Positions 1 to 64,000 of a DNA stretch of 64,000 bases are shown here, in pieces (the stretch's first letter is position 1; every line of letters begins with the position of its first letter). Source of the DNA: Alphaproteobacteria bacterium (GTDB taxonomy: Bacteria; Pseudomonadota; Alphaproteobacteria; SP197). The notes under the pieces were generated by a model, which worked only from the letters and a program-made list of their open reading frames with translations, was not told the DNA's origin and did no database searches. The position numbers were made by a program, and so were the translations under genes. The stretch lies in assembly GCA_965228895.1 (NCBI GenBank), contig OZ245842.1:2592001-2656000 (forward strand), read 5' to 3'.

Positions 1-392
1 ATGGCATTGAGTCCTGATGTTCCGTGGCCCGGCCACGGCCAGACGTGCTGAACGTGAGACTGATAGCCGCACGAATGCGTCATCAACCGGCTGTCGTAAC
101 CTTTGTATCGAAAACTTCTTGCCGTCACCCATGTCGGGATCTGATCGCCGTGCATGGAGAACCAATGTCTGATTTCACACGGCAGGTGCATACCGATGTC
201 ATTAACAACAAGAACATCGGCGTTGTAGATGTTGACGTTTTCAAGATCGTCCCAGACACACCTGCCGGACGCGATAACGATGCACTCACCGGAAAACGCC
301 CCCGCCACCTCCGGTAAATCCTTGTTCGCCTTGAACCCCTCGTCCCTCAACCACTTGCTGTTGAGGATGTCAGCGGTAGGCGAAGCCGCCAT
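1..392 (-). CDS. Partial phage protein, Maf/DUF115-like (sialyltransferase-like fold); runs off window
   Basis: Own translation (not in ORF track): MAASPTADILNSKW...CIVIASGRCVWDDLE...VLVVNDIGMH...WPGHGTSGLNA; family call from motif resemblance. Confidence 0.55.
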   Translation of the reverse strand, partial: MAASPTADILNSKWLRDEGFKANKDLPEVAGAFSGECIVIASGRCVWDDLENVNIYNADVLVVNDIGMHLPCEIRHWFSMHGDQIPTWVTARSFRYKGYDSRLMTHSCGYQSHVQHVWPWPGHGTSGLNA

Positions 393-1005
393 GGTGCGTA
401 AGCTTTATTGAGGGGTCGGCCAAAACCTTGAACCCACAAGCGCGGGCGTCTTTACAAAACGCGTAATCTTCCGAGAGATAAACGTCGTCATCGACGCGAG
501 GGTTGAACCACGCATACGAGCGTCTGTTCTTTTCTCCGGGCACACCTTCCCAGTGTTCCAATTCAGGTTTGGCGGCGCGCATATCTACCAGAACCCCTCT
601 GTCAATCATCATGAAGCCGGTTCCGGCGTAATCGACTTCAGTCACTCCGTCGAGCCCCGACGCCTCCACCATCTTTCCCCCGACCCACGCACATGTCGGT
701 GAGTCCGGGCGCTTCATCGGATAGAGCCCAACCGCGATGTCCGTATCCATGTTCCAAAGGGTCGCCACGTCTTCCGTTCGAAACTCAATGTCCGAGTCGA
801 TGAACATCAGCTTTTGAAACTCTGTCTCCAAGAACGTCGTGGCGATGTTGTTGCGTGCCCTTTGAATGAGCGACTCGTTCCACACCAGCAAAACATCGTG
901 GGCGATGTTCCCCACAGTTAAGTCTGCTCTGAGCTCCATCATCGAGCGGGCGTATGGTGAATCAGCCTTGCCCCCGTAACACGGCGTGGCGAAAAGCACG
1001 CTCAC
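370..1005 (-). CDS. Phage GT-A fold glycosyltransferase-like protein
   Basis: ATPCYGG, SLIQRARN, FIDSDIEF (DxD), GTGFMMIDR, LSEDYAFC motifs. Confidence 0.8.
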   Translation of the reverse strand: MSVLFATPCYGGKADSPYARSMMELRADLTVGNIAHDVLLVWNESLIQRARNNIATTFLETEFQKLMFIDSDIEFRTEDVATLWNMDTDIAVGLYPMKRPDSPTCAWVGGKMVEASGLDGVTEVDYAGTGFMMIDRGVLVDMRAAKPELEHWEGVPGEKNRRSYAWFNPRVDDDVYLSEDYAFCKDARACGFKVLADPSIKLTHHGGFAYR

Positions 1006-1121
1006 CGGAAGCCCATCAGGCGTCCGACATTCACAAGCAGCCCCCTCCTTGGGGTATCTTCGTCAGCGGGTGCGTCGGCTGGGCTTCCGCCCATGCCTAG
1101 GTTTGTTATCCAAAGCAGCAT
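1002..1121 (-). CDS. Small phage protein (39 aa)
   Basis: MLLWITNLGMGGSPADAPADEDTPRRGLLVNVGRLMGFR; fills the gap exactly with TAATG and GTGA overlaps. Confidence 0.6.
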   Translation of the reverse strand: MLLWITNLGMGGSPADAPADEDTPRRGLLVNVGRLMGFR

Positions 1122-1855
1122 TAGCCAACCCCCAACAGCGCCAGGCGCGGTATGAAAACAACGCCGCTAATACCCAACCGGCTGTTCACGTCGTCTGTCT
1201 CAATGCCTGCCGCAACGCCAAAGGTGATGAAGCTCGATAGGTCCTGGCTGGTTTTGATTGTCGATGTGAACTGCCCGGACCTCAGCAATGCCTTGGGGCC
1301 GGTGGATAGCGTATGGTATGTGTCAGAGCCGTCCCACGACATGGCGCGCGGGTTTGTGCCGGCGGCGATGCTGTCCTTCAGCGTCGAAGTAAACTGGCCG
1401 GAGGTCAGGTAAACCTTATCATCACCGCGCCCCGTCCACGGCGAGTTAGTGCCGTCGTATGTAATGCCCTCCAAGGCGTTATCGATCGTGCCAACGCTCT
1501 CGCTGGTTTTGATTGTCGATGTGAACTGCCCGCTCGTCACATAGAGTTTGTCGTCGCCCGAACCGCACCAAGGGGTGTTCGTTCCATCCCAAGATATGCC
1601 GGCCGGGGCGGTATCGATCGACCCGACAGACTCACTGGTTTTTATGGTTGAGGTGAACTTGTCGCTGGTCAGGTACAGCTTGTCGTCTGTGGTGCCGCAC
1701 CAAGGCGTATCGGTCCCGTCCCAGGCAATACCAAACGCCGACGCCTCTATGGCAGAAACGTCTTCGCTGTCCCGAAGCGTCGTGGTGAAGACACCGCTGG
1801 CCAAAAACAGCTTATCAACGCCCGGCGCGGCATAGAGAATTTCAGTTGTGGCCAT
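1121..1855 (-). CDS. Repeat protein, ~5 x 44-aa units, probable beta-propeller; probable virion accessory protein
   Basis: Repeated GIxWDGTxTPWCGxxDDKLYxTSGQFTSTIKTS; C-terminal PRLALLGVG. Confidence 0.75.
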   Translation of the reverse strand: MATTEILYAAPGVDKLFLASGVFTTTLRDSEDVSAIEASAFGIAWDGTDTPWCGTTDDKLYLTSDKFTSTIKTSESVGSIDTAPAGISWDGTNTPWCGSGDDKLYVTSGQFTSTIKTSESVGTIDNALEGITYDGTNSPWTGRGDDKVYLTSGQFTSTLKDSIAAGTNPRAMSWDGSDTYHTLSTGPKALLRSGQFTSTIKTSQDLSSFITFGVAAGIETDDVNSRLGISGVVFIPRLALLGVG

Positions 1856-2474
1856 TCATAGCACCAAACGCCCGAGCTACTTCTGTCAGCTCGATCTCGT
1901 TAAAGTGGAGGCATGGATAATTGTAGTGCATCCATATCTCGAACCCCCTTGCCCTTGCTCGCTCGCAAAAAGCAATGTCGTTGCCCTTATCCACGGTCCC
2001 GTCCTCGTTGTGGGTTCGCTGGAACGGGGCCTTTCGCATCTCAGGATCTTCGAAGACACGCCGCGCGACCATAAAACAGCCGGTTCCAACAGCATCCACA
2101 CGCTGTAGCCCCCCACCTGGTGGGTGTTCCTTGTAGGCTTTGCCGGAAGAGTCATAGCCGTTGTAATAATACGGACGATCACCAGGCTTGGCGTTGTGCC
2201 AAACCGGCGTCGGGCAGCCGATCACGTCCTTGTCGTAGAGAACCAGATCGAGCGGGTTGCCTATGGGCGGGTTATCGGAGTCAAACGACAGCCAGTAATC
2301 TTCGTTCCCGGACATGAAGTCATTGACGATGTGATGCAGATTGTTCTCGAACGGCGTATGCGTCGGCAGGAGTATCCTCAGTTGGAATCGCCTATCCTGC
2401 TGTATCCTCAAAAGCGCAAAAGCGCAGTGTTTGTGTATCCACCCCGTTGTCGGGACGGTGACAAGGACCCTCAA
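1842..2474 (-). CDS. Second GT-A fold glycosyltransferase-like protein (probable TTG start 2474; ORF open to 2522)
   Basis: VLVTVPTTG, SFDSDNPP (DxD), VDAVGTGCFMVARRVFE, GNDIAFCER. Confidence 0.75.
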   Translation of the reverse strand: MRVLVTVPTTGWIHKHCAFALLRIQQDRRFQLRILLPTHTPFENNLHHIVNDFMSGNEDYWLSFDSDNPPIGNPLDLVLYDKDVIGCPTPVWHNAKPGDRPYYYNGYDSSGKAYKEHPPGGGLQRVDAVGTGCFMVARRVFEDPEMRKAPFQRTHNEDGTVDKGNDIAFCERARARGFEIWMHYNYPCLHFNEIELTEVARAFGAMNGHN

Positions 2475-2995
2475 CGTGTTTGCTTGATCGTCACGCCCAT
2501 GGCGGCCTTCCGGGCGGCCCACGTCTTTCCTGTGTTTCTTCGCCTACCGGGCGTCGGATCGTCCGGGTCCAGTGCCTTGTCGATCTCGGCCTGGGGTATC
2601 GTTTCACCCAACGCACGCCGGTTCGTCAGATTCTGGATGGCGTCCAGATCCTCATTGACCTCCGGCTCGTGAGCGTGGGCACGGTTGTCGTGAAAGTCCG
2701 CAAACTCAGTCTCTGGGATGATGGAACAAACAGAGGGAAACGCGGCCACGGCCTGATTGGCGAAATCCTCATCCACCAAAAGACAGCCCCATTGCGTGCC
2801 TCTTGGGGAGCCCGCCTCCTCTACGTCGTGGCCCGCCACCTTGTCATAGTGCCAGCCTCCCCCAACCATATCGACGTAGTGGGACCAGTCCTGGCTGGAT
2901 ACCTTGACGACCGCAAGGGCGTTGAAGTCGGGATATTCAGCGCGCTTGTTGGCGCGTTGGCCGATCCTGACCTTCAGGGCAACAAGATCCATCAC
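2471..2995 (-). CDS. Hypothetical phage protein
   Basis: 174-aa ORF overlapping both neighbours by 4 nt. Confidence 0.65.
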   Translation of the reverse strand: MMDLVALKVRIGQRANKRAEYPDFNALAVVKVSSQDWSHYVDMVGGGWHYDKVAGHDVEEAGSPRGTQWGCLLVDEDFANQAVAAFPSVCSIIPETEFADFHDNRAHAHEPEVNEDLDAIQNLTNRRALGETIPQAEIDKALDPDDPTPGRRRNTGKTWAARKAAMGVTIKQTR

Positions 2996-4602
2996 GTATA
3001 CCCCGCGTTGACAAAGACTCCATTCGTTCCCGGGTCGCCCGTCGAGCCATCAATCGTTGTGGTGACAACCAGCGTGATGGCCGTCGCAAAATCCTGCCCG
3101 TTCGGACCAAGGGGAAGGTTGAAGCCAGCGCCGTTTGTGCTGCCAGCCGTCGGGATTGGGAATGTGAAATCCGGTGTGGTCGTGCCCGGCGTAACGCTTG
3201 CCGTTGTCGCATCGTAAAGATGCAGATAGGCAACGGCAGCCGTCATATTCATGACGTGCAGCCAATCCAGACGCCCGGCGCTGGCCTTTATGGCCGCTTC
3301 TGCATTGGCGTCAACATTGCGGTACATCGACGCGGCGGGTGTTGTCTGCGTGTCGATATTGTCCAGAACCGCATTGTCCGTCGCACCCAAGTTGACTGTG
3401 CCGATGGTGTTTGAACCAGTAGGCAGCGCCGATGCAATATCAACATCACCGATGTTGTTTGTCCCGGCAGGCAGCGCGGACAGGGCCACAGCCTCACTGT
3501 CGAGCGTTACCTTGAGGTCGCCCACCGAGTTTGTCTGAAGGTTATGCCGGTCGGTGCCATCGTCGGCCTGCAACAGAACGCCGGAACTAAGGACAGCCGC
3601 GCCCTCTGCCGCGTAGGCGTCGGCGATAAGAGACAGAGTGTTGTTCGTGGCCGCGCCGCTCGGTAAGGCGGACGTAACGACATCCACTTGCATCTCCGAA
3701 CCGGACACGGCCCCGGCAAGGGTGCCAAGGTTCGTGTCCATGCTGGCCGTATCAGCAAGGATGGCGTCCGAATTGAAGTCCTGCACCCACAAAGCACCCT
3801 CTGCGGTGCCCCTCAACCCGATCCAGTCGCCCTCAACCGGCGTGACTGTGGTTAGAGCGTCGTCACGCTCAATAAGCGTGGCCGTGCCGGAGATCGTCGC
3901 TGGGGTCGCAGCGTCTTCGCTGTATTCCGTCCCCGAACCGCCACCGGAGAGAACATCAACCTGCAGATGACCATCCGTATCGACAAGAACGTTGGTTCTG
4001 TCCGTCCCATCGTCCGCCTGCATAAGGACGCCGGAACCGAGAGCAGAGCCCTCTGTCGCAAAGCCCGCCGCGATTGTGTCGGAGTTCGTGTGTATGTCCG
4101 ACGTGTCGGCATCGATGGCCGTTAGAAGCGCCTCGATGCCATCAACATGCCCGATGATGGTTGATTGGTTGGCGGCGGTAGAAGCCCCAGAGGGCAAGGG
4201 AAGCGACGCGGCGGAAACCGGCTGGGTGACACCGGAACCATCGACTGTAACCGTATTTGTAACATCGACTTGGACATCGCCCGTGGTGGCATCGACGTTA
4301 ATGTTCTTTCTGTCGGTGCCGTCGTCGCCTTGGAGAAGAACACCGGAGCCTAGAGCGGCACCTTCCGCAGCATAACCTGCTGCAATGGCGTCTAGGACGG
4401 CGTTGTCGGTCGCGCCAAGGTCCACAACGAAGGCGTTGGCGGAATCGTTCTGAACAGGAAGGCCGTTGGCGGATGTAACGCGGGTCTGGGTGTTATCCGC
4501 ACCGTATGCGGCCTTTATGTACTGCCAGTGCGCCGTGCCGTCGTCGTCGGTCTTAACCGTTGCCCCGCCCGTGCCGGGGTCGAGGACTACATTGTCAGCC
4601 AT
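2992..4602 (-). CDS. Ala/Thr/Asp/Gly-rich repeat protein, probable fibre or decoration protein
   Basis: Three copies of A(A/T)EGxA..SGVL(L/M)QxDDGTDRxN..(D/G)(V/L)xV and two of LGATDNAVLD; low complexity. Confidence 0.7.
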   Translation of the reverse strand: MADNVVLDPGTGGATVKTDDDGTAHWQYIKAAYGADNTQTRVTSANGLPVQNDSANAFVVDLGATDNAVLDAIAAGYAAEGAALGSGVLLQGDDGTDRKNINVDATTGDVQVDVTNTVTVDGSGVTQPVSAASLPLPSGASTAANQSTIIGHVDGIEALLTAIDADTSDIHTNSDTIAAGFATEGSALGSGVLMQADDGTDRTNVLVDTDGHLQVDVLSGGGSGTEYSEDAATPATISGTATLIERDDALTTVTPVEGDWIGLRGTAEGALWVQDFNSDAILADTASMDTNLGTLAGAVSGSEMQVDVVTSALPSGAATNNTLSLIADAYAAEGAAVLSSGVLLQADDGTDRHNLQTNSVGDLKVTLDSEAVALSALPAGTNNIGDVDIASALPTGSNTIGTVNLGATDNAVLDNIDTQTTPAASMYRNVDANAEAAIKASAGRLDWLHVMNMTAAVAYLHLYDATTASVTPGTTTPDFTFPIPTAGSTNGAGFNLPLGPNGQDFATAITLVVTTTIDGSTGDPGTNGVFVNAGYT

Positions 4603-5074
4603 CGAACAACCTCAGAACGGCCATCAGTTCTTCCCTGTTTTTCTGGAATTTGGCCTTTTCCTCATGAAATTCGGCCCTAGCGACGTCAAGCCGCGCTGCG
4701 CGGTCGTCCATGTCGTTGGATTTTCTCGTATGCTCCTCAATGGCCGCCTCAAGTTCGGCCCCCCGCTTCCCAAGGTTGTCTTCACGCTGTTTTAGGGCGC
4801 ACTCCCTTTCTGTCAGGGCCGTTTTTTCGTCTTCAAGGGCTGACCTCGCGGCCTCAAGGGCCTGTTCCTGCCGTGCAAGTTCCCCGGCGCGGGCCTTCAG
4901 CATTCTTTCCATATCGAGCTGGGATGCGTCCCGGCTATCGAGCTCGTTCACGCGCCTTTCGAGCTTGGCAAGCGTCTTGTTGGCGCTCTCCTCTTGGGCG
5001 ATCAGGTGGTCCAGCCGCTTTTTCGTCTCGCCGGGATCGGTGGCGGCCTCCAAAATCTCGTAGGGAACATCCAT
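4595..5074 (-). CDS. Coiled-coil phage protein (probable start 5074)
   Basis: E/R/L/A-rich heptad pattern; start overlaps upstream stop. Confidence 0.65.
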   Translation of the reverse strand: MDVPYEILEAATDPGETKKRLDHLIAQEESANKTLAKLERRVNELDSRDASQLDMERMLKARAGELARQEQALEAARSALEDEKTALTERECALKQREDNLGKRGAELEAAIEEHTRKSNDMDDRAARLDVARAEFHEEKAKFQKNREELMAVLRLFDG

Positions 5075-5397
5075 CAGCTGCACTCGCTTACCGTACAAAA
5101 GCCGGAGGCTCCGCTGGCGATAACGGCGATTGAGTCTCCGGGCCAAATAGGGATGTACTCCACAGCCCCTGCGCCCAAAAACGGGTCGTTGGTCGTCGCC
5201 GTCGGCGCGTCCTCTATTTTGTAGTGAATATCGACGCTCGCCGAGACACGCAGGTGCGTTGTCGTCCTGGCGGGGGCTGTAGACAGCGGATTGGTTGTTC
5301 CGGTAACCGCCAGCCTCTCTGTCCTACCCGGTCTAAGGGCCGGTGTCGGATGGCCGCCGCTATCCCTCGAAATCCTCGTCAATAGTCCACTCTCCAA
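5074..5397 (-). CDS. Hypothetical phage protein
   Basis: 107-aa ORF in the late operon. Confidence 0.6.
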   Translation of the reverse strand: MESGLLTRISRDSGGHPTPALRPGRTERLAVTGTTNPLSTAPARTTTHLRVSASVDIHYKIEDAPTATTNDPFLGAGAVEYIPIWPGDSIAVIASGASGFCTVSECS

Positions 5398-5930
5398 GTC
5401 TCAGAGATATTCCGCGCCCGATTGAGCCAGGTGACTTCACCGGAAAACCACTCTCGGAAGAGCCTGTCCCATTCCTCATAGGGCCGGATGTTGATGTGCA
5501 GATCCCGGTTCAAGTGATACGAGGGCTGGTTGTTGGCCGTCAGAACCACATGCCGTTTGGCAACCCTGTCCAACTCTCTACAAGCGAGTTCATCGTCTCC
5601 TTGAGGAAGGTGCTCGATAACGTCGAACATCGTGATGACATCGTATGTACAGTCAGGAAACGGGAGCTCGTGACACAGCCCCTCGAACACGTCGCCCCCG
5701 GTTAGATAGTCAACCGCCTCCAAACCATGGGCCGGGTAGAACCCCAACTCCTTGGCTTGAACGATCATCTCACCCCGTCCGCACCCAACATCCAGATAGG
5801 ACATCGTGCGGCCGTTCAGGAGAGATCTAAGAACCTCGCAGGCGTGTTCGTGCCGACGCGGGCCCATTTTGTAGTTGTCTGAAAGGTACGCCTCTTCGTA
5901 CTTCACTATTTCTTCAGCGCGGGTTTCCAA
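5379..5930 (-). CDS. Class I SAM-dependent methyltransferase
   Basis: YLDVGCGRGE motif I; LPFPDCTYDVITMFDVIEHL. Confidence 0.85.
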   Translation of the reverse strand: METRAEEIVKYEEAYLSDNYKMGPRRHEHACEVLRSLLNGRTMSYLDVGCGRGEMIVQAKELGFYPAHGLEAVDYLTGGDVFEGLCHELPFPDCTYDVITMFDVIEHLPQGDDELACRELDRVAKRHVVLTANNQPSYHLNRDLHINIRPYEEWDRLFREWFSGEVTWLNRARNISETWRVDY

Positions 5931-6202
5931 TCTTCCCTCACACCAGATGCACGAGCATCGCCTATGTCAGTTTTCAGTATCTCCGCCACCGTCGATGGGA
6001 ACGCCCACATCGGCATTACCGAACCCGTGTCCCACGACGTGTATGCCTCACCGTCTGAACCGATACCGACAAGCGCGTAAGCTCTGATGTCACAGTCCTT
6101 CGTCATCTTGCGGGCAGCAGAGGCCATGCTGTCGGCCAATTCACGCTTGCGGCGCTTCTCGATGGTGTTCTTGTGAACGGAAAGCTCAACGCTCTTGGGC
6201 AC
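5906..6202 (-). CDS. Hypothetical phage protein
   Basis: 98-aa ORF overlapping neighbours. Confidence 0.6.
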   Translation of the reverse strand: MPKSVELSVHKNTIEKRRKRELADSMASAARKMTKDCDIRAYALVGIGSDGEAYTSWDTGSVMPMWAFPSTVAEILKTDIGDARASGVREDWKPALKK

Positions 6203-6410
6203 GCCGTCTCCTCATGTAGTCACGCATGTACGCGTTGTAGGCAGATCGATTCTTAGAGCGCCACCTGGCATTGCGGGTGTTAGGTGACGTTTGAACTTCG
6301 GCCGGGCTGTTAGGTGACGCGTTAGGTGACGCCACATCGGGCGCATTGGCGCACGGCCTACCGCACCAAGTGCGAGAACCGCAGACTGAACAACGTTCGT
6401 CTAGGCGCAT
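6186..6410 (-). CDS. Small Cys-rich/basic phage protein (probable start 6410)
   Basis: CSVCGSRTWCGRPC, SPN repeats, YNAYMRDYMRRRRA tail. Confidence 0.6.
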   Translation of the reverse strand: MRLDERCSVCGSRTWCGRPCANAPDVASPNASPNSPAEVQTSPNTRNARWRSKNRSAYNAYMRDYMRRRRAQER

Positions 6411-6513
6411 AGGGCCTTTCAAATTCGGCCGGGTGTATGAGAGGCGACTACGCCCGCGCCCGCAGGCCCAGGGGGGTGGCCCCGGCACCCTCCAGCAGCC
6501 AATAAGGCGCTGA

Positions 6514-6541
6514 AAGTCGCATAAGCTACATTATGGAAAAT
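6514..6541 (+). promoter_or_regulatory. dif-like XerC/XerD recombination site
   Basis: AAGTCGCATAA-GCTACA-TTATGGAAAAT: 11-6-11 layout; 7/11 and 9/11 identical to the E. coli dif arms (GGTGCGCATAA / TTATGTTAAAT). Confidence 0.75.
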
Positions 6542-6706
6542 GAATTACCGTGCTAGATCAATAGCCTAGCTATTCTGCATGACAAAGCCACACGTTTATG
6601 CCCGATCAGAGCCAGGCAGCCACACACCAGGCGTTGTAGCCATGCTGTAGAAGCATGTCGTCGTGTGCGCGTGTGTCGTTTGGAATGAGCAACAAACAAG
6701 GGCGAG

Positions 6707-6916
6707 TCACGCGGTATCTGCGTACCTGGCCCTGATCCTGTCTTCAATCATCGCACGAAGCGCTCTGTACCATTCACCAGCAAGCACAGCCATGTGTCTT
6801 TCACACAAGCACCAGCCCGCCTCGCGTAGCTTGGTGTCTATTGGTTCGCTGCATACCGTGCAGTTTGTTGCGAATGATGTACTAGCCATTAAGTGCTCTA
6901 GCTGTGCGCTCGTCAA
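6707..6916 (-). CDS. Small Zn-finger-like protein
   Basis: CTVC...CERH pattern. Confidence 0.45.
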   Translation of the reverse strand: MTSAQLEHLMASTSFATNCTVCSEPIDTKLREAGWCLCERHMAVLAGEWYRALRAMIEDRIRARYADTA

Positions 6917-6985
6917 TGAGCCTGGCCGCCTTGTCCAACTCGCGGATCATAGCCTTAGCGCGCTCAAGCATTCTCTCTACGTCAC

Positions 6986-7507
6986 TCAATGCCTCTGCAT
7001 CCTTGCTTCCAGCTGCTTGTACAGCGGGTGTGTTGTCCATGCCTCTCCGAAGAGCTCCTCGCCTTTGTGCAGGATGTCTGCAAGGCTCTCGCGTGGTGTC
7101 TCGTCCTTGATGCGATCGATCAGGTGCCCCTCAACCTTACCAATGATCTCATGGAACCCGCGTGCCGCCGTCCACTGCCCAGCCTTTAGTGCGCCCTCCT
7201 TAAGGGCCTCAGTCTCCGACACATACTGCTCCCTTGAGCGGATTACCTGGCCCGACACACCAGCCAATCTGAGCAGCGAAATCGCTAGGGCCACCTTAGG
7301 GCTGTGCTTTAGCCTCGCGGCCTCCACAGATACGCTCGCGTCACCCATGTTCTGAGCGTCATAGGCAAGCCTGTAAGCCTCGATATTCGCCTTGCCCTCC
7401 AAGAGAGCCGTCACAAACGCGACCTGCTTCTCGGTAAGCTCGGCAAGGACCGACAGATCCTCCTCTGTGATATCTGGGCTATGCGAGGGCTTGGCGTTCT
7501 GGGCCAC
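6986..7507 (-). CDS. terS: Terminase small subunit
   Basis: [15 protein letters not shown]...AYRLAY...[11 protein letters not shown], typical TerS N-terminal HTH. Confidence 0.75.
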
Positions 7508-8003
7508 TTAAACTCTCCAACATCTTCACCCTGTCTACTGCGTCAAAGTATCCCGACATACACCGAAACACGTCATCCTCAGCTCTCTGGAGCGTCAGCC
7601 GATCTACGGCATGAAGATGCGCGGGTGTGTAGTCAGCAACATTCACAGGATGAGCTATGAGTGTGATGTCACCAAAAATACCGTCGTAACGCTCCCAGCG
7701 AATCTTGCTGTCGCGCACAGCGCCCGGCTTGGCCGCCCACCTTCGCGCCCTAGCAGCATGGCGCTCAGCAATGGCGCTCATAAGAGCTAGCAAGGGCTCA
7801 GCAATAAGCCCGTCGCGCTTACGACGGTTACACAGCGAACAGGCCAAAACCATGTTGCTTATATCGTCCTTCCCACCTCTAGCCAAAGGCACGACATGAT
7901 CAAGGTCCGACGCACCTGGTGCGCCACAGTATTGGCAGTTGCCGCCATAAGTCGAGATCAGCGCCGCCCTTAAGTCTTTATTCAGCGTCTTACGTTGTGC
8001 CAT
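7479..8003 (-). CDS. HNH endonuclease
   Basis: CQYCG...[30 protein letters not shown]. Confidence 0.9.
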
Positions 8004-8051
8004 TTATCTTAAATAATTCGCCTAGTTAACCTTGAAAAGTTTACAGCCATC

Positions 8052-8070
8052 CCCATCTATAATGTATGGG
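8052..8070 (+). promoter_or_regulatory. Putative -10 box (TATAAT 8058-8063) inside a CCCAT-N9-ATGGG inverted repeat (candidate operator)
   Basis: Perfect TATAAT in an AT-rich stretch; nearest TTGAAA is 20 nt upstream, so -35 spacing is non-canonical. Confidence 0.5.
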
Positions 8071-8174
8071 CAACGGCATATAGCCAGCGCCAGCCGGGTT
8101 AGCCCCGGTGCCACGATCTGGGACGTGGCGAGCACCGAAATCCCGGTGACATTCCGTCATCGGGTAAGTCGGGA

Positions 8175-8314
8175 AGGGGGTGAGGCTCTATGCTGAAACT
8201 TCGTTTCCGGCTTAGGTGGCGGGGTAGGAAGATAACCTTGGTTATCAACCTAACCCTCACCTAGTCGGTAGGCGGCGGCGTCCAAATGGCTATCAGGGCC
8301 GGGCGTCGCCGCCA
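8175..8314 (-). ncRNA. Candidate antisense (antitoxin) RNA; 3' end uncertain
   Basis: Minus-strand promoter puts the TSS near 8314, at the base of a GC hairpin (8271-8313); transcript would cover the peptide ORF. Confidence 0.45.
8190..8264 (+). CDS. 24-aa basic/hydrophobic peptide, candidate type I toxin
   Basis: MLKLRFRLRWRGRKITLVINLTLT after a strong SD-like run GGGAAGGGGGTGAGG. Confidence 0.6.
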   Translation: MLKLRFRLRWRGRKITLVINLTLT

Positions 8315-8320
8315 CGGCTG

Positions 8321-8349
8321 AATGTAAGCTCTCTAACACTTGAGTTCAA
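8321..8349 (-). promoter_or_regulatory. Sigma70-type promoter for the antisense RNA
   Basis: TTGAAC-17 nt-TACATT on the minus strand. Confidence 0.6.
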
Positions 8350-8350
8350 C

Positions 8351-8527
8351 ATGACACCTGAACAACTAGCAACCAAGGCCAGACGAGCATTTGGTGCCAA
8401 ATGGCAGTCCAAGCTAGCCAGGGCCTCCGGGTACTCTAAGTCCTACATCTCGCTCATTGTGGCGGGGCGCAGGAAGGTGCCCGATGAACTGGTGAAGCTG
8501 CTGGACGCAAAAACGCCCCAGCGGTGA
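8351..8527 (+). CDS. Small XRE/Cro-type HTH regulator (58 aa, below ORF-track cutoff)
   Basis: MTPEQLATKARRAFGAKWQSKLARASGYSKSYISLIVAGRRKVPDELVKLLDAKTPQR. Confidence 0.8.
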   Translation: MTPEQLATKARRAFGAKWQSKLARASGYSKSYISLIVAGRRKVPDELVKLLDAKTPQR

Positions 8528-8569
8528 GGCTGAGGCGCTAGACAGACTGAATGTACAGTACCCAAAATC

Positions 8570-9055
8570 CTACGCCCGGCATTCCAAGAAGTCAAGCTCG
8601 CGCTTGTGTAGCTCACGCTGCCCAGCCATAAACCGCCGATAGCGGGCCTCAAGCTCATCCTCGTCGATGATCTCCGCGTCAAGATCCAGGGCCGCCAACA
8701 CAACCGCCTCTTCGGCTTCTTCAACCCCCACTGTGAACCACTCACCCCGAAGGTTCTTGTCTGATAGCAACTCGTGGGCGCGCCTCTCTACCCGCTCAGA
8801 GACCAAACGCCCCACAAACCAAAAGAACGTGCCCAGCTCCAACTCGCGCCAGCTATCACACTGAATGCCCCGCAGCCTGCTCTCAGGGTTTTCTGCCATG
8901 CCTACTTTGCAGGGGCTGCCAAGCTCCTTGTCTCGAATGATGTAGACACAGTGATACTTCGAGTGCAGAGCAAACGCGAACGGCGTTAACGGGAAGCCAA
9001 ACTCATCAGTGTGTTTCCGGCCTCTACGCCCCAGCTCTAATTGCGCGTCGATCAT
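8570..9055 (-). CDS. GIY-YIG superfamily (T5orf172/MUG113-like) protein
   Basis: VYII...KVGMAENPESRLRGIQ...ERRAHELL...LRGEWF. Confidence 0.8.
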   Translation of the reverse strand: MIDAQLELGRRGRKHTDEFGFPLTPFAFALHSKYHCVYIIRDKELGSPCKVGMAENPESRLRGIQCDSWRELELGTFFWFVGRLVSERVERRAHELLSDKNLRGEWFTVGVEEAEEAVVLAALDLDAEIIDEDELEARYRRFMAGQRELHKRELDFLECRA

Positions 9056-9458
9056 TTTGCTCCTCGTCGTTTATCAGAACAGCCAGCCTTAGATAAATCT
9101 CCATGAGCCGCCGTCGCGCGGTAGACTCGGAAACCCCCATCATTTTGCCCAGCTCAAAGAGCGTGCGGCGGTTCGCCCTTGCCCACACCAACCTTGCCTC
9201 GTCCTGCGGCAAGAGCTGTAGCCACGGAACCGCCTCATCCATTCGATCAATCTCATCCGGAGAAGGTAGAATCCGGCTCTTCAGCGTTAGATCTCTTAGC
9301 GCGGCCTCTGTTGCGTACTTGTCCCACGGGTCGCGTATCCACTCCGGCCAATGCGTTCTATGGCCCATTGGCCCCCGAACAGGCGGCAAGCGGCGAAGCG
9401 TCCGTGCAGCCTCCTTCATCCTAACGGCTATCTCAGCTCCGGTGATGTCGTCACTCAT
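9024..9458 (-). CDS. DUF6362-like protein with sigma70 region-4-like HTH; probable late-gene regulator
   Basis: EAARTLRRLP...WPEW...PSPDEIDRMDEAVPWL...LVWARA...GVSESTARRR; position at end of the early operon. Confidence 0.7.
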   Translation of the reverse strand: MSDDITGAEIAVRMKEAARTLRRLPPVRGPMGHRTHWPEWIRDPWDKYATEAALRDLTLKSRILPSPDEIDRMDEAVPWLQLLPQDEARLVWARANRRTLFELGKMMGVSESTARRRLMEIYLRLAVLINDEEQNDRRAIRAGA

Positions 9459-11505
9459 CGGGGCCTCCGCAGTTCGCCCGTATCGCGCGCCATTGGCTTT
9501 TCTTGTCGCGCTCCACCTCCCGCGCCAGCCTTGCTATCAACTCAAGGGCTTTGTCGGCTCGCATCACGTCGTCGCGATACTTCGAGTCTTCTGCCTCTTG
9601 GGCTATGCGTTGGAGTTCGTTCATTCGGGTGGCTCGCTAGGCAGTTTCCAATGCGTCGGTTGGGGCTCCATGTCGTCGCCACAACACGGGAAATACGCTC
9701 GGCCCTCGGTGTCGATGCAGCCGCCACCAACCTCAATCCATTCGGGGGACCAAAGTTCGAGGTTTACGCCGCGCGGCGCGTTCGCAATATCTTCTCGCCA
9801 GTCACTCATCGCTCATTGAACCCCCTGTGTATCAAGCACACCCAACTCTGCGCGAAGGGCCTCTTCTGACCCGGCCTCGCCCACCAGCCATCGGAGCACA
9901 TCAGCTATCGTGTGGCTGTCAGTGATAACGTGGTATTCGTCGCCCTGCGGTTCGGACACGAACTTCAAAAGCGGAGTCTTAATCTCCATCGTTAAACTCC
10001 ATCGCCATCATCTCGTGACCCAAGAAACCCTTCGAGTCTTCGATCAAGCTCTTGCTGCCATTGGTCTTGGTGCAGATGACAGTAACCGTTGTCCGTTGCG
10101 CAGTTCTTACATTGCCTATCGCGCCAGCCGTTTGAGCCACGGGCAATAACAATTGCCTTGCAAAGGCCGTCATCATCCATCGTTAAACTCCCGTATCCTC
10201 TTGCCACTCACCGCACCATTCATCGCCTGTGGTGAAGGGCCAAACACCGTCGTGTGCCGTGCCACCAGCCCACTCATAGGCTTTCAGTGAAGGTGCGTGA
10301 CGACGGCATTGAAATGAACCGCGCTGCGCACCCGCACCACGCCAAAACCGGCATGTTGCACAACACTCTGTCTTGTCCGGGCCTCTGTCAGACATCGTCA
10401 ACGATCCGCTCTACTTCTTCCCGCGTCACCTTGCCGGGATTCTCAATTTCCATCTCGCCGTATATCCAACTGATGCGCTGGGCTCGCTTCTCCTCTGGCG
10501 TCATCTTGTGATGTTTTGCCGCCTCCAAAAGTTCGTCGAGCTTTGGCCTGTCAGTCATTGGTTGTGTTCCCTGACTCTCCGGTGTGTTGGGCCAACTCAG
10601 CTTTGCCAGACGTGCAATTCGGGCATAGAACGATGTTGTCGAGGTTGTCTTTGCAACGGATGTAGCCGGTGTCAAAGCACGTCGCGCACGATGGCTTGCC
10701 CGCCCTCTCCAGCTTCGTTAGGCGCTCTTCAAGGTGTTTGACGACGCTTTCCAGATTCAGAAGCCTAGCCTCGTCTGTCATTCACCCTCTCCATCTTTGG
10801 TGGCGTGTGCAATGAGCGCCAGCAACGCTTCGGTATCGTCCACTTTCTCGAATTTCCATGGCCTGTTCTCGAGGACGCGCACCGCTTCATCTGGAGCCAG
10901 ACCGCCGCGCGAAGCCAACGTTTCAAGCGACTGACTGTGGTTCGCCTTGGCGCGTTCTTCGTGAGGAGCAAACAGCGACCACGGCAGGTAAATTCGCTTC
11001 GGCATCATGATCGGGAACTTGCGCTCACCCATTGCCGTTCTCCTTGGCCTCAGTACCTTGTCAGGTATTCGGGGTTGTTGAGCATGGCTTCGCGCTCCTC
11101 GACGTGTTTCTCCTTGGCCTCGTGTGCTTGGATGAGGGCTATGCAGAGGGCTAGGGCAGTGCATTTGCCGCCGCGCCCGTTGAGGCCGCCTTGGTATTCG
11201 GCAACACCCTCATCGTTGTCCGCCAGACAGCGCAGCCACGCCGAGTCTTCTTCGAGCGTCCACACCCACCCCTCCGGCACCAGTGACAGGGCGTCGTCTA
11301 CCGAGAAGCTGGGATGTGGCCGCGCTTCGTCTTCGTAAATCGGGCGACACATCGCGCCGTCGTACAAGCGAGGCTCCGGCGCGCTCCACCACGTCTCTTG
11401 GCCCTTGTCAGTGTGTGTCCACCCAAGCGCCAGCAACACCTCGTCAGACAAAGCGCGTGAGCCCGAAGGGGCGGCGTGGAGCCTTTGGAGGAGTGAGTTA
11501 GTCAT
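9451..11505 (-). other. Run of small, translationally coupled phage hypothetical genes (nin-like region)
   Basis: About 8 ORFs of 55-150 aa, mostly with overlapping or adjacent stop/start codons (e.g. 9451-9624, 9621-9809, 9992-10180, 10778-11032, 11050-11505). Confidence 0.65.
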
Positions 11506-11960
11506 AAGACGTGCCTCCATGTCCGCCGATTGAGCACAGAGGCGACGGCCGAATCAGAAACTTCGAAGTGGCGCGCTATTTCTCGTTTGGTGAACGACCC
11601 CGACATCTGCCTGATAGCGCGCACATCACACTCTTTTAGTTTTGCTCTTCCATGGTTCCTCCCCAAAGGTGGACGATGACGCCCCTTCCTCACCATATCT
11701 GCCATGTTTTCCAGTTTTATCCCCAAGAACAGATGCAAAGGGTTCACGCAGGCGGGGTTATCGCAACTGTGACAAACCTCAATCCCTTCGGGTATGGGGC
11801 CGCGCGCCACCTCATATGCAATCCTCGATGCGATCCGTGACTTGCCGTCACGCCAGAATCTCCCGTAGCCGCTGTTGAACAACGATAACTTCCAAGGCCA
11901 ACAGTCATCATCGCCACCGCGCTCGTAACTGCGCTCAAAACGTCTCAACCATTCATCCAT
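11502..11960 (-). CDS. HNH endonuclease with C-terminal HTH (homing-endonuclease type)
   Basis: CWPWK...GYGRF...VCHSCDNPACVNPLHLFLG...ENMADM...EIARHFEVS. Confidence 0.9.
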   Translation of the reverse strand: MDEWLRRFERSYERGGDDDCWPWKLSLFNSGYGRFWRDGKSRIASRIAYEVARGPIPEGIEVCHSCDNPACVNPLHLFLGIKLENMADMVRKGRHRPPLGRNHGRAKLKECDVRAIRQMSGSFTKREIARHFEVSDSAVASVLNRRTWRHVL

Positions 11961-13322
11961 TAGCGTCTCCGTCGTCTGGGGCGGGCTTAGCGAACTGGAC
12001 AATGATGGGCGGCGGGTTCAGCGCTTTCTGTAAAATGATGGGGTCCATGAGCGCCGCGATGTGTTCGTCCTTCATGGCGATAACCTTGCGCAGGTGGTCA
12101 TTCTCTCGCTGCAATTCGTCGCGATGTCGCTCAATTGCCTTCCAATAATTTTCGGATGCGCTCAAGGCTCTACCCTCTCGTCTGCTGCCCAGGGGGCGCA
12201 TTCATACGGATAGAACTGATCGCAATTCGCACAACGCCAGCCGTAGTATTCTTCGCGCCAGTCGTGTCTCCACCCGCACTCGCGCGGCGCATTCTCCATG
12301 TCTGTGCGCCATGTCATGACAGCAACCACACAAGCGAAACAACGCCGAGCAAGACAATGAGCGCGCAAATGACTGTATCGGTGTGGCTCATGTCTCCGTC
12401 CCCACACTGACATAGACAGGGCCAAGCCAAAGAACGAAGCGCCCGAAATGCCCGCAGTCCCGGCCAACAAAACAGCCCCAAATTGGAAAGCGCATCGTGA
12501 ACGTCATGCCTTCTCTCCCACACTGACATCGGGGGCGTCCAATTCTGACTCGTGCATGGATAACGTGATGTTCCCGGCGCTAATGCTGACAACATCGAAG
12601 CCGCGCTTGCGGAGACGCTTAATGAGCTCTTCGGCTTCGGCAATATATCCAGAGTACGCGCCGCCCAAGGCACCCAACTCCAATTCTTCTGCCCTCTTAC
12701 CAAGGCGAAACTTGTCCAGCTTCCCATCAATACTGGCCCACACCTCCGCCAATGCTTTCACGTTCTCTGGCGCTTCTACGGGTGTGTTCATGGGGAGTCT
12801 CCGTAGATGGGGTGTTCAGTCCACAGCACGAAGTCGTCAGCCTCGTACACGTCGCCACGCTCAACCGCGTCGTGAAACTCCACCTCATCGAAGATGTCTG
12901 CGCCGCGCGACGGCCAGCACCACTTCTGCAACGGCTCACCATCGTCGTACTTCTCCACCCATCGGGCGGTTACCACCGTGTCGCACACGCCAAAGTCAGA
13001 TTGCGGACGGCAAACAACGATGGGCTCGCCGTCCTTGCGCGCTGTTTCAATTGGCTCCCAGTCCATATGTCTCTCTCCCGTGCTAGGCTGCGCTGTCTTC
13101 AAACTCGCTACCCGCAACCCAAACAGCCGAGCCGCCCGTAAACTCCATGTTCGCCCACTCGCAGCGGTAATAGGCCCTGCCGTCCGAGCCAGCGTTTCGC
13201 ACATAGCCCTGAGCACCCCACGGCTTTGGCTCCGACACCACCATCAGGCAGCCCGCGAAACGCTTGTCGTGTTCGGGATCGATCTGGACGATATCGCCCG
13301 GTTTGAGTTCGCATGGTTCCAT
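11953..13322 (-). other. Second run of small phage hypothetical genes
   Basis: ORFs 12504-12791, 12788-13066 (MDWEPIETARKDG), 13083-13322 and smaller ones. Confidence 0.6.
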
Positions 13323-13348
13323 CTCTCATCTCTCCCGTGGTGTGGGGG

Positions 13349-13906
13349 TTAGGCCATCAAGTTGGCTTTGACTTCGGCAAGCACTTCAGCAACTCGCGCC
13401 TTTTCCTCGTCAGTCGGCGGTGTCCATGGCTCGCGTTTCGGCTTGGCGTTGCCTTTTGCGATATGCTCGGCACGCCACAACTGAGCACGGCGCTCTTTCA
13501 ACAAGGGCTCGGCAATGGCCAGCAAGTCGGAAACGGCGGGCCACCACGGCTCGCTTCTGCGCCATACGTCCACGGCAGTTTGCAAGATGTCCGATGGGAT
13601 CTCCGACAAGTCCCGCTGGTAGTCCTCGAAGATGAGCTTCCATTGCCCGTCGGTGTGGCCCGGAACGTTTCGACAGTGCAGCTTCAGCCGTGCCAGAAGG
13701 GCCACCACCTCGCGGCTCTCGGCAGGCTCTAGCGCCGCCTCAATGCGGCACGCAGCCGCCTTGTAAGCCAGCCTGTCGTCGTCAGGGACGTCAGGACACT
13801 TCCACCGTTTGAACTCACCGTCGTGGTAGTCAGTGTTGTTCGCCAGCGATGACAGAATGTGCGGCTCGCATAAAGGCATCGTCTTCTGGGTTGGTAGGTT
13901 TTGCAC
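13349..13906 (-). CDS. Phage replication-module protein (helicase-loader-inhibitor-like)
   Basis: Follows the initiator; DYQRDLSEIPSDILQTAVDVWRRSEPWWPAVSDL pattern. Confidence 0.5.
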   Translation of the reverse strand: MQNLPTQKTMPLCEPHILSSLANNTDYHDGEFKRWKCPDVPDDDRLAYKAAACRIEAALEPAESREVVALLARLKLHCRNVPGHTDGQWKLIFEDYQRDLSEIPSDILQTAVDVWRRSEPWWPAVSDLLAIAEPLLKERRAQLWRAEHIAKGNAKPKREPWTPPTDEEKARVAEVLAEVKANLMA

Positions 13907-14576
13907 CGCGTAGTCTCCTCGTTATCCAGGCGATAGGATCAACAGGCGTGTTCTTCTGCGCCTCAGCTATCGCCGCCATCGTCAGCTCGTCTCCAAACTC
14001 CGAACACCACTTGCCAGCAAGCGAACGCAGCCTGTCCTTCGGCTTGTCAGCAGCACCCGCCAACCACGTCAGGCCATCACCGAAAATCATCTCTCGGAAC
14101 GTCGGCGGCGAAGCGCCAGAACCGTTAGGTTCTGAATCTTTAGAGGGTATGGCTTCTGGCTTATGGGTCATGGGATGCCCATTGGGTAACCCATTGGGTG
14201 CGGACTTTTTTTGTTTGGTTTCAGCATCTTGCGGCCAACGCTTTCTTGCGTGTTTCTGGCCTTCTTTGGCTCTTTTCGCGTCGCGAACCATGCGACGGCT
14301 GTAGATGCGGCCTTTGCGATCTCGGGAGAAGATGCCCCATCGATCAAGCTCGTCCATGAGGGTTGCCGCCTCGGCAGCTGAGATGGCGGCGGCTTTTGCG
14401 ACACCATTCGCATCAAGGGGTTTGCCTCTAATGGCGAGATAACCTGTCGGCTCGGCTTTCGCGCAGATGCAAAGCATCCGCATCCACAGTCCTTGGGCAG
14501 CAAGTGAGCACTGCCTAAGACCTTCATCTGATTCCCAATCGGACCAGAAGAATTTCGACCATGATGTTCCACTCAC
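13830..14576 (-). CDS. Phage replication initiator-like protein
   Basis: WSKFFWSDWESDEGLRQCSLAAQGLWMRMLCI...IYSRRMVRD N-terminus typical of alphaproteobacterial phage Rep proteins. Confidence 0.7.
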   Translation of the reverse strand: MSGTSWSKFFWSDWESDEGLRQCSLAAQGLWMRMLCICAKAEPTGYLAIRGKPLDANGVAKAAAISAAEAATLMDELDRWGIFSRDRKGRIYSRRMVRDAKRAKEGQKHARKRWPQDAETKQKKSAPNGLPNGHPMTHKPEAIPSKDSEPNGSGASPPTFREMIFGDGLTWLAGAADKPKDRLRSLAGKWCSEFGDELTMAAIAEAQKNTPVDPIAWITRRLRGAKPTNPEDDAFMRAAHSVIAGEQH

Positions 14577-14932
14577 AAAACAACCTTCGTGTGCTTGCGC
14601 GAGTTACACGACTTGCAGAGTGTCTGGAGGTTGGCGGCAACAGTTTCGCCACCAAGTGCAACGGCAAAGATATGATCGACTGTCAGTCGGCGGCGCGCGC
14701 CGCATTCCTGGCATGTGAAGTCATCGCGCTCCCAAACTTCCCACCGCAATAACTCAGGAATGGGAGTCCGTTTTGCGCGCGGGTTTACTCGTGTGTTGAG
14801 GCAACGCAGCGGGATGCTGGTAGCTCGCCTGCCGTGCTGGTGCTGAGTAATGCGGACGACACCATTAGCGCCATACTGCTCAGTCGCAGCGCCGAGCAAT
14901 TCCCCCCTGACATCTTCCCAGAGCTTGCTCAC
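14573..14932 (-). CDS. HNH endonuclease
   Basis: RDDFTCQECG...LTVDHIFAVALGG...NLQTLCKSCNSRK. Confidence 0.9.
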   Translation of the reverse strand: MSKLWEDVRGELLGAATEQYGANGVVRITQHQHGRRATSIPLRCLNTRVNPRAKRTPIPELLRWEVWERDDFTCQECGARRRLTVDHIFAVALGGETVAANLQTLCKSCNSRKHTKVVL

Positions 14933-15300
14933 TACGCCGCCTCCTCAATGCCGTACAGGGTGACGCCGCCGCCGTACTTGCGCTTGAAGAGGTTGTGCTC
15001 TTCCTCTTGGCAAATGAGGTATACGACAGCCTGGTAGACAGCGGGCAGAACGCCGTCATTATCGCGCTCGCACGCCCTGTTCCACTTCTCCAGCGCGTAC
15101 TTAACGGATGTGTGGTGAAGCCCCCACATGCGGGAGATGTCTATGGGGCGCATCTCGTAGTGGATGCGCATGACGCGCATGATGAGCCAGCGTGTCTCGG
15201 CACAGTCACGTTGCCGGTAGCCAGCCATGACGCGGCGCTTGTCCACCTCCATCTTTTCGCACGCGAGGTTAACGAGGAAGTCGAACTGTCGTTTGTTCAT
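14932..15300 (-). CDS. DnaA C-terminal (domain IV)-like DNA-binding protein
   Basis: RQRDCAETRWLIM...ISRMWGLHHTSVKYALEK resembles the DnaA R-D-H-T-T-V helix. Confidence 0.7.
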   Translation of the reverse strand: MNKRQFDFLVNLACEKMEVDKRRVMAGYRQRDCAETRWLIMRVMRIHYEMRPIDISRMWGLHHTSVKYALEKWNRACERDNDGVLPAVYQAVVYLICQEEEHNLFKRKYGGGVTLYGIEEAA

Positions 15301-15680
15301 GACAACCCCCACACAGACACACTGCACGTCTTCTTCTTCTGCTCTGGGTGCTTTTCTACGGTGAGGTAGTCTACGTACCTGTCGTCGCGTATGACGCCGT
15401 GCATCTGGAGTGCATCCAAAATCGGCTTCAGTCTGTTGTCTGCGTCGGAGCGTCGGCATGTTGGAATGCGGACATGGACAGCAACAGCTGCCGGGAAGCC
15501 TCCCACACCAACAAAGGCCGGTGCCGCCTCCTTCTGCCAGGCAATGTAGCGTTTCGTCTTGACGCGGCCCCTGCCCGGCACGTTCCGGTAGATGGCGTTG
15601 ACGCTGGGGGGCAATGGCAGGTGCAGCATGAGGGCATCCGTCACCATCGGCATACCGACTAGGTGCTTTGCCACTGTCAT
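15297..15680 (-). CDS. rusA: RusA-family Holliday junction resolvase
   Basis: LPLPPSVNAIYR...SDADNRLKPILDAL...GVIRDDRYV. Confidence 0.85.
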   Translation of the reverse strand: MTVAKHLVGMPMVTDALMLHLPLPPSVNAIYRNVPGRGRVKTKRYIAWQKEAAPAFVGVGGFPAAVAVHVRIPTCRRSDADNRLKPILDALQMHGVIRDDRYVDYLTVEKHPEQKKKTCSVSVWGLS

Positions 15681-15972
15681 GCCGCCCTCGTGAGGTGTGG
15701 GGCGAGCCACCGACTATTGTCTAAGTCGCCGCCGGTGATGGCCATGACTGCTCGCCCTCCCCTTGCGGGGAACTGTGCGGGGCAGCAGGTGATGTAATGC
15801 GGCGGTTCGTCACCGCCCTGCAACTGCTGCCCCGCTAGCGTCCCGGAAGGGTGTACAGGACGCGAAAGAGTGGACGGCTGGCCGGGTTTGGGAGGGGCAA
15901 TAACCAGCCGCCCCGGCGTGACGAACGAATTGGAGGTGGGGTTTCTCCACTTTGCTGAACACGCCAAACTCA

Positions 15973-16299
15973 TCAAGCAGCGCTCCGCATTTCAGCGTCC
16001 TGCTTGTTCCATCCTGCGTTCCACATGTCGTAGTAGATGTGGCCGGGTATATGTGGGTTAGCCTTGAGGCTTTCGTTCCGATATCGAGCGGCCACGCCCA
16101 TCTGAAAGCGCATACCCAGGAAGCCTGTTGTGGGGCGGATGCCAAACTTGTAACGCGGGTAGTCGCGCTCTGCGGCAGCCTTGATGCGCTCGGCTGTCTC
16201 CAGTTTCCTGTAGGGGCCGCCCCAGCGTTTTTGATAGCCTTGGCCGTCGGCAAACAACACATAACCTTCGATGGGAAGTTCCATAGTTACCTCCGTCAT
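15973..16299 (-). CDS. Hypothetical phage protein
   Basis: 108-aa ORF coupled to the upstream gene. Confidence 0.55.
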   Translation of the reverse strand: MTEVTMELPIEGYVLFADGQGYQKRWGGPYRKLETAERIKAAAERDYPRYKFGIRPTTGFLGMRFQMGVAARYRNESLKANPHIPGHIYYDMWNAGWNKQDAEMRSAA

Positions 16300-16751
16300 G
16301 CCACCACTCCAGGGCGGCGTTTCTGAACTTCATCAAGAACACGCTGCGCGGCGTCTACGGCTTCCCGCGCCTCTTTCTCAGCGCGCGTGTAGTCGGCGAA
16401 GTCGAACTGCTCCCTTCCTCGAATTACATCCACCGCCTCGCCCAACTCTTTCGCTGCGTCCAACAAGAGCTCGTCAAGGCTGGAAACATGCGGCGGCTTG
16501 TCGTCATTCGGGACTAGGCTATAGCCCTGTAACCGTGCTAAACTGCGGGTTACGGCGGGTTCGCCTATGTCCTGTTCCAAGTCCAACACAGCATCGATGG
16601 GTATGCAGTCGGACTTGTCCGGGTTGCCGTAGTTCGAGAGTGACGACTTCGAACGGTTCACCACCTGCGCGGCTGACTCACACCCGCCCGCCATCTTGAC
16701 GGCATGACGTGTTGCAGCTTTCAGCGCGTAGACTTGTTCCTCACGCCTCAT
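16296..16751 (-). CDS. Phage CII-like regulatory protein
   Basis: LKAATRHAVKMAGGCESAA...SLSNYGNP...IPIDAVLDLE...G.P.VTRSLA; downstream of cro. Confidence 0.7.
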   Translation of the reverse strand: MRREEQVYALKAATRHAVKMAGGCESAAQVVNRSKSSLSNYGNPDKSDCIPIDAVLDLEQDIGEPAVTRSLARLQGYSLVPNDDKPPHVSSLDELLLDAAKELGEAVDVIRGREQFDFADYTRAEKEAREAVDAAQRVLDEVQKRRPGVVA

Positions 16752-17085
16752 TGGAATTTCTCCCGACTTGTCCACTCGCCGAACAACCAGTCGGCGGGCA
16801 TATTCCCAATCATCGAGTCCGTTAAAAGCAGGTGAGATTTATGGGCGCACTTCTCTCTGTCGCTGAGCTGTGTTCCAGACTCGCCAAGGATGTCGCGAAG
16901 GCTGGGTTCGTCGGCCCGGTCGTATTTCCGTTGGCTATCCGTGCTCATGTGACCTCGCGCACGAAGGCCGCCGATCGCGGAACAAAAGGCGCACTTGGTG
17001 GAACGCTCGTGATAGAATTGGGACCAACCCACACAACGCGGGGGTTAACCCAATGGGAGAAGTTGTTTGTTTGGCGACACATAGG

Positions 17086-17298
17086 TCAGGCCGCCTCGGA
17101 GTTTTCGGAAAAGAACCTTTGGAACTTTTCGTACGTCCGAACGGTGAACCCCGCGCCCTCCTCAAGTCGCGAGAAAAACGCAGTGTCGTTCATGACTTTC
17201 CGGCCCAGCGTCGGAAGGCTCATCCCCTCCGTCGCGCAGAACTGGCGAGCCTGCTCCAGAAGCTGTGTGCGAAGCGAGGTGTTGTGATGGATGTTCAT
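17086..17298 (-). CDS. Cro-like repressor
   Basis: 70 aa, GMSLPTLGRKVMNDTAFFSRLEEG; divergent from CI. Confidence 0.75.
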   Translation of the reverse strand: MNIHHNTSLRTQLLEQARQFCATEGMSLPTLGRKVMNDTAFFSRLEEGAGFTVRTYEKFQRFFSENSEAA

Positions 17299-17311
17299 GA
17301 TTTCCTGTATA

Positions 17312-17381
17312 GCGGATTTTCCCGTGACACCGCAAGCGGTTTTTCCCGTGGTGCTATTTGGGGTCGGGTGCGGGAAAATCC
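17312..17381. promoter_or_regulatory. OR-like operator region: three GGATTTTCCCG-type sites; cro promoter TTGCGG-18-TATACA on minus strand
   Basis: Sites at 17312-17326, 17336-17350 (one mismatch) and inverted 17371-17381. Confidence 0.8.
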
Positions 17382-17385
17382 ATAC

Positions 17386-17721
17386 ATGGCGTTGGACACT
17401 TTTTTAGAGCGGCTGGATTGGGCGATAGCCCGCGAGGACACGAGTCGTCGTGCTGTGGCTATCGAGTGTGATCTTCACCCCAACTACTTCACGGCATTCA
17501 CGCAGCCCAGCCACAAGCGCACAAAGAGCCCCCGCGCCGAAACGGTGGTGGCTATAGCTAACCATCTAAGAATAGACGCAAAATGGCTCGCAACTGGCGA
17601 GGGTGAGCCAGGCGGTGATGAGAGCCTACCGGCGGAGTATGGCTCCCTAGACGGCGCAGACCGGGCATTCGTCCACGACTTAATCCGCCAGCTCGCCGCG
17701 CGGGCCAAGCCAACCGGCTAA
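17386..17721 (+). CDS. CI-like XRE repressor lacking an S24 peptidase domain (111 aa)
   Basis: FLERLDWAI...SRRAVAIECDL...SPRAETVVAIANHLRIDAKWLATGEG. Confidence 0.8.
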   Translation: MALDTFLERLDWAIAREDTSRRAVAIECDLHPNYFTAFTQPSHKRTKSPRAETVVAIANHLRIDAKWLATGEGEPGGDESLPAEYGSLDGADRAFVHDLIRQLAARAKPTG

Positions 17722-17783
17722 AGTACCTCCCCCAACCTCCCGTGACGAACCGACTGACGCAGAGCTTTAATTCTGCCGTGTGA

Positions 17784-17823
17784 CGGATTTTCCCTTGACA
17801 GCGGATTTTCCCGTTGCTACCTA
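17784..17823 (+). promoter_or_regulatory. OL/PL-like promoter with two operators
   Basis: TTGACA (17795)-17 nt-TACCTA; CGGATTTTCCC at 17784 and again within the spacer at 17802. Confidence 0.85.
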
Positions 17824-17844
17824 GTAGTCCATCCCAATGCGGAG

Positions 17845-18267
17845 ATGGACATGCAAGAAGCCCTCTACACCCCGCGCCAGTGGAGCCTAACCGGCCTCCA
17901 CAACGAGCTGCGCCATGCCGTCGCGCATCCCGGCTCCCTCGTGCGCCAGCGTGTCGATCGGTGGCTTGAACAGCTTTCAGACGAACACCGCACGCTTCTG
18001 ACTCTCCGCGCTGAGGGCAGGCAGTGGCATGAGATAGAGCAGGAGATGTTCGGGCGTTCGGACGCGCCTCATTTCTACCAGTCCGGGCGTCATTGCATAC
18101 AGGCGGCGGGCAACAGCTTCCATCGGCTGAACAGCATGTACATGGAAGCGTTGAGCGAGCTTCTCACCGTCGCGACGTTCGACACCCACGACACCACCCA
18201 AGCCATCAAAGAGACAGGTGAGCGCATCTGTGAGCGTGCAGACGCCATGGCCGAGAGGCTGTCATGA
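17845..18267 (+). CDS. First early-operon gene; possible sigma70 region-4-like HTH
   Basis: LSDEHRTLLTLRAEGRQWHEIEQEM. Confidence 0.5.
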   Translation: MDMQEALYTPRQWSLTGLHNELRHAVAHPGSLVRQRVDRWLEQLSDEHRTLLTLRAEGRQWHEIEQEMFGRSDAPHFYQSGRHCIQAAGNSFHRLNSMYMEALSELLTVATFDTHDTTQAIKETGERICERADAMAERLS

Positions 18268-20824
18268 GCGGTTCACCGAAATTCAAAGTCTACAACCCGT
18301 CTGGCGAATACATCGGTTGCGTCAAGTACGCCGAAGATGCCGCCGCCCTTGTCGCCCTCTACGGCGATGGCGCGAAGGTGAAGTATCAGCACAGCAAAGT
18401 GCTTTGGCACGAAGGCCAGGAGTCCATCGGGGCCGGTGAGAGTTATGACGAGGCGGGCACCATCATTAGGACTCGCGAGCACGGCATGCACGCCGCCTCC
18501 TTCGCCAAGGTGTATGCGTCATGACAACACCCTCTGTTGCAGAGCGGTTGCGTGGGTTGGCCAAAGAGCGGCGGGCGTTTGGGCCAATCGACAACAGTCC
18601 GCTTTACGAGAGCCTGCGCGAGGCCGCCGATACCATCGAGCGGTATGAAGCTGCGCTGAACGACATTTCAAAGTGCAACATCGTTGGTTACATCCTGAGA
18701 GGCACCGAGCGCCACGACGACCTGAAAGACCTAATTCAAACGCTGAACCGAGAACTACAGCGCCGCGTTAATGCCGCGAAGATAGCACTCTCAGGTGGAG
18801 GGCAGTCATGAGCGAATGGACGCCAGCCGAAATAGCCGAGGCGCTGGAAGAGTGGGGCGCACAGGAACCCATGACGCCGCACGGTGAGCACATCCTACAG
18901 CAAGCATCAAAGGCCATAACCACACAACAGGAACAGATAAAGGCGCTGAGCGAGGCGCTGATAGCAACGCACACACAAGTCTACAACGCCAGAGAGTGTG
19001 TCGGCGATGATGAGCGCATGGAGTATCTCGCCAACGCCAGCAACATCATCGGTGCCGCACTCACACAGCAGGGAGCGGAGTGATGCAGATCAAATACGAA
19101 ATAGGCCAAGAAGTTTGGCGCGCGACCTGCAACCGCGAAGAAACGTCCGTCGAGTGCCCCGACTGCGGTGGGACCGGACGAATCCGCGTGACCTTCCACG
19201 ACGACACAACCGTATCAATCGACTGCCAGAGATGCGCGCTGGGCTACGAGCCGCCAACTGGCCGAATAGCAGTCTACGACCGCGTTGCGAAGGCTGAGCG
19301 AGTTACCATTACTGGCATCGATGTGCGGAGCGGCGAAGAGCCCGAGTACCGCACCAACGTATCCTACATCATAGACGAAAATCGTCTGTTTGAAACGCGC
19401 GAAGAAGCCCTCGCCTGTGCAGAAAAGCTCGCGGAGGAATGGGACCGCGAGGAGCGCGAGAAGATCGCAAAGAAGGAAAAAGACACGCGCTCATGGGCTT
19501 GGAACGCAAGCTACCACCGCAATTGCATCAAGAGAGCCGAGCGGGAAATCGAGCACCACACGGCAAAGCTGAACGTAGCGTCGTTGAAGGCAAAAGAGCA
19601 GAAGGCCCGCGCTACACCCGAGGAGCGTGAGTGATGTCCTGCATGTATTGCCAGGCAGGCTGCGGGCGGCTCGTGGATACCGATGACGAGCCCGAGAGCT
19701 TCGATAACGACGCAGACAAGTGCCTATGTTCGTGGTGTCGCGAGGCATTCGTTGGCGAAGACGGGCACTACTCAGACCCCGAGGAGACGAGCTAATGGGC
19801 GACAAACGTAAAGCTTCCGTGTCGCAAGCACCCTCCCATGACGGCGACGGATACGGCTGGGGCGGCGACTACTACCTGACTATCGGGTTTCTCACCGTGA
19901 ACTTCGGCCCACGACACGCGGCGGCAGAAATTGCCAAGGAACTGGCTGAACTCTGGAACACACGCACAGGGGAAGCCAATGCTGAGTGAGGAGACGCGCA
20001 AATGACTGAGGACGACAAAACACCCAACAAACTTTCCATGGAAGTGGACCCTGCGGCCATCAATGCGATCATCAAGCAGACAGTGAACGCGCAGATCGCT
20101 GTGGCCCTTGAAAAGAATGGCCTGAACTTCACCGACGCCGTTGTCGATGCTGTGCTTACGGCAAAGGTGGATCGCGACGGTAAGATCATTCCGAAGAGCC
20201 ATTACAGTTACCGCGACAGCAAAACGTCTTGGTTCGACAGCGAGCTTGAGAAGCTAATTCGCGAATGCGCCAAGGGCGCGATGATTGATTTCGTCGAAAC
20301 GCAGAGGCCGAAGATCGAGGCGGCAATGCTCGCTGCGTTCAAGAAGCGCACGCCACAGATTGTTAAGGCCATGACGGATGGAACCCTCAAAGCGTTCACC
20401 AGCAAGTGGGGGTTCAATTTCAATGTGAGTTTACGGCCCAAGGATGAGTAGCAATGAGCCTCACCCAACACACCCGCGAACACATGGCCGATGTTCTCGC
20501 TAACGACAACAGACGCATTGAACCTGATGTGTGGAGCGGGCCTAGCAGGATGCTTGGGGTGGTGCTGCCCTACGCGGTTTGCGTTCTCTTACTGGCCGCT
20601 ATGGCCGTCTACCACTTTGACCTGGAGCCTTGGTGATGACACTGGACTTTGACTTTGACGTAGAGGCCGATGAGGTAACGCTCCATCTCACGATGGACAC
20701 CGATACATGGAGGCGCGTCTTCGAAACATACCGCGACGTGTCAAGTGGCCTCATCGGGTTTGCAGAACTGTTCCGGGAACACGAGGACGCGATTCTGTCA
20801 AAAGTCGCGCAGCTTAACCAATGA
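18264..20824 (+). other. Early-operon run of small hypothetical genes including Zn-finger proteins
   Basis: 18264-18524, 18521-18811, 18808-19083, 19080-19634 (CPDCGGTG), 19634-19795, 19795-19989, 20002-20451, 20454-20636, 20630-20824. Confidence 0.65.
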
Positions 20825-21558
20825 CTGAACCCACACCCAAGAACGGCACCGACAAACTCGCAGAGGCGCTTGCCAAGGCGCAGGGTGAGATAGAGATGCC
20901 CGAGCGGAACAAGACTGTTGAGGTCCGCATGAAGTCCGGCAACACCTACACGTTCAAGTACGCCACGCTGGACAACATCATAGACACCGTGCGCGGGCCA
21001 CTCTCCAAGAACGGGCTGTGGTTCGTGCAACTCCTGCATGGCGAGGAAGGCGGGAAGCGCGAAGTCGAAACCATCCTTCTCCATGAGAGCGGCCAGAGCA
21101 TCAAGAGTCGGATGCCAATTCTCATGTCTGACAGCGGTAACCAAGCGCTCGGCTCAGCCGTTAGCTACATGCGTCGCTACGCCCTGACATCCATGCTTGG
21201 CATTGCCGCAGAAGACGATGACGACGCGAACATTGTAGACGATAACACTGTGTCATCAAAGGATAATCAGGCTTTCGGCGGGCCGCTCAAGAAGACAGAA
21301 CTGAAGAACAAGATGCGCGAAATGGCGGGCAAGCTGGCGCAGGTTGAAGACATGGGTACGTTCGTCAATCTGCAGAACGAGTATGTTGAAGTGATCGACC
21401 AGTGCATCCGCGATCTGCCCGAATGGTACTACGGCAAGAAGTCCACGGTTAACGGCCAAGTCATTCAGGAGAAAGGCGCCTACGAAGCCATTGAGGCCAA
21501 GCGCCAGGAACTCGCCGAAGCCGACCCCTCCGCACAAACAGTTATGGATGCAGGCTGA
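20821..21558 (+). CDS. erf: ERF-family ssDNA-annealing recombinase
   Basis: YKF/YATLDNII-type N-region; QALGSAVSYMRRYALTSMLGIAAEDDDDAN signature. Confidence 0.9.
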   Translation: MTEPTPKNGTDKLAEALAKAQGEIEMPERNKTVEVRMKSGNTYTFKYATLDNIIDTVRGPLSKNGLWFVQLLHGEEGGKREVETILLHESGQSIKSRMPILMSDSGNQALGSAVSYMRRYALTSMLGIAAEDDDDANIVDDNTVSSKDNQAFGGPLKKTELKNKMREMAGKLAQVEDMGTFVNLQNEYVEVIDQCIRDLPEWYYGKKSTVNGQVIQEKGAYEAIEAKRQELAEADPSAQTVMDAG

Positions 21559-21805
21559 TGAGCAGCGTGCGCCCATTCACACCAAACCGTTACACCCGCT
21601 TTCTACAGAAGGTGGACGTTGCGGGCTTTGACCCAAACGCTTGTTGGCTGTGGAAGGGGGCGGGGAAGGGAAATGGCTACGGCCATGTGAAGACCGCCGA
21701 CTAAGGGCGGGCCATTCGTCGCGAAAAATCGCAAATCAGATGGACCTCAACTACGGGACCGTCGCCGCCATCAAGAGAGGCAGAAGCTATGTCAGCATCA
21801 CTTAA
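21558..21805 (+). pseudogene. HNH endonuclease remnant with nuclease core deleted
   Basis: N-part ...RFLQKVDV...CWLWKGAGKGNGYGHV* joined out of frame to HTH tail [27 protein letters not shown]. Confidence 0.75.
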
Positions 21806-22205
21806 TCGCGTGGCCCTGATAGGGAACCTTGGGCGTGACCCTGAGATAAGGCGGCTCAACAGCGGCGACCCGGTGTGCAACCTGTCTGTTGCCACCAATG
21901 ACCGCTGGAAAGACAAGCAGACGGGGGAGCGTAAGGAGCGGGTGGAGTTCCATCGCGTGGTGATCTTCAACCCGCACATCTGTGACGTTGCCGAGAAGTA
22001 CCTGCGCAAGGGTTCGATGGTCTACATCGAGGGCGCGCTACAGACGCGGAAGTGGCAGGACCAGCAGGGCCAGGACCGCTACTCAACGGAGGTTGTCGTT
22101 CAAAACTTCCGTGGCGACCTGCAAATGTTGAGCTGGCACGACGACAGGCCGGGAGACGCCGCCCCCGCCGCGACCAGCGAACCTGACGACGAAATCCCGT
22201 TCTAA
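21789..22205 (+). CDS. ssb: Single-stranded DNA-binding protein (phage copy)
   Basis: [15 protein letters not shown]...DDEIPF tail. Confidence 0.97.
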
Positions 22206-22642
22206 TGCCCAAGCTCAACCTCATATGCGCCCACCATATGGGCATGGTTCCTGTGGACGATGATGGGCGCGCGTTCCTTCAAAAGCACATGGGCAAGACG
22301 GTGACGGCTGAACTGAAGGTGCAGCGTTCGCCGCAGCACAACAGCATGTTCTGGGCTGTCGCCCAGAAAACCCACGACAATCTACCCGACCACTACGCCA
22401 GAGCGTGGCCAACGAAGCGGGACATGGTGAAGTCGCTTCAGCTTGTCTACGGGTTCACGGACAAGATCATGAAGCCCGTCAAGGGGGGCACATGGGAAGT
22501 CATACAGGAACCCAAATCGCTCGACTTCAGCAACATGGAGCAGGACGAATTTAACCTCGTCAGCGAGAAGCTATTTGAGGGCATGGCCCGCTGTTTGAGC
22601 GTCACCGTAGACGAACTACTGAACGAAACGAGGGCGGCCTAG
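22205..22642 (+). CDS. NinB/DUF1367-like recombination accessory protein
   Basis: RSPQHNSMFWA...PKSLDFSNMEQDEF. Confidence 0.65.
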   Translation: MPKLNLICAHHMGMVPVDDDGRAFLQKHMGKTVTAELKVQRSPQHNSMFWAVAQKTHDNLPDHYARAWPTKRDMVKSLQLVYGFTDKIMKPVKGGTWEVIQEPKSLDFSNMEQDEFNLVSEKLFEGMARCLSVTVDELLNETRAA

Positions 22643-22644
22643 AT

Positions 22645-22824
22645 ATGCGGTGCGAAGCGTGCAAGGGCACCGGCCAGTTTCCCACCATCAACACGGATGG
22701 ACAATACGGCCCGCTCTACCCGCGAACACTCCCCTGCCCTGACTGTGGCGGCACCGGCATTGCGTACTGTTGTGAGGGCTCTGAGAGGCACGGGCAATTG
22801 AGTGATGAAGACACCACGACGTAG
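22645..22824 (+). CDS. Small DnaJ-type Zn-finger protein (59 aa)
   Basis: CEACKGTG...CPDCGGTG; not in ORF track. Confidence 0.6.
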   Translation: MRCEACKGTGQFPTINTDGQYGPLYPRTLPCPDCGGTGIAYCCEGSERHGQLSDEDTTT

Positions 22825-23146
22825 GAAAGCGCCCAAGCTAGGCGTCAGGGACAGGCCACAGGTGCGGTGCCCGCAGCATTTGCAGTGGGTGCGTGGGCAT
22901 GAGTGTGCTGTGGCAAACGGTGAGTGCGAGGGCCGCGTTGAGGCGTGCCATGTTCGTTGCAACACGGATGGTGGGACAAGCCTCAAGCCATCGGACACTT
23001 GGACGATTCCCATGTGCAGTCACCACCACCGCCTTCAGCACACGCTCGGAGAATTGGCGTTTCAGATGACGTACAGCATAGACATGAAAGCCATTGCCGA
23101 GCAGCTAGCCAGGCGCTCGCCTCACAGACACAGGTGGGAAGAATGA
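22802..23146 (+). CDS. DUF968-like / HNH-like protein
   Basis: HLQWVRGHEC...EACHVR...KPSDTWTIPMCSHHHRLQH. Confidence 0.75.
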   Translation: MMKTPRRRKAPKLGVRDRPQVRCPQHLQWVRGHECAVANGECEGRVEACHVRCNTDGGTSLKPSDTWTIPMCSHHHRLQHTLGELAFQMTYSIDMKAIAEQLARRSPHRHRWEE

Positions 23147-23544
23147 GTGACTTCTGGCACCGCGAGAACCTGTACTTCATGGCCCGATGGTTCGGCCCTG
23201 TCGCCGCTGTGGCGCTGGTCGTGGGGTTCTTGGTGGGGGTGTGGGTGTGAGAAAGGAAACTCATTTCATTTGCCACGCTGGTGTCCGCGTACCCATCGAT
23301 GGGAAGTGCCCCAAATGTCTCTCAGACAGTACGGGCCAATGCGGGCGGCTCTATGAGGTTGGCTGGAACGAGGCGATAGAGGCGGCGGCACAAGAGTGCG
23401 CTGAATTTGGTGACGACGCCCAAAAAAGGGCCTCCGTCGAGCTGGGGACTGGACGGCCTAGTGCTGCCATGGACCGCACACTGGGTGCTTCGGTAGCGCG
23501 TTTCCTGGCAAACACCATACGCGCCCTCTCCAAAGAGGAGACGG

Positions 23545-23805
23545 ATGAGTCGGCCTAAGCCAAAATTCGCACCGGAGCCGCGCATTCTAAACGGCTACCA
23601 GGTGGCCTGCCGCCTGAACAAGAGCGAGGTATGGTTCGGCCAGAAGAGACGTCAACTGGAACAGATGGGATTCCCACGCCAGGACGAATTTCTAGGCGGT
23701 TGGGACGCCGATGCCATTGAACGATGGATCGATGAGCGATCCGGCCTATTCTCCTCCAAGAGCACGTTGAGGGAGGAGATGGAGGAATGGCAACGATGCG
23801 GGTGA
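23545..23805 (+). CDS. Excisionase/AlpA-like DNA-binding protein
   Basis: Small ORF overlapping the int start; VACRLNKS...GFP...WDADAIERWID. Confidence 0.7.
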   Translation: MSRPKPKFAPEPRILNGYQVACRLNKSEVWFGQKRRQLEQMGFPRQDEFLGGWDADAIERWIDERSGLFSSKSTLREEMEEWQRCG

Positions 23806-24836
23806 AGTATGTCACCGAACGGAACGGCTCATTCTATTTCGAGCCGTCCCAAAAGATGCGTGACCACGGGTTCCGGCCCGAGGCCCTGGGGAAAGACAGC
23901 GTTGCCGCCTACGCCCGCGCCAAAACGCTGAACGACGACTGGAAAGCCGTTCAAGATGGTCTAAAGGCGAAGCCTGACGCGATCGTCAAGGGCACCCTGA
24001 AGTGGCTCATCCGCGAGTATCAGAACAAGTCCGCGTGGTATGCAAAACTAGAGCCCCCCACAAAAGCCGAATACGACCGCCATCTTCAACGTGCCCTCGC
24101 ATCACCCATGGCACACCACCCCGTTCGAAGCATCCAACGCGCCGACGTTCGGATATTCTACGACAAGACCTTCGCGGATGCGACGCCCTGGGTGGCCCAT
24201 GACGCGCACAAGGTTTTAAGTCGCCTGCTCTCCTATGGAGTTGAGCTTGGTCTGATGCCAACCAACCCCGCCGCCAAAATGGAGATAGCGGAGCCCGACA
24301 GGCGCAAGGTGACTTGGCAGCCAGAACAAGTAGACAAGTTCATTGCCATGGCGCTGGCAGAGAACAGGCTGGGGTGGGCTTTGGCTGCTTCCATAGGCTA
24401 CGACAGCGGCCAGGACTTAACCGTCATACTCCACCGGCTATGGACGCACTATGACGGCGAAGGAATGGATTTTCGGCGCACCAAAACGGATGTGGAATCG
24501 TGGTCCCCCATGCGGGAAACAACACGAGGGCTTCTTGAGATAGCGCCGCGCTCATCCGTGAGAATCATCACGACAAGCACAGGCAGGCCCATCAACAGCC
24601 GCTCCTACTTCGGCAGGGTTTTCAGAGAATTGAGAGACAAGGCGGGGCTGCCCAAAGGGCTGAGGTTTAGGGACCTCAGACGCACCGTGGGGACGGAGAT
24701 AGACGCTGGTGGGGGCAACCCAGAATCGGTTCTGGGTTTGACGCCAGGATCACCCGTCAAGAAGCACTATGTGGTGCCCAGCAAGGACGCCGCACGAACA
24801 GCTCAGGCGAGCCGAAAACGGGAACAAAAGGGCTGA
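23787..24836 (+). CDS. int: Tyrosine recombinase/integrase with non-canonical catalytic residues
   Basis: SAM-like core-binding region; LRFRDLRRT; KHY; adjacent to tRNA. Confidence 0.85.
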   Translation: MATMRVKYVTERNGSFYFEPSQKMRDHGFRPEALGKDSVAAYARAKTLNDDWKAVQDGLKAKPDAIVKGTLKWLIREYQNKSAWYAKLEPPTKAEYDRHLQRALASPMAHHPVRSIQRADVRIFYDKTFADATPWVAHDAHKVLSRLLSYGVELGLMPTNPAAKMEIAEPDRRKVTWQPEQVDKFIAMALAENRLGWALAASIGYDSGQDLTVILHRLWTHYDGEGMDFRRTKTDVESWSPMRETTRGLLEIAPRSSVRIITTSTGRPINSRSYFGRVFRELRDKAGLPKGLRFRDLRRTVGTEIDAGGGNPESVLGLTPGSPVKKHYVVPSKDAARTAQASRKREQKG

Positions 24837-24839
24837 GAT

Positions 24840-24870
24840 TTTTTGAAAGCCGAGCCCAAACTTTTTGAAA
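24840..24870 (+). repeat. TTTTTGAAA direct repeat (24840, 24862), candidate integrase arm-type sites
   Basis: Two 9-mers 22 bp apart between the int stop and the tRNA 3' end. Confidence 0.5.
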
Positions 24871-24872
24871 AG

Positions 24873-24947
24873 TGGCATCCCCTAGGGGAATCGAACCCCT
24901 GTCTCCACCGTGAAAGGGTGGTGTCCTAACCGCTAGACGAAGGGGAC
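24873..24947 (-). tRNA. tRNA-Glu (UUC), prophage attachment site
   Basis: GTCCCCTTCGTCTAGCGGTTAGGAC...CTTTCAC...GGTTCGATTCCCCTAGGGGATGCCA. Confidence 0.97.
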
Positions 24948-25150
24948 ACTGTGGGTCGGCCCGGCGGCAGAAGAAAGCGTGACATAAACGCTCGACCGCG
25001 CGAAATCAAGGGGTGACGGTCACAGGCCGGACGAGGCCTTGTGCGGGCGGCGGGCTGGCACGCTATAGTGGCCGGGTTTCGCGACCTGACCCAGCCGGAA
25101 CGGCCGCCGCCGGCCTGACCGAAGAGCCCCCGCCCCACCCGAGAGGACCC

Positions 25151-26431
25151 ATGAGCGATTCCACCCTTGCCCACGCCATCACCCAGGCGGTTGACGACCT
25201 GTTCGATGACGAGGTCGCTTTTCTGCAGGAGCTCGTGCGGTTCCCCTCCCAACGCGGCCAGGAGCACACGGCGCAGGACTTCATGCACGACGCCATGAAG
25301 CAGCGCGGCCTGGCCATGGACCGCTGGGCGATCGACGTGGACGCGATCAAGGACCATCCAGGCTTTTCGCCGGTCTGTGTCGACTACGACAACGCCATCA
25401 ACGTGGTGGGAACCCATCGCCCGCGCGAGGCGGTCGGCCGGTCGCTGATCCTGAACGGCCATATCGACGTGGTGCCGACCGGCCCGGTCGATATGTGGAG
25501 CTTTCCGCCCTATGAGCCCGCGATCAAAGACGGCTGGATGCATGGCCGCGGCTCCGGCGACATGAAGGCCGGGTTGGCCGCGAACCTTTTCGCCTATGAC
25601 GCCCTGAAGCGGGCGGGCGTGCAGCCGGCGTCGCACGTCTACTTCCAGTCGGTGACCGAAGAGGAGTGCACCGGCAACGGTGCGCTTTCCTGTCTGATGC
25701 GCGGCTATCACGCCGATGCCGCGCTGATTACCGAGCCGACCCACGACAGCCTGGTGCGCGCCAATGTCGGCGTCATCTGGTTCCAGGTCGAGATCCGCGG
25801 CCGGCCCGCCCATGTCGCGGAATCCGGCAGCGGCAACAGCGCGATCACCGCCGCCTACCGCATCATTGACGCGTTGCAGGCGCTGGAGGACGAATGGAAC
25901 GCCAAAAAGGACGAGCACCGCTACTTCGATGATATGGATAAGCCGATCACCATCAATGTCGGCAAGATCGAGGGCGGCGACTGGGCATCATCGGTGCCGT
26001 GCTGGTGCCGGCTGGACGTGCGCGCCGCGTTCTATCCCGGCACCAAGGTGAAGGACGCCCAGCGCGACATCGAAGCAGCGATCGCCGGCGCGACGCGCGA
26101 CCATCCCTATCTCTCCAACCACCCGCCGTCGATCACCTATAACGGCTTCACCGCCGAAGGTTACGTGCTGGAAGAAGGCAGCGAGGCCGAAGCCTGTCTC
26201 AGGCGCGTCCACAGCACCGTGTTCGAGCAGGAACTTGCGTCCGGCGCGACACCGGCCTATCTCGACGCGCGTGTCTCCGTGCTCTATGACGACACCCCGG
26301 CCCTGGTCTATGGCCCGATCAGCGAACGCATTCACGGGTTCGATGAGCGGGTCGAATTGAACTCGCTGCTGCGCGTAACGAAGTCGGTGGCGTTGTTCAT
26401 GGCCGACTGGTGCGGGACCGAGTCTCCTTGA
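25151..26431 (+). CDS. ArgE/DapE-family M20 deacylase
   Basis: LILNGHIDVVP, GRGSGDMKAG, EEE, HGFDE. Confidence 0.92.
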   Translation: MSDSTLAHAITQAVDDLFDDEVAFLQELVRFPSQRGQEHTAQDFMHDAMKQRGLAMDRWAIDVDAIKDHPGFSPVCVDYDNAINVVGTHRPREAVGRSLILNGHIDVVPTGPVDMWSFPPYEPAIKDGWMHGRGSGDMKAGLAANLFAYDALKRAGVQPASHVYFQSVTEEECTGNGALSCLMRGYHADAALITEPTHDSLVRANVGVIWFQVEIRGRPAHVAESGSGNSAITAAYRIIDALQALEDEWNAKKDEHRYFDDMDKPITINVGKIEGGDWASSVPCWCRLDVRAAFYPGTKVKDAQRDIEAAIAGATRDHPYLSNHPPSITYNGFTAEGYVLEEGSEAEACLRRVHSTVFEQELASGATPAYLDARVSVLYDDTPALVYGPISERIHGFDERVELNSLLRVTKSVALFMADWCGTESP

Positions 26432-26450
26432 GCGGTTGGGGTTGTTGACG

Positions 26451-27548
26451 ATGCGTTATCTGGTGCTTGTGTGCTGTCTGCTCCTGGCGTGGCCCGCTTC
26501 CGCGCAGGAGAGTGACGAATCCGATGAGACCGTGACCGAGGGCCAGGTCCAGCAATCCGAGAGCCCCGGCGAGGACGAGGCAGCGGAAACGAACGATGTG
26601 GACGCGGAGGATGCGGAACCGCAGCCACTTGAGCCTTTCACGCTACAGATCAAGTGGCTGCCGCAGGCTCAGTTCGCCGGCTACTACGTCGCCCAGGCGA
26701 ATGGGTTCTATGCGCAAGAGGGCCTCGACGTCACGATCCTGCCAGGCGGACCCGACGTCGATCCGCTGGACACGCTCGGCCACGGATCGGCTGATGTCGC
26801 GATCGATTGGTTGCCGCCGGTCCTGCACGCCAGCGAACGCGGCGCGTCGCTGGTCAACATCGCGCAGATCTTTCAGTTCTCCGGCCAGACAATCGCCTGC
26901 CGCGATGCCGCCGGCGTCGAAACCCCTGAGGACCTGCGCGGCAAGACCGTCGCGTTCAACAAGGGCGGCGACGAATATGCGGTGCTCGCCTGGTTCAATA
27001 CGCTGGGCATACCGGTTGACGGCTCGGACGACGGCATCACACTGATCGACCGTGCGGCCGGTGTCAGCGACATCATCGACGGCACCGCCGATTGCATCAC
27101 CGCGCAGACCTATAACGAGCTCGGCCTGCTCGACGAACGTGGTTTCAATGCCAACAACATGACCATCTTCGACTTCGAGGAACTCGGCGTCGCGACACTG
27201 CAGGACGGGATCTACACGACACAGGCAGCGCTTGGCGACACGGCCAAGGTCGACCAGATCGTCCGGTTCCTGCGTGCGTCTTTGAAGGGCTGGCGCATGG
27301 CGCTTGCCCGGCGCGACACCGCCGTTCAACTGGTCATGCAGATCATGCAGGACCCCGCGGCCTCGCGCGATCATCAGCTCTACATGATCACGGAAGTCGG
27401 CCGCCTGATCGGACCGACCGATGACTTTCTGGGCCTGCTGATGCCCGAAACCTACGAATTGACCATCGACCGCCTGGAAGAAGGCGGCGTTCTGGCAGAG
27501 GTTCCCCAGCAGGGCTGGTCGCACTCACTCTGGCTCCAGGCGCAGTAG
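26451..27548 (+). CDS. ABC transporter substrate-binding protein, NMT1/THI5-like
   Basis: Signal peptide; LQIKWLPQAQFAGYYVA...GLDVTILPGGPD. Confidence 0.88.
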   Translation: MRYLVLVCCLLLAWPASAQESDESDETVTEGQVQQSESPGEDEAAETNDVDAEDAEPQPLEPFTLQIKWLPQAQFAGYYVAQANGFYAQEGLDVTILPGGPDVDPLDTLGHGSADVAIDWLPPVLHASERGASLVNIAQIFQFSGQTIACRDAAGVETPEDLRGKTVAFNKGGDEYAVLAWFNTLGIPVDGSDDGITLIDRAAGVSDIIDGTADCITAQTYNELGLLDERGFNANNMTIFDFEELGVATLQDGIYTTQAALGDTAKVDQIVRFLRASLKGWRMALARRDTAVQLVMQIMQDPAASRDHQLYMITEVGRLIGPTDDFLGLLMPETYELTIDRLEEGGVLAEVPQQGWSHSLWLQAQ

Positions 27549-27555
27549 GCCCATC

Positions 27556-28335
27556 ATGTCCCCGCATCACATGCCCCAGATGACATGGCAGGAAGTCGGC
27601 CAGCGCTTCGAGGATGGCGCGATCGTATTGCTGCCGATCGGCTCCAACGAAGGCCACGGCAAGCACCTTCCCCTGGCGACCGACACCATCGTCGCCGTGC
27701 ATACCTGCGAGCTTGTTGCCGAACGGATCGATGCGGTGATCGCGCCGGCGATTCCCTGGGGCTACAAGTCGCAAATGCGTACCGGCGGCGGCCACCACCG
27801 GACCGGCAATATCGGCCTGACCGCCAACACGCTCTCGGCGCTCGCGGCCGAGGTCCTGGTCGACCTGATGGAAAAGGGCGTGCGCCGTGTCGCCCTGATC
27901 AACGGCCACTACGAGAACACATGGTTCATTACCGAGGCCTGCCACCGCGCGATCCGCGAAGCCGGTTTGCCGGAAGGCGAGTTGCGCATGCTGAGCACCG
28001 CGTGGTGGGAGCTGACCGATGACGACGTGCTGAAGGCATGTTTTGAACGGCCGCCCGGCAAAATCGAATACGAACACGGCGCGCTTCTGGAAACCTCCAT
28101 CATGCTGTCGGCCAGACCCGACCTCGTGCATATGGACCGCCTGCCCCGTCACGACTTCCCAGAGTTTCCGCCCTATGACATTTTCCCGCCCGATATGAGC
28201 TGGGCGAACGAAACCGGCGTGCTGGCGCCGACGGACGGCGCCAACGCGGAGTCCGGCGCAAAGCTCATGACCATCATTGCCGATCGCATCGCGGAAGCCG
28301 TGATCAAGGAACTGGGCGCCATCCGGCGCGTCTGA
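27556..28335 (+). CDS. Creatininase/amidohydrolase family protein
   Basis: PIGSNEGHGKHLPLATD, NGHYEN, HGALLETS. Confidence 0.9.
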   Translation: MSPHHMPQMTWQEVGQRFEDGAIVLLPIGSNEGHGKHLPLATDTIVAVHTCELVAERIDAVIAPAIPWGYKSQMRTGGGHHRTGNIGLTANTLSALAAEVLVDLMEKGVRRVALINGHYENTWFITEACHRAIREAGLPEGELRMLSTAWWELTDDDVLKACFERPPGKIEYEHGALLETSIMLSARPDLVHMDRLPRHDFPEFPPYDIFPPDMSWANETGVLAPTDGANAESGAKLMTIIADRIAEAVIKELGAIRRV

Positions 28336-28341
28336 ATCGTC

Positions 28342-30114
28342 TCAAGATTTGGCCGGCGCCACGTCCTCGACCACAAGCTGCGCGCCCTCGCGGCCCTGCC
28401 ATCGATCGGCCCGCAGATGGCCGGCCACGTGCAACGGCGCACCGCCTGCACTCATCAAGGTCTGGCCCAGCGGCGTCCCGGCGGCGCGAAAGGCGATTGC
28501 CTTCAGACGCGCGCCATCACCGCCGCCCAGGATGCAGCGCACGTGGTCGGCACCGACGACATCAGCGCGCACGACCCTGGCATCGGCAACGGCAAAGCGC
28601 GGCTCCGCGTTGCCGACCCCAAACGGGCCCACCCGCTCAACCGTGTTGACCAGTTCGGGCGTTGCCGCGCCTGCACTCAACGCGCCGTCGATGCCGATAT
28701 CCGGTGTCGTGCCCGTGGCAACACCGGCGTCGGCCAAACGCGTCTGCAGAAACGCGGTGACGTCACCAAGCCTATCCGCATCGACCGTGATACCGGCCGC
28801 CATCGGATGGCCGCCGCCGTTGATCAACAAGCCGGCTTGCCGCGCCGCCGTGACGGCCGCGCCAAGATCGATCCCCGCCACGGAACGGCCCGAGCCCTTG
28901 CCGACGCTGTCGGACAATGACACGACAACGGCCGGGCGATGGAATCGGTCGACCAAGCGGCTCGCGACAATGCCGATGACGCCGGGATGCCAGCTCTCGG
29001 ACGCCACCACGATCAGACTGGGGTCGGAATCTAAGGCGGCCTCGGCCTGATCCAGCGCTTCGTTCAAGACGGCCTTTTCAAGCGCGCGGCGTTCGGTGTT
29101 GAAACCATCAAGCCGCATGGCGATCCCTACCGCCTCGTCGGCATCGTGGGTGCTGAGCAGGCGCGCACCGAGATCCGGCTGGCCGACGCGACCGCCGGCG
29201 TTGATCCGTGGCCCCAACACGAACCCCGCATGGTAAGCGCCAGGGGTTTCGTTGACGCCCGCTATCTCCGCCAGCGCGTTCAGACCCGTGTTACCGCGCC
29301 GGCCCAGCACCTTCAAACCCTGCGTGACCAAAGCGCGGTTGAGACCCGAGAGCGGTACGGCGTCGCAAACCGTGCCGAGGGCAACGAGGTCCAGCCACGA
29401 CATGAGGTCGGGTTCCGTCCGGTCCTTGAACCAGCCGCGCTGACGCAACATGCGGTTGACCGCCACGACGGTCATGAAGGTCACGCCGACTGCGGCAAGC
29501 TGACCGAGCCCGCTGCTGTCATCGAGACGATTGGGGTTCACGACCGCATGCGCGCGCGGCAAGTCGGCCTCGGCCATGTGGTGGTCCAGGACAATCACGT
29601 CGATGCCGGCCTCGGCAGCAAGACGCAACGGTTCGTGAGCCGCGATACCGCAGTCGACGGTGACGACGACGCCCGCCCCACGGTCGCGCAACCTGACCAG
29701 CGCCGGTGCGTTGGGTCCGTAACCTTCCTTGATGCGATCGGGTATATGGATTGCGATACCGCCACCGACCGCCTGGACATAGCGCGATAGAAGCGCCGAT
29801 GAGGTCGCGCCGTCGACATCGTAGTCGCCGAACACACCGATCGTCTGCCCGGCCTCGATAGCGTCGGCCAGCCGTGCTGCCGCGCTTTCCATGTCGGTCA
29901 GCGACAGGGGATCGGGCAGCGCCGAGCGCAAGGTGGGATTGAGGAACGTCTCGACGCCGTCAAGATCGACACCGCGCGCGGCCAGAACACGGCCTACAAC
30001 CTCGGGCAGATCCAGGCGCTGGGATAACGCCACGGCCAGAGCCTCGTCTTTCAGGCGCGGCCGCCAACGGCGTCCGGTTACGGAACGGTCGACGCCGAGG
30101 ACCGCGTCCGTCAC
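28342..30114 (-). CDS. recJ: ssDNA exonuclease RecJ
   Basis: GDYDVDG, DHH, GPRINAGGR, GGHPMAAG. Confidence 0.97.
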   Translation of the reverse strand: MTDAVLGVDRSVTGRRWRPRLKDEALAVALSQRLDLPEVVGRVLAARGVDLDGVETFLNPTLRSALPDPLSLTDMESAAARLADAIEAGQTIGVFGDYDVDGATSSALLSRYVQAVGGGIAIHIPDRIKEGYGPNAPALVRLRDRGAGVVVTVDCGIAAHEPLRLAAEAGIDVIVLDHHMAEADLPRAHAVVNPNRLDDSSGLGQLAAVGVTFMTVVAVNRMLRQRGWFKDRTEPDLMSWLDLVALGTVCDAVPLSGLNRALVTQGLKVLGRRGNTGLNALAEIAGVNETPGAYHAGFVLGPRINAGGRVGQPDLGARLLSTHDADEAVGIAMRLDGFNTERRALEKAVLNEALDQAEAALDSDPSLIVVASESWHPGVIGIVASRLVDRFHRPAVVVSLSDSVGKGSGRSVAGIDLGAAVTAARQAGLLINGGGHPMAAGITVDADRLGDVTAFLQTRLADAGVATGTTPDIGIDGALSAGAATPELVNTVERVGPFGVGNAEPRFAVADARVVRADVVGADHVRCILGGGDGARLKAIAFRAAGTPLGQTLMSAGGAPLHVAGHLRADRWQGREGAQLVVEDVAPAKS

Positions 30115-30119
30115 GGCGA

Positions 30120-31094
30120 CTAGTTGCCCATCAGATAGGTCTTGCGCGCGAGATTGTGATCCGCCGAGACCTTACGCACGGTTCCGCTGCGCGAACGCAT
30201 GACAATCGATTCCGTCTGCACGTGATCGCCGTGGCGATGCACACCGCGCAACATCCAACCGTCGGTAACGCCGGTGGCCGAAAAGAAGATATCGCCATGG
30301 GCGAGTTCACCGATGGCATAGGTCTTGCCAAGATCGGCTATGCCCATCTTGCCGGCGCGGACCTTTTCGTCATCGTTGCGGAAATTGAGCTTGCCCTGAA
30401 ACTGGCCGCCGATGCATTGCAGCGCGGCGGCCGCAAGCACACCCTCGGGCGCACCACCAATGCCCATATAGATATCAATGCCGGTTTCCGGCCGTGTCGT
30501 CGCGATGACGCCGGCGACGTCGCCGTCCTGGATCAAACGAATTCGCGCGCCGGAGTCGCGGACCGCGGCAATCAGATCCGCGTGGCGTGGCCGGTTGAGG
30601 ATCAGAACGACCAGATCCTCAACGCGCTTTCCCTTGGCTTCGGCAAGTCGGTGCAGGTTCGCCTTGGGTTTGTCGTTGAGGTCGATCACGCCGTCCGGCA
30701 GACCACCGCCAACGGCGATCTTATCCATATAGGTGTCCGGCGCGTTCAAGAAGCCGCCATCCTCCGCAAAAGCGAGGACGGCCAGCGAATTGGCGCCACC
30801 GGTCGCACAGATGGTCGTGCCTTCCAGGGGGTCGAGGGCGATATCGACCTTCGGACCCTTTCCGGTACCGACCTTCTCGCCGATATAGAGCATCGGCGCC
30901 TCATCGCGTTCGCCCTCGCCGATAACAACGGTGCCCTCGATGTCCAGGCCGTTCAGCCAGGTACGCATGGCGTCGACCGCGACCTGGTCGGCTGCTTTCT
31001 CGTCACCACGCCCCATCAACGATGATGCCGCGACTGCGGCCGCCTCGGTGACGCGAACGGCTTCCAGTGCCAGATCCCGATCCAGCTCCGTCAT
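30120..31094 (-). CDS. glpX: Fructose-1,6-bisphosphatase class II
   Basis: VIGEGERDEAPMLYIGE, DPLEGT, GGAPEGV. Confidence 0.96.
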   Translation of the reverse strand: MTELDRDLALEAVRVTEAAAVAASSLMGRGDEKAADQVAVDAMRTWLNGLDIEGTVVIGEGERDEAPMLYIGEKVGTGKGPKVDIALDPLEGTTICATGGANSLAVLAFAEDGGFLNAPDTYMDKIAVGGGLPDGVIDLNDKPKANLHRLAEAKGKRVEDLVVLILNRPRHADLIAAVRDSGARIRLIQDGDVAGVIATTRPETGIDIYMGIGGAPEGVLAAAALQCIGGQFQGKLNFRNDDEKVRAGKMGIADLGKTYAIGELAHGDIFFSATGVTDGWMLRGVHRHGDHVQTESIVMRSRSGTVRKVSADHNLARKTYLMGN

Positions 31095-31128
31095 GGTTCC
31101 TCCTGTGTTCGGTCCCCTGCAGTCTAGG

Positions 31129-32418
31129 CTACAGGTTTTCAATCCTGATCATGCGCGGTTGTTCGACCATGACATCAAGCGCGGCAATACGCTTCAGCGC
31201 TTCCATCATGGCGGACTCTTCGGTGTCGTGTGTCGTCAGCACCACGGGAACCCGCTCGCCGGGATCGCGGCCGCGCTGCAGCAGGCTTTCAAGCGAGATC
31301 GCCTGGTCGCGCAGGATGGCCGAAATGTCAGCGATGACGCCCGGCTGATCGACCACGTGCAAACAGATGTAGTAGCAGCCAAAGCGCCGATCCATCGGCG
31401 CGCCGGGCTGTTCCTTCAACTCGTTGGCCGGCATGTTGAACAGCGGCAAACGGATGCCGCGCGCAATGTCGATGATGTCGGCCGCCACCGCCGACGCGGT
31501 GGGGCCGCCGCCGGCGCCACGCCCGACATAGGTCGTGACATCGGCCTGGTCGCTTTCCACCTCCACGGCGTTAAACACACCGTTGACGTGCGCGATGTTG
31601 GCATCCAGCGGCACCATGCAGGGATGAACGCGCTGAGCTATGCCGTGGTCGGTCTCCTCGGCGATACCCAACAGCTTGACGTCGTAGCCGAGCTCCGCGG
31701 CGAACGCGATATCCTCTGGCGTGACAGGCTCGATGCCCTCGACATGCACGCCATCAAAGTCTACCGGCCGGCCGAATGCCAGGCTGGTCAGGATGGCGAG
31801 CTTGTGGGCGGCGTCGCCGCCGCCGACGTCCAGGGTCGGATCGGCTTCGGCGTAGCCCAGCTCTTGCGCCTCGGCCAGCACGTTGGCGAATGGCGCGCCG
31901 TGCTGACCCATCTGGGTCAGGATGTAGTTGGAGGTGCCGTTCAAGATACCGTAGAGGCGCTTGATCCGATTGCCGGCCAACCCCTCGCGCAGCGCCTTGA
32001 CGATCGGGATGCCGCCCGCGACGGCAGCCTCGTAACCGACATGCACACCGTTGGCGTCGGCGAGCCGCGCGATTTCGGTCCCGTGGACGGCGAGCAGCGC
32101 CTTGTTCGCGGTAACCACATGCTTACCGGCGGCAACCGCGTCGCGCACCAGGTGAAGCGCGATACCGTCTTCGCCGCCAATCAGTTCGACGACAACATCG
32201 ACGTCATCGCGTGCGGCAAGTGCACGCGCATCGTCACACCATGCCATTCCGCTCAGGTCGACGCCGCGGTCGCGCGATTTATCACGCGCGGCAACCGCGC
32301 TGACCTCCAGCACGCAGCCGGCGCGCTGCTCGATCGTCGCCTTGTTGTCGCGCAACAGGGCAAGCAAGCCACAACCGACCGTGCCCAAGCCGGCAATTCC
32401 CAGACGCAGCGTTGCCAT
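31129..32418 (-). CDS. hom: Homoserine dehydrogenase
   Basis: GLGTVG, HVVTANK, EAAVAGGIP, C-terminal ACT domain. Confidence 0.96.
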   Translation of the reverse strand: MATLRLGIAGLGTVGCGLLALLRDNKATIEQRAGCVLEVSAVAARDKSRDRGVDLSGMAWCDDARALAARDDVDVVVELIGGEDGIALHLVRDAVAAGKHVVTANKALLAVHGTEIARLADANGVHVGYEAAVAGGIPIVKALREGLAGNRIKRLYGILNGTSNYILTQMGQHGAPFANVLAEAQELGYAEADPTLDVGGGDAAHKLAILTSLAFGRPVDFDGVHVEGIEPVTPEDIAFAAELGYDVKLLGIAEETDHGIAQRVHPCMVPLDANIAHVNGVFNAVEVESDQADVTTYVGRGAGGGPTASAVAADIIDIARGIRLPLFNMPANELKEQPGAPMDRRFGCYYICLHVVDQPGVIADISAILRDQAISLESLLQRGRDPGERVPVVLTTHDTEESAMMEALKRIAALDVMVEQPRMIRIENL

Positions 32419-34151
32419 TAGTTCGTAACGTAGACTTCGACGCGCCGCTGTTGGGCCTCGTCGAGTTGGCCCTGGGCCAGATGAACAAAGGATTGATCGC
32501 CCTGGGCGTCAACGACGATATCGCGGCTGGGCACGCCCTGACGGACGAGTTCGTCGGCGACGGCCGTTGCGCGGTCGACCGAGATCTTGAAGTTGACCAG
32601 CGCCTCGTCGGTCGCGTTCTTGTTGCCGGGATCGTGGCTGGCATAGCCGACCAATCTGATCTTCCCGCCGCGCTCGCGGTAAATGGCGGCCAGCTGCCCG
32701 ATGATCTCGCGGTCCCTGTTATCGAGCGCTGTCGACCCGAGGTTGAACCGGATGATGGCGGCCAGTGTCTCAAAGCCGTTGGCGGTGATGGTTGGCGACG
32801 GCGCATCGGAGAAGCTCGCGGTCACGGTAGCCGCGCCCGAACCCGACGACACCGCATTGGCGCCGGACTCCGCAAACAACGCATCGAATGTTTGCTGGAT
32901 GCCGCCGGAGCCCCCGCTGGAAACGGTGACCTCGCGTTCGACGACTTCCTGCGAAGACGAGGCCACGCTCTCCTCAACCACGACGACCGTCGGCGCCGCC
33001 ACAACGACGACCTCCTCGGCAACAGTTTCATCAACGACAACCGTTTCCGCAGCCATCGAGTCAGAAATCGAGTCAGGCATCGATTCAGGCATCGAGGACG
33101 TAGGCGCCGGCGCCACGGCCACGTCCGTTACAACCATCCGGCCGACCGCCTGCGGCGGCAGCGCGTCATCGGGCGAGCCCACGGGCACCTGAATTTCGGG
33201 TTCGCCCGGACTGACAACCGTCTCGCTCACCACCACTTCGTCGGCCATGCCGCTCGTTGCGACACTCTCGGTGACGATCGCCTCCTCGACGACAGCAGTG
33301 GTGGATGAAGGCGTCGTCTCGGTAGCAGCGATGCTCTCTGCGCTTGATTCATCGACGTCGTCGCTGGGCAAGGAAAACAAATCGGCATTATCGGCGTCGC
33401 GCTCGGACTGGGCGACGAGAGACTGACTTGTTGGTTCCGCCTCGTCCGCAACCGCTTGGGAGACGACACTACCTTCGGTCATCGCTTCGACGCTCGTTGT
33501 CTCCTCAACGGCCACCTCCTCGACGACCGTCTCTTCGACCACCGCCTCCGCGACAACAGTCTTCTCAACAACGATCTCTTCGGCGACGAGTTCGCCGGTC
33601 GCCGACGTCACTGTCTCGACTTCCTGGACCTCTGTGACCTCTGTGACCTCTGTGACCTCAACGTCTTCGACGACGGTCACGGTCTCTACTGCCTCACTCT
33701 CTTCGGCTTCACTCTCGCCGCCGAAATCCAAGAACCCGAAAATGTCGTCATCCTCGGCGTCTTCCTGGATCTCCTCTTCGATGACTTCGGGTGCGGGTTC
33801 CGGGACAGGCTCAAACTCGACCTCTTCCTCGGCACGCTGATAGGTGCCGCTGCTGTGCTGGGCGTTCTGAAGGTCGGATGTCAGCGACTGCTCCATCTGC
33901 TCGATATCCTCGAGGGTGGAAACATTTTCCGGCGGTTCTGGCACCGAGCCGAGCGTCGGGAAGTCTTCATCGGCACCAGGGACCTCGCCCTCCACCTCCG
34001 GTTCGCCCGACCAATCGGTGATGTCGTAGTCGTCAGGCCAATCCGCGCACGCCGCAAGCACGACACAGGCCGCCACAACCCCTAGGGGCCGGGCAACAGC
34101 CAGGCGCCAATGCCGCCAGCCAATCCGATCTTTTGCACTGCAATCTGACAT
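32418..34151 (-). CDS. OmpA-family lipoprotein with long acidic low-complexity linker
   Basis: Lipobox LAAC; C-terminal VGYAS...NFKISVDRATAVADEL...RRVEV. Confidence 0.8.
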   Translation of the reverse strand: MSDCSAKDRIGWRHWRLAVARPLGVVAACVVLAACADWPDDYDITDWSGEPEVEGEVPGADEDFPTLGSVPEPPENVSTLEDIEQMEQSLTSDLQNAQHSSGTYQRAEEEVEFEPVPEPAPEVIEEEIQEDAEDDDIFGFLDFGGESEAEESEAVETVTVVEDVEVTEVTEVTEVQEVETVTSATGELVAEEIVVEKTVVAEAVVEETVVEEVAVEETTSVEAMTEGSVVSQAVADEAEPTSQSLVAQSERDADNADLFSLPSDDVDESSAESIAATETTPSSTTAVVEEAIVTESVATSGMADEVVVSETVVSPGEPEIQVPVGSPDDALPPQAVGRMVVTDVAVAPAPTSSMPESMPDSISDSMAAETVVVDETVAEEVVVVAAPTVVVVEESVASSSQEVVEREVTVSSGGSGGIQQTFDALFAESGANAVSSGSGAATVTASFSDAPSPTITANGFETLAAIIRFNLGSTALDNRDREIIGQLAAIYRERGGKIRLVGYASHDPGNKNATDEALVNFKISVDRATAVADELVRQGVPSRDIVVDAQGDQSFVHLAQGQLDEAQQRRVEVYVTN

Positions 34152-34275
34152 GGAATCCGTATATGTTCCGCGCCTACGCGAGGGCCAATACCTTAACCAT
34201 TTTGCCCCCCACGACAACCGGGAACCGTCCTATCGGGCACCCGATTTGTCGGCGGCGGGGCCGAAAGACAGGTTG

Positions 34276-36069
34276 ATGAACAAGCAGACGACCGAAGAAA
34301 CCTCCGGACCGGATCTTGACCCCAACGAGTGGGCCAAGATTGTCGAGCAGAGCCAGCGGGTGATGCAGGAGTATATGAGCCGCCAGGCGAGCGACTCCGG
34401 CGCTTTCGACGATGCCATGCGCATCGGCCAGACCTTCATGGAAGCGACCGCCCGACTGATGAGCGATCCCGCCCGCCTGTTCGAAGCCCAGGCAAGTCTA
34501 TGGCAAAGCTACATGGACCTGTGGCAGACGACCGCCCGGCGCATGGCCGGCGAAGAGGTCGAGCCCGTGGTCGCGCCGGCCAAGGACGACCGGCGTTTCC
34601 GCGATGAGCATTGGAGCGACAACGCGGTCTTCGATTATCTCAAGCAGTCCTACCTGCTGACATCGAACTGGCTGACCTCGACCCTCTCCGATGTCGAGGG
34701 TTTGGACAAGAAGACCCAGCACAAGCTGGATTTCTACACCAAGTTGATCGCCGACGCGGCCGCGCCGACCAACTTTGTCATGACCAACCCGGAGGTCCTG
34801 CGCGCGACGTACGAAAGCCACGGAGAGAACCTGGTCAAAGGTCTGAAGAACCTGTTGGACGACTTCGAGCGCGGCAATGGCCAGCTCGCCATACGCATGG
34901 TCGACGAAAAGGCGTTTAAAGTTGGCGAAAACCTGGCGGTGACGCCGGGCAAAGTCGTCTACCAGAACGACCTGATGCAACTGATCCAGTACACGCCGAC
35001 GACCGAAACCGTGCACAAAACGCCGCTGCTAATCGTGCCGCCGTGGATCAACAAGTTCTACATTCTGGACCTGAAACCGGAGAACTCGTTCATTCGTTGG
35101 ACTGTTGAACAGGGGTTTACAGTCTTCGTCGTCTCCTGGGTCAATCCCGACGAAAAACTCGCCCAAAAGACGTTCGACGACTATCTGCTCGAAGGCCCGC
35201 TCGCGGCCATCGATGCGGTGAAGAAGGCGACCGGCGAAACCAAGATCAACACCGTCGGCTACTGCATTGGCGGTACGCTGCTGGCCTGTGCCATGGCTTA
35301 CCTCGCCAAACAGAAGAAAAAGTCGCCGGTGGCGTCGGCGACCTATCTCACCACCCTGGTCGATTTCGAGCAGGTCGGCGATGTCGGCGTTTTTGTCGAC
35401 GAGGAGCAGGTCGAGGGCCTTGAGAAGCTGATGGCCAAGCGCGGCTATCTCGAGGGTTCCGAGATGGCGGCGACGTTCAACACATTGCGCGCCAACGACC
35501 TCATCTGGTCCTTTGTGATCAACAACTACATGCTGGGCAAGGAACCCTTCCCCTTCGATATCCTGTTCTGGAACGGGGACTCGACGCGCATGCCTGCGGC
35601 CATGCACAGCTTCTATCTGCGCAAGCTTTATCTGGCGAACGCGCTGTCGAAGGGCGAGCTCGTCCTTCTCGACACGCCGCTCGATCTCGGCCGCGTCAAA
35701 CAGCCGTCTTACATCCTGTCGACGATCGACGACCACATCGCGCCTTGGGTGTCGACCTACAAGGCGACGCAGCTCTATGGCGGCGACATCACCTTTACCC
35801 TCGCCATGTCCGGCCACGTCGCCGGCGTCGTGAACCCGCCCGCGAAGAACAAGTATGGCTATTGGACCCATGACGACCTCAAGGCGAGCCCCCAAGCCTG
35901 GCTGGACAGTGCCGAACAGCATGAGGGTTCCTGGTGGCCCGATTGGGCGACATGGCTTGCTAAACAGTCTGGCGAGCACGTTCCCGCCCGCACCCCCGGC
36001 GACGGCAAACTCGAGGTCATCGAGGATGCGCCGGGCTCTTACGTCAAGGTCGACCTGCGCCAGGATTGA
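34276..36069 (+). CDS. phaC: Class I PHA synthase
   Basis: PPWINKFYILDL, GYCIGG lipase box, DHIAPW, SGHVAG, GSWWPDW. Confidence 0.96.
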   Translation: MNKQTTEETSGPDLDPNEWAKIVEQSQRVMQEYMSRQASDSGAFDDAMRIGQTFMEATARLMSDPARLFEAQASLWQSYMDLWQTTARRMAGEEVEPVVAPAKDDRRFRDEHWSDNAVFDYLKQSYLLTSNWLTSTLSDVEGLDKKTQHKLDFYTKLIADAAAPTNFVMTNPEVLRATYESHGENLVKGLKNLLDDFERGNGQLAIRMVDEKAFKVGENLAVTPGKVVYQNDLMQLIQYTPTTETVHKTPLLIVPPWINKFYILDLKPENSFIRWTVEQGFTVFVVSWVNPDEKLAQKTFDDYLLEGPLAAIDAVKKATGETKINTVGYCIGGTLLACAMAYLAKQKKKSPVASATYLTTLVDFEQVGDVGVFVDEEQVEGLEKLMAKRGYLEGSEMAATFNTLRANDLIWSFVINNYMLGKEPFPFDILFWNGDSTRMPAAMHSFYLRKLYLANALSKGELVLLDTPLDLGRVKQPSYILSTIDDHIAPWVSTYKATQLYGGDITFTLAMSGHVAGVVNPPAKNKYGYWTHDDLKASPQAWLDSAEQHEGSWWPDWATWLAKQSGEHVPARTPGDGKLEVIEDAPGSYVKVDLRQD

Positions 36070-36125
36070 TACCATTCAATAGAGCGCGGGCAACCTCGGA
36101 TGGACCCGGTTAAGATGTGCCGGCC

Positions 36126-36731
36126 ATGGACCTCGTGCTCTTCACCAGCCTGCTCAGCCTGGCCTTCGTCGGGGCGGTCACGCCAGGCCCGAACAACCTG
36201 ATGATCATGACGTCCAGCGCGGCGTTCGGTTGGCGTCGTAGCCTGCAGCACCTGTGGGGTATCGCGATCGGGTTCGGCTTCATGAACGCGGTGGTGACAC
36301 TGGGCTTAGGCCAAGTCGTCCAGCAGCTTCCCGAGCTCTTGGTCGCCGTTAAGATCGTTGGAGCAGCCTGGCTGTTGTGGCTGGCCTATCAATTCATTCG
36401 GCCCAAGGCTGCGTCTCAGGACGGCGAACCGAGCAGCGGGCGTCCGCTGCGCTTTTATGAAGCCGCGTTGTTCCAATGGGTCAACCCGAAGGGATGGACC
36501 TTTGCGCTTGCCGTGGCCAGCGGCTATGTCGGCCTGTTGCCGTCCCACTGGTCGCGCGCCGGCGTTGTCGGACTGGTTTTTGTCGTCATGGCATTGCTGT
36601 GCGCCGGCACATGGATGATGGCGGGCGAAGCCCTGCATCGCTATCTCAAGGGTCCCCAGGCGAACCGCATCTTCGGCCTGATCATGGCCGGCGTCATCGC
36701 CGCGACGGCGGTGGTTATTCTTTTGTCTTAG
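36126..36731 (+). CDS. LysE-family translocator
   Basis: TPGPNN, FQWVNPKGW. Confidence 0.9.
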   Translation: MDLVLFTSLLSLAFVGAVTPGPNNLMIMTSSAAFGWRRSLQHLWGIAIGFGFMNAVVTLGLGQVVQQLPELLVAVKIVGAAWLLWLAYQFIRPKAASQDGEPSSGRPLRFYEAALFQWVNPKGWTFALAVASGYVGLLPSHWSRAGVVGLVFVVMALLCAGTWMMAGEALHRYLKGPQANRIFGLIMAGVIAATAVVILLS

Positions 36732-36744
36732 CGCCAAACACGGC

Positions 36745-37380
36745 TCACTGTTGCCTCAGCAAGTCACTGACCGTGTCCGATTGATAGAGGTCATCGGGCG
36801 TATCGAAGACGTAAGCCTCCCAGCCGGCCGCAATGGCGCCCTGCACCACGGCTTGGTTATCGTCGAAGAAGATGAGCGGATCGTCGTCCGGTTTACCAAT
36901 CAGGTCCTCCGCCCTCTCGAAAAACGCGGGCTCTGGTTTGAGACAGCCGACCCGGCCAGAGTTGATGATGTCCACGAAGTAGCGATTAAAGCCAACGACC
37001 TCCATGAGGTAGCGTGCTCGCGTGTTCTCTTGGTTGGTTGCGATGAACAGCTGTAGGTCCGGCACTGCTGCCAGCCGTTCGACATGAGCGATCAGATCAT
37101 CGTTGACGACGCCGTCCCGCTCCATCCAGTAATCAATGAAGACCTGTGGATCGCCGGCATAGCCAAGGGTTGGCAGCACGTCTTTAAGAGCAGCATAGAG
37201 GTCCAGGCGGCCCGTCAGCACGTCGTGCGCAAACACGCCGCGAATGAACGTGTCGGCAAAGTCCTCACGCGATACCCCGAAGTCGGACTCCAGTTCTTCA
37301 TCCCAACATCGGCGACGCTCGGGCTTCGCGTGGTAGCCGTGGATCAGAACGCCGTCCACGTCGAAGAGTATGATCGTCAC
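36745..37380 (-). CDS. HAD-family hydrolase
   Basis: FDVDGVL, KP, FFDD. Confidence 0.88.
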   Translation of the reverse strand: MTIILFDVDGVLIHGYHAKPERRRCWDEELESDFGVSREDFADTFIRGVFAHDVLTGRLDLYAALKDVLPTLGYAGDPQVFIDYWMERDGVVNDDLIAHVERLAAVPDLQLFIATNQENTRARYLMEVVGFNRYFVDIINSGRVGCLKPEPAFFERAEDLIGKPDDDPLIFFDDNQAVVQGAIAAGWEAYVFDTPDDLYQSDTVSDLLRQQ

Positions 37381-37395
37381 CGGATTCGCCCAAGC

Positions 37396-37935
37396 CTATA
37401 GAGACCCAATCGTCTCGCGATAGATCTTCGCGTGGTTCACATAACGGTCGATGGTCGCCTGGAAGCCAGCAATCTCGTCATCCGACAGATCGCGCATTTT
37501 CTTGGCCGGACTGCCGGCCCATAGCTCGCCTGCCGGCACGCGTTTTCCCGGTGTCACCAGCGCACCGGCCGCGACCATCGCGCCGGTCTCGACAACCGCG
37601 TCGTCCATCACGGTCGCGCGCATGCCGATAAAACTACGGTCTTCCAGCGTGCAGGCATGGATCAGGCAGTGGTGGCCGATGGTGACCTCGTCACCGATGA
37701 CGGTCGGCGAACCCTTCCCGCTGACGTGAACGACCGTCGCGTCCTGGATGTTGGTCCGCGCGCCGATGGTGATCGAGTTGACATCGCCACGCAGGACCGA
37801 GCTGGGAAAGACGCCGGTCAGCGAGCCGATCGTCACCTCGCCGGCGACGAAGACGCCGGGTGCCACGAACGCGTCATCGGCGATCTGCGGCCAGACGCCG
37901 TGATGGGGCAGAATGATCGGTCCCGGCACACTCAC
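37396..37935 (-). CDS. Gamma carbonic anhydrase-family hexapeptide-repeat protein
   Basis: LRGDVNSITIGARTNIQD, VTIGH, WAGSPAK; GTG start overlapping argC stop. Confidence 0.9.
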   Translation of the reverse strand: MSVPGPIILPHHGVWPQIADDAFVAPGVFVAGEVTIGSLTGVFPSSVLRGDVNSITIGARTNIQDATVVHVSGKGSPTVIGDEVTIGHHCLIHACTLEDRSFIGMRATVMDDAVVETGAMVAAGALVTPGKRVPAGELWAGSPAKKMRDLSDDEIAGFQATIDRYVNHAKIYRETIGSL

Positions 37936-38981
37936 GGGAACATGGGTGCGGCGGAGAGCCCGTCGGTTTCCTCGAAACCCGCCATCACGTTCATGTTCTG
38001 CAGCGCCTGGCCCGATGCGCCCTTGACCAGGTTGTCGAGAGCGGAGACCAGAATAGCGCGGCCCGGCAGACGGTCGGCAAAGACGCCGATCAGGCACAGG
38101 TTCGAGCCACGCACATGGCGTGTTGCCGGCGCCTGACCTTGAGGCACCAATTTGACGAAGGGTTCGCCTTCGTAACGCCTGGCGATCGCGGCGCGCAGGT
38201 CGTCGGCTGTATGACCGTTCTTCAAGCGCACATAACTGGTCGCCAGAATGCCCCGGTTCATCGGCATCAGATGCGGCGTGAAACTGACAGTTATCGGTTC
38301 GCCCGCCGCCGACGACAGTTCCTGTTCGATCTCCGGCCCGTGCCGATGCGTTCCGATGCCGTAGGCATGAATGCCCTCGGAAACCTCCGTGTGCAGGTTG
38401 GCTTCCTTCGGCGAACGGCCGGCGCCGGTCACGCCCGATTTGGCGTCGATGATGATATCGCCGTGTTCGATGAGATCGCATTCCAACAGCGGCACCAGCG
38501 GCAATTCGGCGGCCGTCGTGTAGCACCCGGGGTTGGCGACCAGCCGCGCCTGGCGCACGGCGTCACGATAAATCTCGGTGAGGCCATAGACGGCGCTCTT
38601 CTGCAGCTCGACCGCGCGGTGCTTGCCGCCATAGATCTGTTCGTAAAGCGCGGTGTCGGCGAGCCGAAAATCGGCCGACAGATCGACGATCTTCACGTGC
38701 TCCGGCAGACCGGCGATGGTTTCCTGGGTCGTGCCGTGAGGCAAACAACAAAAGACGGCATCGACCTCGTCCCAATTGACATCGTCGATGGTGACGAGGT
38801 CCGGCAGGTCAAGATGATGCAGGTGCGGGTAGACCTCGCCCATCGCTTCGCCGGCGCGGCGGTCCGCGGTCAACGCCACAATGCGCAAATCCGGATGGCT
38901 CACCGCCAGGCGCAACAGTTCGGCGCCCGTATAGCCACTTGCGCCCAAAATCGCGACGTTCAGCTTGCCGTTGGCCGACAT
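37932..38981 (-). CDS. argC: N-acetyl-gamma-glutamyl-phosphate reductase
   Basis: GASGYTG, ANPGCY, DNLVKGASGQA. Confidence 0.97.
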   Translation of the reverse strand: MSANGKLNVAILGASGYTGAELLRLAVSHPDLRIVALTADRRAGEAMGEVYPHLHHLDLPDLVTIDDVNWDEVDAVFCCLPHGTTQETIAGLPEHVKIVDLSADFRLADTALYEQIYGGKHRAVELQKSAVYGLTEIYRDAVRQARLVANPGCYTTAAELPLVPLLECDLIEHGDIIIDAKSGVTGAGRSPKEANLHTEVSEGIHAYGIGTHRHGPEIEQELSSAAGEPITVSFTPHLMPMNRGILATSYVRLKNGHTADDLRAAIARRYEGEPFVKLVPQGQAPATRHVRGSNLCLIGVFADRLPGRAILVSALDNLVKGASGQALQNMNVMAGFEETDGLSAAPMFP

Positions 38982-39035
38982 GATGGTTCTCCTGCATTGG
39001 CGGCGCGGCTTCTAGCACAACTGCGTGCCCGATGG

Positions 39036-40031
39036 CTAATGCGTCGACTCGCTCTTGCGATAGGCGAATGACTCATCGAACCGCCCGCGGATGTAGTCGC
39101 CGCAGGTGACCGGCGGGTAATGGGCGTCCTTACCCGGCGCACAGACCGGGTCGATCACGGTCTGGCTGTCGGGATCGACGGCCATGGCGATGGAGTAGCG
39201 TTCGCGCCCGGCCCGGTTGACCACCCGATGCCGGGTCGAGGCGAAGAGATCATTGGTCCAGCGCTCCAGCAGGTCGCCAACATTGACGACCAGGGTGCCT
39301 GAGATCGGGTGGGCGGTGAGCCACGCGCCGTCGCGCCCCAGAACCTCCAGGCCGCCGACGTCATCCTGGGCCAGGATCGTCATGCAACCATAATCGGTGT
39401 GCGGCGCAACGCCGAACTGCCCGTCGTCACGGGCCGGCTGGGCGGGGTAGTGAATCAAGCTGGCGCGCGAAATCGGCCGCTCGAAACCGTGCGTGAAGAT
39501 ATCGCGCGGCGCGCCGAGAGCGGCGGCGAAGGCACCGAACATCAGCCGCGCGACATCATGGGCGCCGTCGAAGTAGGCCGTGAGGGTCTCCCGCATGTCG
39601 GGCATGGCAGCGGGCCAGCGGTTGACGCCGATCATCGCGCCCTTGCCGATCACCGCCGGGTCGTCGGCGGGAAGGTCGAGCCCCCAGATGTAGCTTTCTT
39701 TCAAGTCAGGCTGGTCGTGGCCCGCCATCTTGGCCTGGCCGATCGGCAACCAACCGCGATGGCGTTCGCTGACCCGAACCTCCTCCTTCACAGCGTCCGG
39801 CTGGGCAAAGAACCGACGCGAGCAGGCAAAGGCGCCATCGACGACGTCTTGTCGCAGACCATGATTGCCGACATAAAAGAAGCCGGCCGTCCTGGCCGCG
39901 CGCAACAGCTGCGCGCCGACGTCTTGATAGGCCGCGTCATCGGCCGTTCCGCCGTTCGCGTGCAAAGGGCCGATGTCGATAATCGGAATGTCGTCGACGG
40001 CGATCTCATGGGCGGCAGCGAAGTCAGTCAT
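39036..40031 (-). CDS. 2OG-Fe(II) oxygenase, IPNS-like
   Basis: HTDYG, VNVGDLLERWTND, HRV, RYS. Confidence 0.92.
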   Translation of the reverse strand: MTDFAAAHEIAVDDIPIIDIGPLHANGGTADDAAYQDVGAQLLRAARTAGFFYVGNHGLRQDVVDGAFACSRRFFAQPDAVKEEVRVSERHRGWLPIGQAKMAGHDQPDLKESYIWGLDLPADDPAVIGKGAMIGVNRWPAAMPDMRETLTAYFDGAHDVARLMFGAFAAALGAPRDIFTHGFERPISRASLIHYPAQPARDDGQFGVAPHTDYGCMTILAQDDVGGLEVLGRDGAWLTAHPISGTLVVNVGDLLERWTNDLFASTRHRVVNRAGRERYSIAMAVDPDSQTVIDPVCAPGKDAHYPPVTCGDYIRGRFDESFAYRKSESTH

Positions 40032-40614
40032 CGCCCGCACTGGCGCCATAGTAGCCGACCTGATCGCCATCAAGGCTGACACCAAGGCCGTTCAGGACAC
40101 GGTTCGAATAGTTGAAGTAGGCGACGACCTGATTGACCTCCAGGATCTCGCCATCGTCACAGCCGGTTTCGCGCAACGCGGCGATATCTTCTTCTTCCAT
40201 GACACCGACCCACACGGTCAGCTTTTCCGCGTAGCGCAACAGGGCGAGTTCCCTGCCGTCGAACTCGGCCTCCGGCGCGCGGCTCGTCAAGGCGGAGCGA
40301 ACACGTTTGGCGCGATCTTCATCGCCCATCAGGCGCGCGGCATTGGCGAAGTGGTGCCTCAGGCTATAATTGCAGTTGTTGACGACGCTGACATAGCTCG
40401 CAACGACCTCGAGGAACCACAGCGGCAGCACGGTCTCCGGGTGGTGCAGTACGCTGCGGTAAAGCGCTAGGTGACCTTCCATGGTGTGGGGCCGCAGCGA
40501 ATGGACGCGCATGACATTGTCGACCGTGCCGTGGGGCGTGCGCGCCAACTCGAACGCCTGTCGCAACGACCCATCCGCATCTTCTTCGGTGATAATCCTG
40601 ATCCAAGCGGCCAT
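40024..40614 (-). CDS. Peroxidase-related AhpD/CMD-family protein
   Basis: VSVVNNCNYSLRHH, YFNYSNR. Confidence 0.85.
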   Translation of the reverse strand: MAAWIRIITEEDADGSLRQAFELARTPHGTVDNVMRVHSLRPHTMEGHLALYRSVLHHPETVLPLWFLEVVASYVSVVNNCNYSLRHHFANAARLMGDEDRAKRVRSALTSRAPEAEFDGRELALLRYAEKLTVWVGVMEEEDIAALRETGCDDGEILEVNQVVAYFNYSNRVLNGLGVSLDGDQVGYYGASAGDD

Positions 40615-40729
40615 ACCGCACCCCGCCTTACCTCAACTATCTATGATTATCAGCCATCCCGCCACGATCACAAGTGGTGGTCATCATTCCGTCCCCAATG
40701 CTGAAGCAAGAGGCGGCCTGCCCAACGGC

Positions 40730-41653
40730 CTAGCGCCTAGAGGGATGCACCGTGTTCGGCACGATACCGGCAACGATGTCCGCCAGCTTCTCGACCAACG
40801 CCATGCGCGGATAACCCTTACGGTGCGTCAAGCGGACGGTCCGCCCGGCGGTGCCGCTTTTTTCGCGGCGGACCGAGATCCCCGCATCGGTCACCCAGCC
40901 GCCCGTGAGGCTCATCGCCGGCACCAGCGTGATGCCATCGCCAGAACCAACCAGCGAGAGGATGGTCGACAGACTGGTCTTTTGCGTCCTGGGACCACGA
41001 TCGCCGGCCGTGCGGGACCGATCGAGTTTGCAGGCCTCATAAATCTGATCACGCAGGCAATGGCCGTCCGACAGGAGCAACAGTTCGCTTGGTTCAATCT
41101 GCTCGATATCGACGGTTTCGTCCTGGGTCAGCGGATGATCGTTCGGCATCGCGACCCAGAACGGCTCATCGTAGAGGACGATCTCGGACAAAAGAGCGTG
41201 GGTCGGACTGGTGGCCAGAATCGCCACATCCAGAGCGCCATCCACCAGTTGTTGTTCCAGGTGATCGGTGAAGTCCTCGATCAGCTCCAGCCGCACATCG
41301 GGCAGATAGTGTTTCACCGCCGGCAGCAGTAACGGGGTCAGAAACGGCCCGATGGTCAACGGCATGCCAAGGGTGCATGGACCCACCAGCGGATCCTTGT
41401 GGGCTGCGGCGGTCTTTTGCATGGCGTCGACATTGCGTAGGATTTCGCGGGCGCTTTCGACGGTCTGTTCGCCGATTTCGGTCAGCCGCACATGGCGCTT
41501 GGTGCGCTCGAAGAGCCGCACGCCGAGCCGCTCTTCGAGCTTGCGCAACTGACCGCTCAGGGCCGGCTGACTGGCGTGGCAGCGCTCGGCAGCCCGGCCA
41601 AAGTGCAGCTCCTCGGCGACGGCAACGAGATACTCGAGATCCCTAGTGTTCAT
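40730..41653 (-). CDS. oxyR: LysR-type H2O2 sensor OxyR
   Basis: LysR HTH; DGHCLRDQIYEAC with both redox Cys; divergent from katG. Confidence 0.92.
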   Translation of the reverse strand: MNTRDLEYLVAVAEELHFGRAAERCHASQPALSGQLRKLEERLGVRLFERTKRHVRLTEIGEQTVESAREILRNVDAMQKTAAAHKDPLVGPCTLGMPLTIGPFLTPLLLPAVKHYLPDVRLELIEDFTDHLEQQLVDGALDVAILATSPTHALLSEIVLYDEPFWVAMPNDHPLTQDETVDIEQIEPSELLLLSDGHCLRDQIYEACKLDRSRTAGDRGPRTQKTSLSTILSLVGSGDGITLVPAMSLTGGWVTDAGISVRREKSGTAGRTVRLTHRKGYPRMALVEKLADIVAGIVPNTVHPSRR

Positions 41654-41970
41654 GGCCCAAACCAACAGTTTCGAGACTCGACAGCCTAGCCTGATTAATC
41701 GGCAACGACGATCAGGTTGATATTTTTATTCTATTTCTCTTATGAAAGGCGCAGGCCTATTTTTAGTTGGTCATCCAGAAACGAGGTTGCCATGCCCCAC
41801 CCGCCCAAGCGAACGGCGAACGCCGACACACCAACGCCCGGCAGCCAGCGCAACTGGCGATCGCGGCATACCCAGACATCGTCATCCACCGCAGTCACCG
41901 TGTGGGCGCTGGATCGGATGTCACGGGGACGCGGTCTCATTGATACGATCTTTCCACTAACGCAGCATGA

Positions 41971-44193
<2,223 letters not shown>

Positions 44194-44218
44194 CCACCAT
44201 CGCAACCGCGACAACAAA

Positions 44219-44251
44219 AAACGGCCTTCCCGTCTGACGGGAAGGCCGTTT
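44219..44251. terminator. Bidirectional intrinsic terminator between katG and rpsI
   Basis: AAACGGCCTTCCCGTC-T-GACGGGAAGGCCGTTT perfect inverted repeat. Confidence 0.85.
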
Positions 44252-44276
44252 CTTCGTGTCGTCTGTTTGGTGTCGC

Positions 44277-44762
44277 TTAGCGCTTGGAGAACTGGAAGCT
44301 GCGTCGCGCCTTGCGCTTACCGTACTTCTTGCGCTCGACCACGCGCGGGTCACGGGTCAGGAAGCCGCCCTTCTTGAGCGTCGCGCGCAATGCCGGCTCA
44401 TAGAGCGACAGCGCCTTGCTGATACCGTGACGGATGGCGCCGGCCTGACCGGAGAGACCACCGCCCCTGACCGTCGCGAAAACATCGTACTGCTCGCCAC
44501 GGCCGACAACCTGGAACGGCTGGTTCATGATCAGGCGCCATGTCGGGCGTGGAAAATACTTCTCGACCTCGCGGCCGTTGACGACGATGCGTCCGCTGCC
44601 CGGACGGATCCAGACGCGCGCAATGGCATCCTTGCGTTTGCCGGTCGCGTAGGCGCGGCCCTTATCGTCGATCTCGGGATCCGGCAGTTCGACAGGCGCA
44701 GCGGCCTGCTCGACAGGCGCGGTCGCCTGCTCGATCGCTTCGGAAAGTTCGGTTGCAGCCAT
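44277..44762 (-). CDS. rpsI: 30S ribosomal protein S9
   Basis: [26 protein letters not shown]. Confidence 0.98.
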
Positions 44763-44764
44763 GG

Positions 44765-45229
44765 TCAGGCAGCCCTCTTGTTCTTGCGGTTACGGCTCGC
44801 CAGGTCCAGCACCTCGGGGCTCTGGGCCTCATGCGGGTGGTCGGGACCGACGTAGACTTTCAGCTTTGTCATGATGTCGCGGCCCAGCGGGTTGCGCGTG
44901 ATCATGCGTTCGACCGCCTTGATCACGACACGCTCCGGATGATCGCCTTCCAAGCGCTCGCCCATGGTGCGGCCCTTGACGCCGCCGACCCAGCCGGTGT
45001 GCCAATAAAATGTCTTCTGATCGCGCTTGTTGCCGGTCAGAGCGACCTTTTCGGCGTTCACGACGATCACGTGGTCACCGCAATCGACATGGGGCGAAAA
45101 GGTCGGCTTATGCTTGCCGCGCAGGATTTTGGCGATTTCGGACGCCATACGGCCGAGGACCATGCCCTCGGCATCGATGACGTACCATTTACGCTCCACG
45201 TTCGCGGGCGTCGCGACGTAAGTCTTCAT
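44765..45229 (-). CDS. rplM: 50S ribosomal protein L13
   Basis: WYVIDA, LRGKHKP, DCGDHV, HPHEAQ. Confidence 0.98.
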
Positions 45230-45410
45230 AACGTACCATGTCCCAAAAATTCAGGGGCCGCGGGCGCTTGAGAGCCGCCGCAGCCCAGGGCGGCGGAAAC
45301 TACCACAAAAGTCCGGGCTGTCAACGCTTTCAGAGCACCTTGTGGCCCCGCGATCGCGCTGCCAGGATGCGCGCGCGCCAGGAGGACGTTCCCAGCATGT
45401 TTCAAGCCCC

Positions 45411-46304
45411 ATGACCGACCAGAAAACCGCCAGCAACAGCGCCAGCGTTGAGGCGCTGCAGGACGTTCTGAACCCGGTGATCGACGGTATCAACCAGCTT
45501 TTTTTCCACTCCCGCGCGCTGAGAGCCTGGGGCATCACCGAAATCGGCCGTGCCGAGCATAGGGAGTGGATCGTCAAGATGCAGCGCGCCGAGATGCTGG
45601 TTGTGCGCTTGACCGCGCTCGACGGGGCGCCGCGCAGCCGGGACGCCGTCGACCTGGACCTGGGATCCGACGTCACCAGTGCCCTCGCCTCGAACCGCGC
45701 GCTGACAGAGCGCCTGATAACGGTCCTCGACAAGGCGAGCGCCGCGAGCGCCGGCGATACGGCGACCACGGATATCCTGAACGACTGCCGCAAGGTCGAG
45801 ATCGCCTATCTGGAACGGCTGGATGGATGGCTTGACGCGCCGGATGCCCTGCCCAAGCCAGCCAACGCCAAGCACCTGATGCCCAAGGACGGCGGCAAGA
45901 GCGCGATTGAGGCAATCAACCGCCTGCTCGTGCCGCTGACCGACTGTGTCAGCCAATTCTTCTACCACAGCCTGATCTTCGACGGCTGGGGCGATAAGGA
46001 CCTCGCCGAGCGGGAACTGAACGCCGCACTCGACAAGATGTACCGGTCCGAGGCCCTCCTGGAGCGCCTGCTCGACCTGGGCGGCACGCCCGACGGTCAT
46101 GACTTCGGCAAGATCGTGATCGGAACGAGCGAGGCCGAGATCGACCGCCTCAGCCTGGCCAGCCAGAAAACCATCCCGCCCCTGGCCGCCGCAGCCCGCG
46201 ACCTCGTCGATCCCTCCGACGACCCGACGACCTATGTCATGATCGAAGGCATCTGGCGCGGCGAAGAGGCCGACCTTGCCCGCAGAGAGGCGGCAGTCTC
46301 TTGA
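45411..46304 (+). CDS. Tandem two-domain bacterioferritin-like protein
   Basis: Two Bfr-like repeats: INQLFFHSR..WG..KMQRA and VSQFFYHSL..WG..KMYRS..LERLLDLGGTP. Confidence 0.75.
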   Translation: MTDQKTASNSASVEALQDVLNPVIDGINQLFFHSRALRAWGITEIGRAEHREWIVKMQRAEMLVVRLTALDGAPRSRDAVDLDLGSDVTSALASNRALTERLITVLDKASAASAGDTATTDILNDCRKVEIAYLERLDGWLDAPDALPKPANAKHLMPKDGGKSAIEAINRLLVPLTDCVSQFFYHSLIFDGWGDKDLAERELNAALDKMYRSEALLERLLDLGGTPDGHDFGKIVIGTSEAEIDRLSLASQKTIPPLAAAARDLVDPSDDPTTYVMIEGIWRGEEADLARREAAVS

Positions 46305-46363
46305 CGGTCTCGACCGAGCAAGGCTGTTGCGCGGGCTACACTGCATCCGCACACTGAGCAACC

Positions 46364-47152
46364 ATGACCGAAACCGACGATATCCTGCTGCGCGACGACC
46401 ACGACAACGGGGTCACCGTGCTGACGTTGAACCGCCCGAAGCAGCGCAACGCGCTGTCGGTCGGGCTGATGACCGCGCTGCAAGACGCGCTTGCCGCCGT
46501 CGCCAACGACAAGAACGTTCGTGTCGTCGTCCTGGCGGCGAGCGGCCCGGTCTTCTGCGCTGGGCACGATCTGAAGGAAATCCGCGCCAATCCCGGCCGC
46601 AACTACTATGACGCGCTGTTTGCCCAATGCAGCGAACTCATGACGTCAATCGTGCGCTTACCCAAACCGGTCGTCGCACAGGTTCAGGGGGTGGCGACCG
46701 CGGCCGGCTGTCAGTTGGTGGCAAGCTGCGATCTGGCCATTGCCTCGACCGAGGCGGGCTTCGCAACGCCGGGCGTCAATATCGGGCTCTTTTGTTCGAC
46801 GCCCATGGTGGCGCTGTCGCGCAACGTCGGACGCAAGGCGGCGATGGAAATGTTGCTGACCGGCGAGATTGTCGATCCCGAATGGGCAGTGGCGATTGGA
46901 CTGATCAACCGGGTCGCGGAGCCCGAGCAGTTGTCCCAGACCGTGCTCGAGCTCGCCGGATCGATCGCGGCGAAATCGCCGCTGACGCTCGCCATCGGCA
47001 AGGAGGCGTTCTATCGCCAGGTCGAGATGCCGCTGGACGACGCCTATCGCTATGCCAGCGAGGTGATGGCGCGAAACATGCTGGCCCGCGACGCCGAGGA
47101 AGGCATCGATGCGTTCATCGAGAAACGCGATCCCGTGTGGACGGGCGACTGA
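46364..47152 (+). CDS. Enoyl-CoA hydratase family protein
   Basis: FCAGHDLKE, ATAAGCQLVASCDL, PGVNIGLFCSTP. Confidence 0.93.
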   Translation: MTETDDILLRDDHDNGVTVLTLNRPKQRNALSVGLMTALQDALAAVANDKNVRVVVLAASGPVFCAGHDLKEIRANPGRNYYDALFAQCSELMTSIVRLPKPVVAQVQGVATAAGCQLVASCDLAIASTEAGFATPGVNIGLFCSTPMVALSRNVGRKAAMEMLLTGEIVDPEWAVAIGLINRVAEPEQLSQTVLELAGSIAAKSPLTLAIGKEAFYRQVEMPLDDAYRYASEVMARNMLARDAEEGIDAFIEKRDPVWTGD

Positions 47153-47156
47153 GATC

Positions 47157-47651
47157 ATGAACCACGACCGCTACGACGACGCTTACCTGCGCGACATCCT
47201 GCGCCGGTGCCGGACGATCGCGATGGTCGGCGCCAGCCCGAAATGGGTCCGGCCGAGCTTTTTCGCCATGAAGTACCTGCAGATCAAAGGTTATCGCGTT
47301 TTGCCGATCAACCCCGGCACCGCCGGGCAAACCATCCTGGGCGAAACGGTCTATGGCTCGCTGGCCGAGACGCCCGGTCCCTTCCAGATGGTCGACATTT
47401 TTCGCAATTCAGAAGCCGCCGGCGCCGCCGTCGACGAGGCCATCGCGCTGAAGGACGACAAAAGCATCGAGGTCATCTGGATGCAGCTTCTGGTGAGAAA
47501 CGACGACGCGGCCGCACGGGCTGAAGCCGCAGGTCTGAAGGTCGTCATGAACCGGTGCCCCAAGATCGAGTACGGCCGGTTGTCCGGCGAGCTCTCATGG
47601 GGCGGCATCAACTCGGGCATCATCACGGCAAAGGCGTTGCGGGCGCCATGA
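47157..47651 (+). CDS. CoA-binding protein (YccU-like)
   Basis: IAMVGASP, VDIFRNSE, WMQL, MNRCPKIE. Confidence 0.9.
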   Translation: MNHDRYDDAYLRDILRRCRTIAMVGASPKWVRPSFFAMKYLQIKGYRVLPINPGTAGQTILGETVYGSLAETPGPFQMVDIFRNSEAAGAAVDEAIALKDDKSIEVIWMQLLVRNDDAAARAEAAGLKVVMNRCPKIEYGRLSGELSWGGINSGIITAKALRAP

Positions 47652-47818
47652 AACGGCTGTCCCGTCTGGCTGTGGCTGTCGTCCTGTGCCTTTCGCTCGC
47701 CGGCTGCGGCTGGTCCGTCGATTGGCAGAAGACGGGCGAGCTTTGGATCGGCGCGCTGTGCGACGGCGTGTCGAAGTGCAGCTACGACGCCGACGGCGAT
47801 CCCTACACCCTCCATTAG
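47648..47818 (+). CDS. Small lipoprotein (56 aa)
   Basis: MKRLSRLAVAVVLCLSLAGC lipobox; ATGA overlap with upstream gene. Confidence 0.65.
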   Translation: MKRLSRLAVAVVLCLSLAGCGWSVDWQKTGELWIGALCDGVSKCSYDADGDPYTLH

Positions 47819-47830
47819 ACGGACGCGCCC

Positions 47831-49123
47831 ATGGCAGACAGCGACGGCAAGACCTATGGCATCGAGACAAAGGCGGTTCACGCCGGCGCCCGGCCCGATC
47901 CGGTTACCGGTGCGCGCGCGACACCGATTTATCAGACGACCAGTTTCGTCTTCGACGATGTCGACCACGCGGCCTCCCTCTTCAACCTCCAGACTTTCGG
48001 CTACATCTATTCGCGCATCACAAACCCGACGGTCGCGGTGTTCGAGGAACGCATCGCGAGCCTGGAAGACGGCCGCGCCGCCGTCGCCTGCGCATCCGGA
48101 CATGCGGCCCAGTTTTTGTGTTTTTTCACCCTGCTGGAGCCGGGCGACCATATCGTCGCGTCAAAGTACCTTTATGGCGGCTCGGTCACCCAGTTCACCC
48201 GCACGTTCCCGAAGATCGGCTGGACGTCGTCCCTGGTCGATCCCAACGACCTCGCCGCGGTTGAGGCGGCGATCCAGGACAACACCAAGGCCATCTTTGT
48301 TGAGGCCCTGGCCAATCCCGGCGGCATCATCGTCGACCTGGAACCGCTGGTGACGATCGCGAAGGCGCACAAGATCCCGCTGGTCGTCGACAACACCATG
48401 GCGACACCCTATCTGTGCCAGCCCATCCACTGGGGCGCCGACATCGTTATTCACTCGGCGACCAAGTTCATCGGCGGTCACGGTAATTCCATGGGCGGCG
48501 TCATCGTCGAATCCGGCCAGTTCGACTGGTATGCCAGCGGCAAGTTTCCCGGCATGACCGAGCCGGAGCCGGCCTATCACGGGCTGACCTTTGCCGAGAC
48601 CTTCGGCGACTTCGGCTTCACCATGAAAGCGCGCGCGGTAGCGCTGCGCGATTTCGGGCCCGCGTTGTCGCCGACCAACGCCTTCAATCTGATTACCGGG
48701 TGCGAGACCCTGCCGCTTCGGATGCAGCGCCATTGCGACAACGCACTGGCCATCGCGACGTTCCTGGAGACCCACCCCAAGGTCGCGTGGGTGTCTTATG
48801 CTGGTCTGCCGGCCAATCCTTACCATGATCTGGCAAACCGTTATCTTCGAGAGGGTTACGGGAGTGTTTTCACATTTGGCGTGAAGGGCGGTTTCGATGC
48901 CGGGACCCGTGTCGTCGAGACCGTGAACCTGTTCAGCCACCTCGCCAATATCGGTGACACCAGAAGCCTGATCATCCACCCGGCAAGCACCACCCATCGC
49001 CAGCTGGAGCCGGCGGAACGCGAAGCCGCCGGCGCCGGCGATGACGTCATCCGACTTTCGATCGGCATCGAGACCGCCATCGACCTGATCGACGACCTCG
49101 ACCAGGCGCTCAACGCCGCCTAA
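47831..49123 (+). CDS. metY: O-acetylhomoserine aminocarboxypropyltransferase
   Basis: YIYSRITNPT, HSATKFIGGHG, HLANIGD, HPASTTH. Confidence 0.93.
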   Translation: MADSDGKTYGIETKAVHAGARPDPVTGARATPIYQTTSFVFDDVDHAASLFNLQTFGYIYSRITNPTVAVFEERIASLEDGRAAVACASGHAAQFLCFFTLLEPGDHIVASKYLYGGSVTQFTRTFPKIGWTSSLVDPNDLAAVEAAIQDNTKAIFVEALANPGGIIVDLEPLVTIAKAHKIPLVVDNTMATPYLCQPIHWGADIVIHSATKFIGGHGNSMGGVIVESGQFDWYASGKFPGMTEPEPAYHGLTFAETFGDFGFTMKARAVALRDFGPALSPTNAFNLITGCETLPLRMQRHCDNALAIATFLETHPKVAWVSYAGLPANPYHDLANRYLREGYGSVFTFGVKGGFDAGTRVVETVNLFSHLANIGDTRSLIIHPASTTHRQLEPAEREAAGAGDDVIRLSIGIETAIDLIDDLDQALNAA

Positions 49124-49626
49124 AGCCGCAGTTCCTTGGTGATCACGTCTGGAGACGGTGCGTTGTCCGAGGCGACGACCTCGAAACCCAGATCGTCATA
49201 GATGACGTTTGCAGCGACCATGGACGGCAGCGTTTCCAGCCGCACGCTGCGGCAGCCGATGCCGCGCGCCTCGCCAAGGATCGCCTCGGTCAGGCGGCGG
49301 CCCAACGCCATGCCGCGCGCACTTGGCTCGACATAGAGCCGCTTGATCTCGCAGGCCCCGTCCGCGCCCAGCGAACGAAGTGCGATGACGCCCAGGACCT
49401 CGCTTTCGTTTTCGGCCAGAAGCAGGCGCCCCGCCGGCGGTGCGTATTCTCCGGGCAAGGATTCAATTTCCTTATCAAACCCTTGAAAACACGTCTTAAA
49501 ACCCAGCGACCTCGCGTAAGACATGAAGAGCTCGCGGACCACGGCAAGATCGGCTTCACCGTCGGCCTCACGCAACGTCACGGACGCCGCGGCCCCGGCG
49601 TTGGGAGATGTCTGGTCAGTGGTCAT
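49120..49626 (-). CDS. GNAT N-acetyltransferase
   Basis: CEIKRLYV, RGMALGRRL. Confidence 0.9.
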   Translation of the reverse strand: MTTDQTSPNAGAAASVTLREADGEADLAVVRELFMSYARSLGFKTCFQGFDKEIESLPGEYAPPAGRLLLAENESEVLGVIALRSLGADGACEIKRLYVEPSARGMALGRRLTEAILGEARGIGCRSVRLETLPSMVAANVIYDDLGFEVVASDNAPSPDVITKELRL

Positions 49627-49755
49627 GGCACGATCTCGTTCAGGTTCACCCGGGATCATTCCGCTTACTCCTTGATCGTGTCAATGCGCACAATTGACGC
49701 ATGGACGCCATACACCCGGAGAGCTATGCAGCCTGCCTCTGGTTGGAGGTCCGCC

Positions 49756-50658
49756 ATGGCGCCACGGGATCGCACACATCTGGGGCTGGGCATCCTGTTC
49801 GGTTTCCTGGTCGCCAATCTTTGGGCCGGCTGGATGGTGGTCTCGCGCTATGGCGCGACCCACGACTTGACGGCGCCCGACATTACCTTTCTGCGCTTCC
49901 TGGCAGCAGGTCTCGTCACACTGCCCATCTTCATCATCCGCTGGCCGGAGATCCGGCGCATCGGCTGGACGGGGCTGGTCATCCTGGCCGCCTTTGGCGG
50001 CGTGCCCTACAGCCTGGCGTCCGTCGCGGGCATGGGCTTCGCGCCGGCGGCACAGGCGGCGGTGGTGATTCCGGGCGCCCTTCCCGTCTTCGCCACCCTG
50101 CTCGCCTGGGCCTGGCTGAGCGAGCGCCCAGGGGGCTTGCGTTGGCTGGGACTGGCCCTGGTTCTCGGCGCGATCGCCCTGATCGGCCTGGAAGGCGGGG
50201 TGACCGGCACCTGGCATGGCTACGCGATGTTCCTGGCTGCCGCCGCCATGTGGGCCGTCTTCACGGTCGGCACACGCGTCTACGGCCTGCGGCCAATGAG
50301 CAACGTCGCGGTTATCTCGGTCCTGTCGCTGGTGTGGTACGCGCCACTCTTCCTGGCCTCGGGCGCAAGCCGCCTTAACCAAGCAGGTTTCGGCGATATC
50401 GCCCTGCAGTTCGTCTACCAGGGACTGATCGCGGGCGTGCTGGCGCCGATCATGTACACCCGCGCGATCCACGCGATCGGCGCGGCGCGCGCGGCCTTGA
50501 TCATGGTGCTGGTGCCGGTGCTGACGCCGATCCTGGGCTGGATGTTCCTGGGTGAGATACCGGGCTGGCTGACCGTGGCGGGCATTCTTCTGGTGCTGCC
50601 CGGCATGGCCATGGCGGGCGGCGTGGTCGACGCGATGACCAAGTCACGGCGGCGGTAA
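49756..50658 (+). CDS. DMT/EamA transporter
   Basis: About 10 TM segments, two EamA-like halves. Confidence 0.88.
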   Translation: MAPRDRTHLGLGILFGFLVANLWAGWMVVSRYGATHDLTAPDITFLRFLAAGLVTLPIFIIRWPEIRRIGWTGLVILAAFGGVPYSLASVAGMGFAPAAQAAVVIPGALPVFATLLAWAWLSERPGGLRWLGLALVLGAIALIGLEGGVTGTWHGYAMFLAAAAMWAVFTVGTRVYGLRPMSNVAVISVLSLVWYAPLFLASGASRLNQAGFGDIALQFVYQGLIAGVLAPIMYTRAIHAIGAARAALIMVLVPVLTPILGWMFLGEIPGWLTVAGILLVLPGMAMAGGVVDAMTKSRRR

Positions 50659-50670
50659 GCAACGCGCGGA

Positions 50671-51177
50671 CTAGCGGCAGATGCCGACGGACCCTTCGGC
50701 GCAGATCGTCTCGCCATCGGTCCATGTCGCGCCGGACAGATTGGCGCCGGTGAAGTCGGCGCTTCTGAGGTTGGCGCCGGTGAAATCGACACCGGTCAGA
50801 TTGGCGAAAAGATACTTGCTGTTGCGCGCGCTGACGCCACGAAACGACGCGCCGGTCAGGTCGGCACGGTCGAACCGGGCATCGGTCAGGCTGGCATTGT
50901 CGAAAACCGCACCAACCAGAATGGTCTCGACGAAACGGGCGCGATAGCCGTCGATCTCGGAGAAGTTGGACTCCGTAAGAACGGAGTTGCTGAGGCTGGC
51001 GCCGCGCAGGCTCGCTCCGGTGACGTCGATGCCGGGAAAATCGGAGCGGCTGAGATCGCAATTGCGCCAGTTCACGCCCGGTCGTGGCAGGTCGGTGCAA
51101 TCGGCCATCGCCGGAGCTGCAAAAAACAACGGCAGCAGGCCGAAGCCGACACCCATTAAGCAGAAAAGTCTAAACAT
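50671..51177 (-). CDS. Secreted pentapeptide-repeat protein
   Basis: A(N/D)LTG / ADFTG repeats; signal peptide. Confidence 0.88.
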   Translation of the reverse strand: MFRLFCLMGVGFGLLPLFFAAPAMADCTDLPRPGVNWRNCDLSRSDFPGIDVTGASLRGASLSNSVLTESNFSEIDGYRARFVETILVGAVFDNASLTDARFDRADLTGASFRGVSARNSKYLFANLTGVDFTGANLRSADFTGANLSGATWTDGETICAEGSVGICR

Positions 51178-51267
51178 GGCGGGCATTAGGGCATTGCCCG
51201 CCCGTGAACACAAGATAGCTGAACACAAGACGGCGCTCTCATTTCCCCGAACCTCTCTCGAATTGCG

Positions 51268-51825
51268 TCAAGGCAACAGGCAAGCACGGCATGGGCCGGC
51301 GCCAAGCCGCACGCCGCGACGCCATGCCTGCGGGTCGACGAAGTCGCCTTGCCATAGGCCAAGTCCTTCCATCTCCGCGCGCGCTTCAGAAGCGTGCAGA
51401 GCATTGCTGAAGAAAGCACGGCCCAGCGCCATGCCCGAGCGCACCATCGCCGCGCCGATATCGCGTTCGCCGTCCAAACATGTCGCGAGCGTGCGTCCTC
51501 TCTCGTCGGTGCCACAGGCCAGGCATTCGAGGTTTTGACCGTCGACCAAGCTTGCCAGGGTCGACTTTGCTTCACGGCCACAATCCCAGATCTCTTCGCC
51601 AATTCGGCAGGTTTGGATCAAGTCCGGCGCATCGACGGCGTGCAGACGGATAATGATCGTCGTGTCAGCCGATGTTGTCAGAGTCAACGTATTGCCGTCG
51701 ATCGCCTCGGCAACGCCCGTGATCCCCGGCGGCTGACACGCCTCGGTGATCGGATCGAAGAAGGCGCTGGCGCCACCCGGTAGAAGCGCGGCGAGCACAG
51801 TGATGGCAATCAGACGGCACACCAT
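51268..51825 (-). CDS. Thermonuclease (SNase)-family protein
   Basis: IDGNTL, IRLHAVDAP, GRTLATC, MVRSGMA, GLWQG. Confidence 0.85.
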   Translation of the reverse strand: MVCRLIAITVLAALLPGGASAFFDPITEACQPPGITGVAEAIDGNTLTLTTSADTTIIIRLHAVDAPDLIQTCRIGEEIWDCGREAKSTLASLVDGQNLECLACGTDERGRTLATCLDGERDIGAAMVRSGMALGRAFFSNALHASEARAEMEGLGLWQGDFVDPQAWRRGVRLGAGPCRACLLP

Positions 51826-51885
51826 TTGGCCACCATAGACGATGGGCCAAGCCATGCCGTTCACATCCTAGCGGGGTGGTGCGCG

Positions 51886-51963
51886 TGGGGTGGCTGATGG
51901 GATTCGAACCCACGGCCTCCTGGACCACAACCAGGCGCTCTAACCGACTGAGCTACAGCCACC
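51886..51963 (-). tRNA. tRNA-His (GUG) with encoded G-1 and C73
   Basis: GGTGGCTGTAGCTCAG...TTGTGGT...GGTTCGAATCCCATCAGCCACCCCA. Confidence 0.97.
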
Positions 51964-52055
51964 ATCCGAAACGCTTGCCTAACTGCCGCTTCTGTACGAT
52001 CAACCCCTATCCGGGTCAACCGCGATCTGGGGTTCTGAGGGGGATACGCGCGGCC

Positions 52056-53228
52056 ATGAAGACAGCGGCCAATCTCGACTTTCTTGGTTCCGAGACGGCG
52101 TTTGCCGTGCTCGCACGCGCGACCGAACTGTCTGCCCAGGGCCGCGATATCATCAATCTCGGCATCGGCCAGCCGGACTTCAAGACGCCGGACCACATTG
52201 TCGATGCCGCGATCAAAGCGCTCACCGACGGTCACCACGGCTATACCCCGGCACCCGGCATCCCTGCCTTGCGCGAAGCGGTCGCCGCCGACGTGCTGGC
52301 CCATCGCGGGGTCGAGGTGAGTCCCGAACAGGTCATGATCGTGCCGGGCGGCAAGATGACCATGTTCTTTGCCATCTTGATGTTCGGCGAACCGGGCACC
52401 GAGATCCTCTACCCCAATCCCGGTTTCCCGATCTATGAATCGATGATCCGCTACGCCGGCGCAAAACCGGTACCGATCGCCCTCCAAGAGGGCAAAGGAT
52501 TCTCGTTCGACGCCGATGAGGTGATCGCCAATCTGAACGAGCGGACCCGTCTGATCATCCTGAACAGCCCGGCCAACCCGACCGGCGGCGTGATCGACGA
52601 CGACACCCTCGAACACCTGGTCGAGGGCCTCGAAAACTGGCCCGACATCGCCGTTCTGTCTGACGAAATCTACAGCAGACTGCTTTATGACAACCGTGAA
52701 CATCGTTCACTTTTGAGCTTTTCCGCCATTCGCGACCGTGTCATCCTGCTGGACGGCTGGTCGAAGACCTACGCAATGACCGGCTGGCGTATTGGCTATG
52801 GGGTGTGGCCTGGGGCGCTGGTTCCCATGATCGACAAGCTGATCGTTAACGCGAATTCCTGCACCAACGCGGCGACCCAGTACGCTGCGCTGGCGGCCCT
52901 GACCGGTCCCCAGGACTGCGTCGAGACCATGCGCAGCGCCTTCGACGAGCGGCGTAAGCTTATCGTCGACTTGCTGAACGGCCTGCCGGGATTCAGATGC
53001 CAGACACCGCTTGGTGCCTTTTACGCCTTCCCCAATATTGAAGGCACCGGACGCACCGCGCGCGAGCTTGGCCACGACCTGCTCGAAGAATGCGGTGTGG
53101 CAACCATCCACGGCACCAGCTTCGGCGCCATGGGCGAGGGTTTCTTGAGGTTCTCGTACGCCGCCTCCAGCGATGACATTCGAACCGCCGTCGCGCGTAT
53201 CGCCGACTTCCTGGAGCACGCGCAGTGA
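52056..53228 (+). CDS. PLP-dependent class I aminotransferase
   Basis: GIGQPDF, NSPANPTGG, SDEIY, SKTYAMTGWRIG. Confidence 0.93.
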   Translation: MKTAANLDFLGSETAFAVLARATELSAQGRDIINLGIGQPDFKTPDHIVDAAIKALTDGHHGYTPAPGIPALREAVAADVLAHRGVEVSPEQVMIVPGGKMTMFFAILMFGEPGTEILYPNPGFPIYESMIRYAGAKPVPIALQEGKGFSFDADEVIANLNERTRLIILNSPANPTGGVIDDDTLEHLVEGLENWPDIAVLSDEIYSRLLYDNREHRSLLSFSAIRDRVILLDGWSKTYAMTGWRIGYGVWPGALVPMIDKLIVNANSCTNAATQYAALAALTGPQDCVETMRSAFDERRKLIVDLLNGLPGFRCQTPLGAFYAFPNIEGTGRTARELGHDLLEECGVATIHGTSFGAMGEGFLRFSYAASSDDIRTAVARIADFLEHAQ

Positions 53229-53863
53229 GCTTGATGCCCGACCCCGCGGCCTTTGCCGTTTTCCTCACGGCGAGTGTCGTCATCTCGATCACGCCGGGCC
53301 CCGATCTCACCTACGTCTTCGCACGCGGCCTCGCCCACGGCCGGCGGGCCGGCATCGTCTCCGTCGCCGGCATCGTGTCAGGCTTGGTGGTTCACACCTT
53401 GCTGGTGGCGCTCGGCCTGGCCGCCCTGGTCGCGGAATCCGACACGGCGTTCGACATCATCCGCTATGCCGGCGCGGCCTACCTGTTGTGGATGGGCTAC
53501 AGGCTGATCCGCAGCCGCGCGGGTCTTGCCGAAAATGGTTCACCAGACACCAGCCGCTGGTCGACGATCTATTTACAAGGACTCTTAACAAACCTCCTTA
53601 ACCCCAAGATACTGCTGTTCTTCTTGGCATTTCTTCCCCAGTTCGCCGATCCGTCGCGCGGGTCGGTGGCGCTGCAGATCCTGATCCTGGGCGGCATCCT
53701 GATCGCCTGTGGTCTGGTGGCGCTCATGAGCACGGCTTTCGCCAGCGGGTCGCTGCGTCGACTGCTGGCCCGCCATCCCCTGTGGCTTAGGATTCAGAAC
53801 ATCGTGACGGGTTCGTTGATGATCGCGCTGGCCGCCCACCTGCTCGCCTTCGGGCGGCGCTGA
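53225..53863 (+). CDS. LysE-family translocator
   Basis: ITPGPD, TNLLNPK. Confidence 0.9.
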   Translation: MSLMPDPAAFAVFLTASVVISITPGPDLTYVFARGLAHGRRAGIVSVAGIVSGLVVHTLLVALGLAALVAESDTAFDIIRYAGAAYLLWMGYRLIRSRAGLAENGSPDTSRWSTIYLQGLLTNLLNPKILLFFLAFLPQFADPSRGSVALQILILGGILIACGLVALMSTAFASGSLRRLLARHPLWLRIQNIVTGSLMIALAAHLLAFGRR

Positions 53864-53989
53864 CGCGATGGTCATCCACCGCTTGATCTGTGACGTCACA
53901 CACAATTGCGCGGCCACCCCCTGTAATCCGCCATGTTCTGGCCCACATGTTGCGACGTGTGAGGGACGTTTTACCCAGGATGGGACCAG

Positions 53990-55753
53990 ATGACCCGGTT
54001 TTCTGCGTTTTTTGCTGTTCTAACCCTCGCGCTCTTTCCCGCCATAGCTGTAGCCGCTCCCGACAAGGGTGAGGTCACGAACCGCCTGTTGGCGGCGCTT
54101 TACGGCGATTCCGGGGCCGTCGAGACCGACCTCACCGGTGATTTGCGCACGCTTTATGCGCGTACCGGTTACCGGCCGATCTGGTGGCAGGAGGGCGGCT
54201 GGTCGCGCCAGGCGCGCGATGCCATCGCGGCACTCGACGTGTCGAATTGGCACGGAATCAACAACGCACGGTACGGCGCTGACACCCTCGGCCAGCTGAT
54301 GGCCCTGCCGACGGAAAGTCTTTCGGTTGAGGGGGTTACCTATATCGATCTAGCCCTCTCCTCGGCCATGCTGGCCTATGTCGGCGATCAGGCATCCGGC
54401 CGCGCCGACCCCAGCGCGACCAACTGGTATGCGCGCACCGATGCCGCGATCGACCCGGTCGACCTGCTGGTCGAAGGTTTGGGCACACGTGAATTCGCGG
54501 CGTGGCTCGACGATGCGGCGCCGCTCCACGGCAGCTATGGCGCCTTGGTGGTCGAGCTTTCTCAGCTCAACTATCTGACTCCCCTGCCCTGGACCGACCT
54601 GGAGCGCCAGGGCCTGATCCGGGCCGGCGAGACCGATGCCCGCATTCCCGAGATCCGCGACCGGTTGATCACCCTGGGTGACTATCGGGTGACCCGCGGC
54701 ATCAACCCGGTCGACCAACGCTTCGATGCGTCAAGCCAGGTCTATGACGACGCGCTCGTCGCCGCGGTCGAGCAGTTCCAACACCGCCACGGGCTGGAAG
54801 ATGACGGTGTCATCGGGCCCAAGACAATGGCGGCGCTTAACATGTCGCCGGCCGAACGCATGCAGACGATCGCCGTCAACTTGGAACGGCTGCGCTGGCT
54901 GCCCGATCCCTCGCGCTTCGCCGGACGGCATATCGTCGTCAACGTCGCGGGTTATCATCTCACCGCCTATCTGGACGGCGCCGTCGCGCTGACCATGCCG
55001 GTGATCGTCGGCCAGCCGCGTCATAAGACACCGCTGCTGGCGGATCAGATCGTCAACGTGAAGTTCGCGCCGACATGGACTGTGCCCGAACGCATCGCCC
55101 GTCGTGAGTTGCTGCCCAAGATCCAGGAAGATCCGACTTACCTGTCCAGCAACAACTTCCGTGTGTTCGCCGACTGGTCGGCCACTGTCGAAGTCGATCC
55201 CGCCAGCATCGATTGGACGAGCTATACGACCAGCTATTTGCCCTTCATGCTGCGCCAAGATCCCGGCCCCTCGAACGCGCTTGGCCAGATCCGCTTCTCG
55301 TTGTCGAACGATCTGGACATCTACCTGCACGATACCGGCTCGCGCCACCTGTTCACCGAAGCCGAGCGCAGCTTGAGCCAAGGTTGTGTGCGCGTCGGCG
55401 CGCCTGTCGAATTGGCCGACTTCCTGCTCGACGGTCTGGACAAGACGTGGACCCGAGACGAGATCCTGAACGCCATGGACGCGCCGCGGCCGCACTACCA
55501 GCGTCTGGCCGAGCCCGTCCCCGTTGACCTCGTTTACGTCACGGCCTGGGTCGATGACGACGGTAGCGTTCACTATCGCAAGGATATCTACGGCTACGAC
55601 CAGACCCTAGCCGAACAGCTCACGGCAGTGGACAACAACGGTAACGCCACCCTGGTGTCGCTGATGAAAACGCTCGACGGGCTCGATATCGAGCATTTTG
55701 ACGCGCCCGATTCGCCGACCGTCACAGCGGCCCTGTCTGAAGCTGCTAACTGA
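53990..55753 (+). CDS. L,D-transpeptidase (YcbB/LdtD-like)
   Basis: PG-binding domain (FQHRHGLEDDG), NLERLRWL, IYLHDT, SQGCVRV. Confidence 0.9.
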   Translation: MTRFSAFFAVLTLALFPAIAVAAPDKGEVTNRLLAALYGDSGAVETDLTGDLRTLYARTGYRPIWWQEGGWSRQARDAIAALDVSNWHGINNARYGADTLGQLMALPTESLSVEGVTYIDLALSSAMLAYVGDQASGRADPSATNWYARTDAAIDPVDLLVEGLGTREFAAWLDDAAPLHGSYGALVVELSQLNYLTPLPWTDLERQGLIRAGETDARIPEIRDRLITLGDYRVTRGINPVDQRFDASSQVYDDALVAAVEQFQHRHGLEDDGVIGPKTMAALNMSPAERMQTIAVNLERLRWLPDPSRFAGRHIVVNVAGYHLTAYLDGAVALTMPVIVGQPRHKTPLLADQIVNVKFAPTWTVPERIARRELLPKIQEDPTYLSSNNFRVFADWSATVEVDPASIDWTSYTTSYLPFMLRQDPGPSNALGQIRFSLSNDLDIYLHDTGSRHLFTEAERSLSQGCVRVGAPVELADFLLDGLDKTWTRDEILNAMDAPRPHYQRLAEPVPVDLVYVTAWVDDDGSVHYRKDIYGYDQTLAEQLTAVDNNGNATLVSLMKTLDGLDIEHFDAPDSPTVTAALSEAAN

Positions 55754-56076
55754 CCGCAGAAAACTTCCTCAACCACTTGATTTAGAATAGTTTTTTGCCT
55801 CCACCGAAATGGTGGAGGAAAGCGTTTTTGCGGCTGCAACAGAACTGCAACGTTCGCCGCCACATTTCCGCCACACTACCACTTTCGAGTGATACCACTG
55901 GTTGGGGCAGCACTCTTGACCGACCTGTGAACTAGACACTTTTCTATTTTGTTTCAATAATTTAGAGGTTGCCGACCAACTCCCCGCATGGGTGACACGG
56001 GGCGTGTCCTTTACACCCTACTCCGGAAGTTGCTAGACCCTCTCCATAGAGGGAGTTCACAAAACGGGACACACCC

Positions 56077-56742
56077 ATGCAGGTTCGGAATGGCGGCCGT
56101 CGCCAGGGGCTTAGTCGGCGCCGCGCACTTCATTTGATCACCGGCGGTTTGGCCGCCACAGCAAGCTTTTCTGCGGTTGAGGCCGGCAAGGCGCTCGCGG
56201 TGCCACTGCCAGGCGTAAAACCGGATTTGGAGGCTGCTTCGGGCGTCCCGATTCCGGGCACCAAGCCCCAGTGGGCTGATCAGGGCCTTAGTCACGATGT
56301 CCGGACGATCTCGTTCGAACATCAGTGGACCGGCGAAAAGCTGAACGTGCCCTATTATGAGCGGGGACATGTCCTGATCGATGCACTTGCAGAGATCGAT
56401 CACATCTTGCGCGACAGCCGTAATGGCCAAACCCATCCGACAGACCCGGCCATGCTGGATATTCTGGTCGCGATGCGCCAGCGGCTGGGCACCGACGGGC
56501 CGTTCTATGTGGTCTGCGGCTACCGTTCGCCCGAAACCAACGAGATGTTGGCCGAACAAGGCGGCGGCGTTGCGAAGAACAGCTATCATATGGCCGGCAA
56601 AGCGATCGATGTTCGCATGCCGAACCGCGACACCGCGTCGATGCACGCGGTCGCCCTTGACCTGCAGGCCGGCGGCGTCGGGTATTATGGCCGCTCCGAT
56701 TTCCTGCACATCGATTCCGGGCCGGTTCGCAGCTGGACCTAA
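56077..56742 (+). CDS. YcbK/MepK-like (DUF882, M15) peptidase, Tat-exported
   Basis: SRRRAL signal; GYRSPETN, SYHMAGKAID, HIDSGPVRSW. Confidence 0.9.
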   Translation: MQVRNGGRRQGLSRRRALHLITGGLAATASFSAVEAGKALAVPLPGVKPDLEAASGVPIPGTKPQWADQGLSHDVRTISFEHQWTGEKLNVPYYERGHVLIDALAEIDHILRDSRNGQTHPTDPAMLDILVAMRQRLGTDGPFYVVCGYRSPETNEMLAEQGGGVAKNSYHMAGKAIDVRMPNRDTASMHAVALDLQAGGVGYYGRSDFLHIDSGPVRSWT

Positions 56743-56766
56743 ACGCCTAACCGCGTTTCATCGCGC

Positions 56767-57927
56767 CTAGCTCGAAAACCGGTTCGCCAACCGGTTTGAC
56801 GCTTCGTCCAAGATGTCGTCCTGCTTCGAGAAGCAAAAACGCGCGAGGTGTTGCACCTCGCCGGTGCGGTAAAACGCGCTGACCGGCACGGCGGTGACGC
56901 CGGATTCCAGCGTGATCATCCGACAGAACTCCTCGTCCGTGCCGTTGAAACCCAACGGCCTGAAGTCGGCGCTGACAAAATAGGTGCCGCCGGAAGGCAG
57001 CACATCGAAGCCGGCGCGGCTAAGGCCGGCCGAGAGACGGTCCCGTTTGGCCTGCATGTCACCGGCCAACCCACTGAAGTATCCGTCCTCCTTGGCAAGG
57101 CCATAGGCCACGGCCTTCTGCAGGTCCGGCGGTGTGGTGAAGGTCATGAACTGGTGGGTCTTCATGATCGGCGCCAGCAGGTCGGGCGCGCCGACAACCC
57201 AGCCGACCTTCCATCCAGTCAGCGAAAAGATCTTGCCTGCCGAACCGATGCGCAACGTGCGCTCGCGCATGCCCGGCAGGTTGATGAGCGGCAGGTGTTC
57301 GCCGCCATCAAACACCAGATGTTCATAAACCTCGTCACAGATCGCCACGATGTCGTGACGCACGCAGAGCTCGGCAATGATCGCCAGTTCGTCAGCGCTA
57401 AACACCTTCGAGGCGGGGTTCATCGGCGTGTTCAACAGGATCGCCTTGGTCTTCGGACCGAACGCCTGTTCCAGCGCCTCGATCGGCAGTTTCCAATCAG
57501 GCGGTTCCAGACGCACATAACGCGGCACCGCGCCGGCGCGCGCCACGATCGGCGGATAGGAGTCATAGAGCGGTTCGAGCAGGACGACCTCGTCGCCCGG
57601 GTTCAACAAACCAAAGAAACAGTCGGCCAGCGCTTCCGTCGCGCCGGACGTCACCAGCACTTCGCGTTGCCAATCGACGTCGAGGTCATAGAAACGCGCG
57701 GCATGGGCGGCGATCGCCTGGCGCAATTCGGGCAGACCGGCCATGGGCGGATACTGATTGGGGCCTGCCATCAAGGCATCGGCGGCCGCCCGGCGCACAT
57801 CTTCGGGACCGTCTTCATCGGGGAACCCCTGGCCCAGATTGATCGATCCGTGCTCGATTGCCAGTCGCGACATGACCTCGAACACGGTCGTGCCCAGACC
57901 GTCCATCACCTGATTGGCGGGTTTCAT
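56767..57927 (-). CDS. PLP-dependent aminotransferase (YbdL-like)
   Basis: INLGQGFPD, CDEVYEH, SAGKIFSLTGWKVG. Confidence 0.92.
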   Translation of the reverse strand: MKPANQVMDGLGTTVFEVMSRLAIEHGSINLGQGFPDEDGPEDVRRAAADALMAGPNQYPPMAGLPELRQAIAAHAARFYDLDVDWQREVLVTSGATEALADCFFGLLNPGDEVVLLEPLYDSYPPIVARAGAVPRYVRLEPPDWKLPIEALEQAFGPKTKAILLNTPMNPASKVFSADELAIIAELCVRHDIVAICDEVYEHLVFDGGEHLPLINLPGMRERTLRIGSAGKIFSLTGWKVGWVVGAPDLLAPIMKTHQFMTFTTPPDLQKAVAYGLAKEDGYFSGLAGDMQAKRDRLSAGLSRAGFDVLPSGGTYFVSADFRPLGFNGTDEEFCRMITLESGVTAVPVSAFYRTGEVQHLARFCFSKQDDILDEASNRLANRFSS

Positions 57928-57983
57928 GAAGACCTCCCGGAAACGCCGGGCGCACCTTGCCGCAGCACTGTGCCCGTCGCAAC

Positions 57984-58019
57984 TGACTGAAATTTAGGCA
58001 ATCGCCCAAAACAGCGGCA
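57984..58019. promoter_or_regulatory. Two candidate NtrC-binding sites
   Basis: TGACTGAAATTTAGGCA and CGCCCAAAACAGCGGCA (17-mers) ~75-110 bp upstream of the sigma54 promoter. Confidence 0.5.
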
Positions 58020-58094
58020 GCCACCTCTTACAGTTCAATTAAGAAAATCGGTGCAACTTATTGTTTTCTTTGGAAATTCGATTCTTCGCCTGAT

Positions 58095-58110
58095 TGGCAC
58101 GCGACATGCT
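58095..58110 (+). promoter_or_regulatory. Sigma54 (-24/-12) promoter of glnB-glnA
   Basis: TGGCAC-N5-ATGC. Confidence 0.75.
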
Positions 58111-58115
58111 CTTAG

Positions 58116-58496
<381 letters not shown>

Positions 58497-58543
58497 ACCA
58501 ACCCTCACCGTTTCAACCTTCTCGCATCTAAGGAGCAACAGCC

Positions 58544-59953
58544 GTGTCCGACGCCGAAAGCCTTCTCAAGCAGATCAAGGATGACGACATCCCCTTTGTC
58601 GATCTCCGCTTCACCGATCCGCGCGGCAAGTGGCAGCACCTGACCATTGCCAACCGCATGGTCAACGAAGATTTCTTCACCGACGGCATCATGTTCGACG
58701 GCTCCTCGATCGCCGGCTGGAAGGCGATCAACGAGTCCGACATGACGCTGATGCCGGACCCCTCGTCGGCGGTGATGGATCCGTTCGAGCCGCAGCCGAC
58801 CATGGTCGTCAACTGCGACATCATCGAGCCGTCGACGGGCCAGGCCTATAGCCGCGATCCCCGCTCCACCGCCAAACGCGCGGAAGCCTATCTGAGCTAT
58901 TCGGGTATCGGCGACACCGCTTACTTCGGACCGGAGCTGGAATTTTTCATCTTCGACAGCGTGCGTTTCTCGGTCGATGCCGACCACTGCTTCTACGATC
59001 TGGACTCCGACGAAGGCCCGTACAACACCGGCACCTTCTACGATGAAGGCAATCTGGCGCACCGGCCGCGCGACAAGGGCGGCTACTTTCCTGTCGCGCC
59101 AGTTGACCGCGGCAGCGAGATTCGCTCTGAAATGCTGACGACTATGGCTGCCATGGGCGTGCCGATCGACAAGCATCACCACGAAGTGGCGCCGGCCCAG
59201 CACGAGCTTGGCGTCACCTTCAACACGTTGCTGCAGTCGGCCGACGATGTGCAGAAGTACAAGTACGTCGTGCATCAGGTCGCCCATAGCTACGGCAAGA
59301 CCGCGACTTTCATGCCCAAGCCGGTCATGCACGACAACGGTTCGGGCATGCACACCCATCAGTCGATCTGGAAGGATGGCAAGCCGCTGTTCGCCGGTAC
59401 CGGTTATGCGGATCTCTCGGAGATGGCGCTGTTCTACATCGGCGGCATCATCAAGCACGCGAAAGCGCTGAACGCCTTCACCAACGCCTCGACCAACAGC
59501 TACAAGCGCCTGGTGCCGGGCTTCGAGGCGCCGGTCCTGTTGGCCTATAGCTCGCGCAACCGGTCGGCGTCATGCCGTATTCCGTTCGCGGCCTCGCCCA
59601 ACGGCAAGCGTGTGGAGATCCGCTTTCCCGACCCGACGGCCAATCCCTACCTCGCCTTCTCGGCGATGCTGATGGCCGGCATCGACGGTATTGAGAACAA
59701 GATCCATCCCGGCGACGCCATGGACAAGAACCTGTACGACCTGCCGCCGGAAGAGCTGCAGGACGTGCCGACGGTCTGCGGTTCTCTGCGCCAGGCGCTG
59801 GAAAGCCTGGAGGCCGACCGTGACTTCCTGAAGAAGGGCGATGTCTTCACCGACGACCTGATCGACGGCTACGCCGAGCTGAAGTGGGAAGAAGTCCTGA
59901 ACTTCGAAACGACGACCCACCCGATCGAGTTCGACATGTACTACAGCGTCTAA
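58544..59953 (+). CDS. glnA: Glutamine synthetase type I
   Basis: FDGSS, HHHEVA, TFMPKP, NLYDLP. Confidence 0.98.
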
Positions 59954-59976
59954 GCTGATCCAGCATGACGTGCTCT

Positions 59977-60015
59977 AGGGGGCGCGGGCCACTTTGGTCC
60001 GTGCCCCTTTTTTTG
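59977..60015 (+). terminator. Intrinsic terminator after glnA
   Basis: GC hairpin followed by T8. Confidence 0.85.
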
Positions 60016-60084
60016 ATCATGTCCCGGCTTGCCCAGGGGTCGGCCTCGGCATAGCGTTGCGGGGTCAACAGCCGGGGGCACGCC

Positions 60085-60909
60085 ATGCGCAACAGCCTTA
60101 AGATTGATCGGGTCACGCCCGCGATCGGCGCGGAGGTCAACGGTGTCGACCTGACCCGGCCACTGGAACATGACGACAAGGCCGCAATCCTGGATGCCCT
60201 GCGTACTCATCTGGTCCTCTTCTTCCGTGACCAGCCGCTTGATCCCGATGCTTTGTCGGCGCTGGGTAACGGCTTCGGATCGCCGCACACCCACCCGGCC
60301 GAACCGGATCTGGATGGTTATCCCGGCATCATGGCGATCCATACGGACGCCAGTTCGACCACCTATGCCGGGCGCCTGTTCCATTCCGACGTCTCGTGCG
60401 ACAAGGAGCCGCCCATGGGCAGCATCCTGCATCTCTATGACGTGCCGGAAACCGGCGGCGACACGATCTTCGCCAGCATGATCGCCGCCTATGACGCGCT
60501 CTCCGACAGCATGAAACAGAGCCTGGAGGGTCTGACCGCGCGGCACGATTCCGCGCACAACTTCGATGGCTACTACGGCTACGACCTCGCGCAATCGCGC
60601 GACGGCGAACATCCGTCCAACGTTCACCCGGTGGTCGCGGTGGAGCCGGAGACCGGACGCAAGTCGCTCTTCGTCAACGAACTCTTCACCAAGCGGATCA
60701 TGGAACTGGAACCCGATGAGAGCGCGACGCTGCTCGATTTCCTGTTTCGGCATATCCGCCAGCCGCAGTTCCACTGCCGGTTCCGCTGGCGCCCCGACTC
60801 CATCGCCTTTTGGGATAACCGCGTGACCCAACACATGGCGCTGTGGGATTACTATCCGCATACACGGTCGGGGCGTCGCTTCACGATCGCGGAACTGCAG
60901 CCGAACTGA
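60085..60909 (+). CDS. TauD/TfdA-family dioxygenase
   Basis: HSDVS, GGDT, HPVV, FWDNRVTQH. Confidence 0.92.
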   Translation: MRNSLKIDRVTPAIGAEVNGVDLTRPLEHDDKAAILDALRTHLVLFFRDQPLDPDALSALGNGFGSPHTHPAEPDLDGYPGIMAIHTDASSTTYAGRLFHSDVSCDKEPPMGSILHLYDVPETGGDTIFASMIAAYDALSDSMKQSLEGLTARHDSAHNFDGYYGYDLAQSRDGEHPSNVHPVVAVEPETGRKSLFVNELFTKRIMELEPDESATLLDFLFRHIRQPQFHCRFRWRPDSIAFWDNRVTQHMALWDYYPHTRSGRRFTIAELQPN

Positions 60910-60980
60910 CCGCGCCACCAACCACCTGTCAATGACCCGCCGGACGGCGGGCGTCGAAACACGAGCGTAAACACCTCTTC

Positions 60981-62174
60981 ATGACAACACCGGTACCGAC
61001 TCAAGACCTGACGCCCTCGCAACGACGCCGGGGCCTGACGGCTGTCCTGATCGGTATGGCCGTGATCGGCATCAACGTCGGTCTGTTCAATCCTCTGGTC
61101 GCGCTGAACCTGGAGGCGCGCGGCGTCAGCACGACCATGAACGGCATCAACGCGGCGATGCCCTATGTGGCGGCGATCATGTTCGCGCCGCTCGTGCCGC
61201 TTCTGGTCAAACGGATCGGCCTGCTCAACCTTCTTTTTCTGAGCGGCGCCATCGATGTCATCGTCATCCTGGCCTTCACGTTAACGGAGAACGTCTGGGC
61301 CTGGTTGATCCTGCGTTACCTCGTCGGCTTCGGCATGCTGTTCCACTGGGTCGGCAGCGAGATTTGGGTCAATGCGGCGGTCACCGACCAGAATCGCGGC
61401 AAGATCATCGGGCTCAACGGCGCCCTCTTCTCCGCCGGCATGTTTTGCGGACCGATCGTGCTGGGCGTCATGGGTACCGAAGGCAGTCTGCCGTTCATTG
61501 CCAGCGCCTGCCTGATCATGCTGGCGATGTCGCCCCTGCTGATGGCGTTCGGCACCGCGCCCTCCGCCAGTTACGAGCATCGCACCCGATTGATCACCGC
61601 CATACGCAAGGCGCCGACACCGATGCTGTCGGCCCTGGTCGAAGGTGTCTTGTTCGTCGCGCTCTTCGTCCAGTTACCGATCTACGGGCTGCGCAGCGGG
61701 CTGAGCGAAGCCGAAGCGATCACGCTGTTGAGCGCGCTGGTCGTTGGCGGCATGGCAGCCCCGATCCCGATCGGCTGGCTTGCCGATCACGTCGACAGGC
61801 GCCGACTGTTGATCCTGTGCGGCCTGGTCATTTTGATCGCCACCCTGCTGCTGCCGGTCGTCTTCCACAACAGGTACATGCTGTGGATCCTGCTGTTCGT
61901 CTGGGGTGCGGGCGGCGGCGGCCTTTATACGCTCGGCCTGGTCCGGCTCGGCGAACTGTTTGGTCCCGGCCAGCTTGGTTCCGCGACCGCCGCCTTTGTC
62001 ATGATCACCCATATCGGCAGCATCGCCGGCCCGGTGCTGGCCGGCGGCGGCATGGATATCTGGAACCCCCACGGCTTTGTCGTCGTGACGGCGGCGACCG
62101 CGTTCCTGTTCGTAGCGTTCGGCACCTGGCGCTATCTCACGACGCCGGACCAAGCACAGAGCCGATCGCAGTGA
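60981..62174 (+). CDS. MFS transporter
   Basis: About 12 TM; GWLADHVDRR motif. Confidence 0.9.
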   Translation: MTTPVPTQDLTPSQRRRGLTAVLIGMAVIGINVGLFNPLVALNLEARGVSTTMNGINAAMPYVAAIMFAPLVPLLVKRIGLLNLLFLSGAIDVIVILAFTLTENVWAWLILRYLVGFGMLFHWVGSEIWVNAAVTDQNRGKIIGLNGALFSAGMFCGPIVLGVMGTEGSLPFIASACLIMLAMSPLLMAFGTAPSASYEHRTRLITAIRKAPTPMLSALVEGVLFVALFVQLPIYGLRSGLSEAEAITLLSALVVGGMAAPIPIGWLADHVDRRRLLILCGLVILIATLLLPVVFHNRYMLWILLFVWGAGGGGLYTLGLVRLGELFGPGQLGSATAAFVMITHIGSIAGPVLAGGGMDIWNPHGFVVVTAATAFLFVAFGTWRYLTTPDQAQSRSQ

Positions 62175-62489
62175 GTGAACCCTGACAGTAGTTTCCGATT
62201 ACGCTCTGTGCGGCCTGTCACCGTCATCCGACTCCAAGGCTGTTGAACCGGGCACCACGCCCTCGGCGTATCAAGGCATTGGCGAGCGCCACCGCGACAT
62301 CTACGATTGATGTGACTTCCATGGTCAACCGTCATTCACCCGCTGTCGATCAGCTTGTGATGTGCGGGTAGCAAGTCGAGAAAGTCAAGATTGGGCATCG
62401 CCTGACAGCAAACCTGGATCACGCAGCAAAATGCCACATATTCATCGCTTCCTATTGCCCCACCGTCGTCAGCTCATGCCATACGACCG

Positions 62490-63851
62490 GTGAACCAAAT
62501 CGCATTCAATCCGCAACTGCGTTATCTCAGACACAAGCTAACGCATAGCTTCTGGTTCCTGCCGACCCTGATTGCAATGGGCGGCATTGTCCTTTCGTAC
62601 GTCACGCTCTCGTCGAGCAACGACGCCTGGCCGGCCAGACAGATCGTCGGACTTGGCCTGTTCCCATTAAGCACCGAGTCGGCCCGTTTGGTCCTTTCAA
62701 CAGTCACGGCATCGTCTGTGACGATCACCAGTCTGGTTTTCTCCATGACTTTGATCATGCTGTCACAGGCGACACAACAGCTCGGACCCCGATTGTTGGT
62801 GGAGTTCCGCGGCAGCCGCGCGAACCAAACTGTCCTCGGCACCTTTGTCGCCACAATCGCGTTCTCTCTTGTTGCCCTAACCATGTCGGAGAGCTCAGTG
62901 CCCGTGCTAACCGTTGCATGCGCGACGGTCTTGATGCTCGTCTGTGTCGCTCTGCTGGTTTTTTTCATCCATCACGTCTCGCGCCTTCTGGAGGCTGACC
63001 AAATCATTGCCCTGGTCAGCGAAGACATGTTCGACGCCATACCCGACAGTTTTACGTCACGAGATGATTTTCAGAATGACGCGCCACATGCGACCGCTGA
63101 GGACGGCTTACCAGGGTCCGACGTTGCGCGGATTCGCGCTTCAGAAACGGGCTATGTTCAAACACTTGACCACGACATCCTCGTCGACTTGGCGTCAACC
63201 GAGGATCTTCGTATCGAGCTCTTCAAGCGGCCTGGCCATTTTGTCGTCAAAGGCGCCACCATCGGTACGGTCGTCCCGCAACCACCCGATTCAGATGAGT
63301 TCGCTGCGGCGCTTGCCCGCGCGATCGTAATCGGACGGCACAGAACACCGGCCCAGGATGTCGAATACTCGATCAAGGCCATTGTCGAGGTAGCCCTTCG
63401 CGCACTGTCCCCGGGGTTCAATGACGTCTTCACCGCGGTGACCTGCATCGACCGGTTAGGCGCCGCATTGGCCGAGGTCATGCAGCACGTTCCGCTACCC
63501 GCACACACCGTAGATCGACGGGGTCAGGTGCGGGTCATCCTGAGCCGGGTAACGTTCAGCGGACTCATTGACAGTTCGTTCAATGAGATCCGTCAGAACG
63601 CCGAGGGGGCTGTTCCTGCCCTTATCCGTCTCGCGGAAACCCTTAGCCTGTTGGCCGAGTTCATCGTGGAGAAAGAACACCTTGATGCCTTAACACGCCA
63701 TGCCGACAAAGTAGCGTGGACAGCCAGCGTGTCAGTGGCAGAACCTAACGACAAGGCCGATGTCGAGCATTGTTTGCGTAACCTGAGGAAACAGCTTGCG
63801 CATGCCGATGAGAGACTCCAGGACCGTCCGGCGCCAAATGCGCGCGGTTAG
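62490..63851 (+). CDS. DUF2254-family membrane protein
   Basis: SFWFLP, QLGPRLL, RTPAQD, ALRALSPGFND. Confidence 0.85.
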   Translation: MNQIAFNPQLRYLRHKLTHSFWFLPTLIAMGGIVLSYVTLSSSNDAWPARQIVGLGLFPLSTESARLVLSTVTASSVTITSLVFSMTLIMLSQATQQLGPRLLVEFRGSRANQTVLGTFVATIAFSLVALTMSESSVPVLTVACATVLMLVCVALLVFFIHHVSRLLEADQIIALVSEDMFDAIPDSFTSRDDFQNDAPHATAEDGLPGSDVARIRASETGYVQTLDHDILVDLASTEDLRIELFKRPGHFVVKGATIGTVVPQPPDSDEFAAALARAIVIGRHRTPAQDVEYSIKAIVEVALRALSPGFNDVFTAVTCIDRLGAALAEVMQHVPLPAHTVDRRGQVRVILSRVTFSGLIDSSFNEIRQNAEGAVPALIRLAETLSLLAEFIVEKEHLDALTRHADKVAWTASVSVAEPNDKADVEHCLRNLRKQLAHADERLQDRPAPNARG

Positions 63852-64000
63852 TCCTCCAGCACCGCCGGGAAACCGTCGGCGCGCAGGTCGGTGCCAAGCG
63901 CATCCTCCAACAGCTTGACCACCTGCGACGACCAGGCATCGCCACCGTATTCTTCGCGGGCGCGGACGAAGATCTGGTCAACGAGTGCGGCGAGCTCCAG
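63848..64000 (-). CDS. C-terminal fragment, probable 3-hydroxyisobutyrate-dehydrogenase-family oxidoreductase
   Basis: LELAALVDQIFVRAREEYGGDAWSSQVVKLLEDALGTDLRADGFPAVLED*. Confidence 0.55.
   Translation of the reverse strand: MELAALVDQIFVRAREEYGGDAWSSQVVKLLEDALGTDLRADGFPAVLED

Follow-up and report, generated by a model that had tools for sequence, protein, structure and literature searches.

A dif-like site with host-identical arms near a terS-like gene of a tRNA-integrated alphaproteobacterial prophage

Known Xer and Cre sites and the prophage site

Chromosomal dif is the site at which XerC and XerD act with FtsK, and the same recombinases serve plasmids, where the cer site of ColE1 and the psi site of pSC101 are used by host XerCD for multimer resolution. 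These plasmid sites recombine with themselves and not with the chromosome, and on their XerC side PepA, together with ArgR or ArcA, binds an accessory stretch of about 180 bp. In wild-type P1, loxP lies near pac. When linear DNA from a P1 head enters the cell with a lox site at either side, Cre closes it into a circle (PMC2841073). Dimers can be resolved at this site as well. Published viral use of Xer comprises filamentous phages, gokushoviruses (microviruses) and double-jelly-roll or tailless membrane phages such as Jorvik (PMC10589892), in all cases as an attachment site, and the Xer-exploiting IMEX phages in print are not tailed.

The 28-nt prophage site described here shares features with each of these systems and differs from each. 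Like chromosomal dif it has an 11-6-11 layout, its arms are identical to those of the host dif, and the host has XerC/XerD-like genes and polarised FtsK-orienting motifs (KOPS); however, it lies 330 kb from the KOPS/GC-skew switch, its spacer is off at 3 of 6 positions, and it is not a point of convergence for the prophage KOPS. With cer and psi it has in common a XerCD core with a spacer unlike that of dif, carried on the mobile replicon to be resolved, and extra repeated DNA on the XerC-arm side, but its carrier is an integrating tailed phage and not a plasmid, and one metagenomic variant lacks the repeat region. As in P1, the recombination site is close to the packaging genes of a presumably headful phage, and in P1 two copies on one packaged linear molecule allow circularisation after injection (PMC2841073), but the recombinase would here be the host’s; no recombinase gene lies near the site, and the sole integrase is at the att end. 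The sites of CTX-phi, VGJ-phi, TLC-phi and of gokushovirus and Jorvik-like prophages are likewise phage-borne mimics of dif that exploit XerCD (PMC10589892). Those elements lack an integrase and lie between two dif-like sites, whereas this prophage has an integrase, a tRNA gene and a single internal site. Full-text literature searches returned no dif-like site beside terS in tailed phages. New here is the coexistence of a host-matched Xer site with an integrase in a tailed prophage.

The site, the host dif and the prophage

The window, i.e., the whole stretch of 64,000 nt that was analyzed, corresponds to C1:2592001-2656000 of an isolate genome that consists of one contig (C1; 5,528,408 bp, 62.4% G+C). 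Such a genome permits direct comparison of phage site and host dif, which agree in 22/22 arm positions and differ at 3 of 6 spacer positions. The site reads AAGTCGCATAA GCTACA TTATGGAAAAT on the plus strand (window 6514-6541; genome C1:2598514). Its XerC-type arm (6514-6524, plus strand) matches the left arm of the host dif (C1:2268576) in 11/11 positions, and its XerD-type arm (6531-6541, plus strand) matches the right arm, likewise in 11/11, while the central spacer (6525-6530, plus strand) departs from the host spacer TATATA at positions 1, 2, and 5, two of them on the XerC side and one on the XerD side. Two 11-nt arms 6-8 nt apart characterize the dif-type layout, and the phage site shows it. 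An earlier note on this DNA had proposed a dif-like 11-6-11 site at 6514-6541, and the identity of all 22 arm positions with the host dif confirmed this proposal; the comparison with E. coli dif given in the note (16/22 arm positions) is superseded by the one with the host dif. Judged by its letters, the 28-mer is a XerC/XerD-type core site of 11-6-11 layout, phage-borne and tuned to its host.

When the window was shuffled 100 times with dinucleotide composition preserved, no copy of the 28-mer at up to 3 mismatches and none of the arm-only core at up to 2 mismatches appeared. An initial scan of the genome returned eight dif-like sequences. In a scored scan of all 5,528,408 bp a 22/22 arm match was present at two positions only, the phage site and C1:2268576-2268603, and the next-best sequence within the prophage reached 15/22, which is background level. 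A public assembly contig from a separate run (X1), possibly the source data, covers 3000-11000 without differences; the site is therefore not an assembly joint.

The host dif, AAGTCGCATAA TATATA TTATGGAAAAT, lies at C1:2268576-2268603, 329.9 kb from the phage site and in identical orientation. Cumulative GC skew has its maximum at 2.27-2.36 Mb and its minimum near 5.04 Mb. Of 540 copies of the motif GGGNAGGG, which we take to be the FtsK-orienting motif, 476 lie on the leading strand; a search without prior assumption gave GGGCAGGG as the most strand-skewed frequent octamer (89% leading strand). KOPS polarity flips between C1:2267829 (plus) and C1:2272292 (minus), which brackets 2268576-2268603, and this switch point fits 219 of the 234 motifs between 1.5 and 3.5 Mb. 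Near-identical chromosomal sites were present in relatives; that of G009, whose sequence is one contig of 2.8 Mb, is located at 1.53 Mb. The placement of the host dif at C1:2268576-2268603 is settled. The KOPS switch locates dif to within 4.5 kb and is sharper than the GC-skew peak, which is flat over about 100 kb.

The earlier note had suggested a comparison with the chromosomal dif of the host, and this dif proved to lie elsewhere, 330 kb off, at the KOPS switch. The phage site as the chromosomal dif was ruled out, with C1:2598514 lying among uniformly minus-strand KOPS and the switch at C1:2267829/2272292. Five of the seven KOPS in the prophage follow the host replichore, and they show no convergence on the site. 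The flanks of phage site and host dif have nothing in common, and the site is thus not a captured piece of the chromosome or its terminus region. Two host genes matched TIGR02225 with 323 and 247 bits, both below the XerD cut-off of 329.6, and they are read as XerD- and XerC-like. The XerC and XerD genes of the host are placed at C1:852961-853839 and C1:1050355-1051209. No DUF3653/XafT-like gene was found in the genome.

The prophage is delimited by a 46-bp exact repeat from the 3' part of a tRNA-Glu gene (24873-24947). The attR core is at 24873-24918 and attL at C1:2573535-2573580, 18.4 kb to the left of the window start. The 43,384 bp between the repeats have about 57% G+C compared with about 64% in the host. 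At the tRNA end a phage tyrosine integrase (23787-24836, plus strand; phrog_1, E 7.9e-17; Phage_int_M, E 7.9e-05, under the Pfam cut-off) and an Erf-like single-strand annealing recombinase (20821-21558, plus strand; phrog_2324, E 1.2e-37) are encoded, with SSB and NinB nearby. Minus-strand genes of the prophage encode a cII-like regulator, RusA, three HNH proteins, a DUF6362 protein and a T5orf172 protein. In total four HNH-type genes were counted (7479-8003, 11502-12002, 14573-14932, and 22802-23146) in addition to a T5orf172/GIY-YIG-like gene at 8570-9055, an unusually high load of homing-type nucleases in a prophage.

The setting given in the earlier note was borne out: the site lies within a tRNA-integrated prophage with 46-bp tRNA-Glu repeats and phage genes on either side, the distance to the att/tRNA end (tRNA and att repeat) measured 18.3 kb where about 18 kb had been estimated, and the terS-like gene said to be near it (6986-7507, minus strand; phrog_51, E 3.8e-07; phrog_1595, E 1.4e-06) ends about 445 nt away. 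The note had also held that the site is not the integration junction, and we agree, as there is only one such site, it lies inside the prophage between phage genes, and the att repeats are at tRNA-Glu. A junction made by IMEX or Xer activity was ruled out by the single site (next-best 15/22), the 46-bp tRNA-Glu att and the presence of an integrase.

The start of terS is overlapped by an HNH endonuclease gene (7479-8003, minus strand; Pfam HNH, E 7e-14; PHROG HNH families). Past terS, orf69 is followed by the site and then by cargo genes that occupy about 7 kb of the same strand. This cargo fills the late operon between terS and terL (window 1-6200 and C1:2591763-2592000, the latter in L146:5763-6392) and encodes a SAM methyltransferase, two glycosyltransferase-like proteins (phrog_1574), internally repetitive proteins of 536 and 244 aa and an ORF of 209 aa overlapping the start of terL; it may consist of virion- or surface-modifying genes. 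Beyond the left edge of the window, terL (C1:2590378-2591775), a portal-like gene and the gene of the major head protein were identified. Over 447 residues, TerL shares 40% identity with P22 gp2 (E 2e-100), and its sole match in PDB is 4dkw_A, titled ‘Large terminase protein’ (E 6e-48), which we take to be the P22 nuclease domain. With tblastn, terL matched 415 phage records, all below 60% identity, the best among those listed being Rhizobium, Xylella, Vibrio, and Pelagibacter phages. In the P22 record, pac is annotated within terS, about 180 nt before terL. From these genes, the phage is a P22-type, Erf-bearing temperate phage, presumably with headful packaging.

Sites with the same arms, their spacers and their surroundings

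A scan of IMG/VR with the arm pattern and a free spacer returned 50 loci, compared with 3 for a reversed-pattern control. The 50 loci represent 34 distinct sites with 34 different spacers. Fifteen of the distinct sites (L097, L098, L099, L103, L104, L105, L106, L107, L108, L109, L111, L112, L117, L125, and L143) either adjoin terS directly or lie upstream of terL at a distance of at most 2 kb, as identified with Pfam and PHROGs. In two near-complete linear records (G434 and G435) the distance between site and terL is 1.5-1.9 kb across the contig ends. In a further 5/34 (L115, L119, L121, L128, and L133) terL is 2.2-8.4 kb from the site, and for 12/34 no terL was identified in the available stretch; the latter include L116, in which a terS homologue ends 3 nt before the site. 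The site comes after terS in L098, L105, L106, L107, and the prophage, and before terS in L104, L109, and L111. As in the prophage, the XerC arm faces terL in 15 of 20 orientable cases, which are phages that are not mutually independent.

For nine of the 50 viral sites a contig end is no more than 400 nt away, compared with 2.4 expected. A tyrosine integrase (PF00589) was found in none of the 15 viral records searched (14 with a full site, and L016 with a half-site; 7 at least 95% complete). Five viral records, three of them at least 95% complete, have one site each even at 3 mismatches, and in L098 and L108 phage genes are present on either side of the site. Small ORFs spanning the site in viral loci are mutually unrelated and look spurious. 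Among 80 loci of terL relatives (up to 58% identity) none had a convincing site, and no dif-like site was found in 37 metagenome loci of methyltransferase relatives (up to 57% identity).

Searches of phage, genome and protein collections gave no close relative of this phage. The region 5000-9000 had no blastn match in 50,697 phage records, and terS had no relatives in viral contigs, genome contigs or 32 other genomes of the order; among 5.8 billion proteins a single relative was found, 65% identical and on a 1.1-kb contig. A tblastn search of all fetched loci gave five terS homologues with 28-44% identity, of which L116 and L144 had been obtained via the site and L015, L016, and L018 via terL, the latter three being unbiased for the site. 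The full site is located 3 nt past the terS stop in L116 and 24 nt past it in L144, where its orientation is opposite. In L016 a half-site is present 23 nt past the terS stop; it retains the XerC arm, whereas its XerD arm has decayed. No site was found in L018 or L015, so that the unbiased relatives include a full site in 0/3 and a half-site in 1/3. The distance between terS and terL is 5.4 kb in L016 and 8.7 kb in L018, a wide gap as in the prophage. The conservation in related phages that the earlier note had proposed to look for was therefore found in part: the full sites of L116 and L144 and the half-site of L016 speak for it, the lack of a site in L015 and L018 against it. The position is common to lineages with otherwise diverged non-coding flanks, but the site is not universal.

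The spacers of viral and chromosomal sites differed in composition. Among 401 genomes of the host’s class, 58 contain the exact arm pattern, and two copies were present in the host (G000) only. In a manual tally, a T[A/G/T]TATA spacer was found in 43 of these 58, presumed to be chromosomal, vs. 1 of the 34 viral sites, while spacers with at least two G/C were counted in 27/34 viral and 8/58 chromosomal sites. The spacer of viral sites is always 6 nt long, and its last base is mostly A. By its sequence, GCTACA, the spacer of the prophage site, belongs with the viral ones. G/C-bearing viral spacers next to AT chromosomal ones fit an insulation from dif. Chromosomal-looking spacers that contain G+C were also seen (GCAACA, GCTATA, GGGATA, and CATGCA, among G086, G339, G232, G292, G170, and G349), so an AT-only spacer is not universal in the class, and GACACA was the spacer of seven loci titled Hyphomicrobiaceae (within L187-L223). 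Thirty-seven genome loci in which the fifth spacer base is C or G were rejected as phage sites, since the 10 kb around them contained no terL of the reference set; they resemble chromosomal dif sites specific to their lineages.

On the XerC side of the prophage site, repeats and a G+C-rich motif are found 24-240 nt away. The motif is a near-palindrome, GGTGCCGGGGCCACCCCCC (6471-6489, minus strand), 24 nt past the XerC arm and similar to GGTGCCGGGGCACCCCC. Counterparts are present downstream of terS in phages whose terS is only 28-35% identical (L116:10114-10130, L016 at about 4752-4768, and L018 at about 1747-1763). It is located 19-95 nt past the core in the prophage, L116 and L016, and occurs in L018 without a dif-like core; it is not general, being present within 600 nt at only 3 of the 50 site loci. 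We consider it a candidate packaging signal or terminator. Three direct repeats GTTAGGTGACG (6275-6331, plus strand) follow on the XerC-arm side; such repeats are past the near-palindrome in the prophage and L016, and before it in L116.

Two small open frames without a family match adjoin the site. The possible gene orf100 (6186-6488, minus strand) begins just past the site, and orf69 (6707-6916, minus strand) lies between terS and the site. A C-terminal motif of orf100 recurs in an ORF at the equivalent place in L016, and in the ESM Atlas orf100 had only sub-threshold matches to viral hypothetical clusters. No homologues of orf69, orf100 or orf98 adjoin other sites (tblastn). In 5800-7200 no Rfam family was detected, the single-strand fold of 6430-6560 is not unusual (z -0.76), and in 5800-7100 no promoter-like sites were found and terminator-like matches were confined to the plus strand.

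Contigs 80-95% alike were present in an aquatic metagenome run (X3), covering 5646-5903 and 6199-6526, i.e., into the XerC arm and spacer; the indels in orf100 total 15 nt. X3 variants lack either 5904-6198, which contains orf98 and is replaced by 17 other letters, or 5868-6442, which contains orf98 and the repeat region. Both segments are thus indels among close relatives, and the variant without 5868-6442 keeps the site side. The stop of the X3 contig at about 6526 may reflect the merging of two variants in the assembly graph.

Possible functions of the site

We propose that host XerCD recombines one phage copy of the site with another, in the manner of lox or cer, and that this would circularise or monomerise phage DNA while the spacer insulates the site from dif. 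We assign this reading a probability of roughly 0.45. The earlier note had named dimer resolution, a second integration route and concatemer handling near the packaging start as possible functions; the evidence favours such recombination of phage copy with phage copy over integration at dif. As the arms copy the host dif exactly, host XerC and XerD should bind them. Strand exchange by tyrosine recombinases requires spacer homology, and the private spacer would therefore limit exchange to two phage copies; the spacer is thus predicted to act as an insulator. In the integrated state an exchange with dif would delete 330 kb, and the mismatched spacer would stop recombination with dif at this distance. 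Copies that meet at both ends of a terminally redundant headful would form a circle from injected DNA, copies within a dimeric circle would lead to its resolution in the manner of cer and psi, and copies on two circles would produce multimers packageable by the headful terminase. Since terL is P22-like and pac lies within terS in P22, a site about 445 nt past terS could be part of the terminal redundancy of a first headful.

Other observations count against this reading. Since the phage already encodes Erf, NinB, RusA and its own integrase, a Xer route would be redundant. The sites of L104, L109, and L111 precede terS, and there end-joining fits only if pac is further upstream. Neither a convergence of KOPS on the site nor a XafT-like activator is present, no full site was found in L015, L016, and L018 and none that is convincing in the 80 terL-relative loci, and the orientation bias of 15/20 is not required by plain end-joining.

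In a wider form of the proposal, many alphaproteobacterial tailed phages would keep a mimic of the dif arms with a private spacer by their packaging genes and use XerCD as a borrowed Cre-lox system, which is conceivable but which we consider doubtful. Such a system could circularise injected redundant DNA, or make and resolve multimers for packaging or maintenance. The prophage keeps the site despite its own integrase, so the device would not be just a substitute for an integrase. In a bolder variant, bound XerCD would be a structural cofactor of packaging initiation. If the wider proposal is true, mobile DNA would employ the machinery for chromosome dimers in a third way, beside phage attachment and plasmid multimer resolution, and since the arms match the host dif, the site could serve as a sequence marker that pairs uncultured phages with their hosts.

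The site might instead be functionless cargo, intact but no longer used, that was inherited from integrase-less ancestors or acquired by module exchange in the terS region. All 15 viral records searched were without a tyrosine integrase (7 of them at least 95% complete) while the prophage has one, the XerD arm of L016 is decayed at the equivalent position, L018 and L015 have no site, and among the 58 pattern-bearing genomes of the 401 searched only G000 has a second site. For a drifting relic, however, a match of 22/22 arm positions to the host dif, including the outer positions that vary among phage sites, is unexpected, and the core was kept in L116 and L144 while the flanks diverged. We regard an idle site as unlikely.

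A second attachment site, by which XerCD would integrate the phage in an IMEX-like manner at dif itself or at a secondary site resembling it, appears improbable. Integrase-less phages that exploit Xer are established, and the Jorvik attB is dif-like with a chromosomal place that is not fixed (PMC10589892). Site carriers among the viral contigs lack integrases, and the excess of sites near contig ends (9/50 vs. 2.4 expected) could reflect provirus borders. Chromosomal spacers one step from GCTACA exist in alphaproteobacteria (GCTATA and GCAACA), and other dif-like sites of the host genome have the spacer TCTACA or TCTGCA. This phage, however, is integrated at tRNA-Glu and has its own integrase, and its spacer mismatches that of the host dif at two XerC-side positions and one XerD-side position. 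An integrated element would leave two sites, but two sites were found in 0/57 of the other pattern-bearing genomes, the five viral records examined (3 at least 95% complete) are single-site even at 3 mismatches, and the sites of L098 and L108 are flanked on both sides by phage genes.

Bound XerC and XerD might also act architecturally, bending the DNA and helping to position the terminase at the packaging start without strand exchange, for which IHF at lambda cosB is the model. The tight linkage to terS/terL across unrelated phages, the orientation fixed relative to the genes in 15/20, the near-palindrome and direct repeats within 19-95 nt in the prophage, L116 and L016, and the enrichment of contig ends near sites are in line with this possibility, and a free spacer would be expected if exchange is not needed. 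Against it, the constant 6-nt spacer with a last base that is mostly A looks cleavage-competent, the G+C-rich motif accompanies only 3 of the 50 sites (within 600 nt), and L018 has the motif without a site. We found no precedent in print for XerCD as a packaging cofactor and know of none, and we give this role little credence. A chance match, the host’s own dif or an assembly artefact can practically be dismissed, given 0/100 shuffles, a host dif 330 kb off, phage genes on both sides and an unchanged contig spanning the site.

Apart from the prophage site, the host genome contains a family of more than 10 dif-like sequences away from the terminus (loci L003-L008 and L147-L149). Minus-strand copies are at C1 positions 345425, 366728, 381798, 383035, 399.8 kb, 402640, 427.2 kb, 451356, 463.5 kb, 501917, 527.0 kb, 537.5 kb, and 561.8 kb, and plus-strand copies at 4224334, 4237508, and 4251535. 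They lie about 0.8-1.05 Mb on either side of the origin, and their strand follows the replichore. The copies consist of a XerD-type arm TTATGGAAAAT (11/11 in most), the spacer TCTGCA or TCTACA and a degenerate XerC-type arm, and many are followed by a conserved block of 70-300 nt with the palindrome TTTCCCTGTTAACAGGGAAA. Genes between the copies look cellular, and an IS110-family transposase is located 0.5 kb from one copy. The family could represent the termini of modules that exploit Xer, or else an IS/MITE end.
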